Source: Thermoleophilia bacterium (GTDB lineage Bacteria > Actinomycetota > Thermoleophilia > RBG-16-64-13). Taken from it: 64,000 bases of DNA. Both the position numbers and the translations under genes were made by a program. Positions within the stretch are counted from its first letter, which is position 1. Every line of letters starts with the position of its first letter. The stretch lies in assembly GCA_026415615.1 (NCBI GenBank), contig JAOAGT010000002.1:448545-512544 (forward strand), in the 5' to 3' direction. The notes beneath the pieces were generated by a model. The model was not told where the DNA came from and did no database searches. It saw only the letters and a program-made list of their open reading frames with translations. Shown here piece after piece: positions 1 through 64,000 of this stretch.

Positions 1-214
1 CTCTCTTCTTGAGTTTCTCGTAGGGTTTATCCGTGACAACGAGATCACCTGCGTTTACGTGACTCACGAACTTACCGAAGCGCTTCAGCTTGCCGATCGG
101 ATTGTAGAGATCGGTGCTGACCGCATCCTTCGCGAGCTCGATCTTAGCGACCGCGCAGCCGTGGCGCGAGAGTGGCTTGCCCGCTCGTTGGGAAGATTAG
201 GGGGCGTGGCGTAG
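1..214 (+). CDS. ABC transporter ATP-binding protein, C-terminal fragment (5' end outside window)
   Basis: Frame 2 reads ...ITCVYVTHELTEALQLADRIVEIGADRIL... up to TAG at 212-214. The H-loop-like VTHE followed by EAL.LADRIV resembles ABC ATPase C-termini. The opposite strand is also open here, so strand assignment is tentative. Confidence 0.4.
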   Translation, partial: SLLEFLVGFIRDNEITCVYVTHELTEALQLADRIVEIGADRILRELDLSDRAAVAREWLARSLGRLGGVA

Positions 215-309
215 ACTGAATCCCCGCCAGCACACGTCCCGCCAACACTAGACTACCGTTGGATCCTTTCCGAGGCCGTGTCGCCCTAGCATAGTCCCAG
301 GCAAACATC

Positions 310-786
310 TTGGGGAAAGGAGGCACGGTGTTCCAGAAGCAGCCGTGGATGCAGCGTGCGGGCGAGTATCCAGCGGACGACCAGGGGTACTTTAGTTTGC
401 TAGCAAGGGCGGTGTTCTCTGCTGGCTTAGGGCCCAAGGTTGTGGAAGCTCGGTGGCCCCACATCTGTGCGGCTTTCCACGACTTTGATCCTAGGCAAGT
501 GGCGGCTATGGGGGAGGCTGATGTAACAAGACTTCTGACCGATCCTCACGTGATTCGGAACCGCAGGAAGATCGAGGCTGTACTGGAGAACGCACGCCGG
601 TTTCTGTCTTGTCTAGAGGAGTCCGGGGTGAATTTCCACGATTACCTGCGTAGTCTTGGAGCAGAAAAAGATCTAGATATTGTTGCAGAGAGACTGTCTC
701 AAACCTTCGTTCACCTTGGCCGACCCTCGGCTCTCTTCTTTCTTTTCAGCGCTGGGTGGCGGCCGCGAGACATGGGCTTCGCGTGA
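310..786 (+). CDS. tag: DNA-3-methyladenine glycosylase I (Tag) family protein
   Basis: AFHDFDPRQVAAMGEADVTRLLTDPHVIRNRRKIEAVLENARRFL matches the conserved Tag core (CFHQFDPVKVAAM...IIRHRGKIQAIIGNARAYL). The N-terminal YHDNEWG motif and C-terminal zinc ligands are not recognisable. Confidence 0.55.
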   Translation: MGKGGTVFQKQPWMQRAGEYPADDQGYFSLLARAVFSAGLGPKVVEARWPHICAAFHDFDPRQVAAMGEADVTRLLTDPHVIRNRRKIEAVLENARRFLSCLEESGVNFHDYLRSLGAEKDLDIVAERLSQTFVHLGRPSALFFLFSAGWRPRDMGFA

Positions 787-913
787 GTGGTTTGAAGTCG
801 CGATTACCTGGTTAACACACTATTATGTTGTCAGGGGGTGAAATCAGCTGGCACGCCAGCGAGCTCTCCCGGCGGTTGGTTACGACGCCGGGCGGGGTAG
901 GAAAGGAGGCGCT

Positions 914-1189
914 GTGGATCCGGTGATCCTGCAGGAGTACCAACTCAAGCTCGCTAAGTGGCTTGGACAAGGGTATCGACTTCTAGCAGACGACGTGGAC
1001 GGGACACTGCGCATTACGGTGCACTACGTCTCACACGACGGAGCCGTGGGCAGCGAGCGGGATCAGGAGTACTGGCCTATGGCTCCCGAGATAGTGCAGA
1101 TGCTGGAGCAAAACGGTATCGAGATTTCGCGTGCCTTAGCTGGTCCCAGGCCGTGGTCCGGGGGGCCGACTCCTGACGAGCTTGAATAG
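914..1189 (+). CDS. hypothetical small protein (91 aa)
   Basis: ORF with AAAGGAGG ribosome-binding site upstream of a GTG start. No recognisable motif. Confidence 0.35.
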   Translation: MDPVILQEYQLKLAKWLGQGYRLLADDVDGTLRITVHYVSHDGAVGSERDQEYWPMAPEIVQMLEQNGIEISRALAGPRPWSGGPTPDELE

Positions 1190-1296
1190 GGGGCACTCCG
1201 ATCGGCGCACTCTTCCCGCGCGTGGTGGTATCTTGTCGCAGTGCAATTCAGTATGTCGTATTGCACTCAGTGAAGACTTAGGAAAGGAGACCCCCC

Positions 1297-2478
1297 TTGT
1301 CTAGAAATGTTGTTATTGTCAGCGGCGCTCGTACTCCGGTAGGGCGCTTTCTAGGAACTCTGTCCGAAATTCCAGCTCCTAAGCTGGGCGCGATTGCCAT
1401 CCGCGAGGCTGTAAGGCGGGCGGGCATCGAGCCGGGAGAGGTCCAAGAGGTGATCATGGGACATGTGCTCTCGGGAGGCACCGGCCAAGGACCAGCTCGG
1501 CAGGCTGCTCTGATGGCTGGGCTGCCGCAGGAGGTTCCAGCTTGGTCGCTCAACCTGGTGTGCGGATCCGGTATGAAGGCTGTCCACGCCGCGGCCGAGG
1601 CCATTAAGGCTGGAGATGCTGAGGTTATCGTGGCCGGAGGCATGGAGAATATGAGCCTCGGTCCCTATATTGTTCCGAAAGCGCGTACCGGGTACCGCAT
1701 GGGCGACGGTGTGCTGCAGGATTTGATGATTCTGGACGGCCTCTGGTGTGCCATGAACCAGTACCACATGGGCATAACAGCCGAGAATGTGGCTGCCAAG
1801 TATGGCATCACCCGCGAGATGCAGGATCAAATAGCTTACGAGAGCCAAAAGCGGGCGGCTGCAGCTATTGCGGCGGGCAAGTTCAAGGCTGAGATAGTGC
1901 CTGTGGAAATCCCGCAGCGTAAAGGCGAGCCGCTTATCTTCGACACTGACGAGCATCCGCGGCCGGACACGACCCTGGAGGGGCTGGCCAAGCTTAAGCC
2001 AGCTTTCAAGGAAGATGGCACGGTGACCGCCGGGAATGCTTCCGGCATAAACGACGCAGCGGCAGCATTCGTGGTAGCTTCGGAAGAGTGGGCGCAGAGA
2101 AAAGGCATTAAGCCTCTTGCCACGATTGTCGAGTATGCGACTGCCGGTCTTGACCCTGCCTACATGGGTATGGGCCCCTATTACGCTACCAAGAAGGTGC
2201 TGGCCAAAGCGGGTATGAGCTTGGATGAGATGGATATCATCGAGTCCAACGAGGCTTTTGCAGCTCAGTGTGGTGCGGTGGCTAAGGAGCTAGGTCTTGA
2301 CATGTCCAAGACGAACGTATACGGGGGGGCGATCGCGCTTGGACATCCCATCGGGGCCTCCGGTGCTCGCATTCTGCTTACTCTGATCTCTGCGTTGAGG
2401 CAAGAAGGCGGCACTTACGGGCTGGCCACCATGTGCATAGGTGGTGGGCAGGGTATTGCTACCATTGTCAAGGTCTGA
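1297..2478 (+). CDS. acetyl-CoA C-acetyltransferase (thiolase II)
   Basis: [24 protein letters not shown] (active-site Cys region), C-terminal [18 protein letters not shown] and CIGGGQG thiolase signatures. 393 aa. Confidence 0.9.
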
Positions 2479-2496
2479 GAAGAAAGGAAGAAGGAA

Positions 2497-2721
2497 GTGA
2501 GAGACCGCGTAGAAAAAGCGCTCGAGATGATTCGGCCAGCCCTTCAGAATGATGGAGGAGATGTGGAGCTGGTCGACGTCGACGAGACCACCGGTGTGGT
2601 CAAGCTCAAGCTGGTAGGCGCCTGCGGCAGCTGTCCCATGTCGCAAATGACATTGCGCATGGGTGTGGAGCGCATACTCAAAGAGCAGGTCCCCGAGGTT
2701 GTAGAAGTTCAGGCTGTTTGA
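2497..2721 (+). CDS. NifU-like (Nfu-type) Fe-S cluster assembly domain protein
   Basis: 74 aa with [13 protein letters not shown] CxxC motif typical of the NifU C-terminal domain. Ribosome-binding site GGAAGAAGGAAG upstream. Confidence 0.75.
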
Positions 2722-2749
2722 AGCTGGCCAGCTTGTGGTCAGAGCTCGC

Positions 2750-3067
2750 CTAGGGCTTGACCCGTAAGAGCCAGCCCAGAGAACGGTCGAACTCGGTTTT
2801 GAGTAGGTTGAGCTGGGCAGCGGCGGCGGAGAGGGCTTGCAGCCTCTCCGCCGCCGCTGCTTGACTTTCCGCGGCCTCTTCCAGTCGCAAGGATACTGTC
2901 TGTGCCTGGCGGACGATGGCTGCTGCTTGCGCTCGGGCCGAAACACCCAGAACTCGGGCCCTTTTTAGTGCTCCTAGTCCTTGGACGACGGCATAAATTG
3001 ATCCGGCCAGCACCAGGATGCAGCCGACCCCCAAGCATATCAACATGATCAGAGTGCTCATGCTCAT
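2750..3067 (-). CDS. small membrane-anchored Ala-rich coiled-coil protein
   Basis: N-terminal TM helix (LIMLICLGVGCILVLAGSIYAVV) followed by an Ala/Gln/Leu-rich helical region. Lies immediately downstream of the NlpC/P60 gene on the same strand. The overlapping ORF 2739..3083 in another frame is Arg/Ser/Gly-rich junk. Confidence 0.4.
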   Translation of the reverse strand: MSMSTLIMLICLGVGCILVLAGSIYAVVQGLGALKRARVLGVSARAQAAAIVRQAQTVSLRLEEAAESQAAAAERLQALSAAAAQLNLLKTEFDRSLGWLLRVKP

Positions 3068-3076
3068 AGGGCAACT

Positions 3077-4384
3077 CTACCAAAAGGCGGGAGGACCCAC
3101 ACGGGGTTTCAGATCAAACCGCCTGATAAGAGCAAGATCGGAACGTTCGCTTAAGCGGGATATTCTCACCACGTCGCCGGTCCGGGGGGCGTGGATGAAC
3201 AGCCCTTCCCCTATGTAGATCCCTACGTGGTAAACAGGCCACCCGAAGGCCAGCAAGTCACCAGGGCGTATGTCCTGTGGTTGCACAGGAGTGCCCATTT
3301 GAGCCTGGCTGCCGGAGTAGTGGGGCAGATACACGCCATGCTGAGCATAGACGTACGCAGTGAATCCAGAGCAATCAAACCCAGTTGAAGGCCGGTCGCC
3401 AGCCCAAACATACGGAGTACCAAGGTAAGCTGCCGCAGTCTCGAGAAGCTGTGTGACAATGTCAATCTCGCTCTGAGGGGAGCCGGAGAGAGTTACTCGT
3501 GCGCCACTTACGATTGCAGCAAGGGTTGTCCTCAATCGGGCCTGTTCTTCTTCCTGTCGTTTTCGCTCTTGCTCAATGATCTGACGAATCTCGTCATTGA
3601 GTTGATTAAGAACGGTCTCCCGTGCTGCCAGAGCGGTTTGTATCTCTCGCCGCTTGGCCTCGATTTGGGTTCGCAGCTCTACTTGTTCTTGCTTGACCTT
3701 GTCTACCTCTTGGACCAGTTCCTCAAGCCTATCAGTACTCCTCTGCACGCTTTCTAGGGCCCGCTCGTCCTCTTCAGCCAACATCATGCCAAGACGGATC
3801 CGGTAGACGAGGTCGGTAAACCCTTGAGCTTCAAGCACGAGTTGGAAAAAGCGCGAGCGTCCGCCGGACTTGTAAAGGGCGCAGAGGTGCCTTTCCCACT
3901 TTCTCACCTGATAGGCGTGGTCTTTTTCAGCTTGGTCAAGGTCACGCCGAAGCTCAAGCAGCCTCACATTTGTTTCGTCAAGCTTGACCTGAAGCTGGTT
4001 GTAGTTTTCGGTGTAGCGCTCAAGTTCTTGGTCAAGCCTGTCTATCTCACTCTGAATGGCCTTTGCTTGGGCCTCTAGGTTGTCGACTGTAGCCTGTGCA
4101 GAGCGGGATAGCGGCCCGGAGTAGGGACCTACAGGGTAGGCGGCTCTCACGGTAGTTCCTACGAGGAAGACTGGGACAAGGAGGACGAACACAAGGCTCG
4201 TCAGCAGCACGACTTTGGCGACGCTGATTCCTTGGCAGCGCGCGTACTTCTTCGCGTTGGTTGCGTGGGGCGCTTGTCGGACCGCGCTCTGTTGTACGGT
4301 ATTTGTCCGGGTTCGCAAGGGGCTGCCTCTGCCGGTATAGTCTTGTTCGACGATTCGTTTGTCTGCAATGCTATCTTTAAACAA
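3077..4384 (-). CDS. NlpC/P60 (C40) family peptidoglycan endopeptidase with N-terminal TM anchor and long coiled-coil domain
   Basis: C-terminal GTPYVWAGDRPSTGFDCSGFTAYVY...H.GIYIGEG...IHAP catalytic Cys/His pattern. Central Q/E/L/R-rich heptad region. TM segment LLTSLVFVLLVPVFLVG. Resembles CwlO/RipA-type hydrolases. Confidence 0.85.
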   Translation of the reverse strand: MFKDSIADKRIVEQDYTGRGSPLRTRTNTVQQSAVRQAPHATNAKKYARCQGISVAKVVLLTSLVFVLLVPVFLVGTTVRAAYPVGPYSGPLSRSAQATVDNLEAQAKAIQSEIDRLDQELERYTENYNQLQVKLDETNVRLLELRRDLDQAEKDHAYQVRKWERHLCALYKSGGRSRFFQLVLEAQGFTDLVYRIRLGMMLAEEDERALESVQRSTDRLEELVQEVDKVKQEQVELRTQIEAKRREIQTALAARETVLNQLNDEIRQIIEQERKRQEEEQARLRTTLAAIVSGARVTLSGSPQSEIDIVTQLLETAAAYLGTPYVWAGDRPSTGFDCSGFTAYVYAQHGVYLPHYSGSQAQMGTPVQPQDIRPGDLLAFGWPVYHVGIYIGEGLFIHAPRTGDVVRISRLSERSDLALIRRFDLKPRVGPPAFW

Positions 4385-4471
4385 TGCTATCTCTAATTAT
4401 CGGCAACATGATATCTAGACTTGTCATGCTTTCGTTCGGCGAAGGTGTGGTATACTACGCAGCCCATACGG

Positions 4472-4548
<77 letters not shown>

Positions 4549-4552
4549 TAAC

Positions 4553-4585
4553 GAAGCCCTGCTTTTGCAGGGCTTCCTATTTTCC
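4553..4585 (+). terminator. intrinsic terminator after tRNA-fMet
   Basis: Hairpin AAGCCCTGC-TTTT-GCAGGGCTT followed by CCTATTTTCC. Confidence 0.5.
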
Positions 4586-4669
4586 GCATGAGTTGCAGCG
4601 GTCTCGCTGACGGGGCTATGGACTAGCATCGCTGTGTAGCAAGATCTTCATACCTTCGCCTCAGGCTCG

Positions 4670-5269
4670 TTACTCTCCCCACTTGGCCTCGATATCGCTA
4701 AAGATATCGCGCTGAAAAACAACGTACGAAGGGGTCGCGTCTTCTGGCATGGCGAAAGCCACCGCCCCTTTGACGGTCTTGCCAGGTAGCACCTGGCCGG
4801 TGCCAAGATCAGGCTTGCTGCAAGGGGCCATCAGCGACTCGTACTTCATGCCCTCAGTGTCGTACATCGTGAAGGCGAGCGCATTGTAGCTGTATGGCTC
4901 ATCGCCGATATTGCTGATGCTGACCATGCAATAAACGGCCTTCTGGTTAGGCTCAAGCAGCATCTCGCGGGTGATTTCGTCAAGATTGGCTGTGTCGTCC
5001 ACTGGGGCTGCTACGGTAATCTCCAGGCCCTTGAGCTTGGCAGTGCCTCCCCAGGGTTCTTCTACGACACCAGAAATCTTGACACCAGAAATCTTGGAAG
5101 TGGTTGTTTGCGGCTCTTTCGTCGGGCTGGGCTTGGCAGAGCTGTCGGTCGGTACTGATGTCTCAGTTGTCTCTGCAGCCGTAATAGTTCCAGTTTCGCT
5201 CACCGTGCAGCCAGCAGTGGCCACTAGCGTCAGACCGACTACGAGCAGGGCTAATAGCAACCTTGGCAT
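4670..5269 (-). CDS. lipoprotein with Thr/Ser/Pro-rich linker and C-terminal DUF4352-like domain
   Basis: Start placed at internal MPRLLLALLVVGLTLVATAGC (signal peptide plus lipobox Cys). The upstream part of the six-frame ORF, up to 5362, is Arg-rich and probably not translated. A linker ETTETSVPTDSSAKPSPTKEPQTTTS precedes a beta-rich C-terminal domain. Confidence 0.6.
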   Translation of the reverse strand: MPRLLLALLVVGLTLVATAGCTVSETGTITAAETTETSVPTDSSAKPSPTKEPQTTTSKISGVKISGVVEEPWGGTAKLKGLEITVAAPVDDTANLDEITREMLLEPNQKAVYCMVSISNIGDEPYSYNALAFTMYDTEGMKYESLMAPCSKPDLGTGQVLPGKTVKGAVAFAMPEDATPSYVVFQRDIFSDIEAKWGE

Positions 5270-5548
5270 GAGCTTCCTCCTTGTTTTGGAATGTCTGACT
5301 TGTCTTGCTCTGCATGATAGTCGGGCCTGCGGACGGCTAGTTGGCTCGGTCGGGCTATCCATGCTCGCAGGAAGGGTCTTACCTCGAGTCCGTCTGCTTT
5401 GTCATCTCAGTTGCCACGTGGATCGGCTTGACAGCGTAAACAGGGGGCAATCAAAAAGTGACTCGAGACAAGCCGAATAAAGTCTCAGAATCGTAGGTTT
5501 AGCAGGATTATGCAGCGACCTATCTCGATGACCCGCCGCTGGACTAGC

Positions 5549-5926
5549 TCAGGACTGGGTATGAGCTTCTCCTTGCTCCTCAACAGCTCGCCGCGCTGCC
5601 TTTTGTACAAGCCATTGGTCGAGCTTGCTCTGCAACAAACGCCTCTGTTCAGGGCCCATGGCCTGCACAGCTGCTTCAACAATCATTTTTTGCTCGGGTG
5701 AAAGATCTGGAGAAAGCCGGTAGTGCATCCATAGGCCATGGCGAGTGAAATCCACAAGCCCAGCATGATAAAGATACCTAAGATGTCTTGAAACCTTAGA
5801 CTGAGTGAGGCCGAAACTGCCCACAAAATCGCAAACGCAGAGTTCTCCCCGATCATGTAGCAGGGCCACCATCTGGAGCCGAGTCTCCTCGGCCAAGGCC
5901 TTGAGTGTTTCAACAACCTGGTTCAC
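5549..5926 (-). CDS. ArsR/SmtB family transcriptional regulator
   Basis: ELCVCDF...LTQSKVSRHLRYLYHAGLV winged-HTH with the CVC metal-sensing motif. Confidence 0.8.
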   Translation of the reverse strand: MNQVVETLKALAEETRLQMVALLHDRGELCVCDFVGSFGLTQSKVSRHLRYLYHAGLVDFTRHGLWMHYRLSPDLSPEQKMIVEAAVQAMGPEQRRLLQSKLDQWLVQKAARRAVEEQGEAHTQS

Positions 5927-6177
5927 TGGCGATCGCTTGCAAAGGCGCGCTCTGTATTGTCTGCCGCTAGATTGTCAGTTTAGCCTCACATGCGCTGAAT
6001 GATAGCGCTTGAACTAGGGTCTGCAAGGTACTTGCCGACAAAAGCTAGTGTGCGGGAGGCGCGGGTGGCCGAAATCAGCTTACCCGTTGCTACCCCTTTG
6101 GGTTGGGAACTTATCCGAGTGTACTGTGGTCTAGTAACGGGTAGAGTAGTGTCGGTGATGCCAACGTTGGAGGCAGC

Positions 6178-7818
6178 ATGGGAGCCGCCCGCAGCAATCA
6201 CGGAACTAGGGCGCGAGCATCTTGGCGCTCTCTCTGGCACGCGTTGCTTTCTGCAGTTCTTCCGGGTGCAGGTCAGCTTGCGGCTGGGGCGAAAGCTCGA
6301 GGCTTTGCCATGGTGGCTGCAAGTGTTTTTGTGGCTGCAGCGGCTGGGATAGTTGCTGTGGTAGCCGGTCTTGACAACATGCTTGCCTGGGTGATTGCGC
6401 CGTCGGTGCTTTTGCTTCTCATTTTGCTGGATGGGGCCTTACTGGCCTTCAGGGTGTTTGCGGTAGTCGACGCCTACAGAGTCCCGCGTCGGTCAGATAT
6501 AACCTGGCCTCCTCAGGTGGTGGGATCCCGAGTTGAGTTTCGTGCTGCTCAGCGCCAACACCGGGCTTCGTTGGCAGCGGGGCTTCTTCTTGCTCTACTT
6601 GTCTTGTTCACCGCCGTACCCCACCTTGTTGCTGGCTATTACCTGTATGTCTCGCGCGATTTGGTGATGAGTGTATTCTCTAGTGAGGGTATTCCTGGGG
6701 GCTCCACAGACGTATGCACCACTGTAGTGGTCAGCCATACTGAAAGCAGGGGCAGCGGCTCCCTCGCTGTTTCTACAACAGGCTCAAGCGCGACATCCAA
6801 TGGCGGTACTTCGACGACCTATCCAGTTTCTAGTTCTACAGCTGCCTCTACTGGCGCCTCCGAACCGGGCTCTCTAGGTCCGACCTCGTCTGGGGAGGAG
6901 ATACCAGTTGTGGCTGACGATGACGGAAGACTTACGGTCTTGTTGATAGGAACCGATGCTGGATACGGACGCAGTGGCGCTAGAGCGGATAGCATAATGG
7001 TAGCCACTGCAAACCTAGAGACTGGGCGGGTGGCTCTATTTGGAATAGCGCGGAATACAGGTAGTGTTCCTCTAAGCCAACCAGCAGCGAGAGCCTTGGG
7101 CACCAAGGTCTACCTGAACTTAATCAGCTCCCTTTACTCTGACGCACGTGAGCACCCAGAGCTTGCTCCTGAGGGACAGGATCCTGGCGCAGTTGTGCTG
7201 CGCGACACGGTTAGCATGTTGCTTGGGATCCCCATTGACTATTACGCAGTAGTGGATATGGGCGGATTTGTCAAAGTTGTAGACGCTTTGGGTGGAGTTA
7301 CTTTGAATGTGAAAGAGCGGGTGCAAGTGCGTCTTTCGCCGCCTACCCCTGACGAGGAATGGAGGGTCTACGACATTGAGCCGGGTGTACGGCACTTGAG
7401 CGGTCTTGAGGCGCTCGCCTTTGCCCGTTCGCGCACAGGGAGCAGCGACTACGTTCGTATGGGGAGGCAGCGTTGCATACTTGCGGCACTTTTGTATCAG
7501 AATGGAGCAGCAGAATTTCTTCTCAAATTTCCTAAGCTGGCGGAGGTTATAAAAGACAGCGTAAAGACTGATGTCCCGCTTGAGACCATTCAAGCATTGA
7601 TCAAATCCCGTTCGCGCCTGAAGGCGGACGAAATAATAACCGTAGGATTCACTCGGCCAAAATACACCACGGGTATCAATTCCATGGGCTATAACATCTT
7701 GGATGTTGATTTGGTCCAGCGTACTGTGCGTGAGATCATTGAACATCCAGAGGAAGTAATGGCTAAGTCTGGCACCGACCAGTCGCTCGACACTTACGAC
7801 TGTTGGAAGGTCAAGTAG
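6178..7818 (+). CDS. LytR-CpsA-Psr (LCP) family cell-envelope phosphotransferase
   Basis: N-terminal TM. Ser/Thr-rich low-complexity linker. LCP core RADSIMVATANLETGRVALFGIARNT ... YYAVVDMGGFVKVVDALGGV ... FARSRTGSSDYVRMGRQ. GGAGG ribosome-binding site 5 nt upstream of ATG. Confidence 0.8.
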   Translation: MGAARSNHGTRARASWRSLWHALLSAVLPGAGQLAAGAKARGFAMVAASVFVAAAAGIVAVVAGLDNMLAWVIAPSVLLLLILLDGALLAFRVFAVVDAYRVPRRSDITWPPQVVGSRVEFRAAQRQHRASLAAGLLLALLVLFTAVPHLVAGYYLYVSRDLVMSVFSSEGIPGGSTDVCTTVVVSHTESRGSGSLAVSTTGSSATSNGGTSTTYPVSSSTAASTGASEPGSLGPTSSGEEIPVVADDDGRLTVLLIGTDAGYGRSGARADSIMVATANLETGRVALFGIARNTGSVPLSQPAARALGTKVYLNLISSLYSDAREHPELAPEGQDPGAVVLRDTVSMLLGIPIDYYAVVDMGGFVKVVDALGGVTLNVKERVQVRLSPPTPDEEWRVYDIEPGVRHLSGLEALAFARSRTGSSDYVRMGRQRCILAALLYQNGAAEFLLKFPKLAEVIKDSVKTDVPLETIQALIKSRSRLKADEIITVGFTRPKYTTGINSMGYNILDVDLVQRTVREIIEHPEEVMAKSGTDQSLDTYDCWKVK

Positions 7819-7863
7819 GTCAACTAAGGCGCGACGTGCCAACCGTTCGAGGAGAGAACAACG

Positions 7864-9591
7864 ATGGGAACAGGGCGCATTCCCCCTCCATATCTCCCTA
7901 AAGACCACTGGGAATACAACCTTTACGAATATCACAAGGGGCTCCCCGACAAGAGTCACTACGAGTTCATCGCTAACACACCCGGGGTCAAGACGGCCGA
8001 ATATTGGAAGGAATGGTGCCAGGCCATTTTCTACGCTGGCACTACCCTTTGCATGTGGAACGCACTCCCCGAGGTTAAAGCGGCCTTTCTGTCACTGTGC
8101 TCGTTTGAGCCAGGCATGAAGGTATTTCTGGTGGGCAAGTATTTGTGGGAAAGCGGTCTAGCGGACGCGGTTCGCTCCCTTGTCGGAGATTCGGGAACTC
8201 TCGGCATCCTTGACATGACTGATCAAGTTCTCGAGACTGTGCGTGAGCTGGGTCCGCGGCGGACGGTTCAGTATGAGGCTGCGGGGGCTACTGGCAGCCG
8301 GGCGGCTAGGCCGTTAGTTTGGCCCTTGACGTGTTTTGACGGACTACCAGAAGGAAGCCTAGACAGAGTGGTTTTCTTCAATGGCGGCGCGCATGTAGCT
8401 AATTGGGAGCATGTGGCGTCAGAGATAAGCCGCGTTCTTGGGGAGCACGGACGACTGGTGATGGCGGAAGCTCCTCTGGGCGGTAGGGAGTTTGAGAATG
8501 CTTTGCATCTCGATTCCCATTATGAGTCTTTCATTCTCAGGGTACTTTCCGGCCTAGGTCTGTCGGAGAATGAGCTTCCGTATGTGGACCCTCGGGGTCT
8601 AAGCGAGCTTCTGCGGCCGCATTTTGCGTGGACCAGGTGGTGGTCACACCGGGGCATTCTCCTGTTGTACGGAGCCAAGGGGAAGCACGGTCACGAGATT
8701 GCCGTGCCTGGGCCGGCAGCTTCACTTCCCTGTTCAGACGAGGCAAGGGGTCCAGTGAGCGCATTTCTCGCCGTCAAACCGGTGACCAGCAGCTGGGAGC
8801 TAATGACTGAGCGGGAAAGAGAGATCTGGGGTGAGACTGTCGAGGATATTCTCACCCCTCACATGGGGAAATGCGTCACCTGGGGAGGGGGATCTCTTTG
8901 CTGGAATTACCGCAACCAGCGGGAGATCACGGACATCATGTGGAGCAACCTCGCCGCAAAGCCCGGAGACAAAGTAATGGTGATCGGGGAGTTTCTGCAC
9001 GACCTGGGCACCCTTGAGGAAGTCAAGAGGCGAGTGGGACCTACCGGCCAGGTTTTCCCTGTTGATATAACTGCTTCGCCTTGCTCTTATGATTACAAAG
9101 GTTGGCAGGCTAAGCGTAAAGCCTACATGGATCTAGGTTCACCTGAGGAGTGGCCCTACGATTTTGCGGATGACTTTCCGGACGAGTTTTTCGACGTGCT
9201 GTTCCTGCCTCAAGGTGTACACCACTGCAACAACTGGCTTAGGGACGCTCCCAGACTTCTGCGCGCAGTCAAAGTTGGCGGGCAGGTCATGGCGATCGAG
9301 TGTGGAATCAACCGTCCGGAGATGGCGCTAGCCAGAGATTTAAGTGCTCTTGTGCAGGTGGTGGGCGACCGGGTGTTTCGCATCGCGCTGCCTGAATGGC
9401 TCGTGGGGCCGTTGAGCCCCGAAGGGCCTCTCCCAGCAGGTACTGGCTATGGCCACGAGGGTCGCCCGTACCATGATGTGCCGACGGCGCATCTTCGCGA
9501 GGCCTTTGGCGCGGGGCTTACGGACGTTTGCAGTTTGGAGTACAAGGGCTGGATCCTCTTCTGGGGGTATAAGGCGCCGCGGACTGTCTAA
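7864..9591 (+). CDS. hypothetical protein with two tandem degenerate class-I methyltransferase-like (Rossmann) domains; paralog A
   Basis: 575 aa with GAGGAG ribosome-binding site. N-domain: FLVGKYLWESGL (motif-I position but no GxGxG), LGILDMTDQVLETV, GSLDRVVFFNGGAHVANWEHVASEISRVLGEHGRLVMAE (post-II/III-like). C-domain: KVMVIGEFLHDLGTL...VFPVDIT...VKVGGQVMAIE. Clear paralog of 29360..30883. Confidence 0.7.
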   Translation: MGTGRIPPPYLPKDHWEYNLYEYHKGLPDKSHYEFIANTPGVKTAEYWKEWCQAIFYAGTTLCMWNALPEVKAAFLSLCSFEPGMKVFLVGKYLWESGLADAVRSLVGDSGTLGILDMTDQVLETVRELGPRRTVQYEAAGATGSRAARPLVWPLTCFDGLPEGSLDRVVFFNGGAHVANWEHVASEISRVLGEHGRLVMAEAPLGGREFENALHLDSHYESFILRVLSGLGLSENELPYVDPRGLSELLRPHFAWTRWWSHRGILLLYGAKGKHGHEIAVPGPAASLPCSDEARGPVSAFLAVKPVTSSWELMTEREREIWGETVEDILTPHMGKCVTWGGGSLCWNYRNQREITDIMWSNLAAKPGDKVMVIGEFLHDLGTLEEVKRRVGPTGQVFPVDITASPCSYDYKGWQAKRKAYMDLGSPEEWPYDFADDFPDEFFDVLFLPQGVHHCNNWLRDAPRLLRAVKVGGQVMAIECGINRPEMALARDLSALVQVVGDRVFRIALPEWLVGPLSPEGPLPAGTGYGHEGRPYHDVPTAHLREAFGAGLTDVCSLEYKGWILFWGYKAPRTV

Positions 9592-9602
9592 TTGCAGCAA
9601 AG

Positions 9603-9653
9603 AGCTGAGCGCCCCGCTCGCCCGTCGGATCCGGGGCGAGCGGGGCGCTCAGC
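9603..9653. terminator. bidirectional GC-rich palindromic terminator between convergent genes
   Basis: Perfect 22-bp inverted repeat AGCTGAGCGCCCCGCTCGCCCG / CGGGGCGAGCGGGGCGCTCAGCT around a TCGGATC loop. No strong U-tract. Confidence 0.5.
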
Positions 9654-9743
9654 TGTCTCAGAGCTCAAGCTCTCCCGAGGCTTGTCCTAGCTCGGCAATG
9701 AGTTGCGGGCTAGAAAACTCGCTATATGGTTACTTTCCAATAA

Positions 9744-11111
9744 TCACTGCCCCGGCCACGGTGGCTTCGGGTAAATGGGTTTAGCTGTCCGCTTTGGCCC
9801 TGGGTCTATTACCTCGATCACCCCGTTTTGCCACTGGCCGATGAAGCCAGCGTAACAATCGCGGGCAAGAAGCTGGTTCTCAAACCAAGTATCTCCCAGC
9901 ACAGTCTGGAAATGCTCAGTCTTTAGGACCTCAGCCACTTTCTTGTTGTCCAAAGTGCCGGCCTTTTCGATAGCTTGCTTCAACATGTCAAGCGCAGCCA
10001 CAAAGTAGGCATAGCCGTAGTAGTTCATGTTGGCTTCGGTTCCGACTCTTTGCAGCAGCTTGTCGTGGAGTTGAGCAAGAGCAGGTGAGCTATGCACGCT
10101 CCAGACTCCATAGCCGCAGACCCCCTCCACCACTTTGTAGCCTTGTTCTGGTCCTTTGTCGCCTCCCATGGCAAACGGGAAAGCGCCAAAGGTTGCTCCG
10201 GGGCCCATTACCAGCATGCGCGGGTTATAGCCCAGTTGCATCATCTGGGCCACCATCGGGAAGTTCTGATCTGGGTAGCAGGGTACGAAGAAGCAGTCAG
10301 GATCAGCCTGCTGCACCTTTCGTAGTATCTGAGTGAAGTCTGCGGTGTTGGCAGGAATTGCCTCGTCATAAAGCAGCTTGATTCCCGCGTTCTTGGCCTC
10401 CTGGCGCATAACCTCGGAGTACTCTAGCCCGTGGAGGTCATCGAGATACACCATAGCTACGCTCTTAACTCCCACTTCCTTGAATATATCGATGAGGGTT
10501 GGGATGTCGTAGTGATTTGAATAGCTGAGCAAGCCAAAGAACATCGGCAAGTCGGGCAGCACCTCTTCAATGCTCTTGGCCCCTGCTTCCCCCGAGATGA
10601 GCAGATAACCGTGGGAGTTCGCCACATTCGCGGCTGCGAAGACAAATGCTGTACTTGCGGGAGAAAGGATGAAGTCCACCTTGTCCTCGACCATAAGCTT
10701 CTCAAGGAGCCGCATGCAGGTGTCCATATCGCTCTGGTCGTCGTAGACTTTCATCTCGATGGGGAGTTTCTTGCCATACTCAGCTACGTAAATGCCGCCT
10801 TCGGCATTGACCTCTTCTACCCACATCTTATAGATGACACCCAAAGCATTTTGCTCGAAGAAGCTTAGTGGTCCAGAGATGGGACGGGCGGCTCCGATGA
10901 CTATCTTGTCTTTTCCGCCCAGAGTGGTGGCAGTAGAAGTTTCTGTACTAGGAGCAGCAGTAGTCGTAGGTCCGGATGTGGTCGAAGGTCCGGCAGTTGT
11001 GCTGGGTGCTGCCGTTGTAGTTGTCTCCTTCTCGCCACAAGCAGCAACCAGCAAGGCGACCGCGGCGAGTATGCATACAACGGCCAGAATTCGTAAGTGT
11101 TTAGATCTCAT
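9744..11111 (-). CDS. ABC transporter substrate-binding lipoprotein, branched-chain amino acid (LivK/Leu-Ile-Val-binding) family fold
   Basis: Signal peptide plus lipobox LVAACGEKE. Long TTTAAPSTTAGPSTTSGPTTTAAPSTETSTATT linker. Type-I periplasmic-binding fold motifs (KIVIGAARPISGP..., FIGQW). No permease or ATPase adjacent. Confidence 0.8.
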   Translation of the reverse strand: MRSKHLRILAVVCILAAVALLVAACGEKETTTTAAPSTTAGPSTTSGPTTTAAPSTETSTATTLGGKDKIVIGAARPISGPLSFFEQNALGVIYKMWVEEVNAEGGIYVAEYGKKLPIEMKVYDDQSDMDTCMRLLEKLMVEDKVDFILSPASTAFVFAAANVANSHGYLLISGEAGAKSIEEVLPDLPMFFGLLSYSNHYDIPTLIDIFKEVGVKSVAMVYLDDLHGLEYSEVMRQEAKNAGIKLLYDEAIPANTADFTQILRKVQQADPDCFFVPCYPDQNFPMVAQMMQLGYNPRMLVMGPGATFGAFPFAMGGDKGPEQGYKVVEGVCGYGVWSVHSSPALAQLHDKLLQRVGTEANMNYYGYAYFVAALDMLKQAIEKAGTLDNKKVAEVLKTEHFQTVLGDTWFENQLLARDCYAGFIGQWQNGVIEVIDPGPKRTAKPIYPKPPWPGQ

Positions 11112-11284
11112 TTTTTATTCATCCCCCTCTCTTGCCTGTGCTGTCAGGAACGCACACGTTGCAGAATACAAACGCTAAACCGGATAAGCAATGCCTAGGG
11201 GCTACCGTGACCTGATGAGCAGGTGCTGATCCCCAGCACTGAAAAACCCCGCCCAGGCTTTTCTAAAGGTTAAATGGTGCGACG

Positions 11285-12025
11285 CTAATACTTGTCTGGA
11301 GCCGCACCGGGGGCCACACCGGGAGGAGGCGTCTGTATCGGTCTGCCGGTAACCGGATGAGAGCAGTGAAAAGGCAGAACCTCGTGCTCTGGCCAGCGGA
11401 GCGGCATTTGGTCGGCTAGTTCATCCGGACCATAAGGATCCTCGGGGTATGTGGTAGTGAGCAACGGTACAAAGTTAGGCGGCGCGAAAGCCCATCCATT
11501 CTCAAAAGTGCTAAACCATACCGGCCGATAGTCAAGCTTCTTGATCCGCCAGATGCCGTCGCGCTTGACGTAGACATTTTCATAGAGCGCCCCTTCCCAC
11601 CACTGTCGCGAGATGGTGGTGGGAGAGGGGTTGCGTTCGTAATGAGTGCCCGCCTGCATCAGAAGACGAAACCGGCCCCACGCTGTCTGCCGGTCGGGGG
11701 CGACGTCGATGACGTCCTGCATCATGGGGTGGTCAAGCAAGAAGCCGAACACAGGGCCATTCTTGCCGTTGGTGAACTGCTCGCGAAATCGCCCGCAGTA
11801 GAGACGGCGCGCACCTTCCTTGCCTCGGTAAATACCGCCGAAAAAATGAACTTCGCAATCGTCGTCGTAGCAATCCACGGCCTCGTCGTACATGCATTTG
11901 TCGATGAAGTAGCCGTAGAGATGCTGAAGCCGGCGAATTGCTTGTATGTCCTCAACCACCCCCAGGCGGTATTCGAGTTCTCTTACTCGCTCGCTAAGCT
12001 TCTCAAGCTCTGCAACCGGATCCAT
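11285..12025 (-). CDS. NTF2-like/SnoaL-like fold protein
   Basis: 246 aa, Trp/Tyr-rich, with a pattern typical of SnoaL-like polyketide cyclase/NTF2 superfamily proteins. Operonic with the cupin genes. Confidence 0.5.
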   Translation of the reverse strand: MDPVAELEKLSERVRELEYRLGVVEDIQAIRRLQHLYGYFIDKCMYDEAVDCYDDDCEVHFFGGIYRGKEGARRLYCGRFREQFTNGKNGPVFGFLLDHPMMQDVIDVAPDRQTAWGRFRLLMQAGTHYERNPSPTTISRQWWEGALYENVYVKRDGIWRIKKLDYRPVWFSTFENGWAFAPPNFVPLLTTTYPEDPYGPDELADQMPLRWPEHEVLPFHCSHPVTGRPIQTPPPGVAPGAAPDKY

Positions 12026-12066
12026 CTCGGCCCCCCCACCATTTGACTAGCTTGCTCCTCGATACT

Positions 12067-13092
12067 TCAGCTTGCTCCCCGGTACTTCTCAACACCCACC
12101 CCAATAGGCTGGGACATCAAAAAGAAAACTTGCTTTCTTATGTCTCTGATGATCAAAGGTCCCTGACTTACGTTTGGGGGGATATAGGCGAAGAAACTCT
12201 TGGTAATCACGTGCTTCTCGCCCCCAATCCAGAGCTCGACCTCAGCGCAAAGGTCCGTGATGTCCTCGTAGTTAAGACCCAGCATAGCCAGGGAGGTGCC
12301 GTGAGGAACGGCGTGCTCGTCCATGATCACCAACTCCGCCCTTGTCTCTTTGGTGGGCAGATACCATCTGGTGTCACAGCCAAACTCAGCATCAGGGATC
12401 ACGGTCTCGTCAATATAAGCAGCAGGACGAACGTATTCGGGGTCAAGGGGACGCATGTATTCTGGGCGCTTCACATCCGGAGGCGTGCCGAATACTACAT
12501 ACCGGGCGTATTTGGACTCGGCAGGGTCCACGTGTCTGGCCACTGGCGGCTCTTTCTGTTCCTCCTCTGCCTGTTTGGTTTTTTCGTCTTTCTCCCGTGT
12601 GTAGACCCCGCCTGGCCCCGAAGTCCAATGCACGGTCGGGCGGGAGAAATGATGGCCGGTCACCCCTCCTGAGAACACTGGCATATGAGGGAGCCCGGCT
12701 GGTACGTAGGCTACCCAACTGCTTGGGAGGGGAATAATTTCGTCACCCATCTGAATGGCTGTGGGGTCGGTTTTGCTCGGGTCGTCTGGATCGGTTCCCC
12801 ACCAAGAAAGCAGTTCGGGAAAGTCATGGACATGCGGAAACATGGTGGGTGTCTGGTAGCCCAGCTTGGCCAGGTCTTCCCAGGTTACCTGATTGGGATA
12901 GTCAGGAGGCCAAATCCAGGTGGTTTCCCCATAGTAGGCGCCAGGGATCACGTCGTGGTCGATCCAGTGGACATGCTCCATGCTAATCCGCTTCCCTTGG
13001 GCAGCCAGTTGACGCCTCTGCTCTGGGGTGGGGCCGGGCAAGAGGTGCTGCTTCTGCAATGTGGTGCAAATGTACTTGTCAAACTGACCCAT
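12067..13092 (-). CDS. bicupin-like protein of an HxH...E cupin-like family (two tandem domains)
   Basis: Domain 1 FPHVHDFPELLSWWGTDPDDP...GDEIIPLP...VPAGLPHMPV. Domain 2 EHAVPHGTS...LGLNYEDITDLCAEVELWIGGEKHV...IPPNVSQGPL. Both align with the 13137 and 33431 proteins. AAGGGAGGG ribosome-binding site. Confidence 0.6.
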   Translation of the reverse strand: MGQFDKYICTTLQKQHLLPGPTPEQRRQLAAQGKRISMEHVHWIDHDVIPGAYYGETTWIWPPDYPNQVTWEDLAKLGYQTPTMFPHVHDFPELLSWWGTDPDDPSKTDPTAIQMGDEIIPLPSSWVAYVPAGLPHMPVFSGGVTGHHFSRPTVHWTSGPGGVYTREKDEKTKQAEEEQKEPPVARHVDPAESKYARYVVFGTPPDVKRPEYMRPLDPEYVRPAAYIDETVIPDAEFGCDTRWYLPTKETRAELVIMDEHAVPHGTSLAMLGLNYEDITDLCAEVELWIGGEKHVITKSFFAYIPPNVSQGPLIIRDIRKQVFFLMSQPIGVGVEKYRGAS

Positions 13093-13136
13093 GGCCTTGT
13101 GCCCTCCCTTGACGTGTATCGCGCAGAACGCGCCGC

Positions 13137-13646
13137 CTATGATGTCCCTTTCCCGTAGGGGATTGTTTCAAAATTCATAACCTTGTGGGGATCGAAGTCC
13201 TTGTCTTGCTCAAAATACGGCTCTCTAGTTCCCTCCGGGCCAGCAAGCATGATCTCAACCTGAATTATGGGCTTGTCCACGCGAGTGACTTCTAACGGGC
13301 AGTGGGGAAGGCCAGGTGGGAGATGGACTAGCGTGGGCCGAGTGAATACGTGTTTTTCCATCTCGGGCCCAAAGTGGAGTACTACCTCAGCCTCAAATTC
13401 ATCGGGGTCTTCGGGATTTCCGCTGTACCAGGCCAGGAACTCGTGAAAATTGTGCGTGTGGCAGGGATTATCTCCTCGAAACGGCTTTCGCACAAACTGC
13501 AGGCCCATAGTAAGGGGAAACCCGAGCTGCTGGTGGCCGATCATAAGACCATCGAAGACTACCGTCCCATCTGACTTCATGCTGAGGCGCAAATGGGGCG
13601 GATGATGAATATATTGGTCATACTTTCCGCTCATGCTCGTCTCCAT
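13137..13646 (-). CDS. single-domain cupin-like protein of the same HxH...E family
   Basis: CHTHNFHEFLAWYSGNPEDPDEFEAEVVLHFG...LPPGLPHCPL...IMLAGP. Possible start at the second Met (13634). Confidence 0.6.
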   Translation of the reverse strand: METSMSGKYDQYIHHPPHLRLSMKSDGTVVFDGLMIGHQQLGFPLTMGLQFVRKPFRGDNPCHTHNFHEFLAWYSGNPEDPDEFEAEVVLHFGPEMEKHVFTRPTLVHLPPGLPHCPLEVTRVDKPIIQVEIMLAGPEGTREPYFEQDKDFDPHKVMNFETIPYGKGTS

Positions 13647-13649
13647 TGG

Positions 13650-14447
13650 TTACATTACCGATCCGCCTGAGACATGGAACACCTGTCCAGTCACATAGCT
13701 TGTAATGTCCGAGGCGAGGATCGCAATAGCATTTGCCATATCCCGCGCAGTGCCAAACCGGCCAAGCGGAAACTCACCCATGATGGCTGCCTGTCTTCTT
13801 TTCATCTCCTCTGGGGAAATGTTGGGGTCGGGCTCTCTTAGAATGGCTCCGAAGTTAGTGGGCACAGGACCGGGTGCCACACAGTTAACCCGAATTCCGT
13901 TTTTTCCTTCTACATACGCCAACTGCTTGGTGAACAAGTCGACGGCGTATTTGGAGATGGCGTACATACCCACCCCCATTTGGTACTGATGCGTGCTTCC
14001 CGAACCCACGTTCACGATGACCCCGTAGCCTCGTTCGCGCATATGAGGGACCACCGCCTGGGTGACGTTCATCGTGCCAATCAGGTTTAACTTAAGCTGC
14101 TTTTCCCAGACTGTAGGATCTTGCTTTTCGATGGGTACGTTGTCCTTGTGCAGGATAGCTCCGGCCACATTGCAGAGGATGTCAATCCGCCCAAATTCTT
14201 CGAGGACTTTCTGGACCATAGCTTTGACGGCCGCATTGTCAGTGATGTCGGCGCTTAGGGCAATACATCTTGGGCCCAAGCTGCGCACGGTTTCTGCGGT
14301 CTTGGCCAGGTTCTCCTCATCAATGTCTGTTACGGCGATGGCCTCGATCCCTTCCTCGGCCAACACCAAGGCCGTCTCTCTCCCTATCCCCACCTGGCTA
14401 GCTGCGCCCGTTACGAGGGCCACTTTGTTCTTGAAACCCAGATCCAT
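13650..14447 (-). CDS. short-chain dehydrogenase/reductase (SDR) family oxidoreductase
   Basis: VALVTGAASQVGIGRETALVLAEEG (TGxxxGxG), NVAGA, catalytic YAISK, PGPV motif. Confidence 0.9.
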   Translation of the reverse strand: MDLGFKNKVALVTGAASQVGIGRETALVLAEEGIEAIAVTDIDEENLAKTAETVRSLGPRCIALSADITDNAAVKAMVQKVLEEFGRIDILCNVAGAILHKDNVPIEKQDPTVWEKQLKLNLIGTMNVTQAVVPHMRERGYGVIVNVGSGSTHQYQMGVGMYAISKYAVDLFTKQLAYVEGKNGIRVNCVAPGPVPTNFGAILREPDPNISPEEMKRRQAAIMGEFPLGRFGTARDMANAIAILASDITSYVTGQVFHVSGGSVM

Positions 14448-14472
14448 GTTCGCGACTCCCTGCTTGTAGTGA

Positions 14473-16320
14473 TTATGGCCACAGCACTTGGGCTATGTCA
14501 TCGAGACCCAGCTCAAGCAGTTTGGCCTTGCTCGGCTTGCCCGTCTTCGTATCCCAGTCCATCTCGACCAGGTACTGATCGTAAATCTCCTCGTGCGTGA
14601 AGGTGATGCCGGCTCGTGGGCCCACGGTCTTGGGCGGTACGCCTCTCATCCTATCGGGGTAGAGGAAAGGCGTCTGGACACCCTCTCTAATGTTGAAGGC
14701 CTGCCTGACGTTGGTGATTCTTTCACCGGTCTTAAGCAGCTCGTCTGCGCTGATGTCCTCCCAGCCGGTCAGGGCTCTCAGAGCTTCGAGCAGTTGGTCC
14801 ACATGTGGATATGCTCCAATCACAAACTGGCAAAGCCCCATGGCGCTTGCTGCGTGCATGAAGTTGGTGCTGATCTTGTGGTAAAGGCCACGGCCGGTAC
14901 GTTGCTCGCGTGGTATATCGGGTATATTCAAGCCTGGTGGGTGTTGCCCGCCTCCCTGATTGTGTCTTCCGGGGGTGGGGTCGCAGCCATAACCAATGGC
15001 AAATCCCCAACCGCCACGAGGGTCGTGACCAGCAATCTCTTGACCGCCAATGTGCATGGCATATTTCTCTGCGCCCCGACCAATCTTCTCGGCCGCGCGC
15101 TTTACGCCGTCGGCGATGATGTCGCCAAAGCCCTCACGCTTGGCCATCTTCTCGACCATTGCCACGATAGCCTTGTGATTGCCCCAGGTCATCTCAAGGC
15201 CGTCTGTGTCCGCCTGAGAAAGCACGCCGTTTTCATAACACTCAATGGTGAAGGCGATGCAAGCACCCGCAGAGATGGTGTCTAGGCCATAACGATTGCA
15301 GATGTCGGCGGCCAGGATGATGGAGTCAAGGTTTGAGTTCAGGAGGTTGCTCCCCAGCATAGCAAGCGTCTCGTACTCGGGTTTATGAGCGCCCTCCTCA
15401 TACTTGTATTCGCCTGTTCCGGCTTTCATTAGGCCCCCGCAGGCAATGGGGCAACGCCAGCAGGCAAAGCGGCGCATCTGCTTTTCTAATACCGCTTGCC
15501 CTCCACAAGCTGCGTAGTCGGGAAGATCGACGGTAACCACACCGGCCCAATTCTTGGCTGGAGCGTCGTCGATTATGCAGCACATCTCGAATATGCCGGG
15601 GGTGCCGGTTTCGTGTAGCTGCTCAGCATGGCCGGTAAGGGCGGCCACGTGCTTTTTTCTGAGCTCTTTCATTAACTCGGGGTTGTAGGCCGGCGGGATG
15701 AGATTGCCCTGGGCCACGATAGCCTTTAGACGCTTGGAGCCCATGACCGCGCCGAGACCTGAACGGGCCGCGGCTCGGCCCTTATTGTTGATTACCCCGC
15801 TAATTAGAGCGAGCTTCTCGCTCGCTGGACCGATGCAGGCTACCTCCAGGTTCTTGCCGTGTTTGGCGCGCAAGATATCTTCAGTTTCTACAGTGTCTTT
15901 CCCCCAAATCTCTGCGGCGTCCAGGAGTTGGGCCTCCCCATTGTGAAGGTAAAGGTAGACCGGTTTCTCGGAAATTCCGGTGAAAAAGACGGCGTCGTAA
16001 CCAGCGAACTTAAGCTGCGGGCCAAAGCTCCCTCCCGAGTTGGCGTCCCCCCATCCTCCGGTGAGAGGAGATTTGCCGACTACTGTGTAGCGGGAGCCGC
16101 CGACTACGTCGGTGCCAGTGGTTATGCCGGTCACAAAACCCAACGTGGCGTCGGGGCCTAGGGGATCTACTCCTGGCTTTTGCCGGTCCCAGAGCACTCG
16201 CGCGCCTAGCCCGTATCCGCCCAGGTATTTGCGGGCGGCCTGTTCGTCGAAAGTATCTACGGTTATCTCGTGGGTTGTAAGATCCACCCAGAGGATTTTC
16301 TCCATAGCTCCAAAAGCCAA
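14473..16320 (-). CDS. aldehyde:ferredoxin oxidoreductase (AOR family, tungsten/molybdopterin-containing)
   Basis: N-terminal AOR domain KILWVDLTTHEI...GGYGLGARVLW...GKSPLTGGWGDANSGGSFG. CWRCPIACGG 4Fe-4S ligand region. 615 aa. Confidence 0.9.
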   Translation of the reverse strand: MAFGAMEKILWVDLTTHEITVDTFDEQAARKYLGGYGLGARVLWDRQKPGVDPLGPDATLGFVTGITTGTDVVGGSRYTVVGKSPLTGGWGDANSGGSFGPQLKFAGYDAVFFTGISEKPVYLYLHNGEAQLLDAAEIWGKDTVETEDILRAKHGKNLEVACIGPASEKLALISGVINNKGRAAARSGLGAVMGSKRLKAIVAQGNLIPPAYNPELMKELRKKHVAALTGHAEQLHETGTPGIFEMCCIIDDAPAKNWAGVVTVDLPDYAACGGQAVLEKQMRRFACWRCPIACGGLMKAGTGEYKYEEGAHKPEYETLAMLGSNLLNSNLDSIILAADICNRYGLDTISAGACIAFTIECYENGVLSQADTDGLEMTWGNHKAIVAMVEKMAKREGFGDIIADGVKRAAEKIGRGAEKYAMHIGGQEIAGHDPRGGWGFAIGYGCDPTPGRHNQGGGQHPPGLNIPDIPREQRTGRGLYHKISTNFMHAASAMGLCQFVIGAYPHVDQLLEALRALTGWEDISADELLKTGERITNVRQAFNIREGVQTPFLYPDRMRGVPPKTVGPRAGITFTHEEIYDQYLVEMDWDTKTGKPSKAKLLELGLDDIAQVLWP

Positions 16321-16398
16321 CGCCTACCTCCTTAGCTCGATGACGCCGTATTTATGACTATGGTCTTTATGACCCACTCAGACATCCGTTTGGCTTAG

Positions 16399-17715
16399 TT
16401 ACTTGCCGGTCACACTGGGAAGCCATGTCGCTAGCCCCGGGATAAGGAACAGGAGCACTACCATCAGCAGCCCGAGGGCAAAGAACGGCATGGAAGAACG
16501 AAACACCTGCCCCAGGGTAGCATGTGGTGGTGCTATAGCCTTCATAGTGTAAACATCCAGTCCAAACGGCGGAGATATCAGACCAAGCTGGATGTTAAGG
16601 AGAGAAACGACCCCGTACCAGATCAGATCGTACCCGAGGGCCTTAGCCAGCGGGAAGAAGATTGGCACCGTGATCATAACGATGCTGGCCGGATCCATGA
16701 ACATGCCGAGGAAGATAAGAATCACTTGAGTAGCGATGATTATGTAGATGGGGGCAATGTTGGCGCCTGTGGCCATATCGATCAGCTTTTGAATGGCCCC
16801 GGTGGTGGCCAGGATGCGGCTGAAGCTAATTGAGCCCACCACAATGAACATAACCATGACGGTGACGCGTACGCAGCTCATGGCGGATTTCGTTACCGTT
16901 TTCCAGCTTAACTGTCGGTAGAAAGCCGCCAGGACAAAGCAGGCTAACACGCCTAGAGCCGCTGCCTCACTCGGGGTGGCCACACCCAGGTATATGCTTC
17001 CGATCACCGCCAGAATGACAATGCCGATTGGGAGGATGTGGAATGTAAACGTGCGAAGCTTGTCTGTGAGGGAGACCTTTTCCACCTCGTAGGTGGGGGC
17101 AAGCGAAGGATCAAGTTTGCAACGTATCATGATGTAGAGGGCAAAGAGAATGGCCAGAAGCACACCGGGGATGATAATGGCCATGAGCAGCTTCCCTACT
17201 GAAATTTGCCCGATGGCTCCCAAAAAGACGGCAAGCGCGCTCGGTGGGATCAGAATGGCTAGGGTCCCGCTGGTGACGATGGGACCGTAAATCATAGCTG
17301 GTTTGTATCCTCGCGCTTCCATTTCGGGTACTAGTACCCGTCCAAGGATGCCAATCGATCCTCCACTGATGCCAATCATCGTCCCCAGAAGGACGCCGGA
17401 CCCTACGGCGAGTAGGCTTAAGCGGCCGGGCACCTTGCCTAGGAGCTTGTCTACCGCGCCCACTATTCGTGCGCCTGCTCCCGAAGAGAAGATGACGTCT
17501 CCCATCAGCACAAAAAGCGGGATGGGTAAAAACGCATAGTTTGCTACCGCGCTGTAAAAGCTCATTGCCAGCTGATCAAGACCCGGCGCCCCGCCCCAAA
17601 ACAGGACAGAACCAATGATGCACGTGAAGGTGAAAGCGAAACATATGGGCATGCCAGTCATCATGATGACAATGAGGCAACCAAACATGATAAGCAGTGA
17701 CGCCAACCATTCCAT
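16399..17715 (-). CDS. TRAP transporter large permease (DctM family)
   Basis: 438 aa polytopic membrane protein with DctM-like conserved stretches (GVATPSEAAALGV, LIPPSALAVFLGAIG). Confidence 0.9.
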   Translation of the reverse strand: MEWLASLLIMFGCLIVIMMTGMPICFAFTFTCIIGSVLFWGGAPGLDQLAMSFYSAVANYAFLPIPLFVLMGDVIFSSGAGARIVGAVDKLLGKVPGRLSLLAVGSGVLLGTMIGISGGSIGILGRVLVPEMEARGYKPAMIYGPIVTSGTLAILIPPSALAVFLGAIGQISVGKLLMAIIIPGVLLAILFALYIMIRCKLDPSLAPTYEVEKVSLTDKLRTFTFHILPIGIVILAVIGSIYLGVATPSEAAALGVLACFVLAAFYRQLSWKTVTKSAMSCVRVTVMVMFIVVGSISFSRILATTGAIQKLIDMATGANIAPIYIIIATQVILIFLGMFMDPASIVMITVPIFFPLAKALGYDLIWYGVVSLLNIQLGLISPPFGLDVYTMKAIAPPHATLGQVFRSSMPFFALGLLMVVLLFLIPGLATWLPSVTGK

Positions 17716-17724
17716 GGCTGCCTC

Positions 17725-18273
17725 CTACTCTGCTTTACCAGCTGGAGGCTGGGTCTCCGCTGGGGTCGGGGGACTGGTCTGCCGGTAGGCTTTAAAGTAG
17801 TTGACCGCGTGCCTTACTGCCTGGATTGTCAGCACCAGAAACGATATGGGAATGATCATCTCGATGGGCCACTTAACCGGATTAAGCACAGTAGCCAAGA
17901 TGAAGTGGTTGAGGTAGTCGTTGATAGTTAGCCGCGCGGTCAGAAAAAGACATAGGAGGCACAGGGCAACTACTACGCATGAAGTGGCGAAGTTAAGCAA
18001 GTTCTGGGCTCTCTTTGAAAGCATTCCAAGAATGGATTCCATCCTTACATGCCCGTGGTCGCGGTAGATGGCGGCTGTGCCAAGAAAGGTAAGCCACACC
18101 ATCGTGTAGGTCAGAAGCTCATACAAAGGTGCCCAGGTGAAGTCGACTGTCTTTCTGATGATTACGTCCTGTGCTATGGCCAAAGTGTCGAGAAGGATCA
18201 AGATGGCCGAGAGCAGCAGGAGAAAGTTAACAAGCTTGTCAAAAGCTCGGCCAGCTTTCTGTAAGAAGCGCAT
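17725..18273 (-). CDS. TRAP transporter small permease (DctQ family)
   Basis: 182 aa, four predicted TM helices, positioned immediately upstream of DctM. Confidence 0.75.
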   Translation of the reverse strand: MRFLQKAGRAFDKLVNFLLLLSAILILLDTLAIAQDVIIRKTVDFTWAPLYELLTYTMVWLTFLGTAAIYRDHGHVRMESILGMLSKRAQNLLNFATSCVVVALCLLCLFLTARLTINDYLNHFILATVLNPVKWPIEMIIPISFLVLTIQAVRHAVNYFKAYRQTSPPTPAETQPPAGKAE

Positions 18274-18458
18274 GTCACTAACCTCTCACAGGTTGGTTGA
18301 AGTACGCGCAAGCAGAGAAGCAGAGGGCGCGAAGCGGCCCTGGACAGGGCCGCTTCGCGCCCTCACTTGGGTCTTGCCTGGTTCCGCAGGATGGCAAACC
18401 ACCCCGATCCGCCTAGCCTACGACCTGTCTAGCCTATGGCTGGCTAATCCAGGCACCT

Positions 18459-19610
18459 TTACTTGGCGCGCTCAAAGTCTGGATTCACGAGCCATTCCTT
18501 GAGCTTGGGGCCAATCTCGGGCCACCTCGCGATGTCTTCGGCCCACATCGACTCGCGGTACTTCAGATAGAACTGCTTTGACTCCTCAGGCGACAGGTGA
18601 ATGATCTTAATACCCGCAGCTTCAAGATCTGCCTTTACCTTTTCCACTGTCTTGTGGAAGTGGTCCGCCATGTCAATCTCGGTTTGAATCATGGCTTGGG
18701 TGAGCACGGCCTTTTGTTTCTCAGTGAGGCTCTCCCACTTCTTGAGGTTCATGATCATCATGCCGCCGCAGGAGCTGAACGGCTCGTCCAGCATAGCCTT
18801 GGTCACAGGCGTGAGTCCGAAGTCCTGAATGCCGGGGATGCCGATGTTGTAGCCGTCGACTGTCCCGCGCTCCATGGCTGTGAAGTACTCAGTAAAGTCT
18901 ATGGGCACGCAGACTGCGCCGAGGGCCTCAATGAAGGAACGGTTGGAACCGCCGGTGGCTGCGATCTTGAGCCCCTTCAAGTCAGCTAGGCCGTTGATAA
19001 CCTTGCCGAGGTAAATGACCGTCTGCTCCTGGGGACGAGACGAGACAGAGGCCCCCAAGTACTTGATGCCGTTCTTAGCAAATTCTTCCTCGTAGTACTT
19101 AAAGGCTGGGTTGCCGTTGCGCAGCTCTGGCGGGCTGTATTCAGCTCGCCCGATGGTGCTGCATCCGGGGACCATGGTGTCGCAATAGGCGGACATTACG
19201 CTCGCGATATCCATCGTGCCCCTTTGTACTGCAGCTGGCTGGTCCGGGGCGGGGATAGCCTCTGGGCCGTTGAACTTGATGGTCATCTTGCCAGCCGAGT
19301 ATTCCTGGACCTTGTTAATGAAGTCGCGGTGCCAGTCGGCTCCCGGGGGAATATCGGGCAAGAAGCAGGCCATGGAAAGCTCGATAGGCTCTACATCAGC
19401 AATTACCTGAGGCCCCGACGCAGCTGTCGTTTCTGTAGATGGCGCAGTAGTCTCAGTGGGCGCAGCCGTAGTGGTTGTCGCGGGTGCTTGGGTGGTAGCG
19501 GTGGTAGCCGGTGCGGCTGTGGTTGTGGTGGCTTCTTCCTCTCCGCACGATACCGCCAGGATAGACAGCGCAAGTACACAGCAAATGGCTATTATGGCCA
19601 GTTTCCTCAT
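18459..19610 (-). CDS. TRAP transporter substrate-binding lipoprotein (DctP family)
   Basis: Start placed at MRKLAIIAICCVLALSILAVSCGEE (GGGGGG ribosome-binding site upstream). TTTTAAPATTATTQAPATTTTAAPTETTAPSTETT linker. DctP-fold body. The six-frame ORF extends to 19736 but that N-terminal extension lacks a signal peptide. Confidence 0.85.
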   Translation of the reverse strand: MRKLAIIAICCVLALSILAVSCGEEEATTTTAAPATTATTQAPATTTTAAPTETTAPSTETTAASGPQVIADVEPIELSMACFLPDIPPGADWHRDFINKVQEYSAGKMTIKFNGPEAIPAPDQPAAVQRGTMDIASVMSAYCDTMVPGCSTIGRAEYSPPELRNGNPAFKYYEEEFAKNGIKYLGASVSSRPQEQTVIYLGKVINGLADLKGLKIAATGGSNRSFIEALGAVCVPIDFTEYFTAMERGTVDGYNIGIPGIQDFGLTPVTKAMLDEPFSSCGGMMIMNLKKWESLTEKQKAVLTQAMIQTEIDMADHFHKTVEKVKADLEAAGIKIIHLSPEESKQFYLKYRESMWAEDIARWPEIGPKLKEWLVNPDFERAK

Positions 19611-20184
19611 GGTGCCCCCCAATCCTAAGATTGCCTGATTTTGCCAAGTCTGCCTGCTGACGTGGAAGTCATTTCTCGCAAGTGCCGAGATGTGCTCTGG
19701 TCCGCTCCAACCTCCTTTGCTCCCGTTTGCTGTCAAGCCGGAACCTGTTGATCAGTGCCTCCCGGTATCGCCAAGCGTATAGCGTGGTGCTCCCGGGCCG
19801 AGACTGCTACTCCGGCGCGCCCGACTATGTTAGTGAGGACTACTAGCACACGCTACTAGCGAATGCAACCGGTCTGTGTTATGTAGGACAGGTAATCGAG
19901 TTACTAGACAGCGTTCTTACCAGGGCAAGATGCTTCCCTCGGTACTGGGAATGAAAGGCGTGACACACAACATGGACTACCTTGACTTGCCCGCGGGCAA
20001 GAAAGAAAACACCAAGAAGGATGACGGTACTGGCCCTGAGGGCAACAGTTCGTCGCCACAGACCGGAACCACCCTCACCACCCACACCCGTGAGATCTCG
20101 GGAACTGTAGCTCGCAGTAGTGAGACCGCGGGAACAAACGGAGGAGGCAGCAAGAGGAGCTCCGTATCTCTGCGGTGGAAGACC

Positions 20185-20832
20185 ATGAAGCCCGAACAAA
20201 AGAAGGAGGCGGTTATCAAAGCCGTACTGCGGGTGATAGCCAAACACGGGGTTCAAGGTACCACCACCGCTCGTATCGCTGCAGCTCTGGGGGTATCTGA
20301 GCCGACCATCTACCGAGTTTTCCCGAGCCGGCGGGAAATGCTTCTGGCTGCGGCGCAAAGTCTATGGCGGCAACGCCGTGAAGAGCTCGAGGCGTTTGTT
20401 CCAGTTGACGCTATGGACTATCTAAGGAAGTTATCTGCGCATCACACCGCTGGCATCCAGAAAACCAGAGTAACCCGGTATCTTTACGAGCTTTCGGTTG
20501 CGCGGCCTTCTGATGGACTCCGTGACTACTTGCGCGGGGAAATGATCGCCGAAGCAGAACGTCTTGCGGCTATTGTGGAGCAAGGACAAAAAGAAGGGTG
20601 CATCCGTGCAGACGTAGACCCCGGGGAAACAGCCTGGCGGATCATGACCGTTTACTGGCTTGAGGCTATGGCCCGGCTCCATGGGCTTGAGGACATTCTT
20701 CTCACCGGGTTTTCCACCCGGTTTTTCGACGGGATCCTAACCGACATTGCTGCCGCGCCTCTAGATGCACCAGGTGAGCAGCAAACTGTAGGGCAAAGTA
20801 GCGTCAAAGCGAGCGGTCTTGAGGGAGTGTGA
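20185..20832 (+). CDS. TetR/AcrR family transcriptional regulator
   Basis: HTH: KEAVIKAVLRVIAKHGVQGTTTARIAAALGVSEPTIYRVFPSRREML. The six-frame ORF starts at 19876 with a roughly 100 aa Gly/Thr/Ser-rich extension. Either start is possible. Confidence 0.7.
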   Translation: MKPEQKKEAVIKAVLRVIAKHGVQGTTTARIAAALGVSEPTIYRVFPSRREMLLAAAQSLWRQRREELEAFVPVDAMDYLRKLSAHHTAGIQKTRVTRYLYELSVARPSDGLRDYLRGEMIAEAERLAAIVEQGQKEGCIRADVDPGETAWRIMTVYWLEAMARLHGLEDILLTGFSTRFFDGILTDIAAAPLDAPGEQQTVGQSSVKASGLEGV

Positions 20833-20836
20833 ATAG

Positions 20837-22093
20837 ATGGATCACCAGTCTCCGCAAGTCTTGTACCAAGAGAGATTAAAGAGGATTGAGGACGCCATAG
20901 CACTGCGCCAGCCGGATAGAGTCCCGATCGTGATGTCTGCCGGATATTTTCTGGCTGATCTGGGAGGCATTACCAAACAGCAGCTGCTTGAGGACCCTGA
21001 ACTTTGCCAACAGCTGCTAGAAAAGGCCGCCCTTGAATTTCAGCCTGATTCAATCTGGGGTCCTATGCCGGCGGATCCAACTCCCTCCCTTATTCTGGGG
21101 GACAGACAGAGCGCTTGGCCCGGACACCAGCTTTCGCCCAACAGCCAGTTCCAGTTCGTTGAAGGCGAATTCATGAAGGAAGACGAGTACGAGGAATTCC
21201 TGGAAGATCCCACCGACTGGACCATCCGCACCTATTTGCCGCGGGTGTTTGGGGCGCTTGAAAGCTTTGCGCAGCTGCCGCCTCCGATTCTGTTCCTGTT
21301 TGGCGGGGGTTTTGGCCTTTCTAATTTTGCAATGCTGACCTCAGGGGCATTCGCGGAGTCTTTCAAAGCTTTTGCCAAGGCCTTACAGGCGGTAGCCGAA
21401 GGCCATGAGCGGGCAGCCAGAAATCATGAGCGCATGGCGGCGTTGGGTTTTCCGCCGAGCTTCATGAACGGTCCGATTCTAACCGCTCCCTTCGACGTGA
21501 TGTCTGATGCGGTTCGTGGGATGCGCGGCATTATGCTCGACGTTATTCGGCGTCCCGACAAGCTGCTTGCGGCGCAAGAAAAGGTGATGCGCTTTGAGCT
21601 TAAGTGGGCTCTTGATTTTTGCCGGGCTACGGGCGCAAAGAGAGCTTTTCTGCCTCTTCACAGGGGGTCGGATGGCTTCATGTCGCTGAAGCAGTTTGAG
21701 ACCTTGTACTGGCCGCAGCTGAAGAAGGTTCTCGAGACCCTCATAGAGAACGGCGTGACCCCCGTGGTGTTCTACGAAGGCTGCTGGAATCAAAGACTGG
21801 AGTATCTAGCGGAGCTACCCAAGGGCAAGAGCGTAGGATGGTTCCAAGCAAGCGACATCTTCAAAGTCAAGGAAGTGCTTGGCGACACCATGTGCATCAT
21901 GGGGGGGATGCCAAACTCGCTGCTTAAGGCTGGTCCTGCCGAGGAGGTGCGTGCGTTCACCAAACGCCTTTGCGAAGAGGTTGGCAAGGGCGGGGGATTC
22001 ATCATGACCACCGCGGTTGGCGAATTGGCTGGCTGCGATCCGGATCTCATCAAGGTGTGGGTGGAGGCGACCAAGGAATTTGGGAAAGCTTAG
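20837..22093 (+). CDS. uroporphyrinogen decarboxylase (URO-D) family methyltransferase (MtaA/CmuA/MtvB-like corrinoid methyltransferase)
   Basis: 418 aa with the URO-D-fold pattern (RVPIVMSAGYFLADLGGIT, VVFYEGCWNQRLEYL, MCIMGGMPNSLL, GGGFIM). This family supplies substrate:corrinoid or methylcobamide:acceptor methyltransferases in anaerobes. Confidence 0.8.
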   Translation: MDHQSPQVLYQERLKRIEDAIALRQPDRVPIVMSAGYFLADLGGITKQQLLEDPELCQQLLEKAALEFQPDSIWGPMPADPTPSLILGDRQSAWPGHQLSPNSQFQFVEGEFMKEDEYEEFLEDPTDWTIRTYLPRVFGALESFAQLPPPILFLFGGGFGLSNFAMLTSGAFAESFKAFAKALQAVAEGHERAARNHERMAALGFPPSFMNGPILTAPFDVMSDAVRGMRGIMLDVIRRPDKLLAAQEKVMRFELKWALDFCRATGAKRAFLPLHRGSDGFMSLKQFETLYWPQLKKVLETLIENGVTPVVFYEGCWNQRLEYLAELPKGKSVGWFQASDIFKVKEVLGDTMCIMGGMPNSLLKAGPAEEVRAFTKRLCEEVGKGGGFIMTTAVGELAGCDPDLIKVWVEATKEFGKA

Positions 22094-22123
22094 CAAAGCA
22101 CAGGAAAGCTTAGGAATGAAACC

Positions 22124-22858
22124 ATGGACCTCAAGTTGAAGGATAAAGTTGCGCTCGTTACAGGAGCAGGGAGTCCCATAGGCTATGGCAGGGCAATTGC
22201 TCTCACCCTGGCCGAAGAGGGCTGTCGAGTTGCCTGTGCTGACCTACGACTTGACTGGGCAGAGGAGACCGCTGCCCTAATCAGAGAGGCAGGCGGCGAA
22301 GCCTTCGCAGTCAAGGTTGACGTGACCGACATGGCCCAGGTGGAGGCCATGGTGGAGGCGGTTGTTGCCCGATACGGGCGGATCGACATTCTCGTTAACA
22401 ACGCTGGCAAAAGCAGCATCGACAAACCTTTCATGGAAAAGACCCGGGCAGACTGGGATCTCGATATTCAGGTGAATTTGTATGGCCAAATGAACGTGGC
22501 GCGCGCAGTGATTCCTCACATGGCCAGGCAAGGCTATGGGCGCATCATTAACACTTCCGGCGGGCAGGGCTTGCCGACCGTATCCACTTACGGAGCAGCC
22601 AAAGCAGGGGTGGAAGCATTTACACATTCGTTGGCCATGGAGGTTGCCTCCTTGGGGATCATCGTAAACGCCATTGCCCCGGGGCTGGGGGAGACCGGCC
22701 TGATTTCGGCCAGCGAAGAACACAAAGAGGGGTATCGGCGTATGTCGGCCCTAAAACGCCTTTGCACTCCAGCCGACGTGGCACCTGCGGTGGCGTTTCT
22801 AGCTTCGGATGTTTGTAGCTACATGGTTGGGCAGTGCCTCAGGTTGAGTACCCACTAG
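22124..22858 (+). CDS. SDR family oxidoreductase (FabG-like)
   Basis: VALVTGAGSPIGYGRAIALTLAEEG, NNAG, catalytic YGAAK, PGLGET. Confidence 0.9.
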   Translation: MDLKLKDKVALVTGAGSPIGYGRAIALTLAEEGCRVACADLRLDWAEETAALIREAGGEAFAVKVDVTDMAQVEAMVEAVVARYGRIDILVNNAGKSSIDKPFMEKTRADWDLDIQVNLYGQMNVARAVIPHMARQGYGRIINTSGGQGLPTVSTYGAAKAGVEAFTHSLAMEVASLGIIVNAIAPGLGETGLISASEEHKEGYRRMSALKRLCTPADVAPAVAFLASDVCSYMVGQCLRLSTH

Positions 22859-22873
22859 CAAGGAGTACCAGTC

Positions 22874-23095
22874 ATGGCCATACGTCACTTTAGTCGTGAC
22901 GATTGCACGGGATGCGGGATATGTGTCGCTGCGTGTCCCATGGATGTGCTTCGTCTGGATGAGGAAGCGCAGAAGGCAACCGTAAGCTATCCCGACGACT
23001 GCATCGCCTGCTGGGGTTGCGAGTCGTTCTGTCCGCAGGGTTGTTTCGATATTTCTCCCGAACGGGCCCGCGGGGAGCTACCCGCTCCTTACTGA
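22874..23095 (+). CDS. 2x[4Fe-4S] ferredoxin
   Basis: CTGCGICVAACP and CIACWGCESFCP motifs in 73 aa. AAGGAG ribosome-binding site. Confidence 0.85.
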   Translation: MAIRHFSRDDCTGCGICVAACPMDVLRLDEEAQKATVSYPDDCIACWGCESFCPQGCFDISPERARGELPAPY

Positions 23096-23133
23096 GTCTC
23101 GCGGAGTAACAAAGGCGAGTGGGAAGGAAAGAC

Positions 23134-24849
23134 ATGAGAGGCTGGGATCAAACGCCGGTTAGGATTGCTGCCGATGTGCTGGTGCTGGGAGCGGGCGGTG
23201 CTGGCATGTGTGCGGCGCTTAAAGCGCGGGAAATCGGCGCTGATGTTCTGATGGTAGACAAGTGCGGCATCGGCTACAACGGGCAGGTGCCTATCGGGGG
23301 CGGCATACTCGCGTACATTTACCCCTCCTACGTAGAGACGTGGGTTGAGAAAGTTACCCGCCAGAGCCATTTCTTCAACAACCAGGAATGGACGTATCTC
23401 TTTGGCCGCTCAATGGACCCAGTTACTACTGAGCTTGCGAAGCTAGGGCTCACATTCTTGCGGAAAGAGGGCGAGATCGAGATTCTAACCTGGGGTCCAA
23501 ATATCCATGTGACGCTATTTGACGCGCCCAAGTCCTTAGTGGCCCTAAAAAGAACAGCCGCCGCCCGGGGCGTGCGCATGATGGACAAGATTTTTGCTGT
23601 CGATCTGCTCAAGAAAGACGACCGTGTGGTAGGAGCGGTGGCCTTTGGGTTGGTAGATGGGCGGGTTTATGTTTTTGATGCCAAGGCAGTAATTGTTGCC
23701 ACCGGGAACTGCGGCTACCAGCATGAAAAAACTTACAGCTCCGTCCAAGGCGAGGGCCCAGCTATGGGTTATCGAGCGGGGGCCAAACTCACCAACGCCG
23801 AGTTCAACAGCATGTACGTGTGGGGAGCTAAGGTCCTTGGCAAGGAGTTAATGGGCATCCATTACTACCTGTATCTCGAGAACGCCCGGGGAGAAAAGAT
23901 TATGGGCAAGCACTATCCGGAGCTGATGGTAGGAAAGCATGCCGTCTACACCTTTGATCCTCGGGTTATTGACGCCATGTACAAAGAGGTCCAGGCTGGG
24001 CTAGGACCCATCTATCTAAACCTCACGGGGCTGAGCGAGGAAGAAATTGCAGGGCTTGCCGAAGACGTCGTGGAAGAACTCTCTCATCTTATGGCAAACG
24101 ACTCCATGCGTTTGCTTCGGGAAAAGGCCGGCATTGATCCCACGAAAGAGCGCATCGAAATGTGGCCTCGTCTGTTGTACACGGGGGGCGGCATGCTGGT
24201 GGACACAGAGTGTCGAACGACTGTCCCAGGTCTTTGGGCGGCGGGGGGAGCGTGCAGCACCTTGTGGACTAACGGCGGCGGTGGTCAGGGCGGTCTAGGG
24301 GTACAGAACGCCGCGGTTACTGGATTTGTCGCTGGGGAGAGTGCAGCCAAATGGGCGGCGGAGACAACGCTTGTGCGCGCCGATGATGCCCATGTTGAGC
24401 AAGTTGTGGGGCGGATTATTGAGCCGCTTGTGCGGGAAGGGGCGGGCGACCCGTACGAGGTCACCTACCGAGTACATGAAGCAATAGTTCCCATGAAGTA
24501 CAACCGCATCCGAGAGGCTACTAGGATGCGTGAGGCACTGGGGATCTTGGCGGATGCGCGCGAAAAACTGTCTCGTATAAGCGTCCGCAATTTCCACGAT
24601 CTAGCCCGTTATCACTCAGCAGAAAGCATGCTGATGGCGGCGGAGTTTACCTACCAGGCTGCTTTAATGCGCCAGGAGAGCAGAAGCCAGCACTATAGAG
24701 AAGATTTCCCCGCGCGAGACGACGCAAATTGGCTTAAGTGGATCACGATCGAAAAGGGGGCAAACGGCCCCGAGCTTGGTGTTGTACCCGTGCCCTTGGA
24801 GAAGTACCCGCTCAAACCAGACTGGTGGCCAGCATTGAGCGGGAATTAG
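23134..24849 (+). CDS. FAD-dependent oxidoreductase, succinate dehydrogenase/fumarate reductase flavoprotein-like family
   Basis: ADVLVLGAGGAGMCAALKARE dinucleotide-binding motif. Approximately 570 aa. C-terminal helical capping domain. Start chosen at ATG 23134 (the ORF alternatively starts at 23119). Confidence 0.8.
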   Translation: MRGWDQTPVRIAADVLVLGAGGAGMCAALKAREIGADVLMVDKCGIGYNGQVPIGGGILAYIYPSYVETWVEKVTRQSHFFNNQEWTYLFGRSMDPVTTELAKLGLTFLRKEGEIEILTWGPNIHVTLFDAPKSLVALKRTAAARGVRMMDKIFAVDLLKKDDRVVGAVAFGLVDGRVYVFDAKAVIVATGNCGYQHEKTYSSVQGEGPAMGYRAGAKLTNAEFNSMYVWGAKVLGKELMGIHYYLYLENARGEKIMGKHYPELMVGKHAVYTFDPRVIDAMYKEVQAGLGPIYLNLTGLSEEEIAGLAEDVVEELSHLMANDSMRLLREKAGIDPTKERIEMWPRLLYTGGGMLVDTECRTTVPGLWAAGGACSTLWTNGGGGQGGLGVQNAAVTGFVAGESAAKWAAETTLVRADDAHVEQVVGRIIEPLVREGAGDPYEVTYRVHEAIVPMKYNRIREATRMREALGILADAREKLSRISVRNFHDLARYHSAESMLMAAEFTYQAALMRQESRSQHYREDFPARDDANWLKWITIEKGANGPELGVVPVPLEKYPLKPDWWPALSGN

Positions 24850-24900
24850 CTGGTAGTTGGATAGGCGGCCCTCAACGGTAAAGGAGGCGGGAAGAGCGCG

Positions 24901-26367
24901 ATGGTAAGCAAAGAAAGACTGGCAGAGATAGTAGGGGCTGCGAATGTCAGCAGCGAGCCGGATGTTCTTGAGCAGTACGCCAGGGACGTGAGTTTTGTCA
25001 ATCATACAAGACCGGCGTACGTGGTTAAGCCCCATACCGCCCAGGAGGTCAAGGACCTTGTCAAACTGGCCAACGAGAGCCGTACGCCTCTGGTGCCAGT
25101 GAGCTCGGGCCCACCGCACTTTCGGGGAGATACGGTGCCCACAGCGGGCGGGGCGGTGGTGGTAGACCTGAGTGAGATGAAACGCATCGTGTTTGTGGAT
25201 CGCCCGCGCAGAGTGGCCATGGTTGAGCCAGGCGTGACCTTTGGAGAACTCATTCCGGCTGCCACCAAGGAAGGGATTAGGCTAAACATGCCTCTCTTGC
25301 CTAGAACGACCAAGACAGTCGTGGGCAGCATGTTAGAGAGGGAACCTGTGGTCATGCCCAAGTATCAGTGGGACATCTCCGATCCCTTGGCGTGCGTTGA
25401 GGTAATCTTCGGCACGGGTGACGACTTCCGCACGGGCCAGGCCGCTGGACCCGGCACCATCGAAGAGCAGTGGCAGGTCGGGGGAGTGCAGAAAGCCCCC
25501 TACGGGCCTCACATTACCGCGTGGCATAGGCTCATTCAGGGAGCTCAGGGAACCATCGGAATCGTGACCTGGGCCTCTTTGCGCTGTGAGCTGCTGCCTC
25601 GGTTACAGGAGCCTTACGTCGTAGCAAGTGCGCAGCTGGGACCTTTGGTGGAGATGGCAGCCTGGTTGATTCGGCTAAGGATGGCCAACGAGTGCTTCAT
25701 TTTGTCGAATGCCAACCTGGCTGCGATCTTTGCCGAAGACTGGCCAAACGATTACGTCAAGCTAAAAGCCTCTCTGCCCTCTTGGACATTGTTCTACGTT
25801 CTGGCCGGCTACGAGTACTTCCCCGAAGAGAGGGTGGCGTCATATCAGAAGCAAGTCGTATCTCTTTGTCAGCGCCTAGCTCTGGAGCCGCTGCGGGCGG
25901 TGGGCGGACTTTCTGCGCGCAGCATCATGAAAGCTGTGCAGAACGTGTGCCCCGAACCCTACTGGAAGCTCCGCTACAAAGGCGCCTCAGAGGACGTGTT
26001 CTTCCTTACCACCAACGACAAGGTGGAAGGATTTGTAAGTACGATGCAGGCTCTTGCTGCCGAGGTAGGGTACGCTGCCTCTGACTTAGGAGTCTATGTC
26101 CAGCCAGTGGTGCAAGGTACGGCTTGTCACGTAGAGTTCAACCTCTTCTACGATCCAGGTGACAGCAAAGAAGTCGAGCGGACTAGATGTCTTGCCGGCA
26201 TTGCCACGAAAGCGTTCTTGGATGATGGCGCCTTCTTCTCTCGTCCATACGGCGAGTATGCCCGGGACATCATGAATCGCGATGCTGCGTCGCTAGATGT
26301 GCTTAAGAAGCTGAAGGGGATCTTTGATCCCAACAACATCATGAACCCGGGCAAGCTTTGCTTCTGA
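24901..26367 (+). CDS. FAD-linked oxidase (GlcD/D-lactate dehydrogenase-like, PCMH-type FAD-binding domain)
   Basis: N-terminal FAD-binding-4 pattern (VVKPHTAQEVKDLVKLANESRTPLVPVSSG). C-terminal FAD-oxidase domain. AAAGGAGG ribosome-binding site. Confidence 0.85.
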   Translation: MVSKERLAEIVGAANVSSEPDVLEQYARDVSFVNHTRPAYVVKPHTAQEVKDLVKLANESRTPLVPVSSGPPHFRGDTVPTAGGAVVVDLSEMKRIVFVDRPRRVAMVEPGVTFGELIPAATKEGIRLNMPLLPRTTKTVVGSMLEREPVVMPKYQWDISDPLACVEVIFGTGDDFRTGQAAGPGTIEEQWQVGGVQKAPYGPHITAWHRLIQGAQGTIGIVTWASLRCELLPRLQEPYVVASAQLGPLVEMAAWLIRLRMANECFILSNANLAAIFAEDWPNDYVKLKASLPSWTLFYVLAGYEYFPEERVASYQKQVVSLCQRLALEPLRAVGGLSARSIMKAVQNVCPEPYWKLRYKGASEDVFFLTTNDKVEGFVSTMQALAAEVGYAASDLGVYVQPVVQGTACHVEFNLFYDPGDSKEVERTRCLAGIATKAFLDDGAFFSRPYGEYARDIMNRDAASLDVLKKLKGIFDPNNIMNPGKLCF

Positions 26368-26429
26368 GCTTTGCTTCTGAGGCGAGGCCTGTTGGTGAGA
26401 CATTGGTCGTAGCAGAAGGAAGGAGCGAG

Positions 26430-27704
26430 ATGGCATTAGAAGATTACGCCGGTGACATGAACATGTGTTGCCGCTGCTCGGCATGCAAGTTCATACCACT
26501 GCAGATGATCAAAGGGTATAAGCATGCCTATGTGTGCCCCAGCATCTCCCGGTACAACTTCCACTTCTTCTCTGGCGGCGGCAGACTGAACCTGGGGGTG
26601 GCGGGGCTGGAGCAGGGGTTCAAATACACGCCCTGGTACCTCTCCAGTGTCTATAACTGTCAGCAATGCGGCGCCTGCGACGTGTCCTGCAAGTACGGCA
26701 TGGACATGGAGGTCCTGCTTCCCATCCAGGAGCTTCGCATCAAGGCAGTGGAAGACGGGCATGCGCATCCGGCTCTGGCGCGCGTGGTGGAGCGGATGAA
26801 CAAGACCGGGAGCATGGTCCCCATGGAAGGGGCAAGCCGTGGGGACTGGGCTGCGGACTTGGGCCTCAAAGACGCCACCCAAGAGAAGGTGGAGGTTCTC
26901 TACCACGTAGGGTGCCTGACCAGCTTTGATAAGGATATGCAGGCGGTGGCTCGGGCGACGGCCAAGGTACTTGGCGCGGCCGGGATTGACTTTGGCATCC
27001 TGGGCGATGCCGAGACCTGCTGTGGGGGGCGCGCCTACGAGATGGGCCACAAGAATGACTTCATGACTCAGGCCAAGAAGAGCATGGAGGTCATCCGGTC
27101 CACTGGGGCAAAATTCCTGGTCACGAGCTGCGCCGAGTGCTACCAGGCCTACAAGGTTCTCTACGATCGTTTTGGCCTACGGAATGATTCGGAGCTTAAG
27201 GTTCTCCATACCTCTCAGCTTCTAGACGAGGTGATAAGCCAGGGCAACCTCAAGCTAAGTGGCCGGGTCGATCTGTGTGTTACTTATCACGATCCTTGCC
27301 ATCTGGGCAGACTAGGAGAGCCCTGGATCCACTGGCAGGGTAAAAAAGTGCCGGGCGACCGCTTCATCTTTGACCCGCCGAAGCCTTACCGCCGCGGCAC
27401 TAACGGGGTATACGAGCCGCCGCGCCGGGTGCTAAAAAGCGTACCCGGGGTGATTCTCGAGGAGATGGACCGCATAAAGGAATACGCGTGGTGCGCTGGT
27501 TCGTGCGGTGGTGTTACCGACTCCAATCCGGAGTTTGCCGAATGGACCGCCGAGCAGCGTCTCGAAGAGGCGCTCTGCACAGGCGCGGAGGCGATTGTCT
27601 CGGCTACCCCGTGGGGCGAGAAGCTCCTGCGCGATGTCGCAAAGAAGAACGACGTGCAGCTCGAGGTTTATGACCTTGTTGAACTGGTCGCCCAGGCTAT
27701 CTAG
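26430..27704 (+). CDS. Fe-S oxidoreductase, GlcF/heterodisulfide-reductase-D-like (two 4Fe-4S motifs plus two CCG domains)
   Basis: CCRCSACKF and CQQCGACDVSCKYG, then HVGCLTSFD...CCGG and YHDPCHLGR cysteine-rich CCG domains. Start set at MALEDY (GAAGGAAGGAG ribosome-binding site). The ORF extends to 26358. Confidence 0.8.
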   Translation: MALEDYAGDMNMCCRCSACKFIPLQMIKGYKHAYVCPSISRYNFHFFSGGGRLNLGVAGLEQGFKYTPWYLSSVYNCQQCGACDVSCKYGMDMEVLLPIQELRIKAVEDGHAHPALARVVERMNKTGSMVPMEGASRGDWAADLGLKDATQEKVEVLYHVGCLTSFDKDMQAVARATAKVLGAAGIDFGILGDAETCCGGRAYEMGHKNDFMTQAKKSMEVIRSTGAKFLVTSCAECYQAYKVLYDRFGLRNDSELKVLHTSQLLDEVISQGNLKLSGRVDLCVTYHDPCHLGRLGEPWIHWQGKKVPGDRFIFDPPKPYRRGTNGVYEPPRRVLKSVPGVILEEMDRIKEYAWCAGSCGGVTDSNPEFAEWTAEQRLEEALCTGAEAIVSATPWGEKLLRDVAKKNDVQLEVYDLVELVAQAI

Positions 27705-27721
27705 GAAGGAGGTCGAAAGCC

Positions 27722-29212
27722 TTGGCACTTACTAAGGAAATGTATGAGGCGTTCGCAGGGGTAGTGGGGGAAGAGAATCTCTGCGACGATCCCGCCATGA
27801 TGGCTGCTTATTTCCGCACGGATTTTGCGGCGGTGGTGATGCCCAAGGACACTGCCGAAGTCCAAGCGGTCGTCAGATTGTGCAATAAGTTCAAGCTAAA
27901 GTTTAGGCCCATATGTACAGGCTGGACGGGAGTCTTCCAGCCGGGCAGCGTTCTGCTTGATCTGCGGCGGATGAACCGCATCATCGAGATCAACGAAAAG
28001 AACATGTATGCGGTAGTGGAGCCGTACGTGACTTCTGCCCAGCTGCAGGCTGAGCTGTTTAAGCGAGGGCTGAACACCAACATGAAGGGGGCAGGAGCCC
28101 AGTGTTCGGCCATGCTTCGGGGCCACGGACATCTCGATCAGTCGTGTGGCGCTGACGATCGCAATCACCTAGCTGTGGAGTGGGTGACTCCCGAGGGCGA
28201 GCTGGTCAAGATGGGATCCTGGGGCGCCATCGGTGAGTGGTTCTGTGGCGATGGGCCAGGCCCCTCTTTGCGCTCCCTTGTGTCCAGTGTGGTTCCGCCG
28301 AGCACCACTCCGGGCGTCTTCACCAAGGTGGCGATGAAGCTTTATCACTGGCCGGGGCCTGATAAGTACGCGCTGGAGGGCTACTCTCCCAAATATACGT
28401 TGCGGGAGTTTCCGCCCAACATGATGGCTCGGTACTACAGCTTCCCCACGCTTGAGAAGATGTGGCAGGCGGAGATTGCCATCGGCGAGGCGGAGATCGC
28501 TCTTGAGCTCATGGGCTTCAACGCGGCCATGGTGGCGGCGAATATCACCACCTGCAACGAAGAAGAAATGGCCATGTTTGAACGCCTCTCTAAGGAGGTG
28601 CAGGGGCCGGGCTTCTTTGTGATCATAGCTGGCGATTCTCCAGAAGACTTTGCCTACAAGAAAAAGGTCCTTGAGACTATCGTCAAGGAAAATGACGGGC
28701 AGTCGCTTAAGACAGTCGAAGATCCGGAGCTTGAGGGTATCCTGCTTACGCAGTGCACAAGAATCAGTGCATCAGTTCGGGAGACGTTCCGACCGGGTGG
28801 GTACTTCAAGTCGATTCCCATCATGGGTCAACGTGACCTTACTATTCGTTGGGCTGTAGGTGCTGGCAAGGCCAAGCTCCCGCTTATTGAGCAGGGTCTT
28901 ATTGCCGATGACGGTGGCGGATTCTTCGGCTGGGGAGTGGAGCACGGTCATCTCGGCAAGACGGAGATCTTCTGCAAGTTCAGTCCGCTTAATCCCGAGG
29001 CCTGGAAAGCGGTTAACAAGTGGCACCAGGAGCAGGTCCAGCGGGCGCTTGACGAAAAGTACTTTGCTCTCACCATGGGGCCGCAGGAAGAGATCGACAA
29101 GAAGGTTGGGCCCGCTCTCTCGAACTATCACTTGTGGTGGTACAAGGTGCTCGACGCCTTAGACCCCAACGGAGTGGTGCCTGACAAGGGCCTGAGCAAT
29201 CTTACGCCGTAG
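27722..29212 (+). CDS. FAD-binding oxidoreductase (GlcE/GlcD-like second flavoprotein subunit)
   Basis: PCMH-type FAD domain (VVMPKDTAEVQAVVRLCNKFKLKFRPICTGWTG). 496 aa. GGAAGGAGG ribosome-binding site. TTG or downstream ATG start. Confidence 0.8.
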   Translation: MALTKEMYEAFAGVVGEENLCDDPAMMAAYFRTDFAAVVMPKDTAEVQAVVRLCNKFKLKFRPICTGWTGVFQPGSVLLDLRRMNRIIEINEKNMYAVVEPYVTSAQLQAELFKRGLNTNMKGAGAQCSAMLRGHGHLDQSCGADDRNHLAVEWVTPEGELVKMGSWGAIGEWFCGDGPGPSLRSLVSSVVPPSTTPGVFTKVAMKLYHWPGPDKYALEGYSPKYTLREFPPNMMARYYSFPTLEKMWQAEIAIGEAEIALELMGFNAAMVAANITTCNEEEMAMFERLSKEVQGPGFFVIIAGDSPEDFAYKKKVLETIVKENDGQSLKTVEDPELEGILLTQCTRISASVRETFRPGGYFKSIPIMGQRDLTIRWAVGAGKAKLPLIEQGLIADDGGGFFGWGVEHGHLGKTEIFCKFSPLNPEAWKAVNKWHQEQVQRALDEKYFALTMGPQEEIDKKVGPALSNYHLWWYKVLDALDPNGVVPDKGLSNLTP

Positions 29213-29217
29213 GGGGT

Positions 29218-29258
29218 GGGCGGGCGCAGGCCCTGCAGGGCCTGCGCCCGCCCCCTTT
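29218..29258 (+). terminator. GC-rich palindromic terminator
   Basis: GGGCGGGCGCAGGCCCTGC/GCAGGGCCTGCGCCCGCCC perfect inverted repeat followed by CTTT. Confidence 0.5.
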
Positions 29259-29359
29259 CAGTACCCGTCCAATACGTGGGCCGGGAGTGTAGACTTTCTA
29301 GCCTGCTTCGCGCAGCGCTTCTCTCTTGTTTGTTTCGATAACGGCAAGGAGGTTGCGGT

Positions 29360-30883
29360 TTGACAGCCCTACCCGAGAGAACAGCAAGCTGGTGCCAAGC
29401 GTTGTTCTTTGCTGGATCCACGACCTACATGTGGAATCAGGCGCCGGAGCTTAAAGCGCTTTTCTTGACGGCCTGCTCCTTCGAGGAAGGTATGGACGTA
29501 CTCCTTATAGGCAAGTTCTTGGAGGAAAGCGGTCTTGTTTCGGCCGTTGAGTCGATCCTACGGAGCTGGGGCAATCTGCGGGTAGTGGACTTGGCTCCCC
29601 AGGTTGTGGCTGCATGGCGGGCGGCGGGTGTGGCAGATGAGCAGCCTTCTTTCAAATGGGATCTTGATTGTTTTGATGAGCTCAGAGATGGGAGTCTCGA
29701 CCGTGTCGTGTTGTTTAACGCGGCCTCCCACGTTGCGGACTGGGAACATCTGTCTGCTCAAATCGGCCGGGTTCTTTGTCGAGGAGGCCGGGTTGTAGTC
29801 GCAGAGGCTCCACTGGGCGGGGCTGCTTTTAAACGCGCCCTTGCCTTTCACGCAGGATGGCGAGCAACGGTCGAAGGATTGCTTAGCGGCTTGGATCTAG
29901 AAGAAAGGGCAGTTGCTCCGCCAGAACCGGAGGATCTCAGGGCTCTGCTTGCCCAGCATATGACTTGGGCTCGTGTGCATGAGTGGCAGGGAATCTTTAT
30001 TTGCTACGGACAAAAAGGTCTCACAGAAAGGGAGGAGCTGGAAGCGTCCACAGCTGCCGAGATGGCCGGTCTGGGGGAGAATGATCTGGTCTACGTACCC
30101 GGTCCGGACACGTTTACAGCTTTTCCGCCGGCCAACATCTGGGTGCGCAGTTTCTTGAAGGTGCGTCCAGTGCGCACCACGTGGAGCCTTATGAGCGAGC
30201 TTGAGAAGGAAATTTGGGCAGACACCGCTGTAGAACTAGTGACACACTCAGGTGGCGATCTGTCAACAAATAAGGTGCTGGGGCTTAGCTTGATCGTCGA
30301 GTCGCCACAATCTGAGTTGGCGTCGCAGACACTGGTTTTGACGAAGCCTGCTGCAATAGGAGATGCGCTAGGAGGCTTTTCTCATCACTGGGCTTCTGGG
30401 CTTGTCGGCGCGTTTCTGGAATGCTTCCTGGGTCCAGATGATGGCCACCTTGCAAAGGTTGGAGAAACGCATGGTCCTTCTGAGCTGGGAAGTCTTGTTG
30501 CCAGACACTCGGCAGACGAGCTTGATCTTCTTTTTGTTGACGCCAGACTGGGTGACAGACACTACTGGAAGGAAACAATATCCCTCCTGTTGCCGGTTCT
30601 AAAACCCGGGGGCCGGCTTGTGTTATTTGCGGAAGATGGCGATGCTATCCAGCTGCTGTCGTTTCACAGCGCCTTCGCGCGCCTGCTTCTGGCAAGACTA
30701 GTGACTCCAGCAGACCCACTCGCTGCAGACTCCGCGGACGCGCTCTGTAACCGACTGACGGGCGGCATAAATATGGACCCCGAGTTGCTGCGCCAAGTGC
30801 TTGCAGGGTTCTTTGATGAGATCTCTGTGGCAGGACACGGCGGCTTCGTATTTGTGTCTGGCCGAAAACCTATGCGTCTTTAG
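29360..30883 (+). CDS. hypothetical protein with two tandem degenerate class-I methyltransferase-like domains; paralog B
   Basis: 507 aa, TTG start with AAGGAGG ribosome-binding site. Aligns with 7864..9591 along its length: WCQALFFAGSTTYMWNQAPELKALFLTACSFEEGMDVLLIGKFLEESGL vs WCQAIFYAGTTLCMWNALPEVKAAFLSLCSFEPGMKVFLVGKYLWESGL; GSLDRVVLFNAASHVADWEHLSAQIGRVLCRGGRVVVAEAPLGG vs GSLDRVVFFNGGAHVANWEHVASEISRVLGEHGRLVMAEAPLGG. Confidence 0.7.
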   Translation: MTALPERTASWCQALFFAGSTTYMWNQAPELKALFLTACSFEEGMDVLLIGKFLEESGLVSAVESILRSWGNLRVVDLAPQVVAAWRAAGVADEQPSFKWDLDCFDELRDGSLDRVVLFNAASHVADWEHLSAQIGRVLCRGGRVVVAEAPLGGAAFKRALAFHAGWRATVEGLLSGLDLEERAVAPPEPEDLRALLAQHMTWARVHEWQGIFICYGQKGLTEREELEASTAAEMAGLGENDLVYVPGPDTFTAFPPANIWVRSFLKVRPVRTTWSLMSELEKEIWADTAVELVTHSGGDLSTNKVLGLSLIVESPQSELASQTLVLTKPAAIGDALGGFSHHWASGLVGAFLECFLGPDDGHLAKVGETHGPSELGSLVARHSADELDLLFVDARLGDRHYWKETISLLLPVLKPGGRLVLFAEDGDAIQLLSFHSAFARLLLARLVTPADPLAADSADALCNRLTGGINMDPELLRQVLAGFFDEISVAGHGGFVFVSGRKPMRL

Positions 30884-30888
30884 ACAAC

Positions 30889-31200
30889 CTATGCGTCTTT
30901 GGGCTCGCTGGGGCTGTTCTGTGGGCTGTCAGAGAAGAGACTCTCAAACCGACGCGCGGCTTTTTCTTTTTCTGCCTCCTGAGCAGCTCTTACTTTCGAT
31001 GCGGCTTCTTCCAGGGCCACTTTGTGTTGCTCTGCCCGGGCAAGCAGAGTGTCAAGCGAGACCTCCGGCTGCTCCTTCGCCACTTGCTTTAGGATAAAGA
31101 GCACTTCCTCTTGCAGCGTCCGCTGATTGTATGCCGCTCGCATGCGCAAGGCCCGGACTACTTCGTCGGGTACGTTTTTTATGGTCAGGGTGGTAGCCAT
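30889..31200 (-). CDS. ribbon-helix-helix FitA/plasmid-stability-type antitoxin-like protein
   Basis: Start at MATTLTIKNVPDEVVRALRMRAAYNQRTLQEEVLFIL (RHH beta-strand plus helices), then a charged C-terminal tail. No PIN/VapC partner adjacent. Confidence 0.5.
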   Translation of the reverse strand: MATTLTIKNVPDEVVRALRMRAAYNQRTLQEEVLFILKQVAKEQPEVSLDTLLARAEQHKVALEEAASKVRAAQEAEKEKAARRFESLFSDSPQNSPSEPKDA

Positions 31201-31219
31201 TACATTGACGCTCCTGCGT

Positions 31220-31768
31220 TCAAAGCCTAAGTACCAACAAGCGGGCTCGCTCTTCAATTCGCCTTAGCTCCGCTTCATCAGGAAGACCTTTGATGTTGCC
31301 CATTCTTCCTCTTGTGCTCAGTTCCTCAGACCCATGGAACTCAGAAAGCACATACCATTCATCTAGCACAGCGAACCCTAGGTGCTCAAAAAACTGCGCA
31401 GCGTACATGCCAGCTGGGATGGCCTCTCTGAGCCCCGTGTGTGGTCCCGAGAAAGTGCAGAAAATTAAGGCATTTCTGTTAGGCAGGCGCGGTGCTCCTG
31501 GCAAGACCCTGCCTTGATGGCGATACTGTTCAAACTTGCTCTTTAGATAATCATCCATGGCCCGGGGCGGATGCCAGTTGTAAGACGGAAACCCCAGGCA
31601 GACAAGATCAAAATCAAAGAAGTCAAGATCTCCAGCCTCTTCTACTGGACGCAAGGTAGTGGCCATTCCTCCGGCGCGGAGTCCTGCTTCGATGGCCCGA
31701 GCTACCTTGGCTGTATTTCCTGTGCGTGACCAATAAAGCACCAGGGCAGTTCTTGGCGCGTTGGTCAT
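31220..31768 (-). CDS. flavodoxin-like fold protein (NAD(P)H-dependent FMN reductase/flavodoxin family)
   Basis: TALVLYWSRTGNTAKVARAIEAGL flavodoxin-type phosphate-binding loop. Confidence 0.7.
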   Translation of the reverse strand: MTNAPRTALVLYWSRTGNTAKVARAIEAGLRAGGMATTLRPVEEAGDLDFFDFDLVCLGFPSYNWHPPRAMDDYLKSKFEQYRHQGRVLPGAPRLPNRNALIFCTFSGPHTGLREAIPAGMYAAQFFEHLGFAVLDEWYVLSEFHGSEELSTRGRMGNIKGLPDEAELRRIEERARLLVLRL

Positions 31769-31852
31769 TCCTCTACCTCTTATCTTGTGCTCGCGGTTGT
31801 TCCTGCCGTAATTTTGCTACCGACTAACAGAAGCCTACCATGACAACAGGCG

Positions 31853-32236
31853 GTGGCAAGAGGTTCCCAAAGGAGGCTGCACGTGATTGTCAAGCGAGCA
31901 AGCGACGTGGAGCAAGTAGAGGTAGCCGGGTGTCCTGGGGTAACAAAACAAATTGTCCTGGGCCCAGCCGATGGTTCAGAGGAGATAGTGCTCCGTTACT
32001 TTAAGGTAGAAAAAGGCAGCGCTACGCCCCGGCATGCTCATGATTTTCCTCACCTCGTGAAGATTGAAGCTGGCCAGGGAGTAGCGGTATGTGCTGATGG
32101 GACCGAGAAGCCTCTGGGCGCCGGCGACTACGTGTTTGTTCCAGCCAATGAGCTGCACAGCTTCAGGAACACAGGGGAAAAGACCTTTGAGTTCGTGTGT
32201 ATAGTGCCGGGGCGCGGCGAGCCGCCCGGAGCCTAG
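31853..32236 (+). CDS. cupin_2 domain protein
   Basis: PRHAHDFPHLVKIEAGQG...GDYVFVPANELHSFRNTG two-motif cupin signature. Confidence 0.7.
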   Translation: MARGSQRRLHVIVKRASDVEQVEVAGCPGVTKQIVLGPADGSEEIVLRYFKVEKGSATPRHAHDFPHLVKIEAGQGVAVCADGTEKPLGAGDYVFVPANELHSFRNTGEKTFEFVCIVPGRGEPPGA

Positions 32237-32272
32237 GCCGGGCGGCTCGCCGCCTAAATCCTGTCTAGCCTT

Positions 32273-33049
32273 TTACCGCACTATCCGGTAGACGACTGTC
32301 ACCGAAGCTGTTACCTGGATGTTCTGCGGAATGATCGGCGGCGGTGTTACCGAACCTGTCTCTTGGGCGCCAGCATAAGCTCTTGCATCCATTCCCGGGA
32401 ACCAGTTGTAGCTCTGGTTCTCACTGATGCTGACAACTTCTCCCAGACGAAGACCCTGGTCTTGTGCGATAGCTTCGGCTTTGAGCTGAGCGTTGGCAAG
32501 CGCCTTTGAAAGGGCCTTGGCGACTGCCGAACTGTCCTCTCTTAGTTGCCAAGCGGGACCGTTTATGTTGTCCGCTCCTGCGTCGCTAGCTGCAGCGAAA
32601 ACCTGTCCTATCTGGGCGAAATCCGTGATCCTGACACTTACCGTGTTCTGTGCCCGGTAGCCGGTGGTTTTCTCCTGGCCCGTTGCAGAGTCATAGTAAC
32701 GGTTGGGGTAGACTGTAACTCCTGCGGTCTCAATCTTGTCCTGCGAGATGCCCTCAGCCTTCAAGCGATCAAGGACCTTCTGTGTTTCCTTTGAGTTCGC
32801 GTCAAGTGCCGCGGCCGCGGTTTTCCCATCCGTTTCGACACCGATTTGGATCGTGGCCTCATCTGGAGCGGTGGTGACCGTGCCAGTGCCGGTGACGACG
32901 ATAGTGTTGGCTCCCTGGGCTTCAGGGCTCTCTGCTTGAGCGGCTGGCTGCTCCTGGCTGCATCCGGCTAATGTTCCTGCCAGGATAATCGTTAGACCCA
33001 CCAGAACTGCTGCAATGAGCCTCCCCGTGCTCCGTTTGGAGTGCGTCAT
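32273..33049 (-). CDS. SIMPL/DUF541 (BP26/OMP28-like) secreted protein
   Basis: Signal peptide plus Cys. NTIVVTGTGTVTTAPDEATIQIGVET...TQKVLDRLKAEGISQDKIETAGVTVYP pattern of the SIMPL domain. Confidence 0.8.
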   Translation of the reverse strand: MTHSKRSTGRLIAAVLVGLTIILAGTLAGCSQEQPAAQAESPEAQGANTIVVTGTGTVTTAPDEATIQIGVETDGKTAAAALDANSKETQKVLDRLKAEGISQDKIETAGVTVYPNRYYDSATGQEKTTGYRAQNTVSVRITDFAQIGQVFAAASDAGADNINGPAWQLREDSSAVAKALSKALANAQLKAEAIAQDQGLRLGEVVSISENQSYNWFPGMDARAYAGAQETGSVTPPPIIPQNIQVTASVTVVYRIVR

Positions 33050-33430
33050 TGTATTCTCCTTTCCACTCTGAGCCGTGGTCTAGCTTCGTTGTGCCCATGA
33101 GTGGGACGCACCCTGGGACGGTTTGGTTCCGTTGCGAAGTCCAAGAGGGTACCGATCGGATCGGAGGCTGCGTACACATCTTGGCGGACCGCACCCCCTT
33201 CTGGCAACTGCTAGAGGTTGGCAGTCGCTTGGCGCGACATGCGTCTCGGGTTAAGCGGGAACGTGGAGGGAAAGACGTGCGGGGACGACTGCAGCTTGAA
33301 GATCACTGCTTGTTCTGTGAACGAGAGATATCTTCCTATGTGGCCAGCTACCTCTATACTTGCAGGCGGTGCTTTGGAAGCGCCTGGAACTAAGCTTCAT
33401 TTGACGGAACCGGGCCAGAAAGGAAAACCC

Positions 33431-33898
33431 ATGTGCGCAGACGACGTTTCGAGGTATCTAGTTGATCACCCTCCCTACGAAGTGACGCCGCCCGCTGTCG
33501 AGGGTCGCACTTCTCCCATGACTCTGATGAGTCGCAACCTTGTCCCCGAAGCCAATGTCTACGTGGAGGGCGGCTGGATCTTCGGTCCCCCAGATCCAAA
33601 TCCCCACATTCTTGAGCACACTCACAACTACGATGAGCTGGTCATACACGTTGGGTCCGACCCAGAGAACCCCGAGGACCTCGGAGCCGAAATAGAGTTC
33701 ATGCTTGACGGCAAGCCTCTTCTCATTAGCCGGACGTCTTGTGTCTTTGTGCCCAAGGGTATGAAGCACGGCCCGCTTACCTGGAAGCGGTTCACGCGCC
33801 CGCATATCGAACTAACGGTCATGTTAGGAGCAGGCACTCTCGCTGAGGCTGATCCCGGAGGCCATCTGGCTGCCTCAGAGCAGAAGGACACTCCCTAA
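33431..33898 (+). CDS. single-domain cupin-like protein, third locus of the HxH...E family
   Basis: EHTHNYDELVIHVGSDPENPEDLGAEIEFMLDGKPL...VPKGMKHGPL aligns motif-for-motif with the 13137 protein. Start set at MCADD with AAAGGAAA ribosome-binding site (the ORF extends to 33218). Confidence 0.55.
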   Translation: MCADDVSRYLVDHPPYEVTPPAVEGRTSPMTLMSRNLVPEANVYVEGGWIFGPPDPNPHILEHTHNYDELVIHVGSDPENPEDLGAEIEFMLDGKPLLISRTSCVFVPKGMKHGPLTWKRFTRPHIELTVMLGAGTLAEADPGGHLAASEQKDTP

Positions 33899-33944
33899 TC
33901 AGCTCCTAGTGAGCTCGCGCCGCGCTTGTCAGGCTCGCTGCGCA

Positions 33945-34382
33945 CTAGTGCGCCCGGGTAAGGGGCGGCACGATAACAACTGGGCAGGGAGCGTGGTCGG
34001 CCACATGTCTGCTTACAGAGCCTAGCAACAATGAGGCTAGCGCTCCCTGCCCTCGTCTGCCTACTACCAACATCTCCGCCTCTTTGGCCTCTTCCACGAG
34101 CACTTCAGGGGGCCAACCGTTAATGGCTCGCCCCTCACGGGCCAAGGTGGGTTCGAGTTCTCTTACTCTCTCAAGGGCTTCGGCGACAACAGCCTCTGCT
34201 CCCTCCCTGATCACATCAAAAAGCCCGGCGGCTGTGAGGGCGTCTTGCTGGCCCAAGCTTGGACTCTCCCAGACGCAGATCACGCGCAGTAAGGCGTTTC
34301 GTATCTTGGCTTCCTCCACTGCAAACTCAAGAGCCACCCCCGATGCCTCAGAGCCATCTACGCCAACCAATATGAGCCCCAC
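33945..34382 (-). CDS. universal stress protein (UspA family)
   Basis: ILVGVDGSEAS...VVGRRGQGALASLLLGSVSRHVADHAPCPVVIV. Confidence 0.85.
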   Translation of the reverse strand: MGLILVGVDGSEASGVALEFAVEEAKIRNALLRVICVWESPSLGQQDALTAAGLFDVIREGAEAVVAEALERVRELEPTLAREGRAINGWPPEVLVEEAKEAEMLVVGRRGQGALASLLLGSVSRHVADHAPCPVVIVPPLTRAH

Positions 34383-34486
34383 CTTCAGCCTCCCGCCAAG
34401 TCTGGTCTTGTGCTAGTCGCGCGCAGTTCCCAAGCGGTGAATCTGCGCGAAAATAGGTTTGCGCGGAAATGGGTCTGCCTGAGTAA

Positions 34487-34912
34487 CTAGATGCCCTGCG
34501 ACAGCACTTCAACCACGCGGTTGGCGTCTTCTGCCGAGTCAAGCCCTACGTGAGCAACGAACCGTGTTCCTAGTGCCGCAGCGGAGAAGCCGCGCATGTT
34601 TATGCCTGCATCTGCCACCTTTTGCGCGATCTTAGACGCTACACCCGGTTCGTTTTGGCCCTCCACCCGAACCGAGTGAAGAGTAGAGGTTGCCGAGAAA
34701 CCCAGAGTAGTGGCGGCTCTAATTTCCCGGTCGCCGCGAATCGGGGTCACGAAAATCACACCTGTGCCAGGTTTCTCTGGCGCTCGCCGCACAATGATGA
34801 AATCCAAGTCAGCTCCTGCTGCAGCCAACCCTTGTAGAACTGCGGCTAGGGCTCCCGGTTTATCCTCAAGACTTGCAGCCCACACTTCTTCCTTTTCCAC
34901 CAGGAGTTCCAT
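34487..34912 (-). CDS. tandem ACT-domain protein
   Basis: Two ACT-like beta-alpha-beta-beta-alpha-beta units (LEDKPGALAAVLQGLAAAGADL; GQNEPGVASKIAQKVADAGINM). Confidence 0.65.
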   Translation of the reverse strand: MELLVEKEEVWAASLEDKPGALAAVLQGLAAAGADLDFIIVRRAPEKPGTGVIFVTPIRGDREIRAATTLGFSATSTLHSVRVEGQNEPGVASKIAQKVADAGINMRGFSAAALGTRFVAHVGLDSAEDANRVVEVLSQGI

Positions 34913-35106
34913 GAATTCCCCCTTCGTAACGTAAGAGCGCTTTCCCTAAGAGTAGGCTTGTTCGACGGCCTATGAGCCGCTCTCTTGTTGCGAAGTTACC
35001 CAGAATAAGCCTTGTCTAAGCCCCCTCGTCGTCCTTAAGTTGGCGGCAAGACCACGCACGAGAGCGCGTGGTGGGGAGGGCAGATCGCAGCAGGCGCGCG
35101 TGGCAT

Positions 35107-36336
35107 TTATGGGGTGGTCTGTGGGGCGGTCCCTGAGAGTTTCTTGGCCAGAGCCGGGAGACCTATGACGTCAAGCGTACGAATCTCTGAGCGGTTGGTT
35201 TCAAACAGAGTGGCAAAACCTGTGGGTAGCTCTCCGTTTCTCGCTAGGAGCAAAATGCCGTTGTCCTGCGCAAGACACGCGCTAGCTACCAAGGCATCGG
35301 CAAAGCTATCGCCACTCGCAATACAAGTGTGCGCGAAGCTCAACCCGTTCCGTGAGGCGTAACTCACTACGGCAGCGGCGGTGGTGAATGGGTCAGTCTC
35401 GTTAATAGTCTCCACAGTAGCAAGAGAGAGCTTGGTCTGTGTTCCCACTATGAGTGCCGATGTCACTCCAGCCTGGTCCAGAAATGAGGTTACCTGTGCA
35501 GGTAACTTGGCGTCGCGTCTGGTAAGAACCACAGGCCACTTGTGCGCGCCAGCGAGCGGGCCAACGGCGACCGCTTCAACAAAGTCATCCGAGGGGACAA
35601 CCACGACCCGAGCAATGGTCTCCAATTTGCCGGCTAGCGTCTGCGCTATAAGCACTGCGGTTTGGTAGGCGTCATCGCCAGTTATCGTGGTGACCTGGGG
35701 CTTGTCCAGTATTTCTCTTAGTCGAGAAGCGGTCGCTTTAGCCTTTGGAACTCCCACCAGGAAGACCTGGACTGGGTCAAGCCTCTTGAGCTCCGTCTCT
35801 AAATCACCGCGCAGCCCCGAGGGGGGCATCAGCAGCACGGGTCCCCCGTAAGCAGCTGCTAAGGGAGGGACGCAGATACCATGCTCGAAGCTCTCCCCAG
35901 AAACCAAGACTACGCTCGGCGCTCCTGTGGGGAAGTTTAGCCGCGAAACAGCTATGGCTGTGGCGTAGCGGTCTTCGCCAGCGGGGATGTTGTTTACTAT
36001 GAGAGGTTCAGTGGTAGTGGTGGTGGACGTCTCTTCTACATAAGGGGTCGTGCTAGGTACGGTGTAGGCTGTTTCCGTTGTATTGGAGGCAAACAACGGG
36101 AACACAAGTCGCTCCGCGGTGTAGTAGAGAGCGTATGCAATTGCCGCTATCACACCGAGAGAAAAAAGCCACTTAACAACTTGTGCTCCCACGCGGATGT
36201 AAGTGGTCCCGCCGAGCAAACCCAGGTGAACCCGGGGAAGACGCGCCCCGCAGTACCAGCAATACTTGCTTCCGCGAGTGTTGGTTCCACCGCACTCGCG
36301 ACACTCGATGCCCTGATCTTGCTTCTCAGCAGCCAC
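35107..36336 (-). CDS. cell wall binding repeat 2 (CWB2) protein with N-terminal cytoplasmic zinc ribbon and single TM
   Basis: CRECGG...CWYCGARL zinc ribbon. TM VIAAIAYALYYTA. Three CWB2-like repeats (DRYATAIAVSRLNF...; DDAYQTAVLIAQTL...; DPFTTAAAVVSYAS...). Confidence 0.7.
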   Translation of the reverse strand: MAAEKQDQGIECRECGGTNTRGSKYCWYCGARLPRVHLGLLGGTTYIRVGAQVVKWLFSLGVIAAIAYALYYTAERLVFPLFASNTTETAYTVPSTTPYVEETSTTTTTEPLIVNNIPAGEDRYATAIAVSRLNFPTGAPSVVLVSGESFEHGICVPPLAAAYGGPVLLMPPSGLRGDLETELKRLDPVQVFLVGVPKAKATASRLREILDKPQVTTITGDDAYQTAVLIAQTLAGKLETIARVVVVPSDDFVEAVAVGPLAGAHKWPVVLTRRDAKLPAQVTSFLDQAGVTSALIVGTQTKLSLATVETINETDPFTTAAAVVSYASRNGLSFAHTCIASGDSFADALVASACLAQDNGILLLARNGELPTGFATLFETNRSEIRTLDVIGLPALAKKLSGTAPQTTP

Positions 36337-36380
36337 GTTTCCCCCCGCTTGGCAGCTCCAATCTACTACATTAGCCCTAT

Positions 36381-37895
36381 TTAAAGCAGTAGGGATCTAG
36401 TCGGAAACTGGGGATCGCTGGTGGCGTTTAGACCGAGTCTGCGCAAGCCCGCCTCATCGCCTGCTGTGGGCATGTGAGTGGTATGAAACTCGCAGCCGGC
36501 GAGTTCTCTTAGGTGTCCCATGGCCAGCTGAGCTGCGGGATTGGTAGCCGCGCTTATCCCCAGAGCTATTAACGTTTCGTCGAGATCCAAACTTACGGAG
36601 TTCATCCGCAGGATGTCTTTTTTCATGTTGGCTATTGATTCAAGGACGTTGGGGGTAAGCAGAGGCAACTCGTCCGGAATATGGGAAAGATACTTGACGG
36701 CGTTCAGCACGGCTGCGGACGCGGCGTGCATCAAAGGAGAGTTCTTGCCGGTGACAATATGGCCGTCTGAAAGTTCGATGGCGGCGCCGCAGTATATCCC
36801 GTTGTTGCCCTTGCCTTTAGCTTCTGCCTCTTGAGCTGCCTGCCTTGCGGGCTGCACGACGCTGCGCTGACTCTCGTCAAGCCCAAGCTCTTTCATAAGA
36901 AGCAAGGCGCGCTCGGCATCTTCTTTTTCCACCAAACCCAGCGCATATTCGCATGCATAGCGGAAATAGCGACGGATAACCTCCTGCTCGGCGGCTCGGC
37001 ACACTACCTCCTCGTCAACAATGGCGAAACCGGCCCGGTTGACTCCCATATCCGTTGGAGAGCGGTATAAGGTTGGGGCGCCTATGCGCTCGAGGATCCG
37101 AGCCAGCAACGGGAAAGCCTCTATATCTCGATTGTAGTTCACGGCTTGCACCCCATAGGCCGCCAAGTGGAAGGGGTCGATCTGGTTGACGTCCCGTAGC
37201 TCCACCGTGGCGGCCTCATAAGCGACGTTTACTGGATGCTTAAGGGGAAGATTCCATATTGGAAAAGTTTCAAACTTGGCATACCCTGCTTTGTTCCCCC
37301 TGAGATTTTCGTGGTAAAGCTGCGAGAGACATGTGGCCAACTTGCCGCTGCCAGGGCCGGGTCCCACTACTACCACCACCGGGCGCTCGGTCGGAATGTA
37401 GCTGTTGGCCCCATACCCTTCCTCGCTCACGATCCGGTCCACGTCGGTTGGGTAGCCGCGAGTAGAAGCGTGGGTATACACGGGAATGCCACGGCGCTCA
37501 AGCCGAGACTTGAAAATCCGGGCCGAAGGCTGTCCGTCAAAACGTGTGATGACAACCGCACGAACCAACAATCCCCAGTCTTGTAGATCGTCAATGAGTT
37601 TAAGAGCGTCCAGATCGTAAGGAATGCCGAAATCCGCCCGTATCTTGCGACGTTCGATCGCTCCTGCGTAGATGCAAACGATGATCTCAGCCTGGTCTCG
37701 CAACAGCTGAAGCAGCCGGACTTTCACGTTTGGGTCGTAGCCGGGTAACACCCGCGCCGCGTGGTAGTCATAGGCCACCTTCCCCCCAAATTCAAGATAC
37801 AGTCGCCCCCCGGTCCGCTCGGCTCTCTCGATTATGGCTCGGCTCTGTTCCTCCAGATACTTCTCGTTATCAAAACCGATCTTCTTTTGCGCCAA
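36381..37895 (-). CDS. DUF1846/UPF0371 family protein
   Basis: N-terminus MAQKKIGFDNEKYLEEQSRAIIERA...LYLEFGGKVAYDYHAARVLPGYDPN characteristic of UPF0371. 504 aa. Confidence 0.75.
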   Translation of the reverse strand: MAQKKIGFDNEKYLEEQSRAIIERAERTGGRLYLEFGGKVAYDYHAARVLPGYDPNVKVRLLQLLRDQAEIIVCIYAGAIERRKIRADFGIPYDLDALKLIDDLQDWGLLVRAVVITRFDGQPSARIFKSRLERRGIPVYTHASTRGYPTDVDRIVSEEGYGANSYIPTERPVVVVVGPGPGSGKLATCLSQLYHENLRGNKAGYAKFETFPIWNLPLKHPVNVAYEAATVELRDVNQIDPFHLAAYGVQAVNYNRDIEAFPLLARILERIGAPTLYRSPTDMGVNRAGFAIVDEEVVCRAAEQEVIRRYFRYACEYALGLVEKEDAERALLLMKELGLDESQRSVVQPARQAAQEAEAKGKGNNGIYCGAAIELSDGHIVTGKNSPLMHAASAAVLNAVKYLSHIPDELPLLTPNVLESIANMKKDILRMNSVSLDLDETLIALGISAATNPAAQLAMGHLRELAGCEFHTTHMPTAGDEAGLRRLGLNATSDPQFPTRSLLL

Positions 37896-37928
37896 GGCTG
37901 TCTCCCCGTGCTCCTTTCCGCTCTGTCT

Positions 37929-38783
37929 TTAGAGGTCTTCTCGCCAGTTCCAGTCCCGGCCTCCTTTGAAAACATTGGCGTTCATCTCATTGCTGAGGTG
38001 CACAAGGTTGGCTTCGGGGAAACGCTCAGCCATAGCGTAGTAGAACCCTGCCACAGTGTCGTGTCTGGCAAGCTCTTCTTCGGTTGCGATTAAGTACTCG
38101 CGTGTGAAGTCGAGGGAGCTACGATCAAAAGGCATGCCAGGCTTCTGGTGCCCCGGAATGATTATCTCGGCACCCATCTTTTCTATCTTGTCGATTTCCT
38201 CTATCCACTGCTTGCGCTCTTCGGCGGTAAGCTCGCAGGTGAACGGGTGCGCCTGGTTGAAAAGCACGTCGCTCGCATAGAGCGTCTTCATGCAGGGAAT
38301 CCACACCATGGTGTTGTACTTCATGTCGCCCATAACGCGCGGGATGATCTCGATCCGTTCGCCTTCAAGCTCTAGGTAGTCTTGCTCAAGCGGCTCCACC
38401 GGGACGGTCTGCCGACACACGTTGTGGGAACCGATGATGCTTTCCCAGTGCTCGATCTTGCCGAAGAACTGCTTGTTTATGATGTTTGCCTCCGACGGAA
38501 CAGCAACAACTCTAGCTTTGGGGAAAGCTGCGGCTATGGTGCCTGCGCCAAAGTAGTGGTCTGGGTGGGCGTGGGTGAGATAGATTGTATGCAGGTTCTT
38601 GCCTGTCTCGAGAATCTCCGCAATAACTCTGTAAGCGTTGGAAAGAGTCCACTGGGCGTCGATTAGGATGGCGTCCCTCTCGCCCATTATGATAACCGAG
38701 GCAACTTCAAAGCCCTTCTCATCGCTGAATAGCACCTTGGCTGTGAGGGGGCTGGTGGCGACTCCGGCGTGTCTAATCTCCAT
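37929..38783 (-). CDS. MBL-fold metallo-hydrolase
   Basis: THAHPDHYFG zinc-binding motif. Approximately 280 aa. Confidence 0.8.
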   Translation of the reverse strand: MEIRHAGVATSPLTAKVLFSDEKGFEVASVIIMGERDAILIDAQWTLSNAYRVIAEILETGKNLHTIYLTHAHPDHYFGAGTIAAAFPKARVVAVPSEANIINKQFFGKIEHWESIIGSHNVCRQTVPVEPLEQDYLELEGERIEIIPRVMGDMKYNTMVWIPCMKTLYASDVLFNQAHPFTCELTAEERKQWIEEIDKIEKMGAEIIIPGHQKPGMPFDRSSLDFTREYLIATEEELARHDTVAGFYYAMAERFPEANLVHLSNEMNANVFKGGRDWNWREDL

Positions 38784-38855
38784 CGCGTGATCCTCCTTGA
38801 CTAGTGTTTCTCTCCGTTCTCACGTTCGGCGCGTGCTTAGTGTAGGGGTTACTTT

Positions 38856-39818
38856 TTAGACCGCTTCAATAGTGGAAGGCGGCTTGGGAGCAATGTTGTA
38901 CGTCACGCTGACCACTCCAGGCACTTCCTGCACGATCTCTCGAGCCAGGCGCTCAAGAACATCAAATGGCAGGCGGGTGGGAGTGGCCGTGCGGGCATCT
39001 ACACTGTCCCAACACCTCACTTCGATTTGCTGACCAAACTCCCGTTTGCCGTTGCGCATGCCCGTGACCCGATCCTCGTGCAGAATAGCCAGGTACTGGA
39101 ATGCTCCGTACCCGGAGAGCATGCGCTCTACAATCTCGGTGGCTTGGCGAACGGTCTCTATTCGCTCGGGTGTGACCTCGCCAATAACTCGGGCAGCTAG
39201 AGCGGGACCTGGGAAGGGAATGCGTTCGAAAACTTCGGGTGGTAACCCAAGAGCTTCCCCGACCTTGCGCACCCCGTCCTTGCGCAGTTGGACCAGGGGC
39301 TCAATGATTTTGTATCCAAAAGCGGCTTCAGGGTCTATGCCAAGCTGCTCAAAAACGTTGTGTTGGCGTTTTATACCAGCCGCCGTTTCTTCCACGTCGG
39401 TTAGAATTGTGCCCTGCAGGAGGAACCTCGCTCCGCTTTCGCGCACGATGCGTCCAAATACGTCCCGGTAGAACGTTTGCGTGATGGCCTCGCGCTTGGC
39501 CTCGGGATCCGTAACGCCGCGCAGGGCATTGAAAAACTCCTCTCGGGCATCGACGAGCTCTACAGGTATGCCAAGATCTCGGAACAGGCCAACCACTTGC
39601 TCGGGCTCCCCGGCCCGCATGAGTCCGTTGTTAATGAAGACTGTGCGCAGCCGGTCTCCCAAGGCTCGATGACCTAGCATGGTCACGGTTGAGGAGTCAA
39701 CCCCTCCAGACAGGGCGTTGATGGCATGTCCGTCGCCAACCAGCTCCCTTATTTCTCTAACCTTTTCGTCGATAAAACGCTGTGGATCGAGCTCCGACGC
39801 CGGAATTTCCTTGATCAT
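38856..39818 (-). CDS. GMP synthase ATP-pyrophosphatase domain protein (GuaA C-terminal/archaeal subunit-B-like), standalone
   Basis: PP-loop ALSGGVDSST, VFINNGLMRAGE, LLQGTILTDVEE, C-terminal KPPSTIE. Start at MIKEIP (AAGGAGA ribosome-binding site). No glutamine amidotransferase domain or neighbouring gene. Confidence 0.75.
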   Translation of the reverse strand: MIKEIPASELDPQRFIDEKVREIRELVGDGHAINALSGGVDSSTVTMLGHRALGDRLRTVFINNGLMRAGEPEQVVGLFRDLGIPVELVDAREEFFNALRGVTDPEAKREAITQTFYRDVFGRIVRESGARFLLQGTILTDVEETAAGIKRQHNVFEQLGIDPEAAFGYKIIEPLVQLRKDGVRKVGEALGLPPEVFERIPFPGPALAARVIGEVTPERIETVRQATEIVERMLSGYGAFQYLAILHEDRVTGMRNGKREFGQQIEVRCWDSVDARTATPTRLPFDVLERLAREIVQEVPGVVSVTYNIAPKPPSTIEAV

Positions 39819-40143
39819 CCAGTTGTCTCCTTTAGCCTTCACATATGTGGTCTTGCGATCGGCCAAACCATAGGTCCTGATCAAGCTTCCATTATCCAGG
39901 ATTGGCTAGCTGTTTGAAGGCTCTTTTGTGACCGTAGTTGATCATCCAGTTAACGCGGGCGTACACTAGGCAAAGACCAGCCTGCGAAGGTGCAGAGCAA
40001 TCCAAGCGGTCTGCCGTGTCGAGCTCTTCTTGTCGTCTTGAGCTCTTCTATTGCCTGCCGGCGCGTAAGAATATCGACCGGCTGGTAGGGTTCCCGTAGT
40101 AAGATGGCCGGAGCTAAAAACACCGAAAGGAAGGTTCCAAGAG

Positions 40144-40554
40144 ATGCCGGTTGATGTAATTACCGCTGACACCCTCAACAAAGAGACCATTAAAGAAGCA
40201 CTGGACCCAGACTTTCCCAACGTCTTTGTTGACGAAGACGGGGATTTGGGGGTGAGGGACCTTTGCATCTGCTACCTGCTTCCGAACGTGGAGCAGAAGA
40301 GGCTGAGACTGCTCACTCTTTGGCATTTTAGGAAAGAGGTAGGGGAGCTCGAGAAGTATCTTTGCGCAAACCGCATAAATGTAGACTATGCCATCGTGCG
40401 GGCGGCTGTGGTGGGGAATAACCTTGCCATGACATACGATGTTTCTTTGGAGGGAGACGGAATATCTCGTCGGTCTCTGGTTCTTTTGATAAAGCGTTTC
40501 TGCTCTGCAGCCCTGGCTTCTGCCATGGAGTATGGGCAAGGTCTGCTTTCCTGA
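40144..40554 (+). CDS. hypothetical protein (136 aa)
   Basis: ORF with GAAAGGAAGG ribosome-binding site. No clear motif. Possibly YbjN-like. Confidence 0.35.
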   Translation: MPVDVITADTLNKETIKEALDPDFPNVFVDEDGDLGVRDLCICYLLPNVEQKRLRLLTLWHFRKEVGELEKYLCANRINVDYAIVRAAVVGNNLAMTYDVSLEGDGISRRSLVLLIKRFCSAALASAMEYGQGLLS

Positions 40555-40735
40555 GATAGACAGAGGGAAAGAGCTCATCTGGCCGGGTATAAGAGCCCGA
40601 GGGAGGTTTGAAAAGAAAGGGCGCTGCGTAGCCAAGAGAGCGGCGCCGGCAAAGAGGAGCGGCCCGCCGATGGCGGGCCGCTCCTCTTTGGTCTTAAGCC
40701 TTTTCCCGAGCCTCGGGACCGAAGGCTCCAGAGTT

Positions 40736-41587
40736 CTACTTGCTAAGCACAATGTCGCCCAGGTTGACAGACGTGAAAGTCCTTGCCTCTAGCACCTGGT
40801 CCTTGTAACCAGCCATTGAAACCGTGAGCTTGTACTTGGTATTGGCTGGCAGCCCGTCGAACTCAAAATCGCCGAAGCCGTCGGTGACTTTGGTTTGCTT
40901 GGCGCCAGTCGGATTCCCGTCCACATCAAGCTCCTCAAGCGTCACCGTCGCTCCCTTGGCGCACTCATCGGTGTCGCCAAGGACTACGCACCCGGCTATG
41001 AAGCTCTTGGGCAACCCGATATAGCGGACCTTCTCTTTTAGACCAAATTCGGGATGAAGCACCTCGGTCTGGCTTGAGGCAAGCAGTTTCGAGATGGCGC
41101 TGTTTGGATCATCCAGGTCGCCAAAGACAAGAGCTCCGGTGGGGCATGCCTCCACGCAGCGAGGCTCCTTCCACCCAGCATCCAGAAGGTGGGCACAGAA
41201 CGTGCATTTCTGGGGTAGCTGGGACTCCTCGTTCCAGAAGATCACCCTGTACGGGCAACGGTTAACGAGTTCCTTTTGGCCCTTGGCCTTGACGGGATCA
41301 ATGATCACTATGCCGTCGTCACGCTTGTAGACGGCGCCATCTCGCGAAGCCGCCACACAGGGGGCGTCATCGCAGTGCATGCAAGGGATGGCCGTATAGT
41401 CAACCTTGACCTTGGGGTACTGGCCCCGCTGGGTCTCAATGACGTTCATCCAAGTCTGCCCGGTCAGAGGCTGGGCCGCCGCATACGGGCTGTGATCATT
41501 GCCGCAATGCTCGTCCTTGCAGGCAATGAAGCAGTTGTAGCACCCAATACAGTGGGCGACGTCGATCACCATTCCGTACCTGGTCAT
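40736..41587 (-). CDS. molybdoenzyme Fe-S (4Fe-4S ferredoxin-type) small subunit with C-terminal Ig-like/carboxypeptidase-regulatory-like domain (BthL-like)
   Basis: CIGCYNCFIACKDEH, CMHCDDAPCVAAS, CPYRVIFWN, CTFCAHLLDAGWKEPRCVEACP cluster motifs. C-terminal beta domain GDFEFDGLPANTKYKLTVSMAGY. Confidence 0.85.
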   Translation of the reverse strand: MTRYGMVIDVAHCIGCYNCFIACKDEHCGNDHSPYAAAQPLTGQTWMNVIETQRGQYPKVKVDYTAIPCMHCDDAPCVAASRDGAVYKRDDGIVIIDPVKAKGQKELVNRCPYRVIFWNEESQLPQKCTFCAHLLDAGWKEPRCVEACPTGALVFGDLDDPNSAISKLLASSQTEVLHPEFGLKEKVRYIGLPKSFIAGCVVLGDTDECAKGATVTLEELDVDGNPTGAKQTKVTDGFGDFEFDGLPANTKYKLTVSMAGYKDQVLEARTFTSVNLGDIVLSK

Positions 41588-41588
41588 C

Positions 41589-44093
41589 TTAGGCCTCCCA
41601 TCTGGTTATCTCGATCAAGCACGAGTTGGGTGCCATGCCCGGTGCATTCTTAGAGAGCAGTCTCGCCGGCGTGAGCAGGTTGACGCATCCGCCTCTGTCA
41701 ATGGCGCCAGGCTTACCGGGCTCCAGCGGGTCGTACTTGGCCGATCCTTCATATGAGTGAACAACGCCAGGCCGAACTCTCTCGGTAACTTCGGCGGCGC
41801 ACAGCACCGCAGCGCGGTCGTTAAACAGCTTCACGATGTCACCGTTCTTGATGCCTCTGGCCTCAGCGTCCCGCGGATGGATGCGCACGATCCAGTAGTC
41901 GTAGCCGTTCTTGCGCATCCGGTGGATGGGGATCTCTGACAGCCACGGCACATGGGTGTCGTGGTGAGTATGGAAGCTAAACCGCGGATGCGGGGATATG
42001 AGCTGCAACGGGTACTTCTTGGCTAGCTCAGAGGTATGCCCCTCCCAGCTTGGGATGTACTTGGGCATTGGCGCCCGCTCAGTGTCATCCGGGGTATGCG
42101 CCAGCAAGCTTTGCGACACGAACTCGATCTTACCGCTGTAGGTGCCAAGCTCGTGCGCCTTCTCGGTGCCGCGCTTGGGATTGGCAAAGTCAGGCGTGTC
42201 GCAAGGTCTGCCCTCGTAGAACCACCGCAGGGCTGGAGTGGGCTTGTAGTTCTCGATCTGCGGGACCACAAAGTAGCCCTTGCGCTTGAACTCCTCGAAG
42301 GATATGTACTTGGGCAGATCCGAGGCGTAGAACATCTTCTCGATCCACTCCTCGATGGTCTTGCCTTCGGTGTAATCCTCGAGGAAGCCAAGGCGTTCAG
42401 CAAGTCCGCAGAAGATGTCCCAGTCAGAACGTGACTCACCAAGCGGCTCGATGCACTTCTGCTGGTAAATAATGACGCGGTGGTTGCAGCTACCAGAAGC
42501 GTGGAGGGAGTATCCGCCCGAGCTTGCCCACTCGCTAATGTCGTTGCGCTCCAAGTTGGTGCACGCCGGCAGAATGACGTCAGCAAAGCGAGTCTCCGTG
42601 GACCACCAGCAGTCCTGGTTGACCACAAACTCCAACTTCGGGCTCTGATACATCCGGACCCAGCGGTTGGTCTCGGTCATAGTGGCGATGAATGCGCCCC
42701 CATACCGATAGAACATCTTCACCTCAGAGTGTCCCGGCAGCGGGTACACAAATTTGGTGAACTGCTGTTCGAGCGATCCGCCGCAGAAGCCCTCGCCCAT
42801 CCATTCGATGTGCCCATCAAGGATTGCTTCCGGCACAAGCAAGCGGTACACGCGCTGCTTAACCGGGTTAATCGCCTTCTTCTCAGCGATGAGGTTAAAC
42901 CCGCCGCTGGCGTATCCCGGGAAGTCAAGCTCGTAGTTGTACGGCGGCCCGTTAGTGGTGCCCCATATGCTGACTCCGGGCTTGCCCAAGCCTTGCATAG
43001 CTTGCAGGAAGACCAGCATCCGGTCGTGCTCGGTAGCGTAGGCTTGACGGCAGTGACCACCCTCGCCGCCTTTGGTGCCGCCTGCCAGGCAAGTGCGGTT
43101 GGCGGCCCACTCGCGAGCCAACGCAACGATGGTGCGGGCCTCGACTCCGGTGATCTCAGCTGCCCATCTGGGGTCCTTAGGTACGCCGTCTTCTTCGCCG
43201 AGCACATACTTCTTGAACTCATCAAAGCCAATAGTGCGATTGGCGATGTAGTCCTTGTCGTAAGTGCCCTCGGTAAGCCAGACATAGGCGATGCCCAGAG
43301 CCAACGCTCCCGTGGTGCCGGGCCGGTAAGCGATCCACTTATCTCCTACCGCAGCGCCGGTGTAGTTGTAGAACGGGTCGATGATAATCTGCCGAATGCC
43401 CTTTTCTTTGAACCAATAACGCCAGAGTGCGGACTCATTACCCCCGTAGATGCCGTGGGTGGAGTCGGCGTCGTTTCCCCAGTGGATAATGAGCGTGGTA
43501 TGCCTCAGTGTTTCCTCGAGCATGTCGTAATGCTCGGGGTTGCCGAGGCGCCAGTAGAAGCCCCAGGCGTGTGTGGCTCCCCAGTGCCAGCCTTCCCAGC
43601 TGTCTGGGTTGTCCAGGATGTCGGTAAAGCCGAGCATGTTGAAGAAGCGAGCCCACGCCCCGGTGCGATAGCCCAGGTTACCCCAGTTGTGATGCGAGGA
43701 AGCGCGGGACATGATGGCTTCGGGACCATAGGTCTCCCGAATCCGCTTCATCTCATTCGCAACTAGGTCCAGCGCCTCGTCCCAGCTGATCCTCACATAT
43801 CCGGACTTGCCCCGGTTTTGGGGATTGCGCTCACCGTTTGGATCGAAGTCAACCCGCTTCATGGGGTAGAGGATCCGGTCCTCAGAGTAGACGCGGGCTT
43901 TTTCCGTCAAGGTGAAAGGCGCAACACAGGCTTTACGTGGAGGCGTGTACTTCTTGCCTTCAACATCGATTACCCAAGACGGGGCGTCCGTCTCGTCAAA
44001 GACGAGCGGACGCACCCGTACTATCTTTCCATCCTTGACATGGACTCGGATTGGGCCGCCGGCAGTGCAGTTAATAAATGTCTGCTCCGACAT
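41589..44093 (-). CDS. molybdopterin oxidoreductase large subunit, pyrogallol-phloroglucinol transhydroxylase (AthL)-like, lacking an N-terminal Fe-S motif
   Basis: 834 aa. N-terminus MSEQTFINCTAGGPIRVHVKDGKIVRV has a single Cys (no CxxCxxxC). Conserved YPMKRVDFDPNGERNPQNRG, SSHHNWGN, DSWEGWHWG, LPACTNLERND. Confidence 0.8.
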   Translation of the reverse strand: MSEQTFINCTAGGPIRVHVKDGKIVRVRPLVFDETDAPSWVIDVEGKKYTPPRKACVAPFTLTEKARVYSEDRILYPMKRVDFDPNGERNPQNRGKSGYVRISWDEALDLVANEMKRIRETYGPEAIMSRASSHHNWGNLGYRTGAWARFFNMLGFTDILDNPDSWEGWHWGATHAWGFYWRLGNPEHYDMLEETLRHTTLIIHWGNDADSTHGIYGGNESALWRYWFKEKGIRQIIIDPFYNYTGAAVGDKWIAYRPGTTGALALGIAYVWLTEGTYDKDYIANRTIGFDEFKKYVLGEEDGVPKDPRWAAEITGVEARTIVALAREWAANRTCLAGGTKGGEGGHCRQAYATEHDRMLVFLQAMQGLGKPGVSIWGTTNGPPYNYELDFPGYASGGFNLIAEKKAINPVKQRVYRLLVPEAILDGHIEWMGEGFCGGSLEQQFTKFVYPLPGHSEVKMFYRYGGAFIATMTETNRWVRMYQSPKLEFVVNQDCWWSTETRFADVILPACTNLERNDISEWASSGGYSLHASGSCNHRVIIYQQKCIEPLGESRSDWDIFCGLAERLGFLEDYTEGKTIEEWIEKMFYASDLPKYISFEEFKRKGYFVVPQIENYKPTPALRWFYEGRPCDTPDFANPKRGTEKAHELGTYSGKIEFVSQSLLAHTPDDTERAPMPKYIPSWEGHTSELAKKYPLQLISPHPRFSFHTHHDTHVPWLSEIPIHRMRKNGYDYWIVRIHPRDAEARGIKNGDIVKLFNDRAAVLCAAEVTERVRPGVVHSYEGSAKYDPLEPGKPGAIDRGGCVNLLTPARLLSKNAPGMAPNSCLIEITRWEA

Positions 44094-44107
44094 GCGCTAT
44101 AGCCCTC

Positions 44108-45331
44108 CTAGTCGACTGGTGCTGCGTTCAGCAAGGCCATGTCCGTCGTTGCAAATCCATGCAGGAAGCTGTAGACGTCCCTTAGATGCTTGCTGAAGGG
44201 CACGTCGTCATCAGTTGTACCGTATCCGCCGAAGATGCCGCACGCGTGGTTGACAAACTCCACGCCGATTTGGTCGACAAAGGCCTTGACCAGCATTCCG
44301 ATCTTCGGATTGTAGTCGTGCTTTGTCTGGTACGACCAGGCACCCTTCCAGAGCAGCGCCCGAGCCGCCTCAAGCTTGGCCTGCATGTCGGCGATCTTCA
44401 TGGCGACATGGTGATGCTGAATGATGGGCTTTCCGCCCTGCACCCGCTTCTTAGCGTAGTCCAGAGCCTCTTCATAAATTGCCCTCACCGTGCCCAGGTT
44501 GGCAGCAGCGCCCAGGAGCCCAAACGGCGGTGGAACTCCTTGCGGGGTCTTGGACCAGTCTTTCTGCGGGCCTCCCCACTCGCCTTCGGTTCCCCAAGCC
44601 TCGCCTTCCTTACCTACGAGGTAGCGGGCCGGAATCCGAGCGTTCTCGAAAACTAGCTCAGCGTTGGCAAGCAGCCTCCTACCCAACTTGTTGTGGAACC
44701 GGCCGATCCGCAACCCTGGGGTGTCGTGCGGCACGAGGAAGCAGCTCAGGCTGGTGGAGATGGGGCCCTTCCTGTCGGTACGGGCATACAGGAAATAAAG
44801 CTTGGCGATGCCGCCGCAGGAAATGTAATGCTTAGTGCCGTTAATAATGTATTCGTCGCCTACTCTTTCGGCATAGGTTTGAATTGAGGCTCCCGGCTCG
44901 TCGTAGAGGAAGTGAGAGTCGGTTCCCGCCTCCGGCTCGGACCGCGCCAGACCCAGGAGGAAGGTGTCGTCTTCCAGGAACTTTGGCAACCACTCGTCGC
45001 GCTGTTCAGGTGTGAGCTCCCCGACAAGTCGTGGAGACTCGGTGTAGCAGCCGCGGATGATGGTGGCAAAGCCCTGGTCTGCCACTCCCAGTTCCTCGAG
45101 GACGATGCAGAGAGTAAGGTAATCCGCGCCTCCGCCTCCCCACTTCTCAGGGATGGCAAGAGTACGAAGACCAAGCTGCGAAGCCTTCTTGATCAGGTCC
45201 CACGGGACACAGTCAATCGGGTTCGGCCGCCGGTCGTACTCCATGGCCACGGGCTTCACCTCGTTCTCGGCGAAATCCCGCACCATGTCGCGGATCATCT
45301 GTTGTTCTTCGGTTAGATAAAAATCAACCAT
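44108..45331 (-). CDS. acyl-CoA dehydrogenase family protein
   Basis: 407 aa. Acyl-CoA dehydrogenase fold with a C-terminal IFGGYG...TDMALL helical domain. Confidence 0.85.
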   Translation of the reverse strand: MVDFYLTEEQQMIRDMVRDFAENEVKPVAMEYDRRPNPIDCVPWDLIKKASQLGLRTLAIPEKWGGGGADYLTLCIVLEELGVADQGFATIIRGCYTESPRLVGELTPEQRDEWLPKFLEDDTFLLGLARSEPEAGTDSHFLYDEPGASIQTYAERVGDEYIINGTKHYISCGGIAKLYFLYARTDRKGPISTSLSCFLVPHDTPGLRIGRFHNKLGRRLLANAELVFENARIPARYLVGKEGEAWGTEGEWGGPQKDWSKTPQGVPPPFGLLGAAANLGTVRAIYEEALDYAKKRVQGGKPIIQHHHVAMKIADMQAKLEAARALLWKGAWSYQTKHDYNPKIGMLVKAFVDQIGVEFVNHACGIFGGYGTTDDDVPFSKHLRDVYSFLHGFATTDMALLNAAPVD

Positions 45332-45605
45332 GCAATTCCTATCCTCCTTCCAGCACCGAGAGGCTGCCGCCGACGTTGGCTAGATCACCGGAGGTCCGGT
45401 GGTTGCTGTAGCTGAAGACCAGCCCAGCAACTAGCTCCATCATAGTACTTGTTGTTGCTGCGCGGGCCGTTTTAAGTCAACTTGTCATGACTTGGCCAAA
45501 CTATTACGGGAAGGTATGAATCCGGACCGCTGCCAGAGCTAGACGAATCTGGACTGCCGTCAGCACCAGATCAAGGTGGAATGTTGCCGCCACGAGACAC
45601 TCGGG

Positions 45606-46490
45606 CTAGCCCCGCTGGACAATGGCGCTCTTTATGTGGAGCATTAGGGCGCGGGCCGCTGCCGGGAGGGGCCGGTCGCGGGGATAGATAAGAGTAAGGT
45701 CTCGGTAGAGAGGACGTTCAAACGGGACCACTACCAGATCTTCAGCATTATCTGCGGTGGCAAGCATTTTTGGCATGGGAGCAACCCCAAAACCTTTGCT
45801 TACCAAAGCCTTGATCAGCTCTGGGTAATTGGCACGATAGGAGAAGCGAGGCTCCACGCCTGCTCGCCGCAGGGCGTCGGCTGCAATGTTCCCCGCATTC
45901 ATGGTGGTACGCGGGAGAAGTATCGATTCTCCAGCAAGCATCTTGAGCGGAACGCGGGGGAGGCGAGCCAACCGGTGGTTTCGCGGCACCACAAGCACTA
46001 TTTCTTCTGTAAGAAGATGCTGCGCAGCAGTGCGTGACGAACCCCAGGGAGTTATTACCGCGCAGTCGAGTTCCCCACGAATGACTGCCTCTTCGAGCTG
46101 AGCGTCATCCTTTTCCACGAGGTCTACACTGACATGGGGATAGGCTTCCAAGAACGAAACTAGAATAGGAGTAAGAAGCAGTGCCATGACGTTGCCGACG
46201 GCGCCAAAACGCACCGAACTGGATGTGGCTCCGGCCTGTTCGCGTATGAGAGCGATGGCCTCCTCGGTTCGGGCGACGATTGCTTGGGCCAAGGGCAATA
46301 AGAGCTGGCCGGCTGCGGTGCATTCCACGTGCCGTCCGTATCGCTCAAAGAGCTGAGCTCCCAGCTCACGCTCTAGTCGCGCTATCTGCCTGCTCAGGGT
46401 AGGCTGCGTGGAGTGCATAGCGCGAGCCGCCCGGCTGAAACTTCGGGCTTCGGCTACGGCAAGAAAGGATTTGAACAGCTCCAGGTCCAT
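45606..46490 (-). CDS. LysR family transcriptional regulator
   Basis: MDLELFKSFLAVAEARSFSRAARAMHSTQPTLSRQIARLE HTH plus LysR substrate-binding domain. Confidence 0.9.
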   Translation of the reverse strand: MDLELFKSFLAVAEARSFSRAARAMHSTQPTLSRQIARLERELGAQLFERYGRHVECTAAGQLLLPLAQAIVARTEEAIALIREQAGATSSSVRFGAVGNVMALLLTPILVSFLEAYPHVSVDLVEKDDAQLEEAVIRGELDCAVITPWGSSRTAAQHLLTEEIVLVVPRNHRLARLPRVPLKMLAGESILLPRTTMNAGNIAADALRRAGVEPRFSYRANYPELIKALVSKGFGVAPMPKMLATADNAEDLVVVPFERPLYRDLTLIYPRDRPLPAAARALMLHIKSAIVQRG

Positions 46491-46640
46491 CTATGCAATA
46501 TGGTAATACTTCTTGCTAGCCATGAAAAGTTCCATACAAAACTCAACTTGCTGTTGGCATAGGGCTATCATGTATAAAGCCCGTTTCTGCGGGCGGGGGT
46601 CGTTTCCAGGTATGCCTTGAAAAAAAGGAATGGATGACTC

Positions 46641-47417
46641 ATGAACATTGTAGTTTGCGTGAAACAAGTTATCGACACCGAAGCCGAAAACAGGCTCAAC
46701 CCGGAGACGTGGCGCGTAGACCGCAGCGTCAATTGCATTCTCAACCCCTATGACGAGTATGCAGTGGAAGAAGCGCTAAGGCTTCAAGAGGCGCACGGCG
46801 GCCAGGTTACTGTGGTTTGCATGGGACCAGAGAAGGCTGCTGAGGCCGTGCGGAAGGCTCTGGCCATGGGAGCAGACAGCGCCGTGCTGGTGAGCGACGA
46901 AGCTTTGGCCGGTTCCGATGTGCAGGGTACCGCGTATGCGCTGGCGGAAGCTCTCAAGGGGCTAACCTTTGATCTCCTGATTTTCGGCAACCGTTCCACC
47001 GACGGCGAAACAGGGTGCGTACCTGCAGCTGTGGCCGAGCGACTGGGCATTCCGTTCTTGTCTTGCTTGTCCAAGGTCGAGGTCAACGGGAACACCCTAT
47101 CTGTCCATCGGGAAACAGACCAAGGCCATGTTGCGTATGAATGCCCGCTGCCGGCTGCCATTTCGGTGGTCAAGGGAATCAATGAGCCTCGGTATCCAAG
47201 CATCAAGGGCATCATGACCGCAAAGAAAAAGCCGCTCGACGTCAAGAATGTGGCGGCTCTTGGTCTGGACGCTGGCCAAGTAGGGGCTGCCGGGGCAAAG
47301 ACCAAGGTCCTGACAGCAACCGTTCCAGAGCCACGCAAGGCTGGGGTCAAGATTGAGGACGACGGTTCAGGCGGCAAGCGCATAGCTGAGTTCTTGGCTG
47401 GCGCCAAGCTCATCTAG
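46641..47417 (+). CDS. etfB: electron transfer flavoprotein beta subunit
   Basis: MNIVVCVKQVIDTEAE...NPYDEYAVEEALRL. Confidence 0.9.
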   Translation: MNIVVCVKQVIDTEAENRLNPETWRVDRSVNCILNPYDEYAVEEALRLQEAHGGQVTVVCMGPEKAAEAVRKALAMGADSAVLVSDEALAGSDVQGTAYALAEALKGLTFDLLIFGNRSTDGETGCVPAAVAERLGIPFLSCLSKVEVNGNTLSVHRETDQGHVAYECPLPAAISVVKGINEPRYPSIKGIMTAKKKPLDVKNVAALGLDAGQVGAAGAKTKVLTATVPEPRKAGVKIEDDGSGGKRIAEFLAGAKLI

Positions 47418-47434
47418 GAAGGGGAGATAGAACC

Positions 47435-48424
47435 GTGAGCAACAAGACTGGGATCCTGGTTGTAGCTGAGCCCGGCCAAGGCCGGCTGGCTAACGTTACT
47501 CTCGAAAGCATTACTCAAGCTCGGGTGCTTGCGGCGTCCCTGGGCGGGCCCGTGAGTGTGGCCGTGATCTCCTCTGAAGCGGCTCCTCTGGTGGCTCAGG
47601 CTGGACGGTTTGGGGCAGACAAAGTCTACGTGGTAGAGAGCCCCGAACTTAGCGTATTCCGGTCCGGCACGTTTGCTGATGCTGCCACGGCGGCGATCAA
47701 AGCGGCAGACCCGGCGGTGGTGCTCTTTTCTAATTCGAACGATGGTCGGGATGTGGCAGCAGCGTGTGCTGCTCGTCTGGGCGTAGGACTCTTGGTGGAC
47801 GTCACCGATTTGCAGGTGAAAGACGGGACGCTTCGAGCTTATCATCCGTGCTTTGGTGGGCGGATGATTGCTGAAAAAGAGGCCACTTCCGTTCCCGTCA
47901 TGGTCACGGTCCGGCCAAGCGCGTTTGCGCGCGAAGAGGCTCCTAAGGAACCCGAGGTTGTCCCGCTTGCTGTTGATTTTGGGCCGACAAGCCTCGCTGC
48001 AAAGATAGTGGATGTGGTCACCGAGAGTCTCGGGGAAATTGCCCTCGAGGAGGCTTCGGTCATCGTAGCCGGTGGACGCGGAGTGGGAAGCGCAGAGGGA
48101 TTTGGCGTCTTGCGCGAATTGGCCAAAGAGCTGGGGGCTGCGGTGGCAGCGAGCCGAGCTGTGGTGGATCTCGGTTGGATGCCTCACCAGAGCCAGGTTG
48201 GCCAGACGGGCAAGACCGTTTCGCCGCAGCTTTATATTGCCTGCGGGATTTCCGGGTCCATCCAGCACCGAGCTGGTATGCAGACTTCCAAATGCATCGT
48301 GGCCATCAACAAAGACCCCGAGGCGCCCATCTTTTCCATTGCCGACTTTGGCGTGGTGGGAGATCTCTTTGCTGTCGTGCCGGCGCTGACCGAGGAAATT
48401 CGTCGTCGCAAAGCGGGAGCCTAA
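47435..48424 (+). CDS. etfA: electron transfer flavoprotein alpha subunit
   Basis: C-terminal FAD domain ...[36 protein letters not shown]. No N-terminal ferredoxin domain. Confidence 0.9.
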
Positions 48425-48488
48425 AGCAATGTGCGCGAAAGCCCTCGCAGCGGTTAAGGTTTGGTCCTTAGAGTAGGAGGGTGCGCCG

Positions 48489-50180
48489 ATGACTCAAGAA
48501 CGAGAGGTAATGGAGGTCGATGTCCTCTATGTGGGCGGAGGCGTTGCCTCTCTAAGTAGCGCTCTTCACCTGTCAAATCTTATTAATGCTCACAACGCCA
48601 AGGGCGAGGGCAAGAAGCTTGATGAGGTTATGGTAGCGGTCCTCGAGAAGGGGGCCTACTTTGGAGCTCACGGCATTTCCGGAGCAGTGATGGCTCCTGG
48701 CCCGCTTAAAGAGCTGATACCCGACTACTTAGACAAAGGCGCCCCCATTGAGGGAGAGGTAACAAAAGAATCCATCTACCTTCTGACCGAGCGGGGCAAG
48801 ATTAAGTCTCCCATTACTCCTCCTCCACTTAATAACCACGGCAACGTCGTCATATCCATGGCGAAGATGAATCAATGGCTGGCTGGCCTAGTGGAGGAGA
48901 ACGGCGTTTACATGTTCCCCAGCTTTGCTGGAGTTGAGCTTCTCTACGACGGGGACAGGGTCATTGGAGTTCGCACTGGAGACAAGGGAGTTGGCCCCGA
49001 CGGGCAAAAGAAGCCCAACTATGAACCGGGAGCCGACGTCATCGCCCGGGTGGTCGTGTTAGGCGAGGGTTCGCGTGGAAGCTTGACCAAAGAGGTCATA
49101 AAGCGTTTCGGGCTTGATCGCGGCAAGAACCCGCCAGGATTTGAGGTTGGTGTAAAAGAGGTTTGGGAGATACCTGCTGGTCGTATCGAGCCTGGCGAAG
49201 TAATCCACACCATGGGGTATCCGCTCAAGAGCGATACTTTTGGCGGGGGCTTCATCTACGGTATGAAAGACAATCTGGTGTGCCTCGGCCATCTCACCAG
49301 TCTGGATTATTCAGATCCTTTCATTGATCCCCACCGCGAGTTCCAGCGTTTTAAGCTTCATCCTTTGGTGAGAGGACTACTGGAGGGCGGCAAGCTTGTC
49401 CAGTACGGGGCCAAGACTGCGCCAGTGGGTGGATATTACTCGATTCCCAAGCTCACCTTCCCTGGCGGTTTGCTAATTGGTGACGGCGCCAACCTCTTCA
49501 ACGCCCAGAAAATCAAAGGCGTGGATATAGCTATGCGGTCAGGAATGCTGGCTGCAGAGGTTATTTTCGCTGCACTGGTTAACGACGATTTTTCTGAGTC
49601 CCGCCTTGCGGCGTACGAGCAGGCCATGGCTGAGACCAAGGAAATGAAGGACCTGTACAAGGTGCGGAATTTCCATCAAGCCATGACGCGCGGGCTGTAT
49701 TTGGGCCTGCTTACCGCGGCTGCTCAGTATGTTCTGGGAGGGCGAGTACTTAAGAACAGGTTGCCTGCTACTCCGGATCATACCCACCTGAAAACTGTCG
49801 CGGAGAAGTACGGCACAACTACCCCGAGCCCCGAGGCGGTGCGCGACTTCAAGTATGACGGCAAGCTCACTTTTGACAAAGAGACAGACGTTTACTACTC
49901 GGGAACGGTTCACGAAGAAGCTCAGCCCTCTCATCTCAAGATAAAGAGCTTGGACATTTGCTACGGGGAGTGCGCTACACGTTATCAATATCCTTGCGTC
50001 AGGTTCTGTCCAGCCGGGGTCTATGAGATTGAGGTGGACGAGTCTACCGGGCAGAAGTCGCTCAAGATTAACTTCTCAAACTGCGTTCATTGCAAGACGT
50101 GTGATGTGAAGGATCCTTTCGAGAACATCCAATGGGTGCCCCCGGAAGGAGGAGGAGGTCCCAAGTACACAGTCGTGTAG
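48489..50180 (+). CDS. electron-transfer-flavoprotein:quinone oxidoreductase (ETF-QO/FixC-like) with C-terminal 4Fe-4S ferredoxin domain
   Basis: VDVLYVGGGVASLSSA FAD motif. C-terminal CVRFCPAGVYE...CVHCKTCD. Confidence 0.85.
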   Translation: MTQEREVMEVDVLYVGGGVASLSSALHLSNLINAHNAKGEGKKLDEVMVAVLEKGAYFGAHGISGAVMAPGPLKELIPDYLDKGAPIEGEVTKESIYLLTERGKIKSPITPPPLNNHGNVVISMAKMNQWLAGLVEENGVYMFPSFAGVELLYDGDRVIGVRTGDKGVGPDGQKKPNYEPGADVIARVVVLGEGSRGSLTKEVIKRFGLDRGKNPPGFEVGVKEVWEIPAGRIEPGEVIHTMGYPLKSDTFGGGFIYGMKDNLVCLGHLTSLDYSDPFIDPHREFQRFKLHPLVRGLLEGGKLVQYGAKTAPVGGYYSIPKLTFPGGLLIGDGANLFNAQKIKGVDIAMRSGMLAAEVIFAALVNDDFSESRLAAYEQAMAETKEMKDLYKVRNFHQAMTRGLYLGLLTAAAQYVLGGRVLKNRLPATPDHTHLKTVAEKYGTTTPSPEAVRDFKYDGKLTFDKETDVYYSGTVHEEAQPSHLKIKSLDICYGECATRYQYPCVRFCPAGVYEIEVDESTGQKSLKINFSNCVHCKTCDVKDPFENIQWVPPEGGGGPKYTVV

Positions 50181-50224
50181 TGCTGTTGGACGGTCAAATC
50201 AACAAGAAGTAAAGGAGTGGTCAG

Positions 50225-50680
50225 ATGGCACGGCCCGAAGAACAGAAAATTGTGGAGATTTTTAAGGCCGCTAAGACCGGCGAAGATATTCTCGCAGCGT
50301 GGGCTGCTCAGCGGCCAGGGTACAAGCCCAGCGGCGCCGGCGACCCGAGCCTGGATTTCTGGGTAAAGCGCAGACCGGACATGCTGCATACCTTTGCCCA
50401 TAACCAGCTCACCCAGCTGCTTGATCGCGGCATCCTCGATCCGAAGACCCGTTACCTCCTGCTCGTGGGTCTCTACATGATGCAGGGTCATTACGACGGG
50501 GTTCTGCCGCAGGCCTGCAACGCCAAGGCTGCTGGTGCTACCGAGGAAGAGCTCATGGAAGTGGCTTTCTGCGTTTGCTACTCCGTGGGCAAGGCCAAAC
50601 TCCAGGAGACTGGCGCCTGCCTGGACAAGGTTTTCTCCAATCCGATGTTCCAGCAGATCAAGCGGGTCGGCGAGGAGTAA
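50225..50680 (+). CDS. carboxymuconolactone decarboxylase (AhpD-like) family protein
   Basis: 151 aa helical protein with a CxxxC-like region (AFCVCYSVG) in an AhpD-fold pattern. Confidence 0.65.
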   Translation: MARPEEQKIVEIFKAAKTGEDILAAWAAQRPGYKPSGAGDPSLDFWVKRRPDMLHTFAHNQLTQLLDRGILDPKTRYLLLVGLYMMQGHYDGVLPQACNAKAAGATEEELMEVAFCVCYSVGKAKLQETGACLDKVFSNPMFQQIKRVGEE

Positions 50681-50836
50681 TCTCTCCCAAGAAAGCCGAT
50701 CTTGGTTTGGAAGTGCGCAAGAGGAGGCCCCGTCCATGCGGGGCCTCCTCTTGCTTAACGGCTCGGCAGGGCGGCAGGAGTCTTGCTGTTAGCCGGTCCG
50801 TCTTGACCAGTGTAAGAGAAGGGTCTGCGTGCAGGC

Positions 50837-51580
50837 ATGGTTGTGCGGGAAAAGCAAGTAAAGAGCATTTTGTCTCCCTCCAAGGTCTACGACTATGCGC
50901 TTAACCCGTACGTAGGATGTGAGCACGCATGCGCATACTGCTATGCCCGCTTCATGCGCCGGTTTACTGGTCACCGGGAGCCGTGGGGCGAGTTTGTGGA
51001 CGTGAAAACCAATGCGCCAGATTTGCTTCGCCGGGAAATTATGCGAAAGCCTGTGGGTACAGTGTGGGTGAGCGGGGTTTGTGATCCCTATCAGCCGCTT
51101 GAGCGCCAATACAGGCTCACGCGCCAGTGCCTTGAAATCTTGGTGGAGAACCAGTGGCCCATCTGTGTTCAGACTCGGTCTCCTCTCGTGTTGCGAGATC
51201 TGGACGTTTTGCGTCTGGGATCACGGTTGGAGGTCGGTTTTACGATCACCACCGGTGACGACGAAATCAGGCGCCTGTTTGAGCCTCGTGCATCGAGCGT
51301 GCAAGAGCGGCTGGAAGGTCTTGCAGTGCTACACGAGGCGGGAATAAAGACCTTCGCCATGATTGCTCCTATCTTGCCCGGCGCCGAGAAACTGCCCAAG
51401 TTACTCGCTGGCAAGGTAGATCACATTCTTGTGGACCGGCTAAACTACGACTACGGCAATTGGGTCTACAAACAGCACGAACTTGAGTACGCTCGCACAG
51501 ACGCTTACTTCGAGTCCGTTGCCAGAGAACTCGCGGCTGATTGCGCACGACTAGGCATTCCGTGCCGAGTGGTGTTCTAG
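50837..51580 (+). CDS. radical SAM protein, SplB/DNA-repair-photolyase-like family
   Basis: LNPYVGCEHACAYCYARF (CxxxCxxC variant CEHACAYC) near the N-terminus. 247 aa. Confidence 0.65.
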   Translation: MVVREKQVKSILSPSKVYDYALNPYVGCEHACAYCYARFMRRFTGHREPWGEFVDVKTNAPDLLRREIMRKPVGTVWVSGVCDPYQPLERQYRLTRQCLEILVENQWPICVQTRSPLVLRDLDVLRLGSRLEVGFTITTGDDEIRRLFEPRASSVQERLEGLAVLHEAGIKTFAMIAPILPGAEKLPKLLAGKVDHILVDRLNYDYGNWVYKQHELEYARTDAYFESVARELAADCARLGIPCRVVF

Positions 51581-51625
51581 TCGAACTCTAGCGGCTGTTA
51601 TGATGCCGGAGATGTCGAACAAACT

Positions 51626-54199
51626 GTGATGGAGAGTGGGGGTATGATCGCGCGCACTACGGCCTGGTCAGCGGGCCCCGGCTGCCACGGAGGGTGCGGG
51701 GTTCTAGCTTATGTTGAGGACGGCAGACTGGTAAAGGTGGAAGGGGATCCGGATCATCCCATCAACCGGGGACGGCTCTGCGCCCGGTGTCTGGCGATGC
51801 CCCAGTACATCTATCACCCGGATCGCCTACGCAGTCCCAGGATTAGAGTTGGCGAGCGCGGCGAGGGAAAGTGGAAAGACATCTCTTGGGAGGAGGCCTT
51901 CGACTATATAGAGGAAAGAATGAAGGCCATCCGAGACAAGCATGGGGCCGAAAGCGTGCTGTTTGCTATGGGCACCGGTCGTGATGTCGGGGCCTGGATC
52001 TGTTTGCTTGCTTACAACTATGGGAGTCCCAACGTAGTTTTTGCCCTATCCGGAATCGGATGCTACACGCCTCGTATTGTGGCCTCCGAGACAGTGTTGG
52101 GTGACTACTGCGTGTTTGACGGTGGGCAGTGGCTTCCGCAGGGACACGATGATCCGGCGTACCGAGTGCCGGAGTGCATCGTTATCTGGGGTTACAACAT
52201 TAACGCCTCTTGCCCAGACAATATCTTTGGTCACTGGGTGACCGATCTCATGAAAAAGGGCTCCAAGCTCATCACGATCGATCCCCGTCTTACCTTTTTT
52301 GCTTCGCGAGCCGACAAGTGGCTTCAGCTTAGGCCTGGTACAGATGGTGCCCTGGCTATGGGCTTTCTCAATGTGATCATCGAAGAAGGACTCTACGACA
52401 AGGAGTTTGTAGAGAAGTGGACAAATGCTCCCCATCTGATCCGGACCGACACAGGTACGCTCTTGCGCGCTTCGCACCTGGTTGCTGATGGCTCGCCTGA
52501 CGACTTTGTGGTCTGGGATCTTGCCGGTGGACGTCCTGCTATATGGGATTCGGCCAACGTGGAGTTTCGCAGTCCTGGGGTGACTCCTGCGTTGGAAGGA
52601 AGCTTTACCGTGCGTCTGGCTGACGGTTCCTCGGTTACCACTGAGACGGTGTGGTCGCTGTTCTGCAGGGAAGTCGCCAAGTATCCTGTGGAGGAGGTTG
52701 CGAGAATCACCTGGCTCAAGCCGGACGATATCAGAGAAGCTGCCCGTCTATATGCCACGAGCAAACCCGCCACCATCCAGTGGGGCGTGGCAATTGATAT
52801 GACTCCGGCCATAACTCCCACCTCAATGGCTATTGCCGACCTTTGGTGCATTACCGGCAACCTTGACGTGCCGGGGGGAAATGTGATTGCGCGCCCGGCT
52901 TTTGGGGCAGTGCCGTACGCTCTACCTGGGCAAAGGGGGCCTATCCGGCTGCCCGATGAAAGCATCGACGAAAAGCGCATAGGTCGAGACCGTTACGGAG
53001 CTCTAAGAGAGTTCATTTGGCGGGCCCACACCGATCTTGCGTTGGAACAGATCTTTACCGGAGATCCGTACCCGATTAAGGGAATGTGGATTCAGTGCTG
53101 CAACTTGGTAGGAGGCATAGGGTACGACCCGGAGCGATGGGTGAGGGCTTTGAAGAAGCTCGACTTTGTCGCTGTGGTGGACACTTTCATGACGCCTACT
53201 GCGGAGCTTGCGGACATCGTGCTACCCGCGGCTACTTTCTTAGAAAAGAACGGAGTGCGCAGCTGGTGGACTCCGCTTGAGGCCATTGTCAAGGTTGTTG
53301 AAGTGGAAGGGTGCAAACCGGACAACGAAATCAACTTTGAGCTTGCCAGGCGCTTTAATCCAAACATGAAGTGGAAGTCCTGCGATGAGCTTCTGGACGA
53401 GATCGTAAGTCCAGCGGGCGTGACCTTCAAAGAGCTTGCCGAGAAGGGCTGGATTCTTCCTCCTGATGGTCATCCGAGCGCTCCCTACCGCCGACACGAG
53501 CGCGGTTTACTTCGGCCCGACGGAAAGCCTGGCTTTAAAACTCCATCGGGCAAGGTAGAGCTCTACTCAGTCTTGCGGGAAAAATGGGGGTTTGAGCCCT
53601 TGCCACACCACGAGGAGCCGCCTTTTAGTCCGGTGGCGAGCCCAGACCTCTTCCAGCGATATCCGCTTATTCTCACCACTGGGAGGCGCTCTCCCGTGTA
53701 CTTTAACTCCGAGCATCGCAATATCCCTTGGCTTCGTGAGGCCGACCCCGACCCAGTGGTTGAACTTCATCCTGAGACTGCCGCTGCCCTAGGCATCGGC
53801 GATGGCGAGTGGGTCTGGATAGAGAACATGTTTGGGCGGTGTCGACTGAAAGCCAAGCTCACGCGTGTAGTGCCGCGCTGGCTAGCCTCTGCTACGCATG
53901 GATGGTGGTACCCAGAGAGAGAAGGTGCCGAGCCGTCGCTGCGGGGAGTTTGGGACTCAAGCACAAATCAACTGCTTCCTATGGGCTATCAGGGCAAAGA
54001 CGGATTGGGGACCCATGCCAAGTGCACCATCTGCCGGGTCTATCGGGCCCACACCGCTCCTCCCAGCGCCTATGCCATGCCAGAGGGCGGTGTCATTGGT
54101 GGAGTACTAAAGCCGAGATCGGTGCCTCATGGTGCGGCTCCAGGCCACGCCTCGGCGCCGGCCGGATCGGCGGGGCGGGAAGACAGAGAGGAGAAGTAA
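51626..54199 (+). CDS. molybdopterin-dependent oxidoreductase catalytic subunit (DMSO reductase/MopB superfamily), cytoplasmic
   Basis: N-terminal 4Fe-4S site CHGGCGV...C...CARC. 857 aa. No twin-arginine signal. Gly/Ala/Pro-rich C-terminal tail. Confidence 0.85.
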   Translation: MMESGGMIARTTAWSAGPGCHGGCGVLAYVEDGRLVKVEGDPDHPINRGRLCARCLAMPQYIYHPDRLRSPRIRVGERGEGKWKDISWEEAFDYIEERMKAIRDKHGAESVLFAMGTGRDVGAWICLLAYNYGSPNVVFALSGIGCYTPRIVASETVLGDYCVFDGGQWLPQGHDDPAYRVPECIVIWGYNINASCPDNIFGHWVTDLMKKGSKLITIDPRLTFFASRADKWLQLRPGTDGALAMGFLNVIIEEGLYDKEFVEKWTNAPHLIRTDTGTLLRASHLVADGSPDDFVVWDLAGGRPAIWDSANVEFRSPGVTPALEGSFTVRLADGSSVTTETVWSLFCREVAKYPVEEVARITWLKPDDIREAARLYATSKPATIQWGVAIDMTPAITPTSMAIADLWCITGNLDVPGGNVIARPAFGAVPYALPGQRGPIRLPDESIDEKRIGRDRYGALREFIWRAHTDLALEQIFTGDPYPIKGMWIQCCNLVGGIGYDPERWVRALKKLDFVAVVDTFMTPTAELADIVLPAATFLEKNGVRSWWTPLEAIVKVVEVEGCKPDNEINFELARRFNPNMKWKSCDELLDEIVSPAGVTFKELAEKGWILPPDGHPSAPYRRHERGLLRPDGKPGFKTPSGKVELYSVLREKWGFEPLPHHEEPPFSPVASPDLFQRYPLILTTGRRSPVYFNSEHRNIPWLREADPDPVVELHPETAAALGIGDGEWVWIENMFGRCRLKAKLTRVVPRWLASATHGWWYPEREGAEPSLRGVWDSSTNQLLPMGYQGKDGLGTHAKCTICRVYRAHTAPPSAYAMPEGGVIGGVLKPRSVPHGAAPGHASAPAGSAGREDREEK

Positions 54200-54200
54200 G

Positions 54201-54617
54201 GTGTCGGATCACAGAGTGAATTCAGACGCCAGCGTCAGCCAGGGTGCACCCACGAGTGGTGAAACAAAGCCGCGTCGTGACAAGCAACCCGAGTATGGCC
54301 TTCTCATTGACTATGAATTCTGCACCGGGTGTTTTGCTTGTCAGGTGGCCTGTCAGCAAGAGCACCGCTGGCCGTCGGGATTGGGAGGCATTCGGGTGCA
54401 GGAGATAGTCCAAAATTTGCCGAATGATCGGGCCTACCTTACATATCTCCCCTTTCCGACCGAGCTCTGTGTCCTGTGTGCTGCACGCACTCGTAAAGGG
54501 CTTCAACCCGCATGCGTCCAGCACTGCATGGCTCGCTGCATGAAATATGGGCGACTGGAGGATCTCGTCAAGGAGATGACGAAGCCGCGGATGGTGTTAT
54601 GGGCGCCTCGCGCGTGA
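54201..54617 (+). CDS. 4Fe-4S dicluster ferredoxin-like electron-transfer subunit
   Basis: CTGCFACQVACQQEH and CVLCAARTRKGLQPACVQHC motifs. GTG at 54201 directly follows the TAA of the Mo subunit (GAGGAG ribosome-binding site inside the upstream gene). The six-frame ORF from 54129 overlaps the upstream CDS. Confidence 0.65.
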   Translation: MSDHRVNSDASVSQGAPTSGETKPRRDKQPEYGLLIDYEFCTGCFACQVACQQEHRWPSGLGGIRVQEIVQNLPNDRAYLTYLPFPTELCVLCAARTRKGLQPACVQHCMARCMKYGRLEDLVKEMTKPRMVLWAPRA

Positions 54618-54662
54618 TTTGCGCCTAAGTAATTCGCGCTTAGCTCGGTAATTCGCGCTCAA

Positions 54663-55247
54663 TTAGTTGTGGCAGTTGTGGCGAGTTGGGGCATCCCGCC
54701 AGGCAACTCTCTCGGACGAGATTGGTCGGGCTGGCACTCCACCCACAAAGCTTCCCGGTGCCACGTCCGCGTTAACCAAGCTACAAGCGGAGATCACAGC
54801 ACGATCTCCGATCTTTACTCCTGGCAGAATGGTCACGTTGGCGCCTATCATCACCCGCTGACCAATCGTGACCGGTCCAACTCGCAGCTCGTCAACTAGG
54901 AACTCGTGAGCGAGGATTACCGTGTTGTAGCCAATAATAGAGTTATCGCCAACGGTTATAAGTTGGGGGAAGAATATGTCCAAGACGGATCCGAGGCCAA
55001 ACGATACTTGATTCCCGATACGTGCTCCTAGTGCCCGGTAGAGGAAGTTTTTCCAGGACAGGAAAGGCAAGTACCGGCAAAGGTATATCACGACAAAATT
55101 AAGAGCTACCCTACGCAGCGGTACCCACTTTCGCCAGACCCACAGGGAATTAGAGTCTGGCGGCGCCGGCATAACTGACAGTCTAGCAGTTCGTGATGTC
55201 TGTCCGTCCATCCAAGAGTGCTCGCTTATTGCCGTGCATCCTACCAA
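54663..55247 (-). CDS. hexapeptide-repeat (left-handed beta-helix) acetyltransferase, WcaF-like
   Basis: N-terminal hydrophobic helix, then IGNQVSFGLGSV...IGYNTVILAHEF...IGQRVMIGANVTILPGVKIGDRAVISACSLV hexapeptide repeats. Confidence 0.75.
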   Translation of the reverse strand: MVGCTAISEHSWMDGQTSRTARLSVMPAPPDSNSLWVWRKWVPLRRVALNFVVIYLCRYLPFLSWKNFLYRALGARIGNQVSFGLGSVLDIFFPQLITVGDNSIIGYNTVILAHEFLVDELRVGPVTIGQRVMIGANVTILPGVKIGDRAVISACSLVNADVAPGSFVGGVPARPISSERVAWRDAPTRHNCHN

Positions 55248-55357
55248 GTATTGTAAAGCGGGCGCGGCAGTGGTCTACTCTACTGCGTAGGAGTAGTTGT
55301 AAAGCAGCAGTAGTTCGTAAAGCAGCACCTAACGGGTTCTCAACTGGGTAAGCCGCA

Positions 55358-56026
55358 ATGGTATCGTTGCTCTCTTCACAGCCACACGAGTACCGGATCT
55401 TGCGGCATGCCGTGAGGGCTTGGACCTGTTTTGCTCGCTGGGCGGTCTACAGTCCCGTCGTCTGGGTCTTGGTTGCGGTTAACCTCGGTAGTGCAGTTCC
55501 GGGTTACCTTTTTTGGTATGGCGGAACGCTACAGCGTTCTCCCTGGTACCTGTGGGTTTTCGTTCCTGACAGCCCCCTGTCTGTCAGCCTTATGGGCGTG
55601 GCGCTTGTGGCCTTGCATTACCGCAAACGGTGGGAAGTACTGTATATGTTGGCCTCCGTTAGCTGTATGAAATATGGAATGTGGACTGTCTTGGTCTGGC
55701 TTACCCACTACCTCTCGGGCGGAAGTTACGACTTTACCGCTATCCTAATGAGCGCGACCCACGGCGGAATGGTGATCGAGGGCTTTATAGTTGCTGTCCT
55801 CATGCGACGCGTTCTTTTATCTCTTGTTGTCTCTGCTTGCTACCTAGTGGTCAATGACGTGGTCGACTACGTGCTCGGTCACCATCCGCGAGTTCCCAAT
55901 CCTCAAGACTTGCCGCTAATAGGCATCTTAACGGCTCTTCTGTCCGTCCTCATCATCGTCGGGTGGGTGGTTGTTCTGGTCAAACAAGGGGCACTTCATC
56001 GCCAGTCCGCGTTGATGGGCAAGTGA
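55358..56026 (+). CDS. DUF1405 family integral membrane protein
   Basis: Polytopic, with the conserved pattern WYLWVFVPDSPLSVSLMGVALV...YGMWTVLVW. Confidence 0.65.
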   Translation: MVSLLSSQPHEYRILRHAVRAWTCFARWAVYSPVVWVLVAVNLGSAVPGYLFWYGGTLQRSPWYLWVFVPDSPLSVSLMGVALVALHYRKRWEVLYMLASVSCMKYGMWTVLVWLTHYLSGGSYDFTAILMSATHGGMVIEGFIVAVLMRRVLLSLVVSACYLVVNDVVDYVLGHHPRVPNPQDLPLIGILTALLSVLIIVGWVVVLVKQGALHRQSALMGK

Positions 56027-56095
56027 GGCGGGGCGTGTCCAGCGCTGGCACTTCGGCCGAGCCTCCAGATTTCAAATAGCATCTTGGGACTTAAT

Positions 56096-56150
56096 GGCTG
56101 AGATTTGACGGCTGAGATTTGATAGGTGGGATTTGATGCGCTCTTGATTG
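56096..56150. repeat. tandem direct repeats (approximately 14 nt unit, GATTTGA core) upstream of ftsH
   Basis: tGGCTGAGATTTGAc GGCTGAGATTTGAta GGTGGGATTTGAtgcgctcTTGATTGG. Two perfect 13-nt copies plus two degenerate copies. Confidence 0.5.
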
Positions 56151-56215
56151 GGGTAGTGTTAAATAGCAGCGGCGGCGTGAGAAATAGCCGATGCCAACAT
56201 GTGAAGGGTGTGTAT

Positions 56216-58282
56216 ATGGTTCTTGGCGCAGTCGAGAACAACGACCAGTCGGTGAAGGCCGAGAAGAGCTTGGAGTCCGGTGAGCGTGCTGGAGTAGGGC
56301 AGAGCAACTCGCGTTCTGCTCGCTCCAATCGGCAGGCCCAAAGGCCTCTTCGCTCGCCCACAACTCGGGGAGAGGGCGACGCCGACGGGCGTCAGCCTCG
56401 CGGGCGGCACCTTTGGCACTTTGTGGCCTACGTCATTGTGGCTCTGGTGGCCCTGTATCTGTTTCAGCAGTTTATCCTTGGTCCTCTAACCAGTCCCTCG
56501 GTTGAGCTCGACTACAGCACATTCAAGGCTAAGCTTGCTGAGGGGCAGATACTTACCGCCACCATTGGGGACAACCAGATAACCGGGACGATGAAGGATC
56601 CCACAGGGGCTACCAAGAAGGGAGTCGAGTTTCGAACCTACGCCAAGCTGGGTGCAGACAGCAATCTTGTCAAGGAGCTGCAGGACGCCGGAGTCCACTA
56701 CAAGTTCAGCAGCCCGAGCAGTCCCGTGGTGAACATTCTCATTAGCCTGTTGCCTTTTGTGCTGATCGGGGTGTTCTGGTACTTGATGTACGGCCGGATC
56801 ATGGGCGGCGCGAGGGGCGCGGGGGGCATATTTGGCGTGGGAAAGAGCAAAGCTACCCGCGTTATGCCTGAGCAGGTAGGGGTGACGTTTAAAGACGTGG
56901 GCGGAGCCGACGAGGCTATTGCTGAATTGCGGGAGATCATCGAATTTCTCAAGAATCCTGAGCAGTTCGCTCGTTTGGGCGGCCGAATTCCGAAAGGTGT
57001 GTTGCTGGTGGGTCCGCCGGGAACGGGTAAGACCCTGTTGGCAAAGGCGACGGCTGGCGAGGCTGGTGTACCTTTCTTTGAAAGTAGCGGGTCTGAGTTT
57101 GTTGAGATGTTCGTCGGAGTGGGAGCAGCCCGCGTGCGCGATCTGTTTGAGCAAGCGCGCAAAGTGGCTCCGGCAATCGTTTTCATCGATGAGATTGATG
57201 CCATCGGAAAGAGTCGCGCGATGGGCATCACGCTGGGAGGGGCCAATGACGAGCGCGAGCAAACTTTGAACCAGTTGCTTGCTGAAATCGACGGTTTTAG
57301 CAGCGACACTGGTCGTCCGGTAATCATAATGGCGGCAACTAACCGTCCCGAGGTTCTCGACCCTGCGTTGCTGCGTCCCGGGCGATTTGACCGGCAGATC
57401 GAGGTAGGCAATCCGGATCTTCACGGGCGTATACAGATCCTTAAGATTCATAGCCGCGGAATTAAACTTGCCCCCGACTTTGACATCGAGCGGGCAGCCA
57501 GAATAACCCCTGGTTTTAGCGGCGCCGACTTGGCCAACACCATGAACGAAGCAGCGCTTCTTGCGGCCAGACGTAACGCTCGTGCGGTGACTATGGCCGA
57601 CTTCGAAGCGGCTATGGAGCGAGTCATAGCAGGGCTGGAAAAGAAAACTCGAGCCATGAACGAACACGAGCGCAGAATCGTTGCCTACCACGAAGCGGGC
57701 CACGCTTTGGTTGCCGGACTTCTGCCGCATGCCGATCCGGTTGCCAAAATAAGCATCATTCCGCGTGCCCGCGGTGCTCTGGGTTACACGCTTCAGATGC
57801 CAGCCGAAGATCGATACATTCTGACTCGAGAGGAGCTTCTTGATCGTATCGCTGTGATGCTTGGGGGTAGGGCTGCGGAGAAATTAGTTGTAGGGACGAT
57901 TAGCACCGGAGCGACTGATGATATCCAAAAAGCAACGGAGCTAGCTCGCCGCATGGTGGTTGAGTTTGGCATGAGCGAGGCTCTAGGCTCGGTACGTTAT
58001 GCTGGGCAGCAACTGCAGTATCTCGGGGGAGGGATACAAGAAGCGGGCGTTATTAGTCCCAGTACCCAAGAGCTAATAGACCGCGAAGTCAAGAATTTAG
58101 TAACTGAGCAGTATGAGCGGGCTGTCACCTTGCTCACCGAGCATCGGCAGGCATTGGAATATCTCGCCAACAAACTGCTGCGTGAGGAAACGCTCGAGGG
58201 TTCTGTTGTGCAAGAGGCCCTAGAGGTCGAGGGTCAGGGATCAAACGCGACCGCCGCCGAGGCGATAAGCCCGGCGCCGTAG
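56216..58282 (+). CDS. ftsH: ATP-dependent zinc metalloprotease FtsH
   Basis: Walker A GPPGTGKT. Second region of homology. HEAGH zinc motif. A long Arg/Gly-rich N-terminal region precedes the TM. Start uncertain (56126 or 56216). Confidence 0.9.
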
Positions 58283-58305
58283 GATATGAGGGAAGCGAGA
58301 CTGCT

Positions 58306-59142
58306 ATGACATCTGTGGGCGTGATAGGGGCTGGCAATATGGGTTCTGCCATGGTTCGAGGTTGGGCCCGTGACCCCGCGAGCAACCTCGAGGTAGTTGT
58401 CTGGGACAAAGTCGAAAGCGCGGTTCGGCAATTTGACGCCTTTCCTCGTGTACGGCTCGCGGCTGGCCTGGAGGATGTCATCAAAGACGTAGACTTTGTT
58501 TTTCTGGTGGTAAAGCCCAAGGACGCCATCCAGGTGCTTCGAGAACTTCGCTCGTGCTTGAATGCGGTGCAGACTGTTGTTTCGGCCATGGCGGGGGTCA
58601 CTCTTGCCTGGCTGCGGGAGGGGCTTGGACCCGGCCCTGGGTTGATCCGCATCATGCCCAATCTTGCGGTTGAGTTTGGAGTGGGCACGATTGGTCTAGC
58701 TCCCGAGTGGGGCACAAGTGAGGAAATGATTGCGGCCTGCCGGCGAATCCTTAGTCCGCTGGGCTTGGTTGAGATGGTACCGGAGGACTGTATGGATGCC
58801 GTCACCGCGGTGGCCGGCTCGGGGCCTGCTTTCTTTGCTATTGCCATGGAGGCGCTCGAAGACGGCGCTGTTTCAGCAGGGTTGAGTAGGGCTGCGGCTA
58901 GAGCACTCGTGTTGCGGGTTGCCGCCCGTGTGGGCGAGGAACTCATGCTTCTCCATGACGAAATGCGAGAAGGTTTATCCGGAATTGACGACAGGGAACA
59001 ACAAATGTCAGCTGTTGCGAGGGCCGCGGCTTTGGTCGAGCAGCGCGCAGTGCGGGAAGCTTTTCGCCAAGCCGTGGTGGCGGCAGTCGAGCGTGGGCGC
59101 GCGATGCTCTTGCATCAGCCCCGTCCTAGTGCTGTAGACTGA
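58306..59142 (+). CDS. proC: pyrroline-5-carboxylate reductase
   Basis: VGVIGAGNMGSAMVRGW NADP-binding motif. 278 aa. Confidence 0.85.
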   Translation: MTSVGVIGAGNMGSAMVRGWARDPASNLEVVVWDKVESAVRQFDAFPRVRLAAGLEDVIKDVDFVFLVVKPKDAIQVLRELRSCLNAVQTVVSAMAGVTLAWLREGLGPGPGLIRIMPNLAVEFGVGTIGLAPEWGTSEEMIAACRRILSPLGLVEMVPEDCMDAVTAVAGSGPAFFAIAMEALEDGAVSAGLSRAAARALVLRVAARVGEELMLLHDEMREGLSGIDDREQQMSAVARAAALVEQRAVREAFRQAVVAAVERGRAMLLHQPRPSAVD

Positions 59143-59185
59143 AAGACAGTGGCAAATTTCGGGTCACAAGGAGAGGGAGGGAAAA

Positions 59186-59818
59186 ATGCTAGTCAGGGAT
59201 CGGATGTCAAAACACCCCGTCACGATTCGACCCGATGCATCAGTTCCGGATGCGCTGAAGGTGATGCAGGGTAGCAAGGTCCGTCAGCTTCCCGTAGTCA
59301 CCGACAAAGGGGAGCTGGTTGGAATAGTCTCCTTGGTAGACCTGTTCAGAGTCTCGCCTTCCCCAGCTACGTCACTTAGCGTTTGGGAAGTGGACTACTT
59401 GCTTGAGAAGATCACCATCGAGCAAATCATGACTCGAGAGGTGATCACCGTCACCGAAGATACGGCAGTGGAGGAGGCGGGTCGGATCATGGCTGACAAC
59501 AAGATCAGCGGCCTGCCAGTTATGCGCGGTGACGAGCTTGTCGGCATGTTTACTGAGAGCCACGTTTTCAACATCTTGCTCGAACTATTTGGGGCGTGGA
59601 CTTCCGGCGTCAGGGTCACAGCCAAGATTGCTCATGAGCAGGGGATGTTGGCCAAGATCACCGGCGCTATCGCCAGCATAGGAGGGCAAATCGAGGCGCT
59701 TGGTCTTCACGGAGATTCGCAGACCGTCACTTTTAAGGTGGTGAATCTCCCGCGGGAGGAAATCATCAAGGCTATTGAGCCTCTTGTGATAGAGATCCTG
59801 GACGTAAGAGAAACCTGA
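59186..59818 (+). CDS. CBS-pair plus ACT domain protein
   Basis: Two CBS motifs (VTIRPDASVPDALKVM; VITVTEDTAVEEAGRIM) followed by a C-terminal ACT-like domain. Confidence 0.75.
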   Translation: MLVRDRMSKHPVTIRPDASVPDALKVMQGSKVRQLPVVTDKGELVGIVSLVDLFRVSPSPATSLSVWEVDYLLEKITIEQIMTREVITVTEDTAVEEAGRIMADNKISGLPVMRGDELVGMFTESHVFNILLELFGAWTSGVRVTAKIAHEQGMLAKITGAIASIGGQIEALGLHGDSQTVTFKVVNLPREEIIKAIEPLVIEILDVRET

Positions 59819-59845
59819 AGCACCTTTCATTGCTTCTGAAATCGG

Positions 59846-59880
59846 CGGGGCGGGGGCTTGTCTTGCAAGCCCCCGCCCCG
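59846..59880. terminator. bidirectional GC-rich hairpin between convergent genes
   Basis: CGGGGCGGGGGCTTG-TCTTG-CAAGCCCCCGCCCCG followed by CAGTTTCTCT. Confidence 0.5.
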
Positions 59881-59945
59881 CAGTTTCTCTCCAGGACTCC
59901 CGCGCGAAGATACTTCCGCGCTTAAGCTAGATCTACGAAATACGT

Positions 59946-60815
59946 CTACGAAGTTTTTCTCGCCGGCTGGGCTTGTTTGCGCAGGTAGATGAACCAGTAC
60001 ATGAATCCCACCAAGACGGCCCCGCCAATAATGTTGCCAATTGTTACGGGGATGAGATTGTTCACGAAGAAGTTTCCCCAGGTAAGGTCGGGATAGTCGG
60101 CAGCAGTCTTGCCGATCGCCGTCCAGAAGGACTCCGGGGCAAGTGCTTTGATCGCTAGGCCCAGAGGAATGAAGTACATGTTTGCAATGCTGTGCTCGAA
60201 GCCTGCAGCGACGAAAGCAGTTATGGGCGGAATTATGGCCAATATACGGTCAGTAGTGCTGCGGGCGCTGTAGGTAAGCCAGACTGCCAAGCAGACAAGG
60301 GCATTACACATGATGCCCAAGACAAGAGCTTGGAAGAAATCTAGACCGGACTTGGTGTTGGCTATAGCAAGTGCTGTTGCGCCCACGACTCCGGACCCAA
60401 AGCGGTACTGCCCGGTGGCTAGCATGAGGCCCACGGTAGCCAGGGAGCCCACAAAATTTCCCACCCAGACGACCAGCCAGTTCCACAGTAGTCGCCGGGT
60501 GCTTACTTTTCGCCGGGCCCAAGCCATTACGATCAAATTGTTTCCCGTAAAAAGCTCGGCTCCGCCGATCACTACCAGCATGAGCCCGAGGCTAAAAGCT
60601 AGACCGCCGAGCAGTTTCACTATCCCATATGGTAGGGCGCCAGTAAGCCCGGCGGATCCGTCAACCGAGCGGAAATCCAAAGTGCCTGAGATTACGGTGG
60701 TTGAGAAAACTGCTCCCAGAGCAATAAAGGCGCCAGCTAGCACGGAAAGAGCAAACATCCGGGGGAAATCCATGTTTGCCTTAGACACGCCTATCTGTTC
60801 GGCCTTAGTTGCCAT
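59946..60815 (-). CDS. formate/nitrite transporter (FNT) family channel
   Basis: Start at MATKAEQ (M46 of the ORF). Polytopic. FNT-like segments (LVVWVGNFVGSL...GFEHSIANMYF). Confidence 0.8.
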   Translation of the reverse strand: MATKAEQIGVSKANMDFPRMFALSVLAGAFIALGAVFSTTVISGTLDFRSVDGSAGLTGALPYGIVKLLGGLAFSLGLMLVVIGGAELFTGNNLIVMAWARRKVSTRRLLWNWLVVWVGNFVGSLATVGLMLATGQYRFGSGVVGATALAIANTKSGLDFFQALVLGIMCNALVCLAVWLTYSARSTTDRILAIIPPITAFVAAGFEHSIANMYFIPLGLAIKALAPESFWTAIGKTAADYPDLTWGNFFVNNLIPVTIGNIIGGAVLVGFMYWFIYLRKQAQPARKTS

Positions 60816-60880
60816 CTGTGAGGGGAGAAGGGCGTCAAAGGAAACGGCACCATGGCCGGGATGATTCCCCTGTGGTCTTC

Positions 60881-61534
60881 TCATGCGCGGCTGAGCTTCT
60901 CGAGTGCTTGTTGGCACAGTCTTACTCCCTCCATTGCGTCGTTGGTCCAAAGGTCAGCGCCTATGTAGCGCGCGGTAGCTTCGTCGATAGTTCCCCCGCC
61001 TACGACTAACAGCGGCAAGTGTTCAAACTCCGAGGCGTGCTGACGGAAGAGCGCCACGGTTTCGTGCATAGAAGCAAAAGCAGCTGTGAGGAGACCGGAC
61101 ATGCCCACGATGTCGGGCTTGGACTCCCGTGCCGCTTCGAGAAACTCCTCTGGGGGTATGTTTACGCCAAGGTCACGGACAGAGAAGCCAAACATGCGAA
61201 ATGCCAAAGCTGCCATGTTCTTGCCGATATCGTGGATATCCCCAGCTACAGTACCAAGCAGCACTTTCCCCGAGGCTTCCCCAGTCCACTCGGCTTCGAG
61301 CCCTGGTCTTACCAGTTCCATAACGGTCCGGAAGATTTCGCCGGCCATTATGAGCCCGGACAAGTAGATTTCTTTTTGCTCGTACCTTTCTCCAACGCGG
61401 CGCATGCCTGCCTGCACAGCTCGCACCACCTCGACCGGGCTGGTGCCCTCTTTGAGGGCTTGTTCCACAAGGTCGAGGACTCGCTTGTCGTCTAGCTCCT
61501 CGACTGCGCCGCTTATCTGTTCCAAGACAAGCAT
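60881..61534 (-). CDS. cobalamin-binding corrinoid protein (MtaC/MtbC-type, B12-binding Rossmann plus N-terminal helical cap)
   Basis: GDIHDIGKN (DxHxxG) lower-axial His motif, SxL...GG downstream, approximately 215 aa. Confidence 0.85.
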   Translation of the reverse strand: MLVLEQISGAVEELDDKRVLDLVEQALKEGTSPVEVVRAVQAGMRRVGERYEQKEIYLSGLIMAGEIFRTVMELVRPGLEAEWTGEASGKVLLGTVAGDIHDIGKNMAALAFRMFGFSVRDLGVNIPPEEFLEAARESKPDIVGMSGLLTAAFASMHETVALFRQHASEFEHLPLLVVGGGTIDEATARYIGADLWTNDAMEGVRLCQQALEKLSRA

Positions 61535-61591
61535 CTACTCCTCCCGCAGCTTCCCCCTCCACGTCACCACGATGTCACCGCGCTGCGATGA

Positions 61592-62491
61592 TCATTTCCT
61601 GGCGCGAGCAAGCGGCGCCGATCGAGGTTCACGTGGTGGCACGGGACCTAGGTGGCTTGTTAGCTGAAATTGATCAGGCCGGCAGAGGAAACGGCCCCAA
61701 CTTAGCGGTCTGCCGTCAAAATCGTGGAACAAACTCTCTAAACACAACGCAGGCGAGCCAACGGGCAGCTCTAGATTAGCCGCGGCTTCGCTGTCCAGAC
61801 TGACAGCGCGTATGGTGAGCCAACCTCCGGGCAAGCCTTCGGCTCTGGCAGATCGCAGCAGGCCGGCAAGGGATGTAATCTGGAGTTCAACCTCAACTAG
61901 AGGTCGATGCTCATCGTAGAGTATGTAGGCCAGCTGGTAAATCAGGGGAGTTTGTTCCCGCTTCACTAGACGGCGTAAGTAGACAGTGGGCGTTCCCGTC
62001 TCGACCTCAAGCACGGCCGCCACCTCTTCGTCAGCCGGTTTGATCCTTGCCTCGAGCAATAGGACTTCGGCAGAGTCGTCCTCGGTCCACGACTCGGTAA
62101 TTTCTTGGAGGCGAAAGATCGCCTCTCCCATGTCAAGAGCACGCACGAACGTGCCCTTGCCCTGTACCGTGGTGACTAGACCTCTGTCGAGGAGCAGGCC
62201 GATGGCTCTGCGGACAGTCATAGGACTAACTCTGTACTGTGCCCGCAGCTGGGGCTCGGTCGGGAGTTGGTCCCCGGGGCGAAATACTCCGGCCGCAATC
62301 TGCTCCGAAAGAGCGTTTGCGATACGCACATAGGCCGGCTCATAAGAACGTTCTGATGGGTAACGAGGGCGACCTCGCTCAGACGCGGCTGGCGGAACAG
62401 GTTCCAAGTTCCCCTGCATGCCGCCATATCCCGCCTGCTGGCTTCGTCTTTGAGTCGGCGGGCCCGAAGCGTTGTTGAAGGGCTCTACCAC
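61592..62491 (-). CDS. GntR family (HutC/UTRA subfamily) transcriptional regulator
   Basis: HTH YRVSPMTVRRAIGLLLDRGLVTTVQGKGTFV. C-terminal UTRA-like domain. Pro/Gly-rich N-terminal extension of uncertain reality. Confidence 0.75.
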   Translation of the reverse strand: MVEPFNNASGPPTQRRSQQAGYGGMQGNLEPVPPAASERGRPRYPSERSYEPAYVRIANALSEQIAAGVFRPGDQLPTEPQLRAQYRVSPMTVRRAIGLLLDRGLVTTVQGKGTFVRALDMGEAIFRLQEITESWTEDDSAEVLLLEARIKPADEEVAAVLEVETGTPTVYLRRLVKREQTPLIYQLAYILYDEHRPLVEVELQITSLAGLLRSARAEGLPGGWLTIRAVSLDSEAAANLELPVGSPALCLESLFHDFDGRPLSWGRFLCRPDQFQLTSHLGPVPPREPRSAPLARARK

Positions 62492-62657
62492 TTATGTCCC
62501 ACAACCTCCTCGAACAACTTGCACATTTATCTATATAACTATACAATACATCCCCGGACTGTCAAACCAAGTAGTTGTGAGAACTTGCGGGCTCGACTGA
62601 CGGCGAAGTTCTCCCGCATGTTCTCGGGCGTACAAGCGTCGTAATGGAGCATAGCTG

Positions 62658-64000
62658 ATGAAGACGGAGTCGAGGATCAAGACTGACATCGAGATTGCTC
62701 ACGAAGCCACCCTGGTTCCCATCACTGAAATAGCTGCTGATCTAGGTCTATCTGCTGACGACATCGACCAGTATGGCAAATACAAAGCCAAGATACATCT
62801 GGATGTCCTTGAGCGTCTAAGCGACAGACCCGACGGCAAGCTCGTTCTCTGCACAGCGATCACCCCCACTCCGGCAGGAGAGGGAAAAACGACTACCAAC
62901 ATTGGCCTCTCCATGGCTCTGAACAAACTGGGCCGCAAAGCTGTATGCACTCTGCGCGAGCCGTCCTTGGGGCCCTGCTTTGGGATTAAAGGCGGTGCGG
63001 CTGGCGGCGGCTATGCCCAGGTTGTGCCCATGGAAGACATCAACCTTCATTTTACTGGAGATATTCACGCTATCGGAGCTGCGCACAATCTGTGTGCTGC
63101 GGTTCTGGACAACCACCTTTTCCAAGGAAACGAGCTTGACATTAATCCCAACGACATCCCCTGGCCTCGCGTGGTTGACTTGAACGACCGTGCGCTTCGT
63201 GACATTACCATCGGCCAGGGTGGCCAAGGCGTCGAGCGCAAGACTCGCTTCGACATCACTGTGGCCTCCGAAGTGATGGCTATCCTCTGCTTGGCTAACG
63301 ACTATGACGACCTGAAGGCCCGCCTTGAGCGTACCGTAGTAGCTTGGACCCACTCGGGTCAGCCTGTCACGGCCAAGGATCTCAAGGTTTCGGGGTCTAT
63401 GGCTGTTCTCTTGCGTGACGCACTCATGCCCAACCTGGTGCAGACGCTGGAAAATACTCCGGCGATTATTCATGGTGGTCCCTTCGCCAACATCGCTCAC
63501 GGATGCAATTCGGTGCAGGCTACCAAGATCGGTCTCAAGCTAGGTGACTACTGCGTCACCGAGGCCGGCTTTGGGGCTGATCTCGGGGCCGAGAAGTTCT
63601 TCGACATTAAGTGCCGCTACGCTGGTTTATCGCCAGACTGCGTAGTCTTGGTGGCAACCATTCGGGCTCTTAAGATGCACGGTGGTGTTCCGTTGGCGGA
63701 TCTTAAGACCGAGAATCTTGAGGCGCTCAGCCTCGGCATCGAGAACCTTGAAAAGCACCTCGAGAACATTCAGGGCTTTGGTATGCCGGTGGTTGTGGCC
63801 ATTAACCGCTTCCCCGATGACACCGAAGCGGAGCTTGAGCTTTTGCGGCAGAGAGTGGCTGCCATGGGAGCCAATGTAGTGCTATCTGAAGTCTGGGCCC
63901 ACGGCGGAGATGGCGGGCTTGAGCTGGCGGAGGAAGTCATTCGGTTGTGCGAGTCAGGAGAAAAACCACAGCTAAAGTTTACGTATGACCTTGAGGACAG
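62658..64000 (+). CDS. fhs: formate--tetrahydrofolate ligase, 3' end outside window
   Basis: [21 protein letters not shown]-loop and ...[14 protein letters not shown] conserved FTHFS region. ATG at 62658. Runs to window end. Confidence 0.9.

Follow-up and report, generated by a model that had tools for sequence, protein, structure and literature searches.

The window analysed here is a stretch of 64,000 nucleotides from a Thermoleophilia bacterium. It contains two genes, copy A and copy B, for proteins with two methyltransferase-like lobes. Copy A lies 20 kb from copy B, which stands at the 3′ end of a plus-strand gene string opening with a TetR-family regulator. The features are listed below, with reference to L001 and L004, the two other loci in which a copy B gene was found.

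7864..9591, plus strand: copy A, 575 aa, a full-length family member whose C-lobe is intact and whose N-terminus retains the 'PPYxPKDHWEYN' segment
9744..11111, minus strand: Peripla_BP_6 solute-binding protein, facing copy A tail to tail; last gene of a minus-strand operon
19972..20832, plus strand: TetR-family regulator that opens the plus-strand string, 4 nt ahead of the following gene
20837..22093, plus strand: URO-D-family protein (Pfam; far under the NCBIfam cut-off)
22124..22858, plus strand: short-chain dehydrogenase/reductase (SDR; Pfam)
22874..23095, plus strand: 2x[4Fe-4S] ferredoxin, 73 aa; the gene is also called in L001
23119..24849, plus strand: FAD_binding_2 / Succ_DH_flav_C flavoprotein, fumarate-reductase-like
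24901..26367, plus strand: FAD_binding_4 flavoprotein, 'GlcD-like' at superfamily level only
26358..27704, plus strand: CCG-domain Fe-S protein; best NCBIfam match TfrB, under cut-off
27722..29212, plus strand: second FAD_binding_4 flavoprotein, immediately upstream of the hairpin
29213..29258, plus strand: GC-rich hairpin with a TTT tail, directly 3′ of the FAD_binding_4 gene stop; terminator- or attenuator-like
29346..29352, plus strand: ribosome-binding site AAGGAGG, 7 nt 5′ of the copy B TTG
29360..30883, plus strand: copy B, 507 aa, two class I methyltransferase-like lobes (open reading frame and translation); N-lobe, residues 1-220, at 29360-30019; linker at 30020-30259; degenerate C-lobe at 30260-30880
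30889..31200, minus strand: FitA-like ribbon-helix-helix (RHH) protein, its 3′ end abutting that of copy B; kept in L001 and L004
31220..31768, minus strand: flavodoxin, a kept neighbour in L001 and L004

The initial annotation had called three genes of the string GlcD/GlcF/GlcE-like. These labels hold at superfamily level, with the Pfam families as claimed, but all three genes score far under the NCBIfam equivalog cut-offs (GlcD, 52 and 44 bits against 568; GlcF, 25 bits against 333). The best match of the CCG protein, TfrB, reaches 132 bits against a cut-off of 385. We also tried to name a pathway or substrate from the NCBIfam and Pfam matches of the neighbours, and rejected this because all scores were far under the cut-offs; two genes gave no match. 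The TetR reading frame is open from 19876, with the ATG at 19972 as its likely start. An inverted-repeat search upstream of it gave a weak palindrome and 'CTACTAGC' direct repeats, which were insufficient to propose an operator.

Copy B is a real gene. The TTG at 29360 is the earliest possible start downstream of an in-frame stop, and both this start and the perfect AAGGAGG site claimed for it are present at the spacing given above. A start at the next in-frame methionine, M24, would lose the conserved C12 and G19. Among approximately 15 billion proteins only two orthologues of copy B were found, P0002 and P0003, with 82% and 59% identity. The L001 orthologue has the same AAGGAGG site as the window, and that in L004 has AAGGGAGG. 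Both orthologues occupy the same slot, after a hairpin and ahead of the convergent RHH and flavodoxin genes. In L001 the full TetR-UROD-SDR-Fd-FAD2-FAD4-CCG-FAD4 set lies upstream; in L004 the upstream element seen is the hairpin. The position at the end of the cluster is thus kept in 3/3 loci and, with one orthologue standing behind the full flavoprotein set, the tie of copy B to the TetR/flavoprotein cluster is supported. The L001 and L004 loci are too short to reveal the presence or absence of copy A.

The hairpin begins next to the stop codon of the upstream gene (29210-29212). Its core is a perfect 18-bp palindrome at 29218-29253, the stem reaches to approximately 29213-29255 (about 20 bp), and the tail in the window consists of TTT only (29256-58), in agreement with the GC hairpin and weak T-tract described initially. 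Folding of 29205-29365 as RNA gave -84.2 kcal/mol with z = -4.8, and none of 200 shuffled sequences was as stable. All three copy B loci keep the structure: in L004 a G-C pair is replaced by A-T in a compensatory manner, and in L001 the hairpin ends in a TTTTTT tail. Elsewhere in the window, at 59846-59881, a true convergent 3′ end carries a GC hairpin of similar appearance. As its sequence occurs once in the window, we discarded the possibility of a repeated REP-like element. Searching Rfam with the complete window and with 29150-29420 revealed no riboswitch or known RNA 5′ of copy B, only sub-threshold hairpin matches. A sigma-70 promoter scan of 19600-32400 placed none in 29260-29345, and its total counts were not above those in shuffled sequence. 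The -10-like hexamer 'TAGACT' at 29290 is not kept in L004 and therefore no promoter is claimed there.

According to the initial annotation, copy B is the last gene of the TetR-controlled operon. Shared strand and kept gene order, as expected of an operon, are found in 3/3 loci, but a short gap free of terminator-like structure is not found at copy B: the gap upstream of it, 147 nt with the conserved hairpin inside, is the largest in the gene string, all others being 4-51 nt or overlaps. With its compensatory change and, in L001, its six-T tail, the conserved hairpin leaves copy B as no more than a putative last cistron. The conserved terminator-like hairpin rather suggests that copy B would be expressed at a reduced level through read-through, or from a promoter of its own, and not as an ordinary last cistron.

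The same annotation had gone further and regarded copies A and B as a matched, pathway-specific pair bracketing a 20-kb pathway, with copy B co-transcribed at its end. We consider this combined reading doubtful. The common strand, the strong ribosome-binding site, the synteny with the cluster end and the weakness of the T-tract in the window are consistent with it. Copy-A-type homologues elsewhere also adjoin gene types found between the two copies: solute-binding protein, SnoaL_4, SDR, TRAP, AOR and URO-D. Copy A is indeed convergent with the end of the minus-strand operon, facing the Peripla_BP_6 gene. However, among approximately 30 copy-A-type homologues, in about 20 informative loci, none flanks this flavoprotein set, so that the paralogous bookends do not recur as a conserved layout. 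Together with the hairpin and the exceptional gap, this argues against the combined reading.

Across the wider family, copy-A-type homologues adjoin gene types similar to those in the window, such as transporter binding proteins and SDRs. Binding proteins recur in different lineages (Peripla_BP_6, TRAP, TctC and Peripla_BP_1), Peripla_BP_6 alone adjoining homologues in L005, L006/7, L008, L017/18 and L019. Other recurrent neighbours are SDRs, S15 and alpha/beta hydrolases, SnoaL, and FAD_binding_2 proteins with or without ferredoxin. These are common catabolic gene types. A distant single-domain relative adjoins an FAD_binding_2 and ferredoxin pair, and in L033 the FAD protein beside a single-domain family member is 29% identical to the product of 23119..24849. 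The homologues linked to PadR have beside them a 348-aa gene, membrane-protein-like, in which no similarity to the 341-aa gene of the window was detected.

Some members of the family are predicted to be exported. In a distant clade (about 30% identical) three signal peptides with differing sequences were found. The signal-peptide start in L009 is preceded by an AAGGAGG site, and the neighbouring gene there encodes an FAD protein predicted to be Tat-exported. P0018, 60% identical to copy A, has a Tat-type RRQFM N-terminus, a start that is rivalled by an internal one with its own ribosome-binding site. The function of the exported clade may have changed.

Both halves of each copy were modelled by AF2 as alternating beta/alpha lobes with a Rossmann-like seven-stranded fold (copy A: pLDDT 88.7, pTM 0.91; copy B: pLDDT 82.6, pTM 0.83, with low-confidence stretches in the C-lobe). 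Foldseek returned 167-183 PDB methyltransferase-fold matches at E <= 1e-3 for the two copies, and the top ones are tandem methyltransferase proteins: nematode and plant PEAMT, and RsmC. By these models each lobe is predicted to be a UbiE/Coq5-like class I methyltransferase fold. Methyltransf_11 of Pfam is matched with 32-34 bits against a cut-off of 21.2, but UbiE/Coq5 equivalogs (NCBIfam NF001240 and others) give at best 17.3 bits against 378.

What the family lacks is the glycine-rich SAM loop: none of the 26 aligned members has GxGxG in either lobe, nor do the single-lobe relatives, and motif I is replaced by bulky and charged residues (K, Y/F, E). At this position the N-lobe has 'VLLIGKFLEESGL' (family pattern 'IGK[YF]xxESG'), and the family motif of the C-lobe is 'I[GA]EFPEDLG', represented in copy A by 'VMVIGEFLHDLG'. 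In the alignment of 26 members the copy B C-lobe shows no recognisable motif I. The replacement motif aligns between N-lobe and C-lobe in HHalign, and the single-lobe relatives have 'GExxxxCGF'. Pfam and PDB sequence matches span beta4-beta5 only, never motif I; copy B, the family profile and a single-lobe relative, each used as a query against PDB sequences, matched various methyltransferases weakly and over beta4-beta5 only. In class I methyltransferases the ribose hydroxyls are contacted by an acidic side chain where beta2 ends. All members have E or D there in the N-lobe (D77 in copy B), but the position is not conserved in the C-lobe. As the N-lobe also retains the beta4 'DRVxLF..SH' motif, an adenosyl ligand, even SAM, may still bind.

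These features bear on whether copy B and its family are genuine SAM-dependent methyltransferases with an unusual cofactor loop, acting on a pathway intermediate or cofactor. The public annotation, 'methyltransferase domain-containing protein', says so, and agrees with the above-threshold Methyltransf_11 match, the weak UbiE matches, the confidently predicted fold and the residues retained in the N-lobe. Yet the loop is missing from both lobes throughout, no profile aligns motif I, the context is catabolic and uptake-related rather than biosynthetic, and some members are predicted to be exported; to our knowledge, SAM is not available in the compartment that would receive them. We therefore regard a working methyltransferase as unlikely and favour a SAM-independent binding accessory. 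A methyl-handling role, which the initial annotation had offered among others, is unlikely given the degenerate SAM loop of either lobe and the predicted export of some clades. The public labels SAM-dependent methyltransferase and UbiE are probably wrong for the whole family.

Known proteins with related architecture were compared. Plant PEAMT and nematode PMT-1 and PMT-2 are proteins of about 430-490 aa with two tandem class I methyltransferase folds, and they are the top Foldseek matches of both copies (E = 1e-9 to 1e-7). At sequence level they share only 10-13% identity with the copies, and a global TM of approximately 0.2 shows that the lobes are arranged differently. In nematode PEAMT one lobe is vestigial, and the best PDB matches as a group (nematode and plant PEAMT, RsmC) are tandem proteins with one vestigial lobe. 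In PEAMTs at least one of the lobes still has a canonical SAM site, whereas the twin-lobe family is without GxGxG in both; PEAMTs are, moreover, eukaryotic biosynthetic enzymes, whereas the twin-lobe genes lie in bacterial catabolic or uptake loci. RsmC, a 16S rRNA methyltransferase, matches the models of both lobes at about E = 4e-6. In RsmC, too, the methyltransferase fold is duplicated in tandem; SAM binding has been lost from the N-terminal lobe, and the C-lobe is a canonical active RNA methyltransferase. The protein has no sequence similarity to the twin-lobe family and its context is unrelated.

The best per-domain TM, 0.58-0.62, was obtained with the N-domain of anamorsin/Dre2, a single class I fold whose PDB title reads 'methyltransferase-like domain', and relatives of the copies give weak Pfam Anamorsin_N and DRE2_N matches. 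This domain is a protein-interaction module of a flavoprotein/Fe-S electron relay and, as far as we know, has no working SAM site and binds no SAM. Unlike copies A and B, anamorsin is eukaryotic and single-lobed with a fused Fe-S domain, which the copies lack, and there is no significant sequence relationship. Nearest in sequence are the UbiE/Coq5 families, which have the beta4-beta5 pattern 'FDxV...H...RVLKPGG..v.E' in common with the copies; in our reading the conserved Trp before beta1 also recalls the UbiE 'HRxW' motif. They differ in that scores are far under the cut-offs, motif I is replaced, the lobes are fused in tandem and the context is not quinone biosynthesis. A literature search on bacterial pseudo-methyltransferases yielded nothing on the twin-lobe family, which in its fused form is very rare.

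Copies A and B are paralogues, as proposed when copy B was described as the second copy of a tandem methyltransferase-like protein: they share 40% identity across approximately 310 aa (E = 2e-66), and their C-terminal halves hardly align. Each is in addition an internal duplication, the N-lobe and C-lobe profiles matching in HHalign with a probability of 99.5% (E = 2.8e-22). Copy B is without the N-terminal segment of the family and without any C-lobe signature motif. In a neighbour-joining tree built without bootstrap it forms a long branch nested in the copy-A crown group.

For copy B omega is 0.27 (95% CI 0.20-0.37), against 0.038 pooled over the seven upstream genes; the TetR core gives 0.08 and the RHH gene 0.07. 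Copy B thus evolves about 7x faster than its neighbours while purifying selection persists, also in the C-lobe, where omega is 0.43 (CI 0.29-0.62). Three lineages, with identity down to 59% and dS there of approximately 1.9, have an undisrupted reading frame, and all N-lobe family invariants are retained. A functionless duplicate decaying into a pseudogene would fit the raised omega, the missing segment and motifs, the low-confidence C-lobe stretches and the frameshift that splits one family member in L008, but is highly improbable for a gene whose frame has survived such divergence, whose omega stays well below 1 even at the upper limit for the C-lobe, and whose N-lobe invariants, ribosome-binding site and position are all conserved. 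We favour copy B being a lineage-specific functional paralogue of copy A.

The explanation that we put first, though tentatively, is that copy B is a functional paralogue acting as a SAM-independent accessory protein and lying behind a terminator-like hairpin. A copy-A-type gene would have been duplicated; one of the duplicates would have shed some 45 aa at the N-terminus, together with every C-lobe signature motif, and been recruited to the 3′ end of the TetR/flavoprotein string. The twin-lobe family as a whole would have given up methyl transfer, its conserved N-lobe binding a partner protein or small molecule, its C-lobe having a mainly structural role. Twin-lobe proteins may then serve as accessory subunits in catabolic modules that combine solute uptake with FAD_binding_2/ferredoxin flavoproteins.

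A broader proposal, possible but more speculative, is that the fused twin-lobe and paired single-lobe proteins form a new class of SAM-independent methyltransferase-fold subunits of FAD_binding_2/ferredoxin flavoenzymes and uptake modules, binding a substrate or partner in the cytoplasm and also, for certain clades, beyond the membrane. Copy B would then be a shortened form specialised for the flavoprotein cluster. If a cofactor-less fold has been reused in this way as a module of catabolic flavoenzymes, it would be a bacterial addition to the few known pseudo-methyltransferases, with general importance limited by the rarity of the family. It would also provide an entry point to an anaerobic catabolic cluster, so far uncharacterised, of uncultured Thermoleophilia. 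The catabolic cluster comprises URO-D-like, SDR, Frd-like flavoprotein, FAD_binding_4/CCG, tungsten AOR and TRAP genes.

Copy B, the twin-lobe methyltransferase-like gene that ends the plus-strand flavoprotein string, opens with a TTG codon, which ORF inspection showed to be the earliest possible start downstream of the in-frame stop. The perfect AAGGAGG ribosome-binding site reported for it in the initial annotation was confirmed. The next in-frame methionine is M24; since starting there would delete residues conserved in the family alignment, including C12 and G19, the TTG start is well supported. Of its two orthologues, that at locus L001 has an identical TTG and ribosome-binding site, and that at L004 starts with GTG with AAGGGAGG in front. 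Main features of the window are:

7864-9591, plus strand: copy A, 575 aa
From 19876 (likely start ATG 19972), plus strand: TetR regulator, first gene of the string
29218-29253, extending to about 29213-29255: hairpin, a perfect 18-bp palindrome directly 3′ of the upstream FAD_binding_4 stop codon (29210-29212)
29346-29352: AAGGAGG ribosome-binding site, 7 nt upstream of the copy B TTG
29360-30883, plus strand: copy B, ORF of 507 aa, TTG start
30889-31200, convergent, downstream of copy B: FitA-like RHH gene, accompanied by a convergent flavodoxin gene

Copy B is indeed a second, paralogous copy: it is 40% identical to copy A across approximately 310 aa (E = 2e-66), the C-terminal halves being scarcely alignable, and no third copy was found in the window. 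Each protein is an internal duplication, its N-lobe profile aligning with the C-lobe profile over 215 columns (HHalign probability 99.5%, E = 2.8e-22). Confident AF2 models were obtained for copy B (pLDDT 82.6, pTM 0.83) and copy A (pLDDT 88.7, pTM 0.91). Foldseek matches in the PDB were all methyltransferase folds, at 10-20% identity, and included RsmC, CysG, CouO/NovO, Coq5, the anamorsin N-domain and the tandem-lobe PEAMT/PMT enzymes; sequence similarity to known methyltransferases is limited to beta4-beta5. Neither lobe of any member has the glycine-rich SAM loop (motif I, GxGxG), other motifs standing in its place (N-lobe 'IGK[YF]xxESG', C-lobe 'I[GA]EFPEDLG') and also in single-lobe relatives ('GExxxxCGF'); its loss is therefore older than duplication and fusion. 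The N-lobe retains the acidic residue ending beta2, and may have kept residual adenosyl binding. The family is a degenerate tandem methyltransferase fold. The most likely reading, put forward tentatively, is that copy B is a SAM-independent accessory protein of this fold attached to the flavoprotein cluster. Its conserved N-lobe would bind either a ligand or a partner protein, for example the FAD_binding_2/ferredoxin pair, and its expression would lie behind an attenuating hairpin.

The string runs TetR, URO-D-like, SDR, ferredoxin (73 aa, 2x[4Fe-4S]), FAD_binding_2/Succ_DH_flav_C flavoprotein, FAD_binding_4, CCG Fe-S protein, FAD_binding_4 and copy B. The earlier GlcD/F/E labels hold at superfamily level only: no NCBIfam score comes near its cut-off, not even that of TfrB, the best match of the CCG protein. 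The TetR N-terminus is of low complexity (19876-20160), a stretch of about 60 aa in the likely protein or about 95 aa counting from the first start codon of the ORF, and 'CTACTAGC'-type direct repeats just upstream (19840-19915) could be a candidate operator. As described initially, copy A converges on the end of the minus-strand operon (TRAP DctPQM, tungsten-type AOR, SDR, two proteins without family hits, SnoaL_4, Peripla_BP_6), facing its terminal Peripla_BP_6 gene. The two proteins, 12067-13092 (-, 341 aa) and 13137-13646 (-, 169 aa), have zero Pfam or NCBIfam matches.

The GC hairpin with a weak T-tract before copy B was verified, its tail in the window being only TTT. The RNA fold of 29205-29365 has -84.2 kcal/mol (z = -4.8); the hairpin sequence occurs once within the window and has no above-threshold Rfam match. 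It is kept at all three copy B loci; at L004 the inner stem has changed in a compensatory way (AGGCCC/GGGCCT to AAGCCCC/GGGGCTT), and at L001 there is a TTTTTT tail. Copy B is preceded by a 147-nt gap, as against 4-51 nt or overlaps elsewhere in the string. A closely similar GC stem with a weak 'AGTTTC' tail, found in a truly convergent intergenic gap (59846-59881), is probably what terminators of this genome look like; as both hairpins are of the same style, long T-tracts seem to be lacking from these terminators. From these sequence features we conclude that copy B is probably insulated from the flavoprotein genes, or attenuated compared with them, and would be transcribed either by read-through or from its own promoter. 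At its other end, copy B and the RHH gene abut with a 5-nt gap (30881-30891), and the 3′ ends overlap in L001 (11511-11524) and L004 (1652-1662). With no terminator in between, transcripts from the two facing genes would be expected to overlap or collide.

L001 reproduces the entire string, from DctP and TetR to RHH and flavodoxin; L004, a 2.3-kb contig, begins within the hairpin, of which the 3′ arm is present, and continues with copy B, RHH and flavodoxin. Copy B thus stands at the cluster end in 3/3 loci. This position would also suit a plain last cistron, with copies A and B as matched bookends, an explanation that overlaps partly with the accessory-protein reading. We regard it as somewhat unlikely: copy-A-type genes flank the flavoprotein set in 0 of approximately 20 informative loci, which shows that the bookends are not a conserved arrangement. 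The initial observation stood, and its interpretation is supported in part, for the placement of copy B at the cluster end but not for the bookends. The usual neighbours of the family are the same kinds of genes as those between copies A and B.

Neighbours of copy-A-type genes
Peripla_BP_6 binding protein: window, L005, L006/7, L008, L017/18, L019
TRAP DctPQM: L021, L022, L023
SDR: six loci
S15 hydrolase: L005, L006, L023
PadR + membrane protein + SnoaL: L002, L003, L010, L013, L014, L016
SnoaL_4: L021
URO-D-like: L018
AOR: L023
FAD_binding_2: L009, L025

In the family member at L008 (10001-11630), from a Chloroflexia MAG, a frameshift near 11346 interrupts the gene, which points to a pseudogene or to an error in sequencing. 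The family also has single-lobe relatives, about 240 aa long. Two occur in one cluster at L033 (6179-6901, -; 8001-8732, +) and likewise at L034, together with TctC binding proteins, alpha/beta hydrolases, a FAD_binding_2 protein of 575 aa and a ferredoxin, the last two sharing 29% and 41% identity with their counterparts in the window; the pair resembles a twin-lobe protein before fusion. Another, at L035, is flanked by Peripla_BP_1 and ABC transporter genes.

In a distant clade (L009/L026, L027/28, P0033) three different N-terminal signal peptides are predicted. At L009 the signal-peptide family member (10001-11584, +), with an AAGGAGG site at its start, is divergent from a FAD protein (8374-9603, -) with a canonical Tat motif, RRNFLK (MNRRNFLK), and both appear to be exported. 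The homologue P0018 (L036 702-2489), which shares 60% identity with copy A, starts with a Tat-like RRQFM sequence preceded by AAGGAGG; since a good ribosome-binding site also precedes an internal ATG at 826, two isoforms are possible. That the methyltransferase fold of copy B makes it a genuine, if atypical, methyltransferase is improbable, as SAM turnover is hard to reconcile with the exported location predicted for some members.

On sequence comparison copy B is the derived member of the pair. It lacks the approximately 45-aa 'PAPYPPKDHWEYN...' segment present in every other full-length member and all C-lobe signatures of copy A (WGGG..WN, YDYKGWQ, PQGVHHCNNW, ECGINRP); the N-lobe invariants are all retained. 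In an N-lobe neighbour-joining tree, which carries no support values, it falls on a long branch inside the copy-A crown group. The seven upstream proteins share 95.5-99.8% identity with their L001 counterparts, copy B 81%.

Omega, window versus L001 (95% CI)
Copy B, whole gene: 0.27 (0.20-0.37)
Copy B, N-lobe: 0.20 (0.11-0.33)
Copy B, C-lobe: 0.43 (0.29-0.62)
Seven upstream genes, pooled: 0.038 (0.028-0.050)
TetR core: 0.08
RHH: 0.07

Copy B is under purifying selection, yet far less constrained than all surrounding genes. It is not a pseudogene, and with such an omega a functionless relic is very improbable, for all the divergence of its C-lobe.

The family is uncharacterised and very rare, and its function is inferred only. 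A search of 5.8 billion protein clusters gave just two orthologues for copy B (L001, 82% identity; L004, 59%) and approximately 25 for copy A. The family profile gave 130 matches at E <= 1e-3 among 1.84 billion representatives, of which only about 6 are full-length 50%-identity clusters; of 185,579 genomes representing species, 2 contain the family, and metagenomes add 21 loci. In public records of the source, a Thermoleophilia MAG, copy B is a 'methyltransferase domain-containing protein' and copy A a 'hypothetical protein'; the annotation of the family is probably wrong.

Further along the window, 40736-44093 (-) encodes a pyrogallol-hydroxytransferase-like molybdoenzyme (AhtL-like large subunit, Fer4_11/CarboxypepD_reg small subunit), adjoined at 44108-50180 by genes for an acyl-CoA dehydrogenase, a regulator of the LysR type, both ETF subunits (beta and alpha) and ETF-QO. 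The molybdoenzyme region hints at polyphenol or aromatic catabolism approximately 10 kb from copy B.

What the first reader, a model, noticed from the sequence alone, without database searches (positions are those of the whole stretch)
40736..44093. Pyrogallol-phloroglucinol transhydroxylase-like molybdoenzyme (large subunit without Fe-S motif; small subunit with Ig-like tail)
The 834 aa MopB-family subunit lacks the N-terminal CxxCxxxC 4Fe-4S motif found in most DMSO-reductase-family enzymes. It begins ...GGPIRVHVKDGKIVRV and carries YPMKR / DSWEGWHWG stretches. The 283 aa FeS partner ends in a carboxypeptidase-regulatory/Ig-like beta domain. This architecture is characteristic of the Pelobacter transhydroxylase AthL/BthL family, which performs cofactor-independent hydroxyl transfer between phenols. 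There is no TAT signal, so it is cytoplasmic. The substrate is unknown and it may link to the aromatic cluster upstream.
Basis: partly seen in the sequence, partly recalled or inferred. Interest (0 to 1): 0.55.

Follow-up and report, generated by a model that had tools for sequence, protein, structure and literature searches.

The report
Phenol transhydroxylase wired to flavoprotein module
The two genes do encode a cytoplasmic molybdenum enzyme of the pyrogallol-phloroglucinol transhydroxylase family from an uncultured soil or sediment actinobacterium; the family is already widely annotated, but here it sits in a strictly conserved gene module with an unusual flavoprotein and an electron-transfer chain that nobody seems to have described.

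Summary
ORFs 41589-44093(-) (834 aa) and 40736-41587(-) (283 aa) are the alpha and beta subunits of an AthL/BthL-type molybdoenzyme. They score 926 and 214 bits to the Pelobacter acidigallici transhydroxylase, and the model has TM 0.91 to 4v4c_A. The N-terminal domain is PF21423 with no Fe-S motif. The Ser ligand and catalytic His/Asp/Tyr are present. All 12 cluster cysteines and the Ig-like tail are present. There is no TAT signal.

The source is a Thermoleophilia MAG, not a gut organism. The protein is not a specific AthL orthologue. It is about 52% identical to both AthL (transhydroxylase) and RhL (resorcinol hydroxylase), which are 57% identical to each other. It belongs to a very large, biochemically uncharacterised sister clade (at least 583 species).

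Close relatives (75% identity) lie inside complete phloroglucinol-pathway clusters (PGR, DPGC, TfD, TAL). This supports a phloroglucinol-forming transhydroxylase.

In the window's lineage those genes are absent. Instead the pair is the distal part of an operon headed by an acyl-CoA-dehydrogenase-like protein whose catalytic Glu is His. That operon sits next to LysR and divergent bifurcating-type EtfBA plus an ETF:quinone oxidoreductase. The module is conserved in about 30 loci and its role is unknown.

The family call is ordinary. The module is a new variant.

The parts
41589..44093 (-). Alpha (catalytic) subunit, 834 aa. It is a Mo-bisMGD protein of the AthL(PgtL)/RhL family with no N-terminal Fe-S cluster and no TAT signal. 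Ser165 is the predicted Mo ligand (codon 43599-43601). His134, Asp164 and Tyr394 correspond to AthL H144, D174 and Y404. Arg143 corresponds to R153, and Glu344 replaces AthL W354.
   Evidence: Pfam PF21423+PF00384+PF01568. 4v4c_A scores 925.6 bits against 286 or less for DMSO/TMAO reductases. Active-site columns. AF2 model pLDDT 76, Foldseek TM 0.91/0.87 to 4v4c_A.
40736..41587 (-). Beta subunit, 283 aa, with three [4Fe-4S] clusters (12 Cys) and a C-terminal Ig-like / carboxypeptidase-regulatory-like beta domain. Its ATG lies 1 nt after the alpha stop codon.
   Evidence: Fer4_11 + CarboxypepD_reg. 4v4c_B 214 bits, aligned over residues 1-266. All 12 Cys ligands are invariant in 47/47 homologues, and identity to BthL is 43.7%.
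44108..45331 (-). First gene of the operon: an acyl-CoA-dehydrogenase-fold flavoprotein (407 aa). The catalytic Glu (MCAD E376) is His391, and the alternative base position (MCAD T255 / IVD E254) is Thr. I call it 'His-ACAD'. It lies 14 nt upstream of the alpha gene.
   Evidence: Three ACAD Pfam domains. Full-length alignment to MCAD 3mdd, 169 bits. His invariant in 10/10 syntenic orthologues and in 114/115 family representatives. Always followed by alpha/beta in orthologues at or above about 72% identity.
45606..46490 (-). LysR-type regulator, upstream of the operon and divergent from etfB.
   Evidence: HTH_1 + LysR_substrate. Conserved in this position in module loci.
46641..47417 (+). EtfB (small ETF subunit), bifurcating-type by similarity.
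   Evidence: PF01012. Best PDB hits are 4kpu_B at 160, 5ol2_B at 147 and CarD at 147 bits, against Paracoccus 124 and human 99.
47435..48424 (+). EtfA (large ETF subunit), bifurcating-type by similarity.
   Evidence: ETF + ETF_alpha. Best PDB hits are CarE at 251, 5ol2_A at 242 and EtfABCX 7koe at 207 bits, against respiratory ETFs at about 165. NCBIfam best hit is AcrA.
48489..50180 (+). ETF:quinone oxidoreductase (563 aa). In other module loci it is replaced by a 5-TM + Fer4 + CCG membrane oxidoreductase.
   Evidence: Fer4_ETF_QO + ETFQO_UQ-bd. Replacement seen in L001, L016, L037, L088, L100, L103, L104 and L107.
50225..50680 (+). Small CMD/AhpD-like protein (151 aa) after ETF-QO. The same kind of protein sits beside His-ACADs in unrelated contexts.
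   Evidence: Weak PF02627 hit, E 3.8e-4, below the gathering score. Orthologues (c38) in L009, L010, L011 and L037. 'CMD (weak)' neighbours in L081, L087 and L089.
51626..54617 (+). Possibly associated second molybdoenzyme: an acetylene-hydratase-like MopB (857 aa, with an Fe4S4 domain) plus a small ferredoxin-like subunit (about 54200-54617). It is preceded by a radical-SAM gene (50837-51580).
   Evidence: 2e7z 280 bits. Pfam and NCBIfam. Same position in L010, L090 and L095 at 82-87% identity. Homologues at 50-54% lie next to alpha/beta in L046, L049, L051, L066, L074 and L078.

Best explanation
SHOWN. The two ORFs encode the alpha and beta subunits of a cytoplasmic Mo-bisMGD enzyme of the pyrogallol-phloroglucinol transhydroxylase / resorcinol hydroxylase (PgtL-AthL/RhL) family. 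The alpha subunit has Ser165 as Mo ligand and no FS0 cluster. The beta subunit has three [4Fe-4S] clusters and an Ig-like domain. The protein belongs to a very large, biochemically uncharacterised environmental clade ('clade I') that is sister to the clade holding both characterised enzymes.

INFERRED. It catalyses a hydroxyl shift on a trihydroxybenzene, most likely pyrogallol to phloroglucinol. The phenol would bind at Mo(VI), with His134, Asp164 and Tyr394 acting as the acid/base and co-substrate-positioning residues, as proposed for the Pelobacter enzyme.

SHOWN. In this actinobacterial lineage the pair forms the distal two genes of a three-gene operon headed by an ACAD-fold flavoprotein that has His in place of the catalytic Glu. 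The operon always sits beside a LysR regulator and a divergent operon for bifurcating-type EtfB/EtfA and an ETF:quinone oxidoreductase.

INFERRED. The flavoprotein chain performs a redox step that is obligatorily linked to the hydroxyl-transfer step in the same pathway. The nature of that step is not established.
For: Family membership:
- 925.6 and 214 bits to 4v4c chains A and B, against 286 and 130 or less for the next families.
- PF21423 AhtL-specific first domain.
- Foldseek TM 0.91 to 4v4c_A against about 0.73 for DMSO reductases.
- AthL residues H144, R153, D174, S175, W176, Y404 and Y560 are all conserved.
- 12/12 Fe-S cysteines are invariant.

Reaction type:
- 25 of 81 clade-I loci carry at least one phloroglucinol-pathway gene within 10 kb, and 5 carry all four (SDR/PGR, cyclase/DPGC, 3HCDH/TfD, BKACE/TAL). 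These are the families defined biochemically in PMC10470551.
- The nearest outgroup of the window's subclade (L004-L006, 75% identity) has TAL-DPGC-PGR-cupin-TfD directly upstream on the same strand.
- Only 5 alignment columns separate the window's subclade from the pathway-linked relatives. All are conservative and none is at a known active-site position.

Module:
- The arrangement ACAD-like/alpha/beta + LysR + EtfBA is present in 9 genome loci, in L088 and in 22 metagenome loci.
- Alpha follows the ACAD-like gene in 12/12 contigs that reach far enough.
- The subclade is monophyletic in 59/60 bootstraps.
Against: - No member of clade I has been assayed.
- The protein is as close to RhL, a net oxidative hydroxylase, as to AthL (52.3 against 52.4% over the N-terminal 365-390 residues), while AthL and RhL are 57% identical to each other.
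- Support for clade I excluding AthL and RhL is only 36/60 NJ bootstraps, on 287 columns.
- Position 354 (Trp in AthL, Phe in RhL) is Glu here and in 67/97 relatives. Its role could not be checked because the structure paper is not held.
- No DPGC, TfD or TAL gene lies anywhere in the 64-kb window or within 10 kb in any of about 30 module loci. So the fate of a phloroglucinol product in this lineage is unknown.
- A strictly conserved ETF chain is not expected for a redox-neutral isomerase.
Confidence: 0.58

Rival explanations
1. Net redox enzyme. The alpha/beta pair works as a water-dependent phenol hydroxylase, like resorcinol hydroxylase RhLS. Alternatively it uses such a half-reaction to make or replenish the tetrahydroxybenzene co-substrate, or to re-poise Mo. 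Electrons would leave Mo through the three [4Fe-4S] clusters of beta to the FAD of the His-ACAD, then pass to EtfAB, the ETF:quinone oxidoreductase and menaquinone. The chain could also run in reverse for a reductive dehydroxylation.
For: - Equidistance to RhL.
- All 12 Fe-S cysteines are under strict conservation although the Pelobacter reaction has no net electron flow (the unexplained role of the clusters is established knowledge of the family).
- The His-ACAD lacks both known catalytic-base positions, so it need not be a conventional acyl-CoA dehydrogenase.
- The module is strictly conserved.
- ETF-QO is replaced by a non-homologous 5-TM Fe-S/CCG membrane oxidoreductase in 8 loci. This argues that the link from ETF to the membrane quinone is the selected function.
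- Phloroglucinol-pathway genes are absent from all module loci.
Against: - Arg143 matches AthL R153, not the Tyr of RhL.
- The alpha subunit is nearly indistinguishable at conserved positions from relatives embedded in phloroglucinol clusters.
- Both ETF subunits resemble bifurcating or reductive ETFs rather than respiratory ones.
- Electron transfer between a MopB beta subunit and an ACAD-fold protein has no precedent known to me.
- His-ACADs at or below 70% identity occur without any Mo enzyme, so the flavoprotein has a substrate chemistry of its own.
Confidence: 0.22
2. Two consecutive pathway steps. Alpha/beta makes a meta-hydroxylated or hydroquinone-type phenol. The His-ACAD, with ETF as its redox partner, then acts directly on that aromatic product. 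It could be an ETF-dependent dearomatising reductase standing in for the NADPH-dependent phloroglucinol reductase. It could also be a hydroquinone dehydrogenase analogous to the hydroxyhydroquinone dehydrogenase step of nitrate reducers. His would serve as the acid/base for a phenolic or enone oxygen instead of a thioester alpha-carbon.
For: - Operon order and a 14-nt spacing imply co-expression.
- The best family matches of the ACAD-like protein and of both ETF subunits are the enoyl-CoA-reductase complexes AcrABC, CarCDE and Bcd-Etf.
- The module loci contain no CoA ligase or CoA transferase.
- PGR, DPGC, TfD and TAL are missing from module loci, whereas they accompany alpha/beta elsewhere.
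- His-ACADs elsewhere sit with OYE, AOR, aldehyde dehydrogenase and glycyl-radical enzymes, not with beta-oxidation genes.
Against: - This is purely contextual. No ACAD-fold enzyme acting on a free phenol is known to me.
- If phloroglucinol were reduced, a ring-opening DPGC would still be needed, and none is nearby.
- The role of a quinone oxidoreductase in a reductive scheme is unclear.
Confidence: 0.15
3. S-/N-oxide reductase, as the database names of its relatives say ('S/N-oxide reductase-like', 'TMAO reductase').
For: NCBIfam bisC_fam scores 411 bits and torA or dmsA models score 300-360 bits. The source names are listed. DMSO/TMAO reductases are the next-best structures.
Against: - All those scores are far below the curated cut-offs (1017, 1465 and 777).
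- AthL scores 926 bits against 286.
- S-/N-oxide reductases of this type (DorA, TorA, BisC) have no Fe-S beta subunit and lack the PF21423 domain.
- DorA differs at the H144, D174 and W176 columns, where it has W, Y and T.
Confidence: 0.03

Closest known systems
Pyrogallol-phloroglucinol transhydroxylase AthL/BthL (PgtL/PgtS, 'pgthAB') of Pelobacter acidigallici, PDB 4v4c (originally 1TI2 and related entries)
   Same: - Two-subunit architecture.
- AhtL-type first domain instead of an Fe-S domain.
- Ser Mo ligand.
- H144, R153, D174, W176, Y404 and Y560 conserved.
- Three [4Fe-4S] clusters with identical Cys pattern.
- Ig-like C-terminal domain of beta.
- Cytoplasmic.
- Fold TM 0.91.
   Different: - 52% (alpha) and 44% (beta) identity only.
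- Lacks AthL's 8-residue insert after residue 95 and the approximately 27-residue insert at 417-443.
- W354 is Glu.
- Belongs to a sister clade.
- Operon with a His-ACAD and a neighbouring ETF/ETF-QO module, not reported for Pelobacter in any paper I could read.
Resorcinol hydroxylase RhL/RhS of Azoarcus (Aromatoleum) anaerobius (UniProt A0N0U2)
   Same: Same family. It shares H144, D174, S175 and W176 and, like the window protein, lacks the AthL insert 'GLSKQDPW'. Identity to the window protein equals that of AthL, at 52.3% over 363 residues.
   Different: RhL has Tyr at AthL-R153 and Phe at 354. It catalyses a net oxidation with water as oxygen donor. Only its first 400 residues were available, and RhS was not available.
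Environmental 'AthLS/pgthAB' genes reported in Chloroflexi, Dehalococcoidia, SAR116 and peat MAGs (Hug 2013 PMC3971608; Wasmund 2016 PMC4959651; PMC12203004; bioRxiv 10.64898/2026.07.17.739263)
   Same: Same clade. The window protein is 62-75% identical to Dehalococcoidia, Desulfobacterota and Rhodospirillaceae members. As in those reports, function is assigned by homology only.
   Different: Those reports do not describe the ACAD-like/ETF module. Many of those loci carry the phloroglucinol pathway instead.
Enoyl-CoA reductase / ETF complexes (Bcd-EtfAB, CarCDE, AcrABC) and EtfABCX
   Same: The flavoprotein part of the module (ACAD fold + bifurcating-type EtfAB + ETF:quinone oxidoreductase) has these as best matches.
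   Different: The catalytic Glu of the ACAD is His. There are no CoA-activating enzymes. The genes are genetically fused into one module with a MopB enzyme.

Membership tests
PgtL(AthL)/RhL family of Ser-ligated MopB enzymes (alpha subunit) | AhtL-type N-terminal beta domain in place of the FS0 [4Fe-4S] domain | tested here: met
   PF21423 E 7.8e-23 at residues 13-66. No PF04879 hit. Only C9 and C56 in the first 80 residues.
PgtL(AthL)/RhL family of Ser-ligated MopB enzymes (alpha subunit) | Serine ligand to Mo in the motif N-P-D-S-W-E-G-W | tested here: met
   Ser165 aligns with AthL S175. Ser is found in 97/97 relatives and in RhL and DorA.
PgtL(AthL)/RhL family of Ser-ligated MopB enzymes (alpha subunit) | Closer in sequence and fold to AthL than to DMSO/TMAO/biotin-sulfoxide reductases | tested here: met
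   926 against 286 bits. TM 0.91 against 0.73-0.75. Groups with AthL and RhL against a DorA outgroup.
PgtL(AthL)/RhL family (beta subunit) | Three [4Fe-4S] clusters (12 Cys) plus a C-terminal Ig-like beta domain, encoded directly downstream of alpha | tested here: met
   Gene spacing is 1 nt.
Pyrogallol-phloroglucinol transhydroxylase sensu stricto (EC 1.97.1.2) | Catalytic residues His144, Asp174 and Tyr404, and substrate-pocket residues Arg153 and Tyr560 (numbering and roles recalled from Messerschmidt et al. 2004, which is not held in the library) | tested here: met
   Window H134, D164, Y394, R143 and Y528. H144 and D174 are also present in RhL, so they are not discriminating. R153 is discriminating, because RhL has Tyr there.
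Pyrogallol-phloroglucinol transhydroxylase sensu stricto (EC 1.97.1.2) | Specific orthology to AthL, meaning closer to AthL than to enzymes with another reaction | tested here: not met
   52.4% to AthL against 52.3% to RhL, with AthL-RhL at 57.1%. The NJ tree puts the window in a sister clade of AthL+RhL.
Pyrogallol-phloroglucinol transhydroxylase sensu stricto (EC 1.97.1.2) | Genomic association with phloroglucinol catabolism (PGR, DPGC, TfD, TAL) | tested here: inconclusive
   Met for the clade: 25/81 loci, and 5 with all four genes, including the nearest outgroup L004-L006. Not met for the window (64 kb) or any module locus within 10 kb. The rest of the genome could not be examined.
Pyrogallol-phloroglucinol transhydroxylase sensu stricto (EC 1.97.1.2) | Redox-neutral conversion of pyrogallol to phloroglucinol that depends on 1,2,3,5-tetrahydroxybenzene | not testable with these tools
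   Requires enzymology.
Resorcinol hydroxylase RhLS type (net oxidative hydroxylase) | Sequence signature of RhL at substrate-pocket columns (Tyr at AthL-153, Phe at 354) | tested here: not met
   The window has Arg and Glu.
Acyl-CoA dehydrogenases (for the co-transcribed 44108-45331 gene) | Catalytic glutamate at the MCAD-E376 position or the IVD-E254 position | tested here: not met
   His391 and Thr at those columns. His in 114/115 family representatives.
Bifurcating-type (group 2) ETF | Higher similarity to structurally characterised bifurcating ETFs than to respiratory ETFs | tested here: met
   EtfA 251/242/207/206 against about 165 bits. EtfB 160/147/147 against 124/99 bits. Whether a second FAD is bound and bifurcation occurs was not tested.

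The most novel reading that the evidence does not exclude
In Thermoleophilia and Gaiellales-type actinobacteria the transhydroxylase-type Mo enzyme is not a stand-alone redox-neutral isomerase. It is one arm of a dedicated electron-transfer machine made of the beta-subunit Fe-S chain, a His-ACAD flavoprotein, bifurcating-type EtfAB, an ETF:quinone oxidoreductase and menaquinone. In some loci a second Mo enzyme sits on the other arm.

This machine would let the enzyme carry out net hydroxylation or dehydroxylation of polyphenols, or generate its own tetrahydroxybenzene co-substrate. It would also give the long-unexplained Fe-S clusters of this enzyme class a physiological partner.

The His-ACAD family itself would then be a new class of ACAD-fold redox proteins that do not act as acyl-CoA alpha,beta-dehydrogenases.
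Probability: 0.2. Interest if true: 0.7.

Novelty: new variant of a known kind. Interest (0 to 1): 0.42.

Why it matters
Polyphenol turnover in anoxic soils, peat and sediments is now being modelled from metagenomes, and 'pgthAB' is used there as a marker gene. This analysis makes three points.

1. Almost all environmental 'pgthA' genes, the window's included, belong to a clade with no assayed member. That clade is as close to an oxidative hydroxylase as to the one characterised transhydroxylase.

2. For part of that clade, gene neighbourhoods independently support a phloroglucinol-forming role.

3. One actinobacterial lineage has swapped that context for a strictly conserved flavoprotein/ETF/quinone module.

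If the module exchanges electrons with the Mo enzyme, it offers a direct experimental handle on two old open questions about this enzyme class. The first is what the beta-subunit Fe-S clusters are for. The second is where the tetrahydroxybenzene co-substrate comes from. The module also flags an uncharacterised ACAD lineage that has His in place of the catalytic Glu.

Tried and rejected
- Start-codon correction or a hidden upstream Fe-S motif: excluded by the stop codon and RBS directly upstream.
- Link to other window genes: the TRAP transporter (16399-19736) is only 26-32% identical to TRAP systems in phloroglucinol clusters. The two SDRs are only 33-38% identical to PGR-like SDRs. No cyclase, BKACE or 3HCDH hit occurs anywhere in the window. 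The 'aromatic cluster' link was therefore dropped.
- Promoter and terminator scan of 39800-46800: counts no higher than in shuffles, so uninformative.
- Reading the primary papers on the structure (PMC511022), on RhLS (PMC1913315) and on the hydroxyl-transfer reactions (PMC208538): none is held. Residue roles therefore rest on my memory of Messerschmidt et al. 2004.
- RhL and AthL sequences could be recovered only as the first 400 residues, from a supplement. The phylogeny therefore uses 287 columns.
- The first bootstrap run timed out and was redone with a faster distance routine.
- The look-up of encoding contigs for the window's own protein: not on record.
- A common context that would name the His-ACAD's substrate: the contexts are heterogeneous.
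- S-/N-oxide reductase annotation: rejected.
- Gut-bacterial catechol dehydroxylases: a different MopB clade, acetylene-hydratase-like (PMC7028382). They are relevant only to the second MopB at 51626-54199.

Full report
**1. Observation**

The window has ORFs at 41589-44093(-) (834 aa) and 40736-41587(-) (283 aa). The large subunit starts 14 nt after the TAG stop of the preceding gene and is preceded by GGAGG, so no longer N-terminus is possible.

Its first 80 residues hold two cysteines only. Pfam assigns PF21423 'AhtL-like_1st' (E 7.8e-23) there, followed by Molybdopterin and Molydop_binding. The small subunit has Fer4_11 plus CarboxypepD_reg. There is no twin-arginine motif.

**2. What it is**

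Against all PDB sequences, the two proteins hit the two chains of the Pelobacter acidigallici pyrogallol-phloroglucinol transhydroxylase. The scores are 925.6 and 214.3 bits. The next families score 286 bits or less (DMSO/TMAO reductases) and 130 bits or less (PhsB/NrfC).

An AlphaFold2 model (pLDDT 76, pTM 0.76) superposes on 4v4c_A with TM 0.91/0.87 (E 3e-90). DMSO reductases reach about 0.73.

In AthL numbering, H144, R153, D174, S175 (Mo ligand), W176, Y404 and Y560 are conserved. These are window residues H134, R143, D164, S165, W166, Y394 and Y528. W354 is Glu344. The roles of these residues are recalled from Messerschmidt et al. 2004, which the library does not hold.

All twelve cysteines of the three [4Fe-4S] clusters are invariant in 47/47 small subunits. 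NCBIfam hits to S-/N-oxide reductase models are far below their cut-offs.

**3. Source and spread**

The identical protein is GenBank MCX8032765.1, 'MAG: molybdopterin-dependent oxidoreductase [Thermoleophilia bacterium]', on a 518-kb contig. The CWB2 domain protein nearby had at first suggested a Firmicute, but the organism is an uncultured actinobacterium.

More than 6,400 proteins match at E of 1e-30 or better. The best 120 are 67-85% identical and 819-857 aa long (nearly all 832-843 aa), and they carry only generic names. At least 583 GTDB species encode a relative. These include Thermoleophilia/Gaiellales, Dehalococcoidia, Desulfobacterota, Rhodospirillaceae, Neomoorella sulfitireducens, and Bathyarchaeia and Methanoperedens MAGs.

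Such 'AthLS/pgthAB' genes have been noted in MAG studies since 2013 and are now routinely annotated.

**4. Position in the family**

The first 400 residues of RhL (resorcinol hydroxylase, A0N0U2) and AthL (P80563) were recovered from a supplement.

| Pair | Identity |
|---|---|
| Window to AthL | 52.4% |
| Window to RhL | 52.3% |
| AthL to RhL | 57.1% |

Overall identity to AthL is 52.2% over 818 columns.

I built an NJ tree on 287 columns with DorA as outgroup. It places the window and all 80 closest genome hits in one clade (clade I). This clade is sister to a clade containing AthL, RhL and some second copies from the same loci. A third, more divergent paralogue clade (36-42% identity) also exists.

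Support for clade I excluding AthL and RhL is moderate (36/60). The window's actinobacterial subclade is well supported (59/60).

At 50% clustering, the AthL/RhL/clade-I group collapses into about two representatives. Many relatives at 35-43% identity carry TAT signals.

H144, D174, S175 and W176 are shared with RhL and so define the family, not the reaction. R153 (Arg in AthL and the window, Tyr in RhL) favours the transhydroxylase side.

**5. Independent evidence for the reaction**

I ran an unbiased census of ORFs in the 80 loci. It found four recurrent same-strand neighbours:

- an SDR;
- a cyclase-family protein (PF04199);
- a 3-hydroxyacyl-CoA-dehydrogenase-family protein;
- a BKACE protein (PF05853).

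Twenty-five of 81 loci have at least one of them, eight have three or more, and five have all four. Many contigs are short, so these are lower bounds.

The nearest outgroup of the window's subclade is Dehalococcoidales L004-L006 at 75% identity. It has TAL-DPGC-PGR-cupin-TfD-(ADP-forming acyl-CoA synthetase)-FmdE-alpha-beta.

Only five columns distinguish the window's subclade from pathway-linked relatives. All are conservative and none is at a known active-site position. This is the main reason I favour a phloroglucinol-forming transhydroxylase.

**6. What differs in the window**

Neither the 64-kb window nor any syntenic locus has DPGC, TfD or TAL. Instead the pair is preceded, 14 nt upstream, by a 407-aa ACAD-fold protein. 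This protein aligns end to end with MCAD, but it has His391 at the catalytic Glu376 column and Thr at the alternative base column.

The His is invariant in ten syntenic orthologues. It is also present in 114 of 115 representatives of a wider family, down to 45% identity.

Upstream lies a LysR gene. Divergent from it are etfB, etfA and a 563-aa ETF:quinone oxidoreductase. Both ETF subunits score best against bifurcating-type ETFs (CarDE, Bcd-Etf, EtfABCX, A. fermentans Etf) and lower against respiratory ETFs. NCBIfam best hits are the acryloyl-CoA reductase subunits.

This arrangement recurs in nine genome loci, in L088 and in 22 metagenome loci whose His-ACAD is 67-100% identical. An alpha gene follows the His-ACAD in 12 of 12 contigs that extend far enough.

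In eight loci the ETF-QO is replaced by an unrelated protein with five transmembrane helices plus Fer4 and CCG domains. This non-orthologous displacement argues that a link from ETF to the membrane quinone pool is what is selected.

Beyond the ETF genes there is a small CMD/AhpD-like protein. After it comes a second molybdoenzyme:

- an acetylene-hydratase-like MopB with a small ferredoxin subunit in the window, L010, L090 and L095;
- a divergent AthL-like pair in L009, L088, L094 and L109.

His-ACADs at or below 70% identity occur without any Mo enzyme. They sit next to aldehyde dehydrogenase, OYE, AOR, glycyl-radical enzymes or GlcD/CCG-type oxidoreductases, often with a CMD-like protein.

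**7. Mechanism**

Shown: family, cofactor-binding architecture, catalytic residues, cytoplasmic location, operon structure, and conservation of the module.

Inferred (most likely, about 0.58): Mo-centred hydroxyl transfer of the pyrogallol-to-phloroglucinol type. The flavoprotein chain would perform a linked but separate redox step.

Rival 1 (about 0.22): the alpha/beta pair itself exchanges electrons with the His-ACAD/ETF/quinone chain through the beta-subunit clusters. This would mean net hydroxylation as in RhLS, priming of the co-substrate, or reductive dehydroxylation.

Rival 2 (about 0.15): the His-ACAD acts on the phenolic product. It could be an ETF-dependent dearomatising reductase replacing PGR, or a hydroquinone dehydrogenase.

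Rival 3 (about 0.03): S-/N-oxide reductase.

None of the first three can be separated without enzymology or the complete genome.

**8. Comparison and novelty**

As a member of the PgtL/RhL family, the pair passes every structural membership test. As 'the' pyrogallol-phloroglucinol transhydroxylase, it fails the specific-orthology test and is inconclusive on pathway context.

The family call is ordinary, and such genes are widely annotated. I found two things in no paper in the library:

- the conserved coupling to a His-ACAD/bifurcating-type ETF/ETF:quinone oxidoreductase module;
- the His-for-Glu ACAD lineage as such.

I therefore rate it a new variant of a known kind, of moderate interest.

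Noticed in passing
window 44108-45331 (-); P0121-P0240: This is a whole ACAD-fold lineage in which the catalytic Glu (MCAD E376) is His ('LHG' motif) and the alternative base position is not Glu. It covers 114 of 115 cluster representatives, down to 45% identity. Its contexts are heterogeneous: glycyl-radical enzyme plus activase plus ETF, GlcD/CCG plus CoA-transferases plus B12 mutase, OYE plus AOR, and aldehyde dehydrogenase. The substrate is unknown.
   Followed up: partly
window 50837-54617 (+); L010, L046, L049, L051, L066, L074, L078, L090, L095: An acetylene-hydratase-like MopB (857 aa, Fe4S4 domain, best PDB hit 2e7z) with a ferredoxin partner of about 110-140 aa, preceded here by a PA0069-like radical-SAM gene. 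It recurs next to AthL-like genes and phloroglucinol-pathway clusters in several phyla. This is the MopB clade to which gut catechol dehydroxylases are related, so it may be another polyphenol-modifying enzyme.
   Followed up: partly
window 50225-50680 (+); L009, L010, L011, L037, L081, L087, L089: A protein of about 150 aa with a sub-threshold CMD/AhpD-like hit follows ETF-QO in the module. Similar 'CMD (weak)' proteins sit beside His-ACADs in loci that have no Mo enzyme, which suggests a His-ACAD partner protein.
   Followed up: partly
L012-L035, L038-L043, L065 (Dehalococcoidales): Clade-I alpha subunits (66-72% identical to the window's) have no beta-subunit gene within the contig, including long contigs such as L024, L033, L034 and L042. 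They are flanked by ExoIII and HAD genes upstream and often a nitroreductase downstream. Either they are 'orphan' large subunits that work without the Fe-S partner, or the partner is encoded elsewhere.
   Followed up: partly
L001, L016, L037, L088, L100, L103, L104, L107: ETF-QO is replaced in the same position by a protein of about 675-720 aa with five N-terminal transmembrane helices plus 2x[4Fe-4S] and CCG domains. It resembles the membrane ETF:menaquinone oxidoreductases of syntrophs. This is a non-orthologous displacement within one conserved module.
   Followed up: partly
P0243-P0278 (representatives at 35-43% identity): Many distant AthL-like proteins carry twin-arginine signal peptides (SRRSMLKW..., SRRDFLK...) and long low-complexity linkers. 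They would be exported members of a family otherwise known only from cytoplasmic enzymes.
   Followed up: no
L004, L005, L049 and others: Two AthL/BthL pairs occur in tandem or in the same cluster, one from clade I and one from the AthL/RhL-like clade, inside phloroglucinol-pathway clusters. An FmdE-like protein sits directly upstream of alpha in L004-L006. The two pairs may handle different hydroxybenzene isomers.
   Followed up: no
window 20837-22093 (+), 60881-61534 (-), 24901-29212 (+), 14473-16320 (-): The window also has a URO-D-like methyltransferase and a separate corrinoid (B12-binding) protein, which are possible O-demethylase parts. It has a GlcD/CCG/GlcE-like oxidoreductase trio, a tungsten-type aldehyde:ferredoxin oxidoreductase next to an SDR, and a TRAP transporter. 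No demonstrable link to the Mo enzyme was found.
   Followed up: no
window 35107-36336 (-), 38856-39884 (-): There is a protein with three CWB2 cell-wall-binding repeats, typical of Clostridia, in an actinobacterial MAG. There is also a stand-alone GMP-synthase C-terminal / PP-loop ATPase without the glutamine amidotransferase domain.
   Followed up: no
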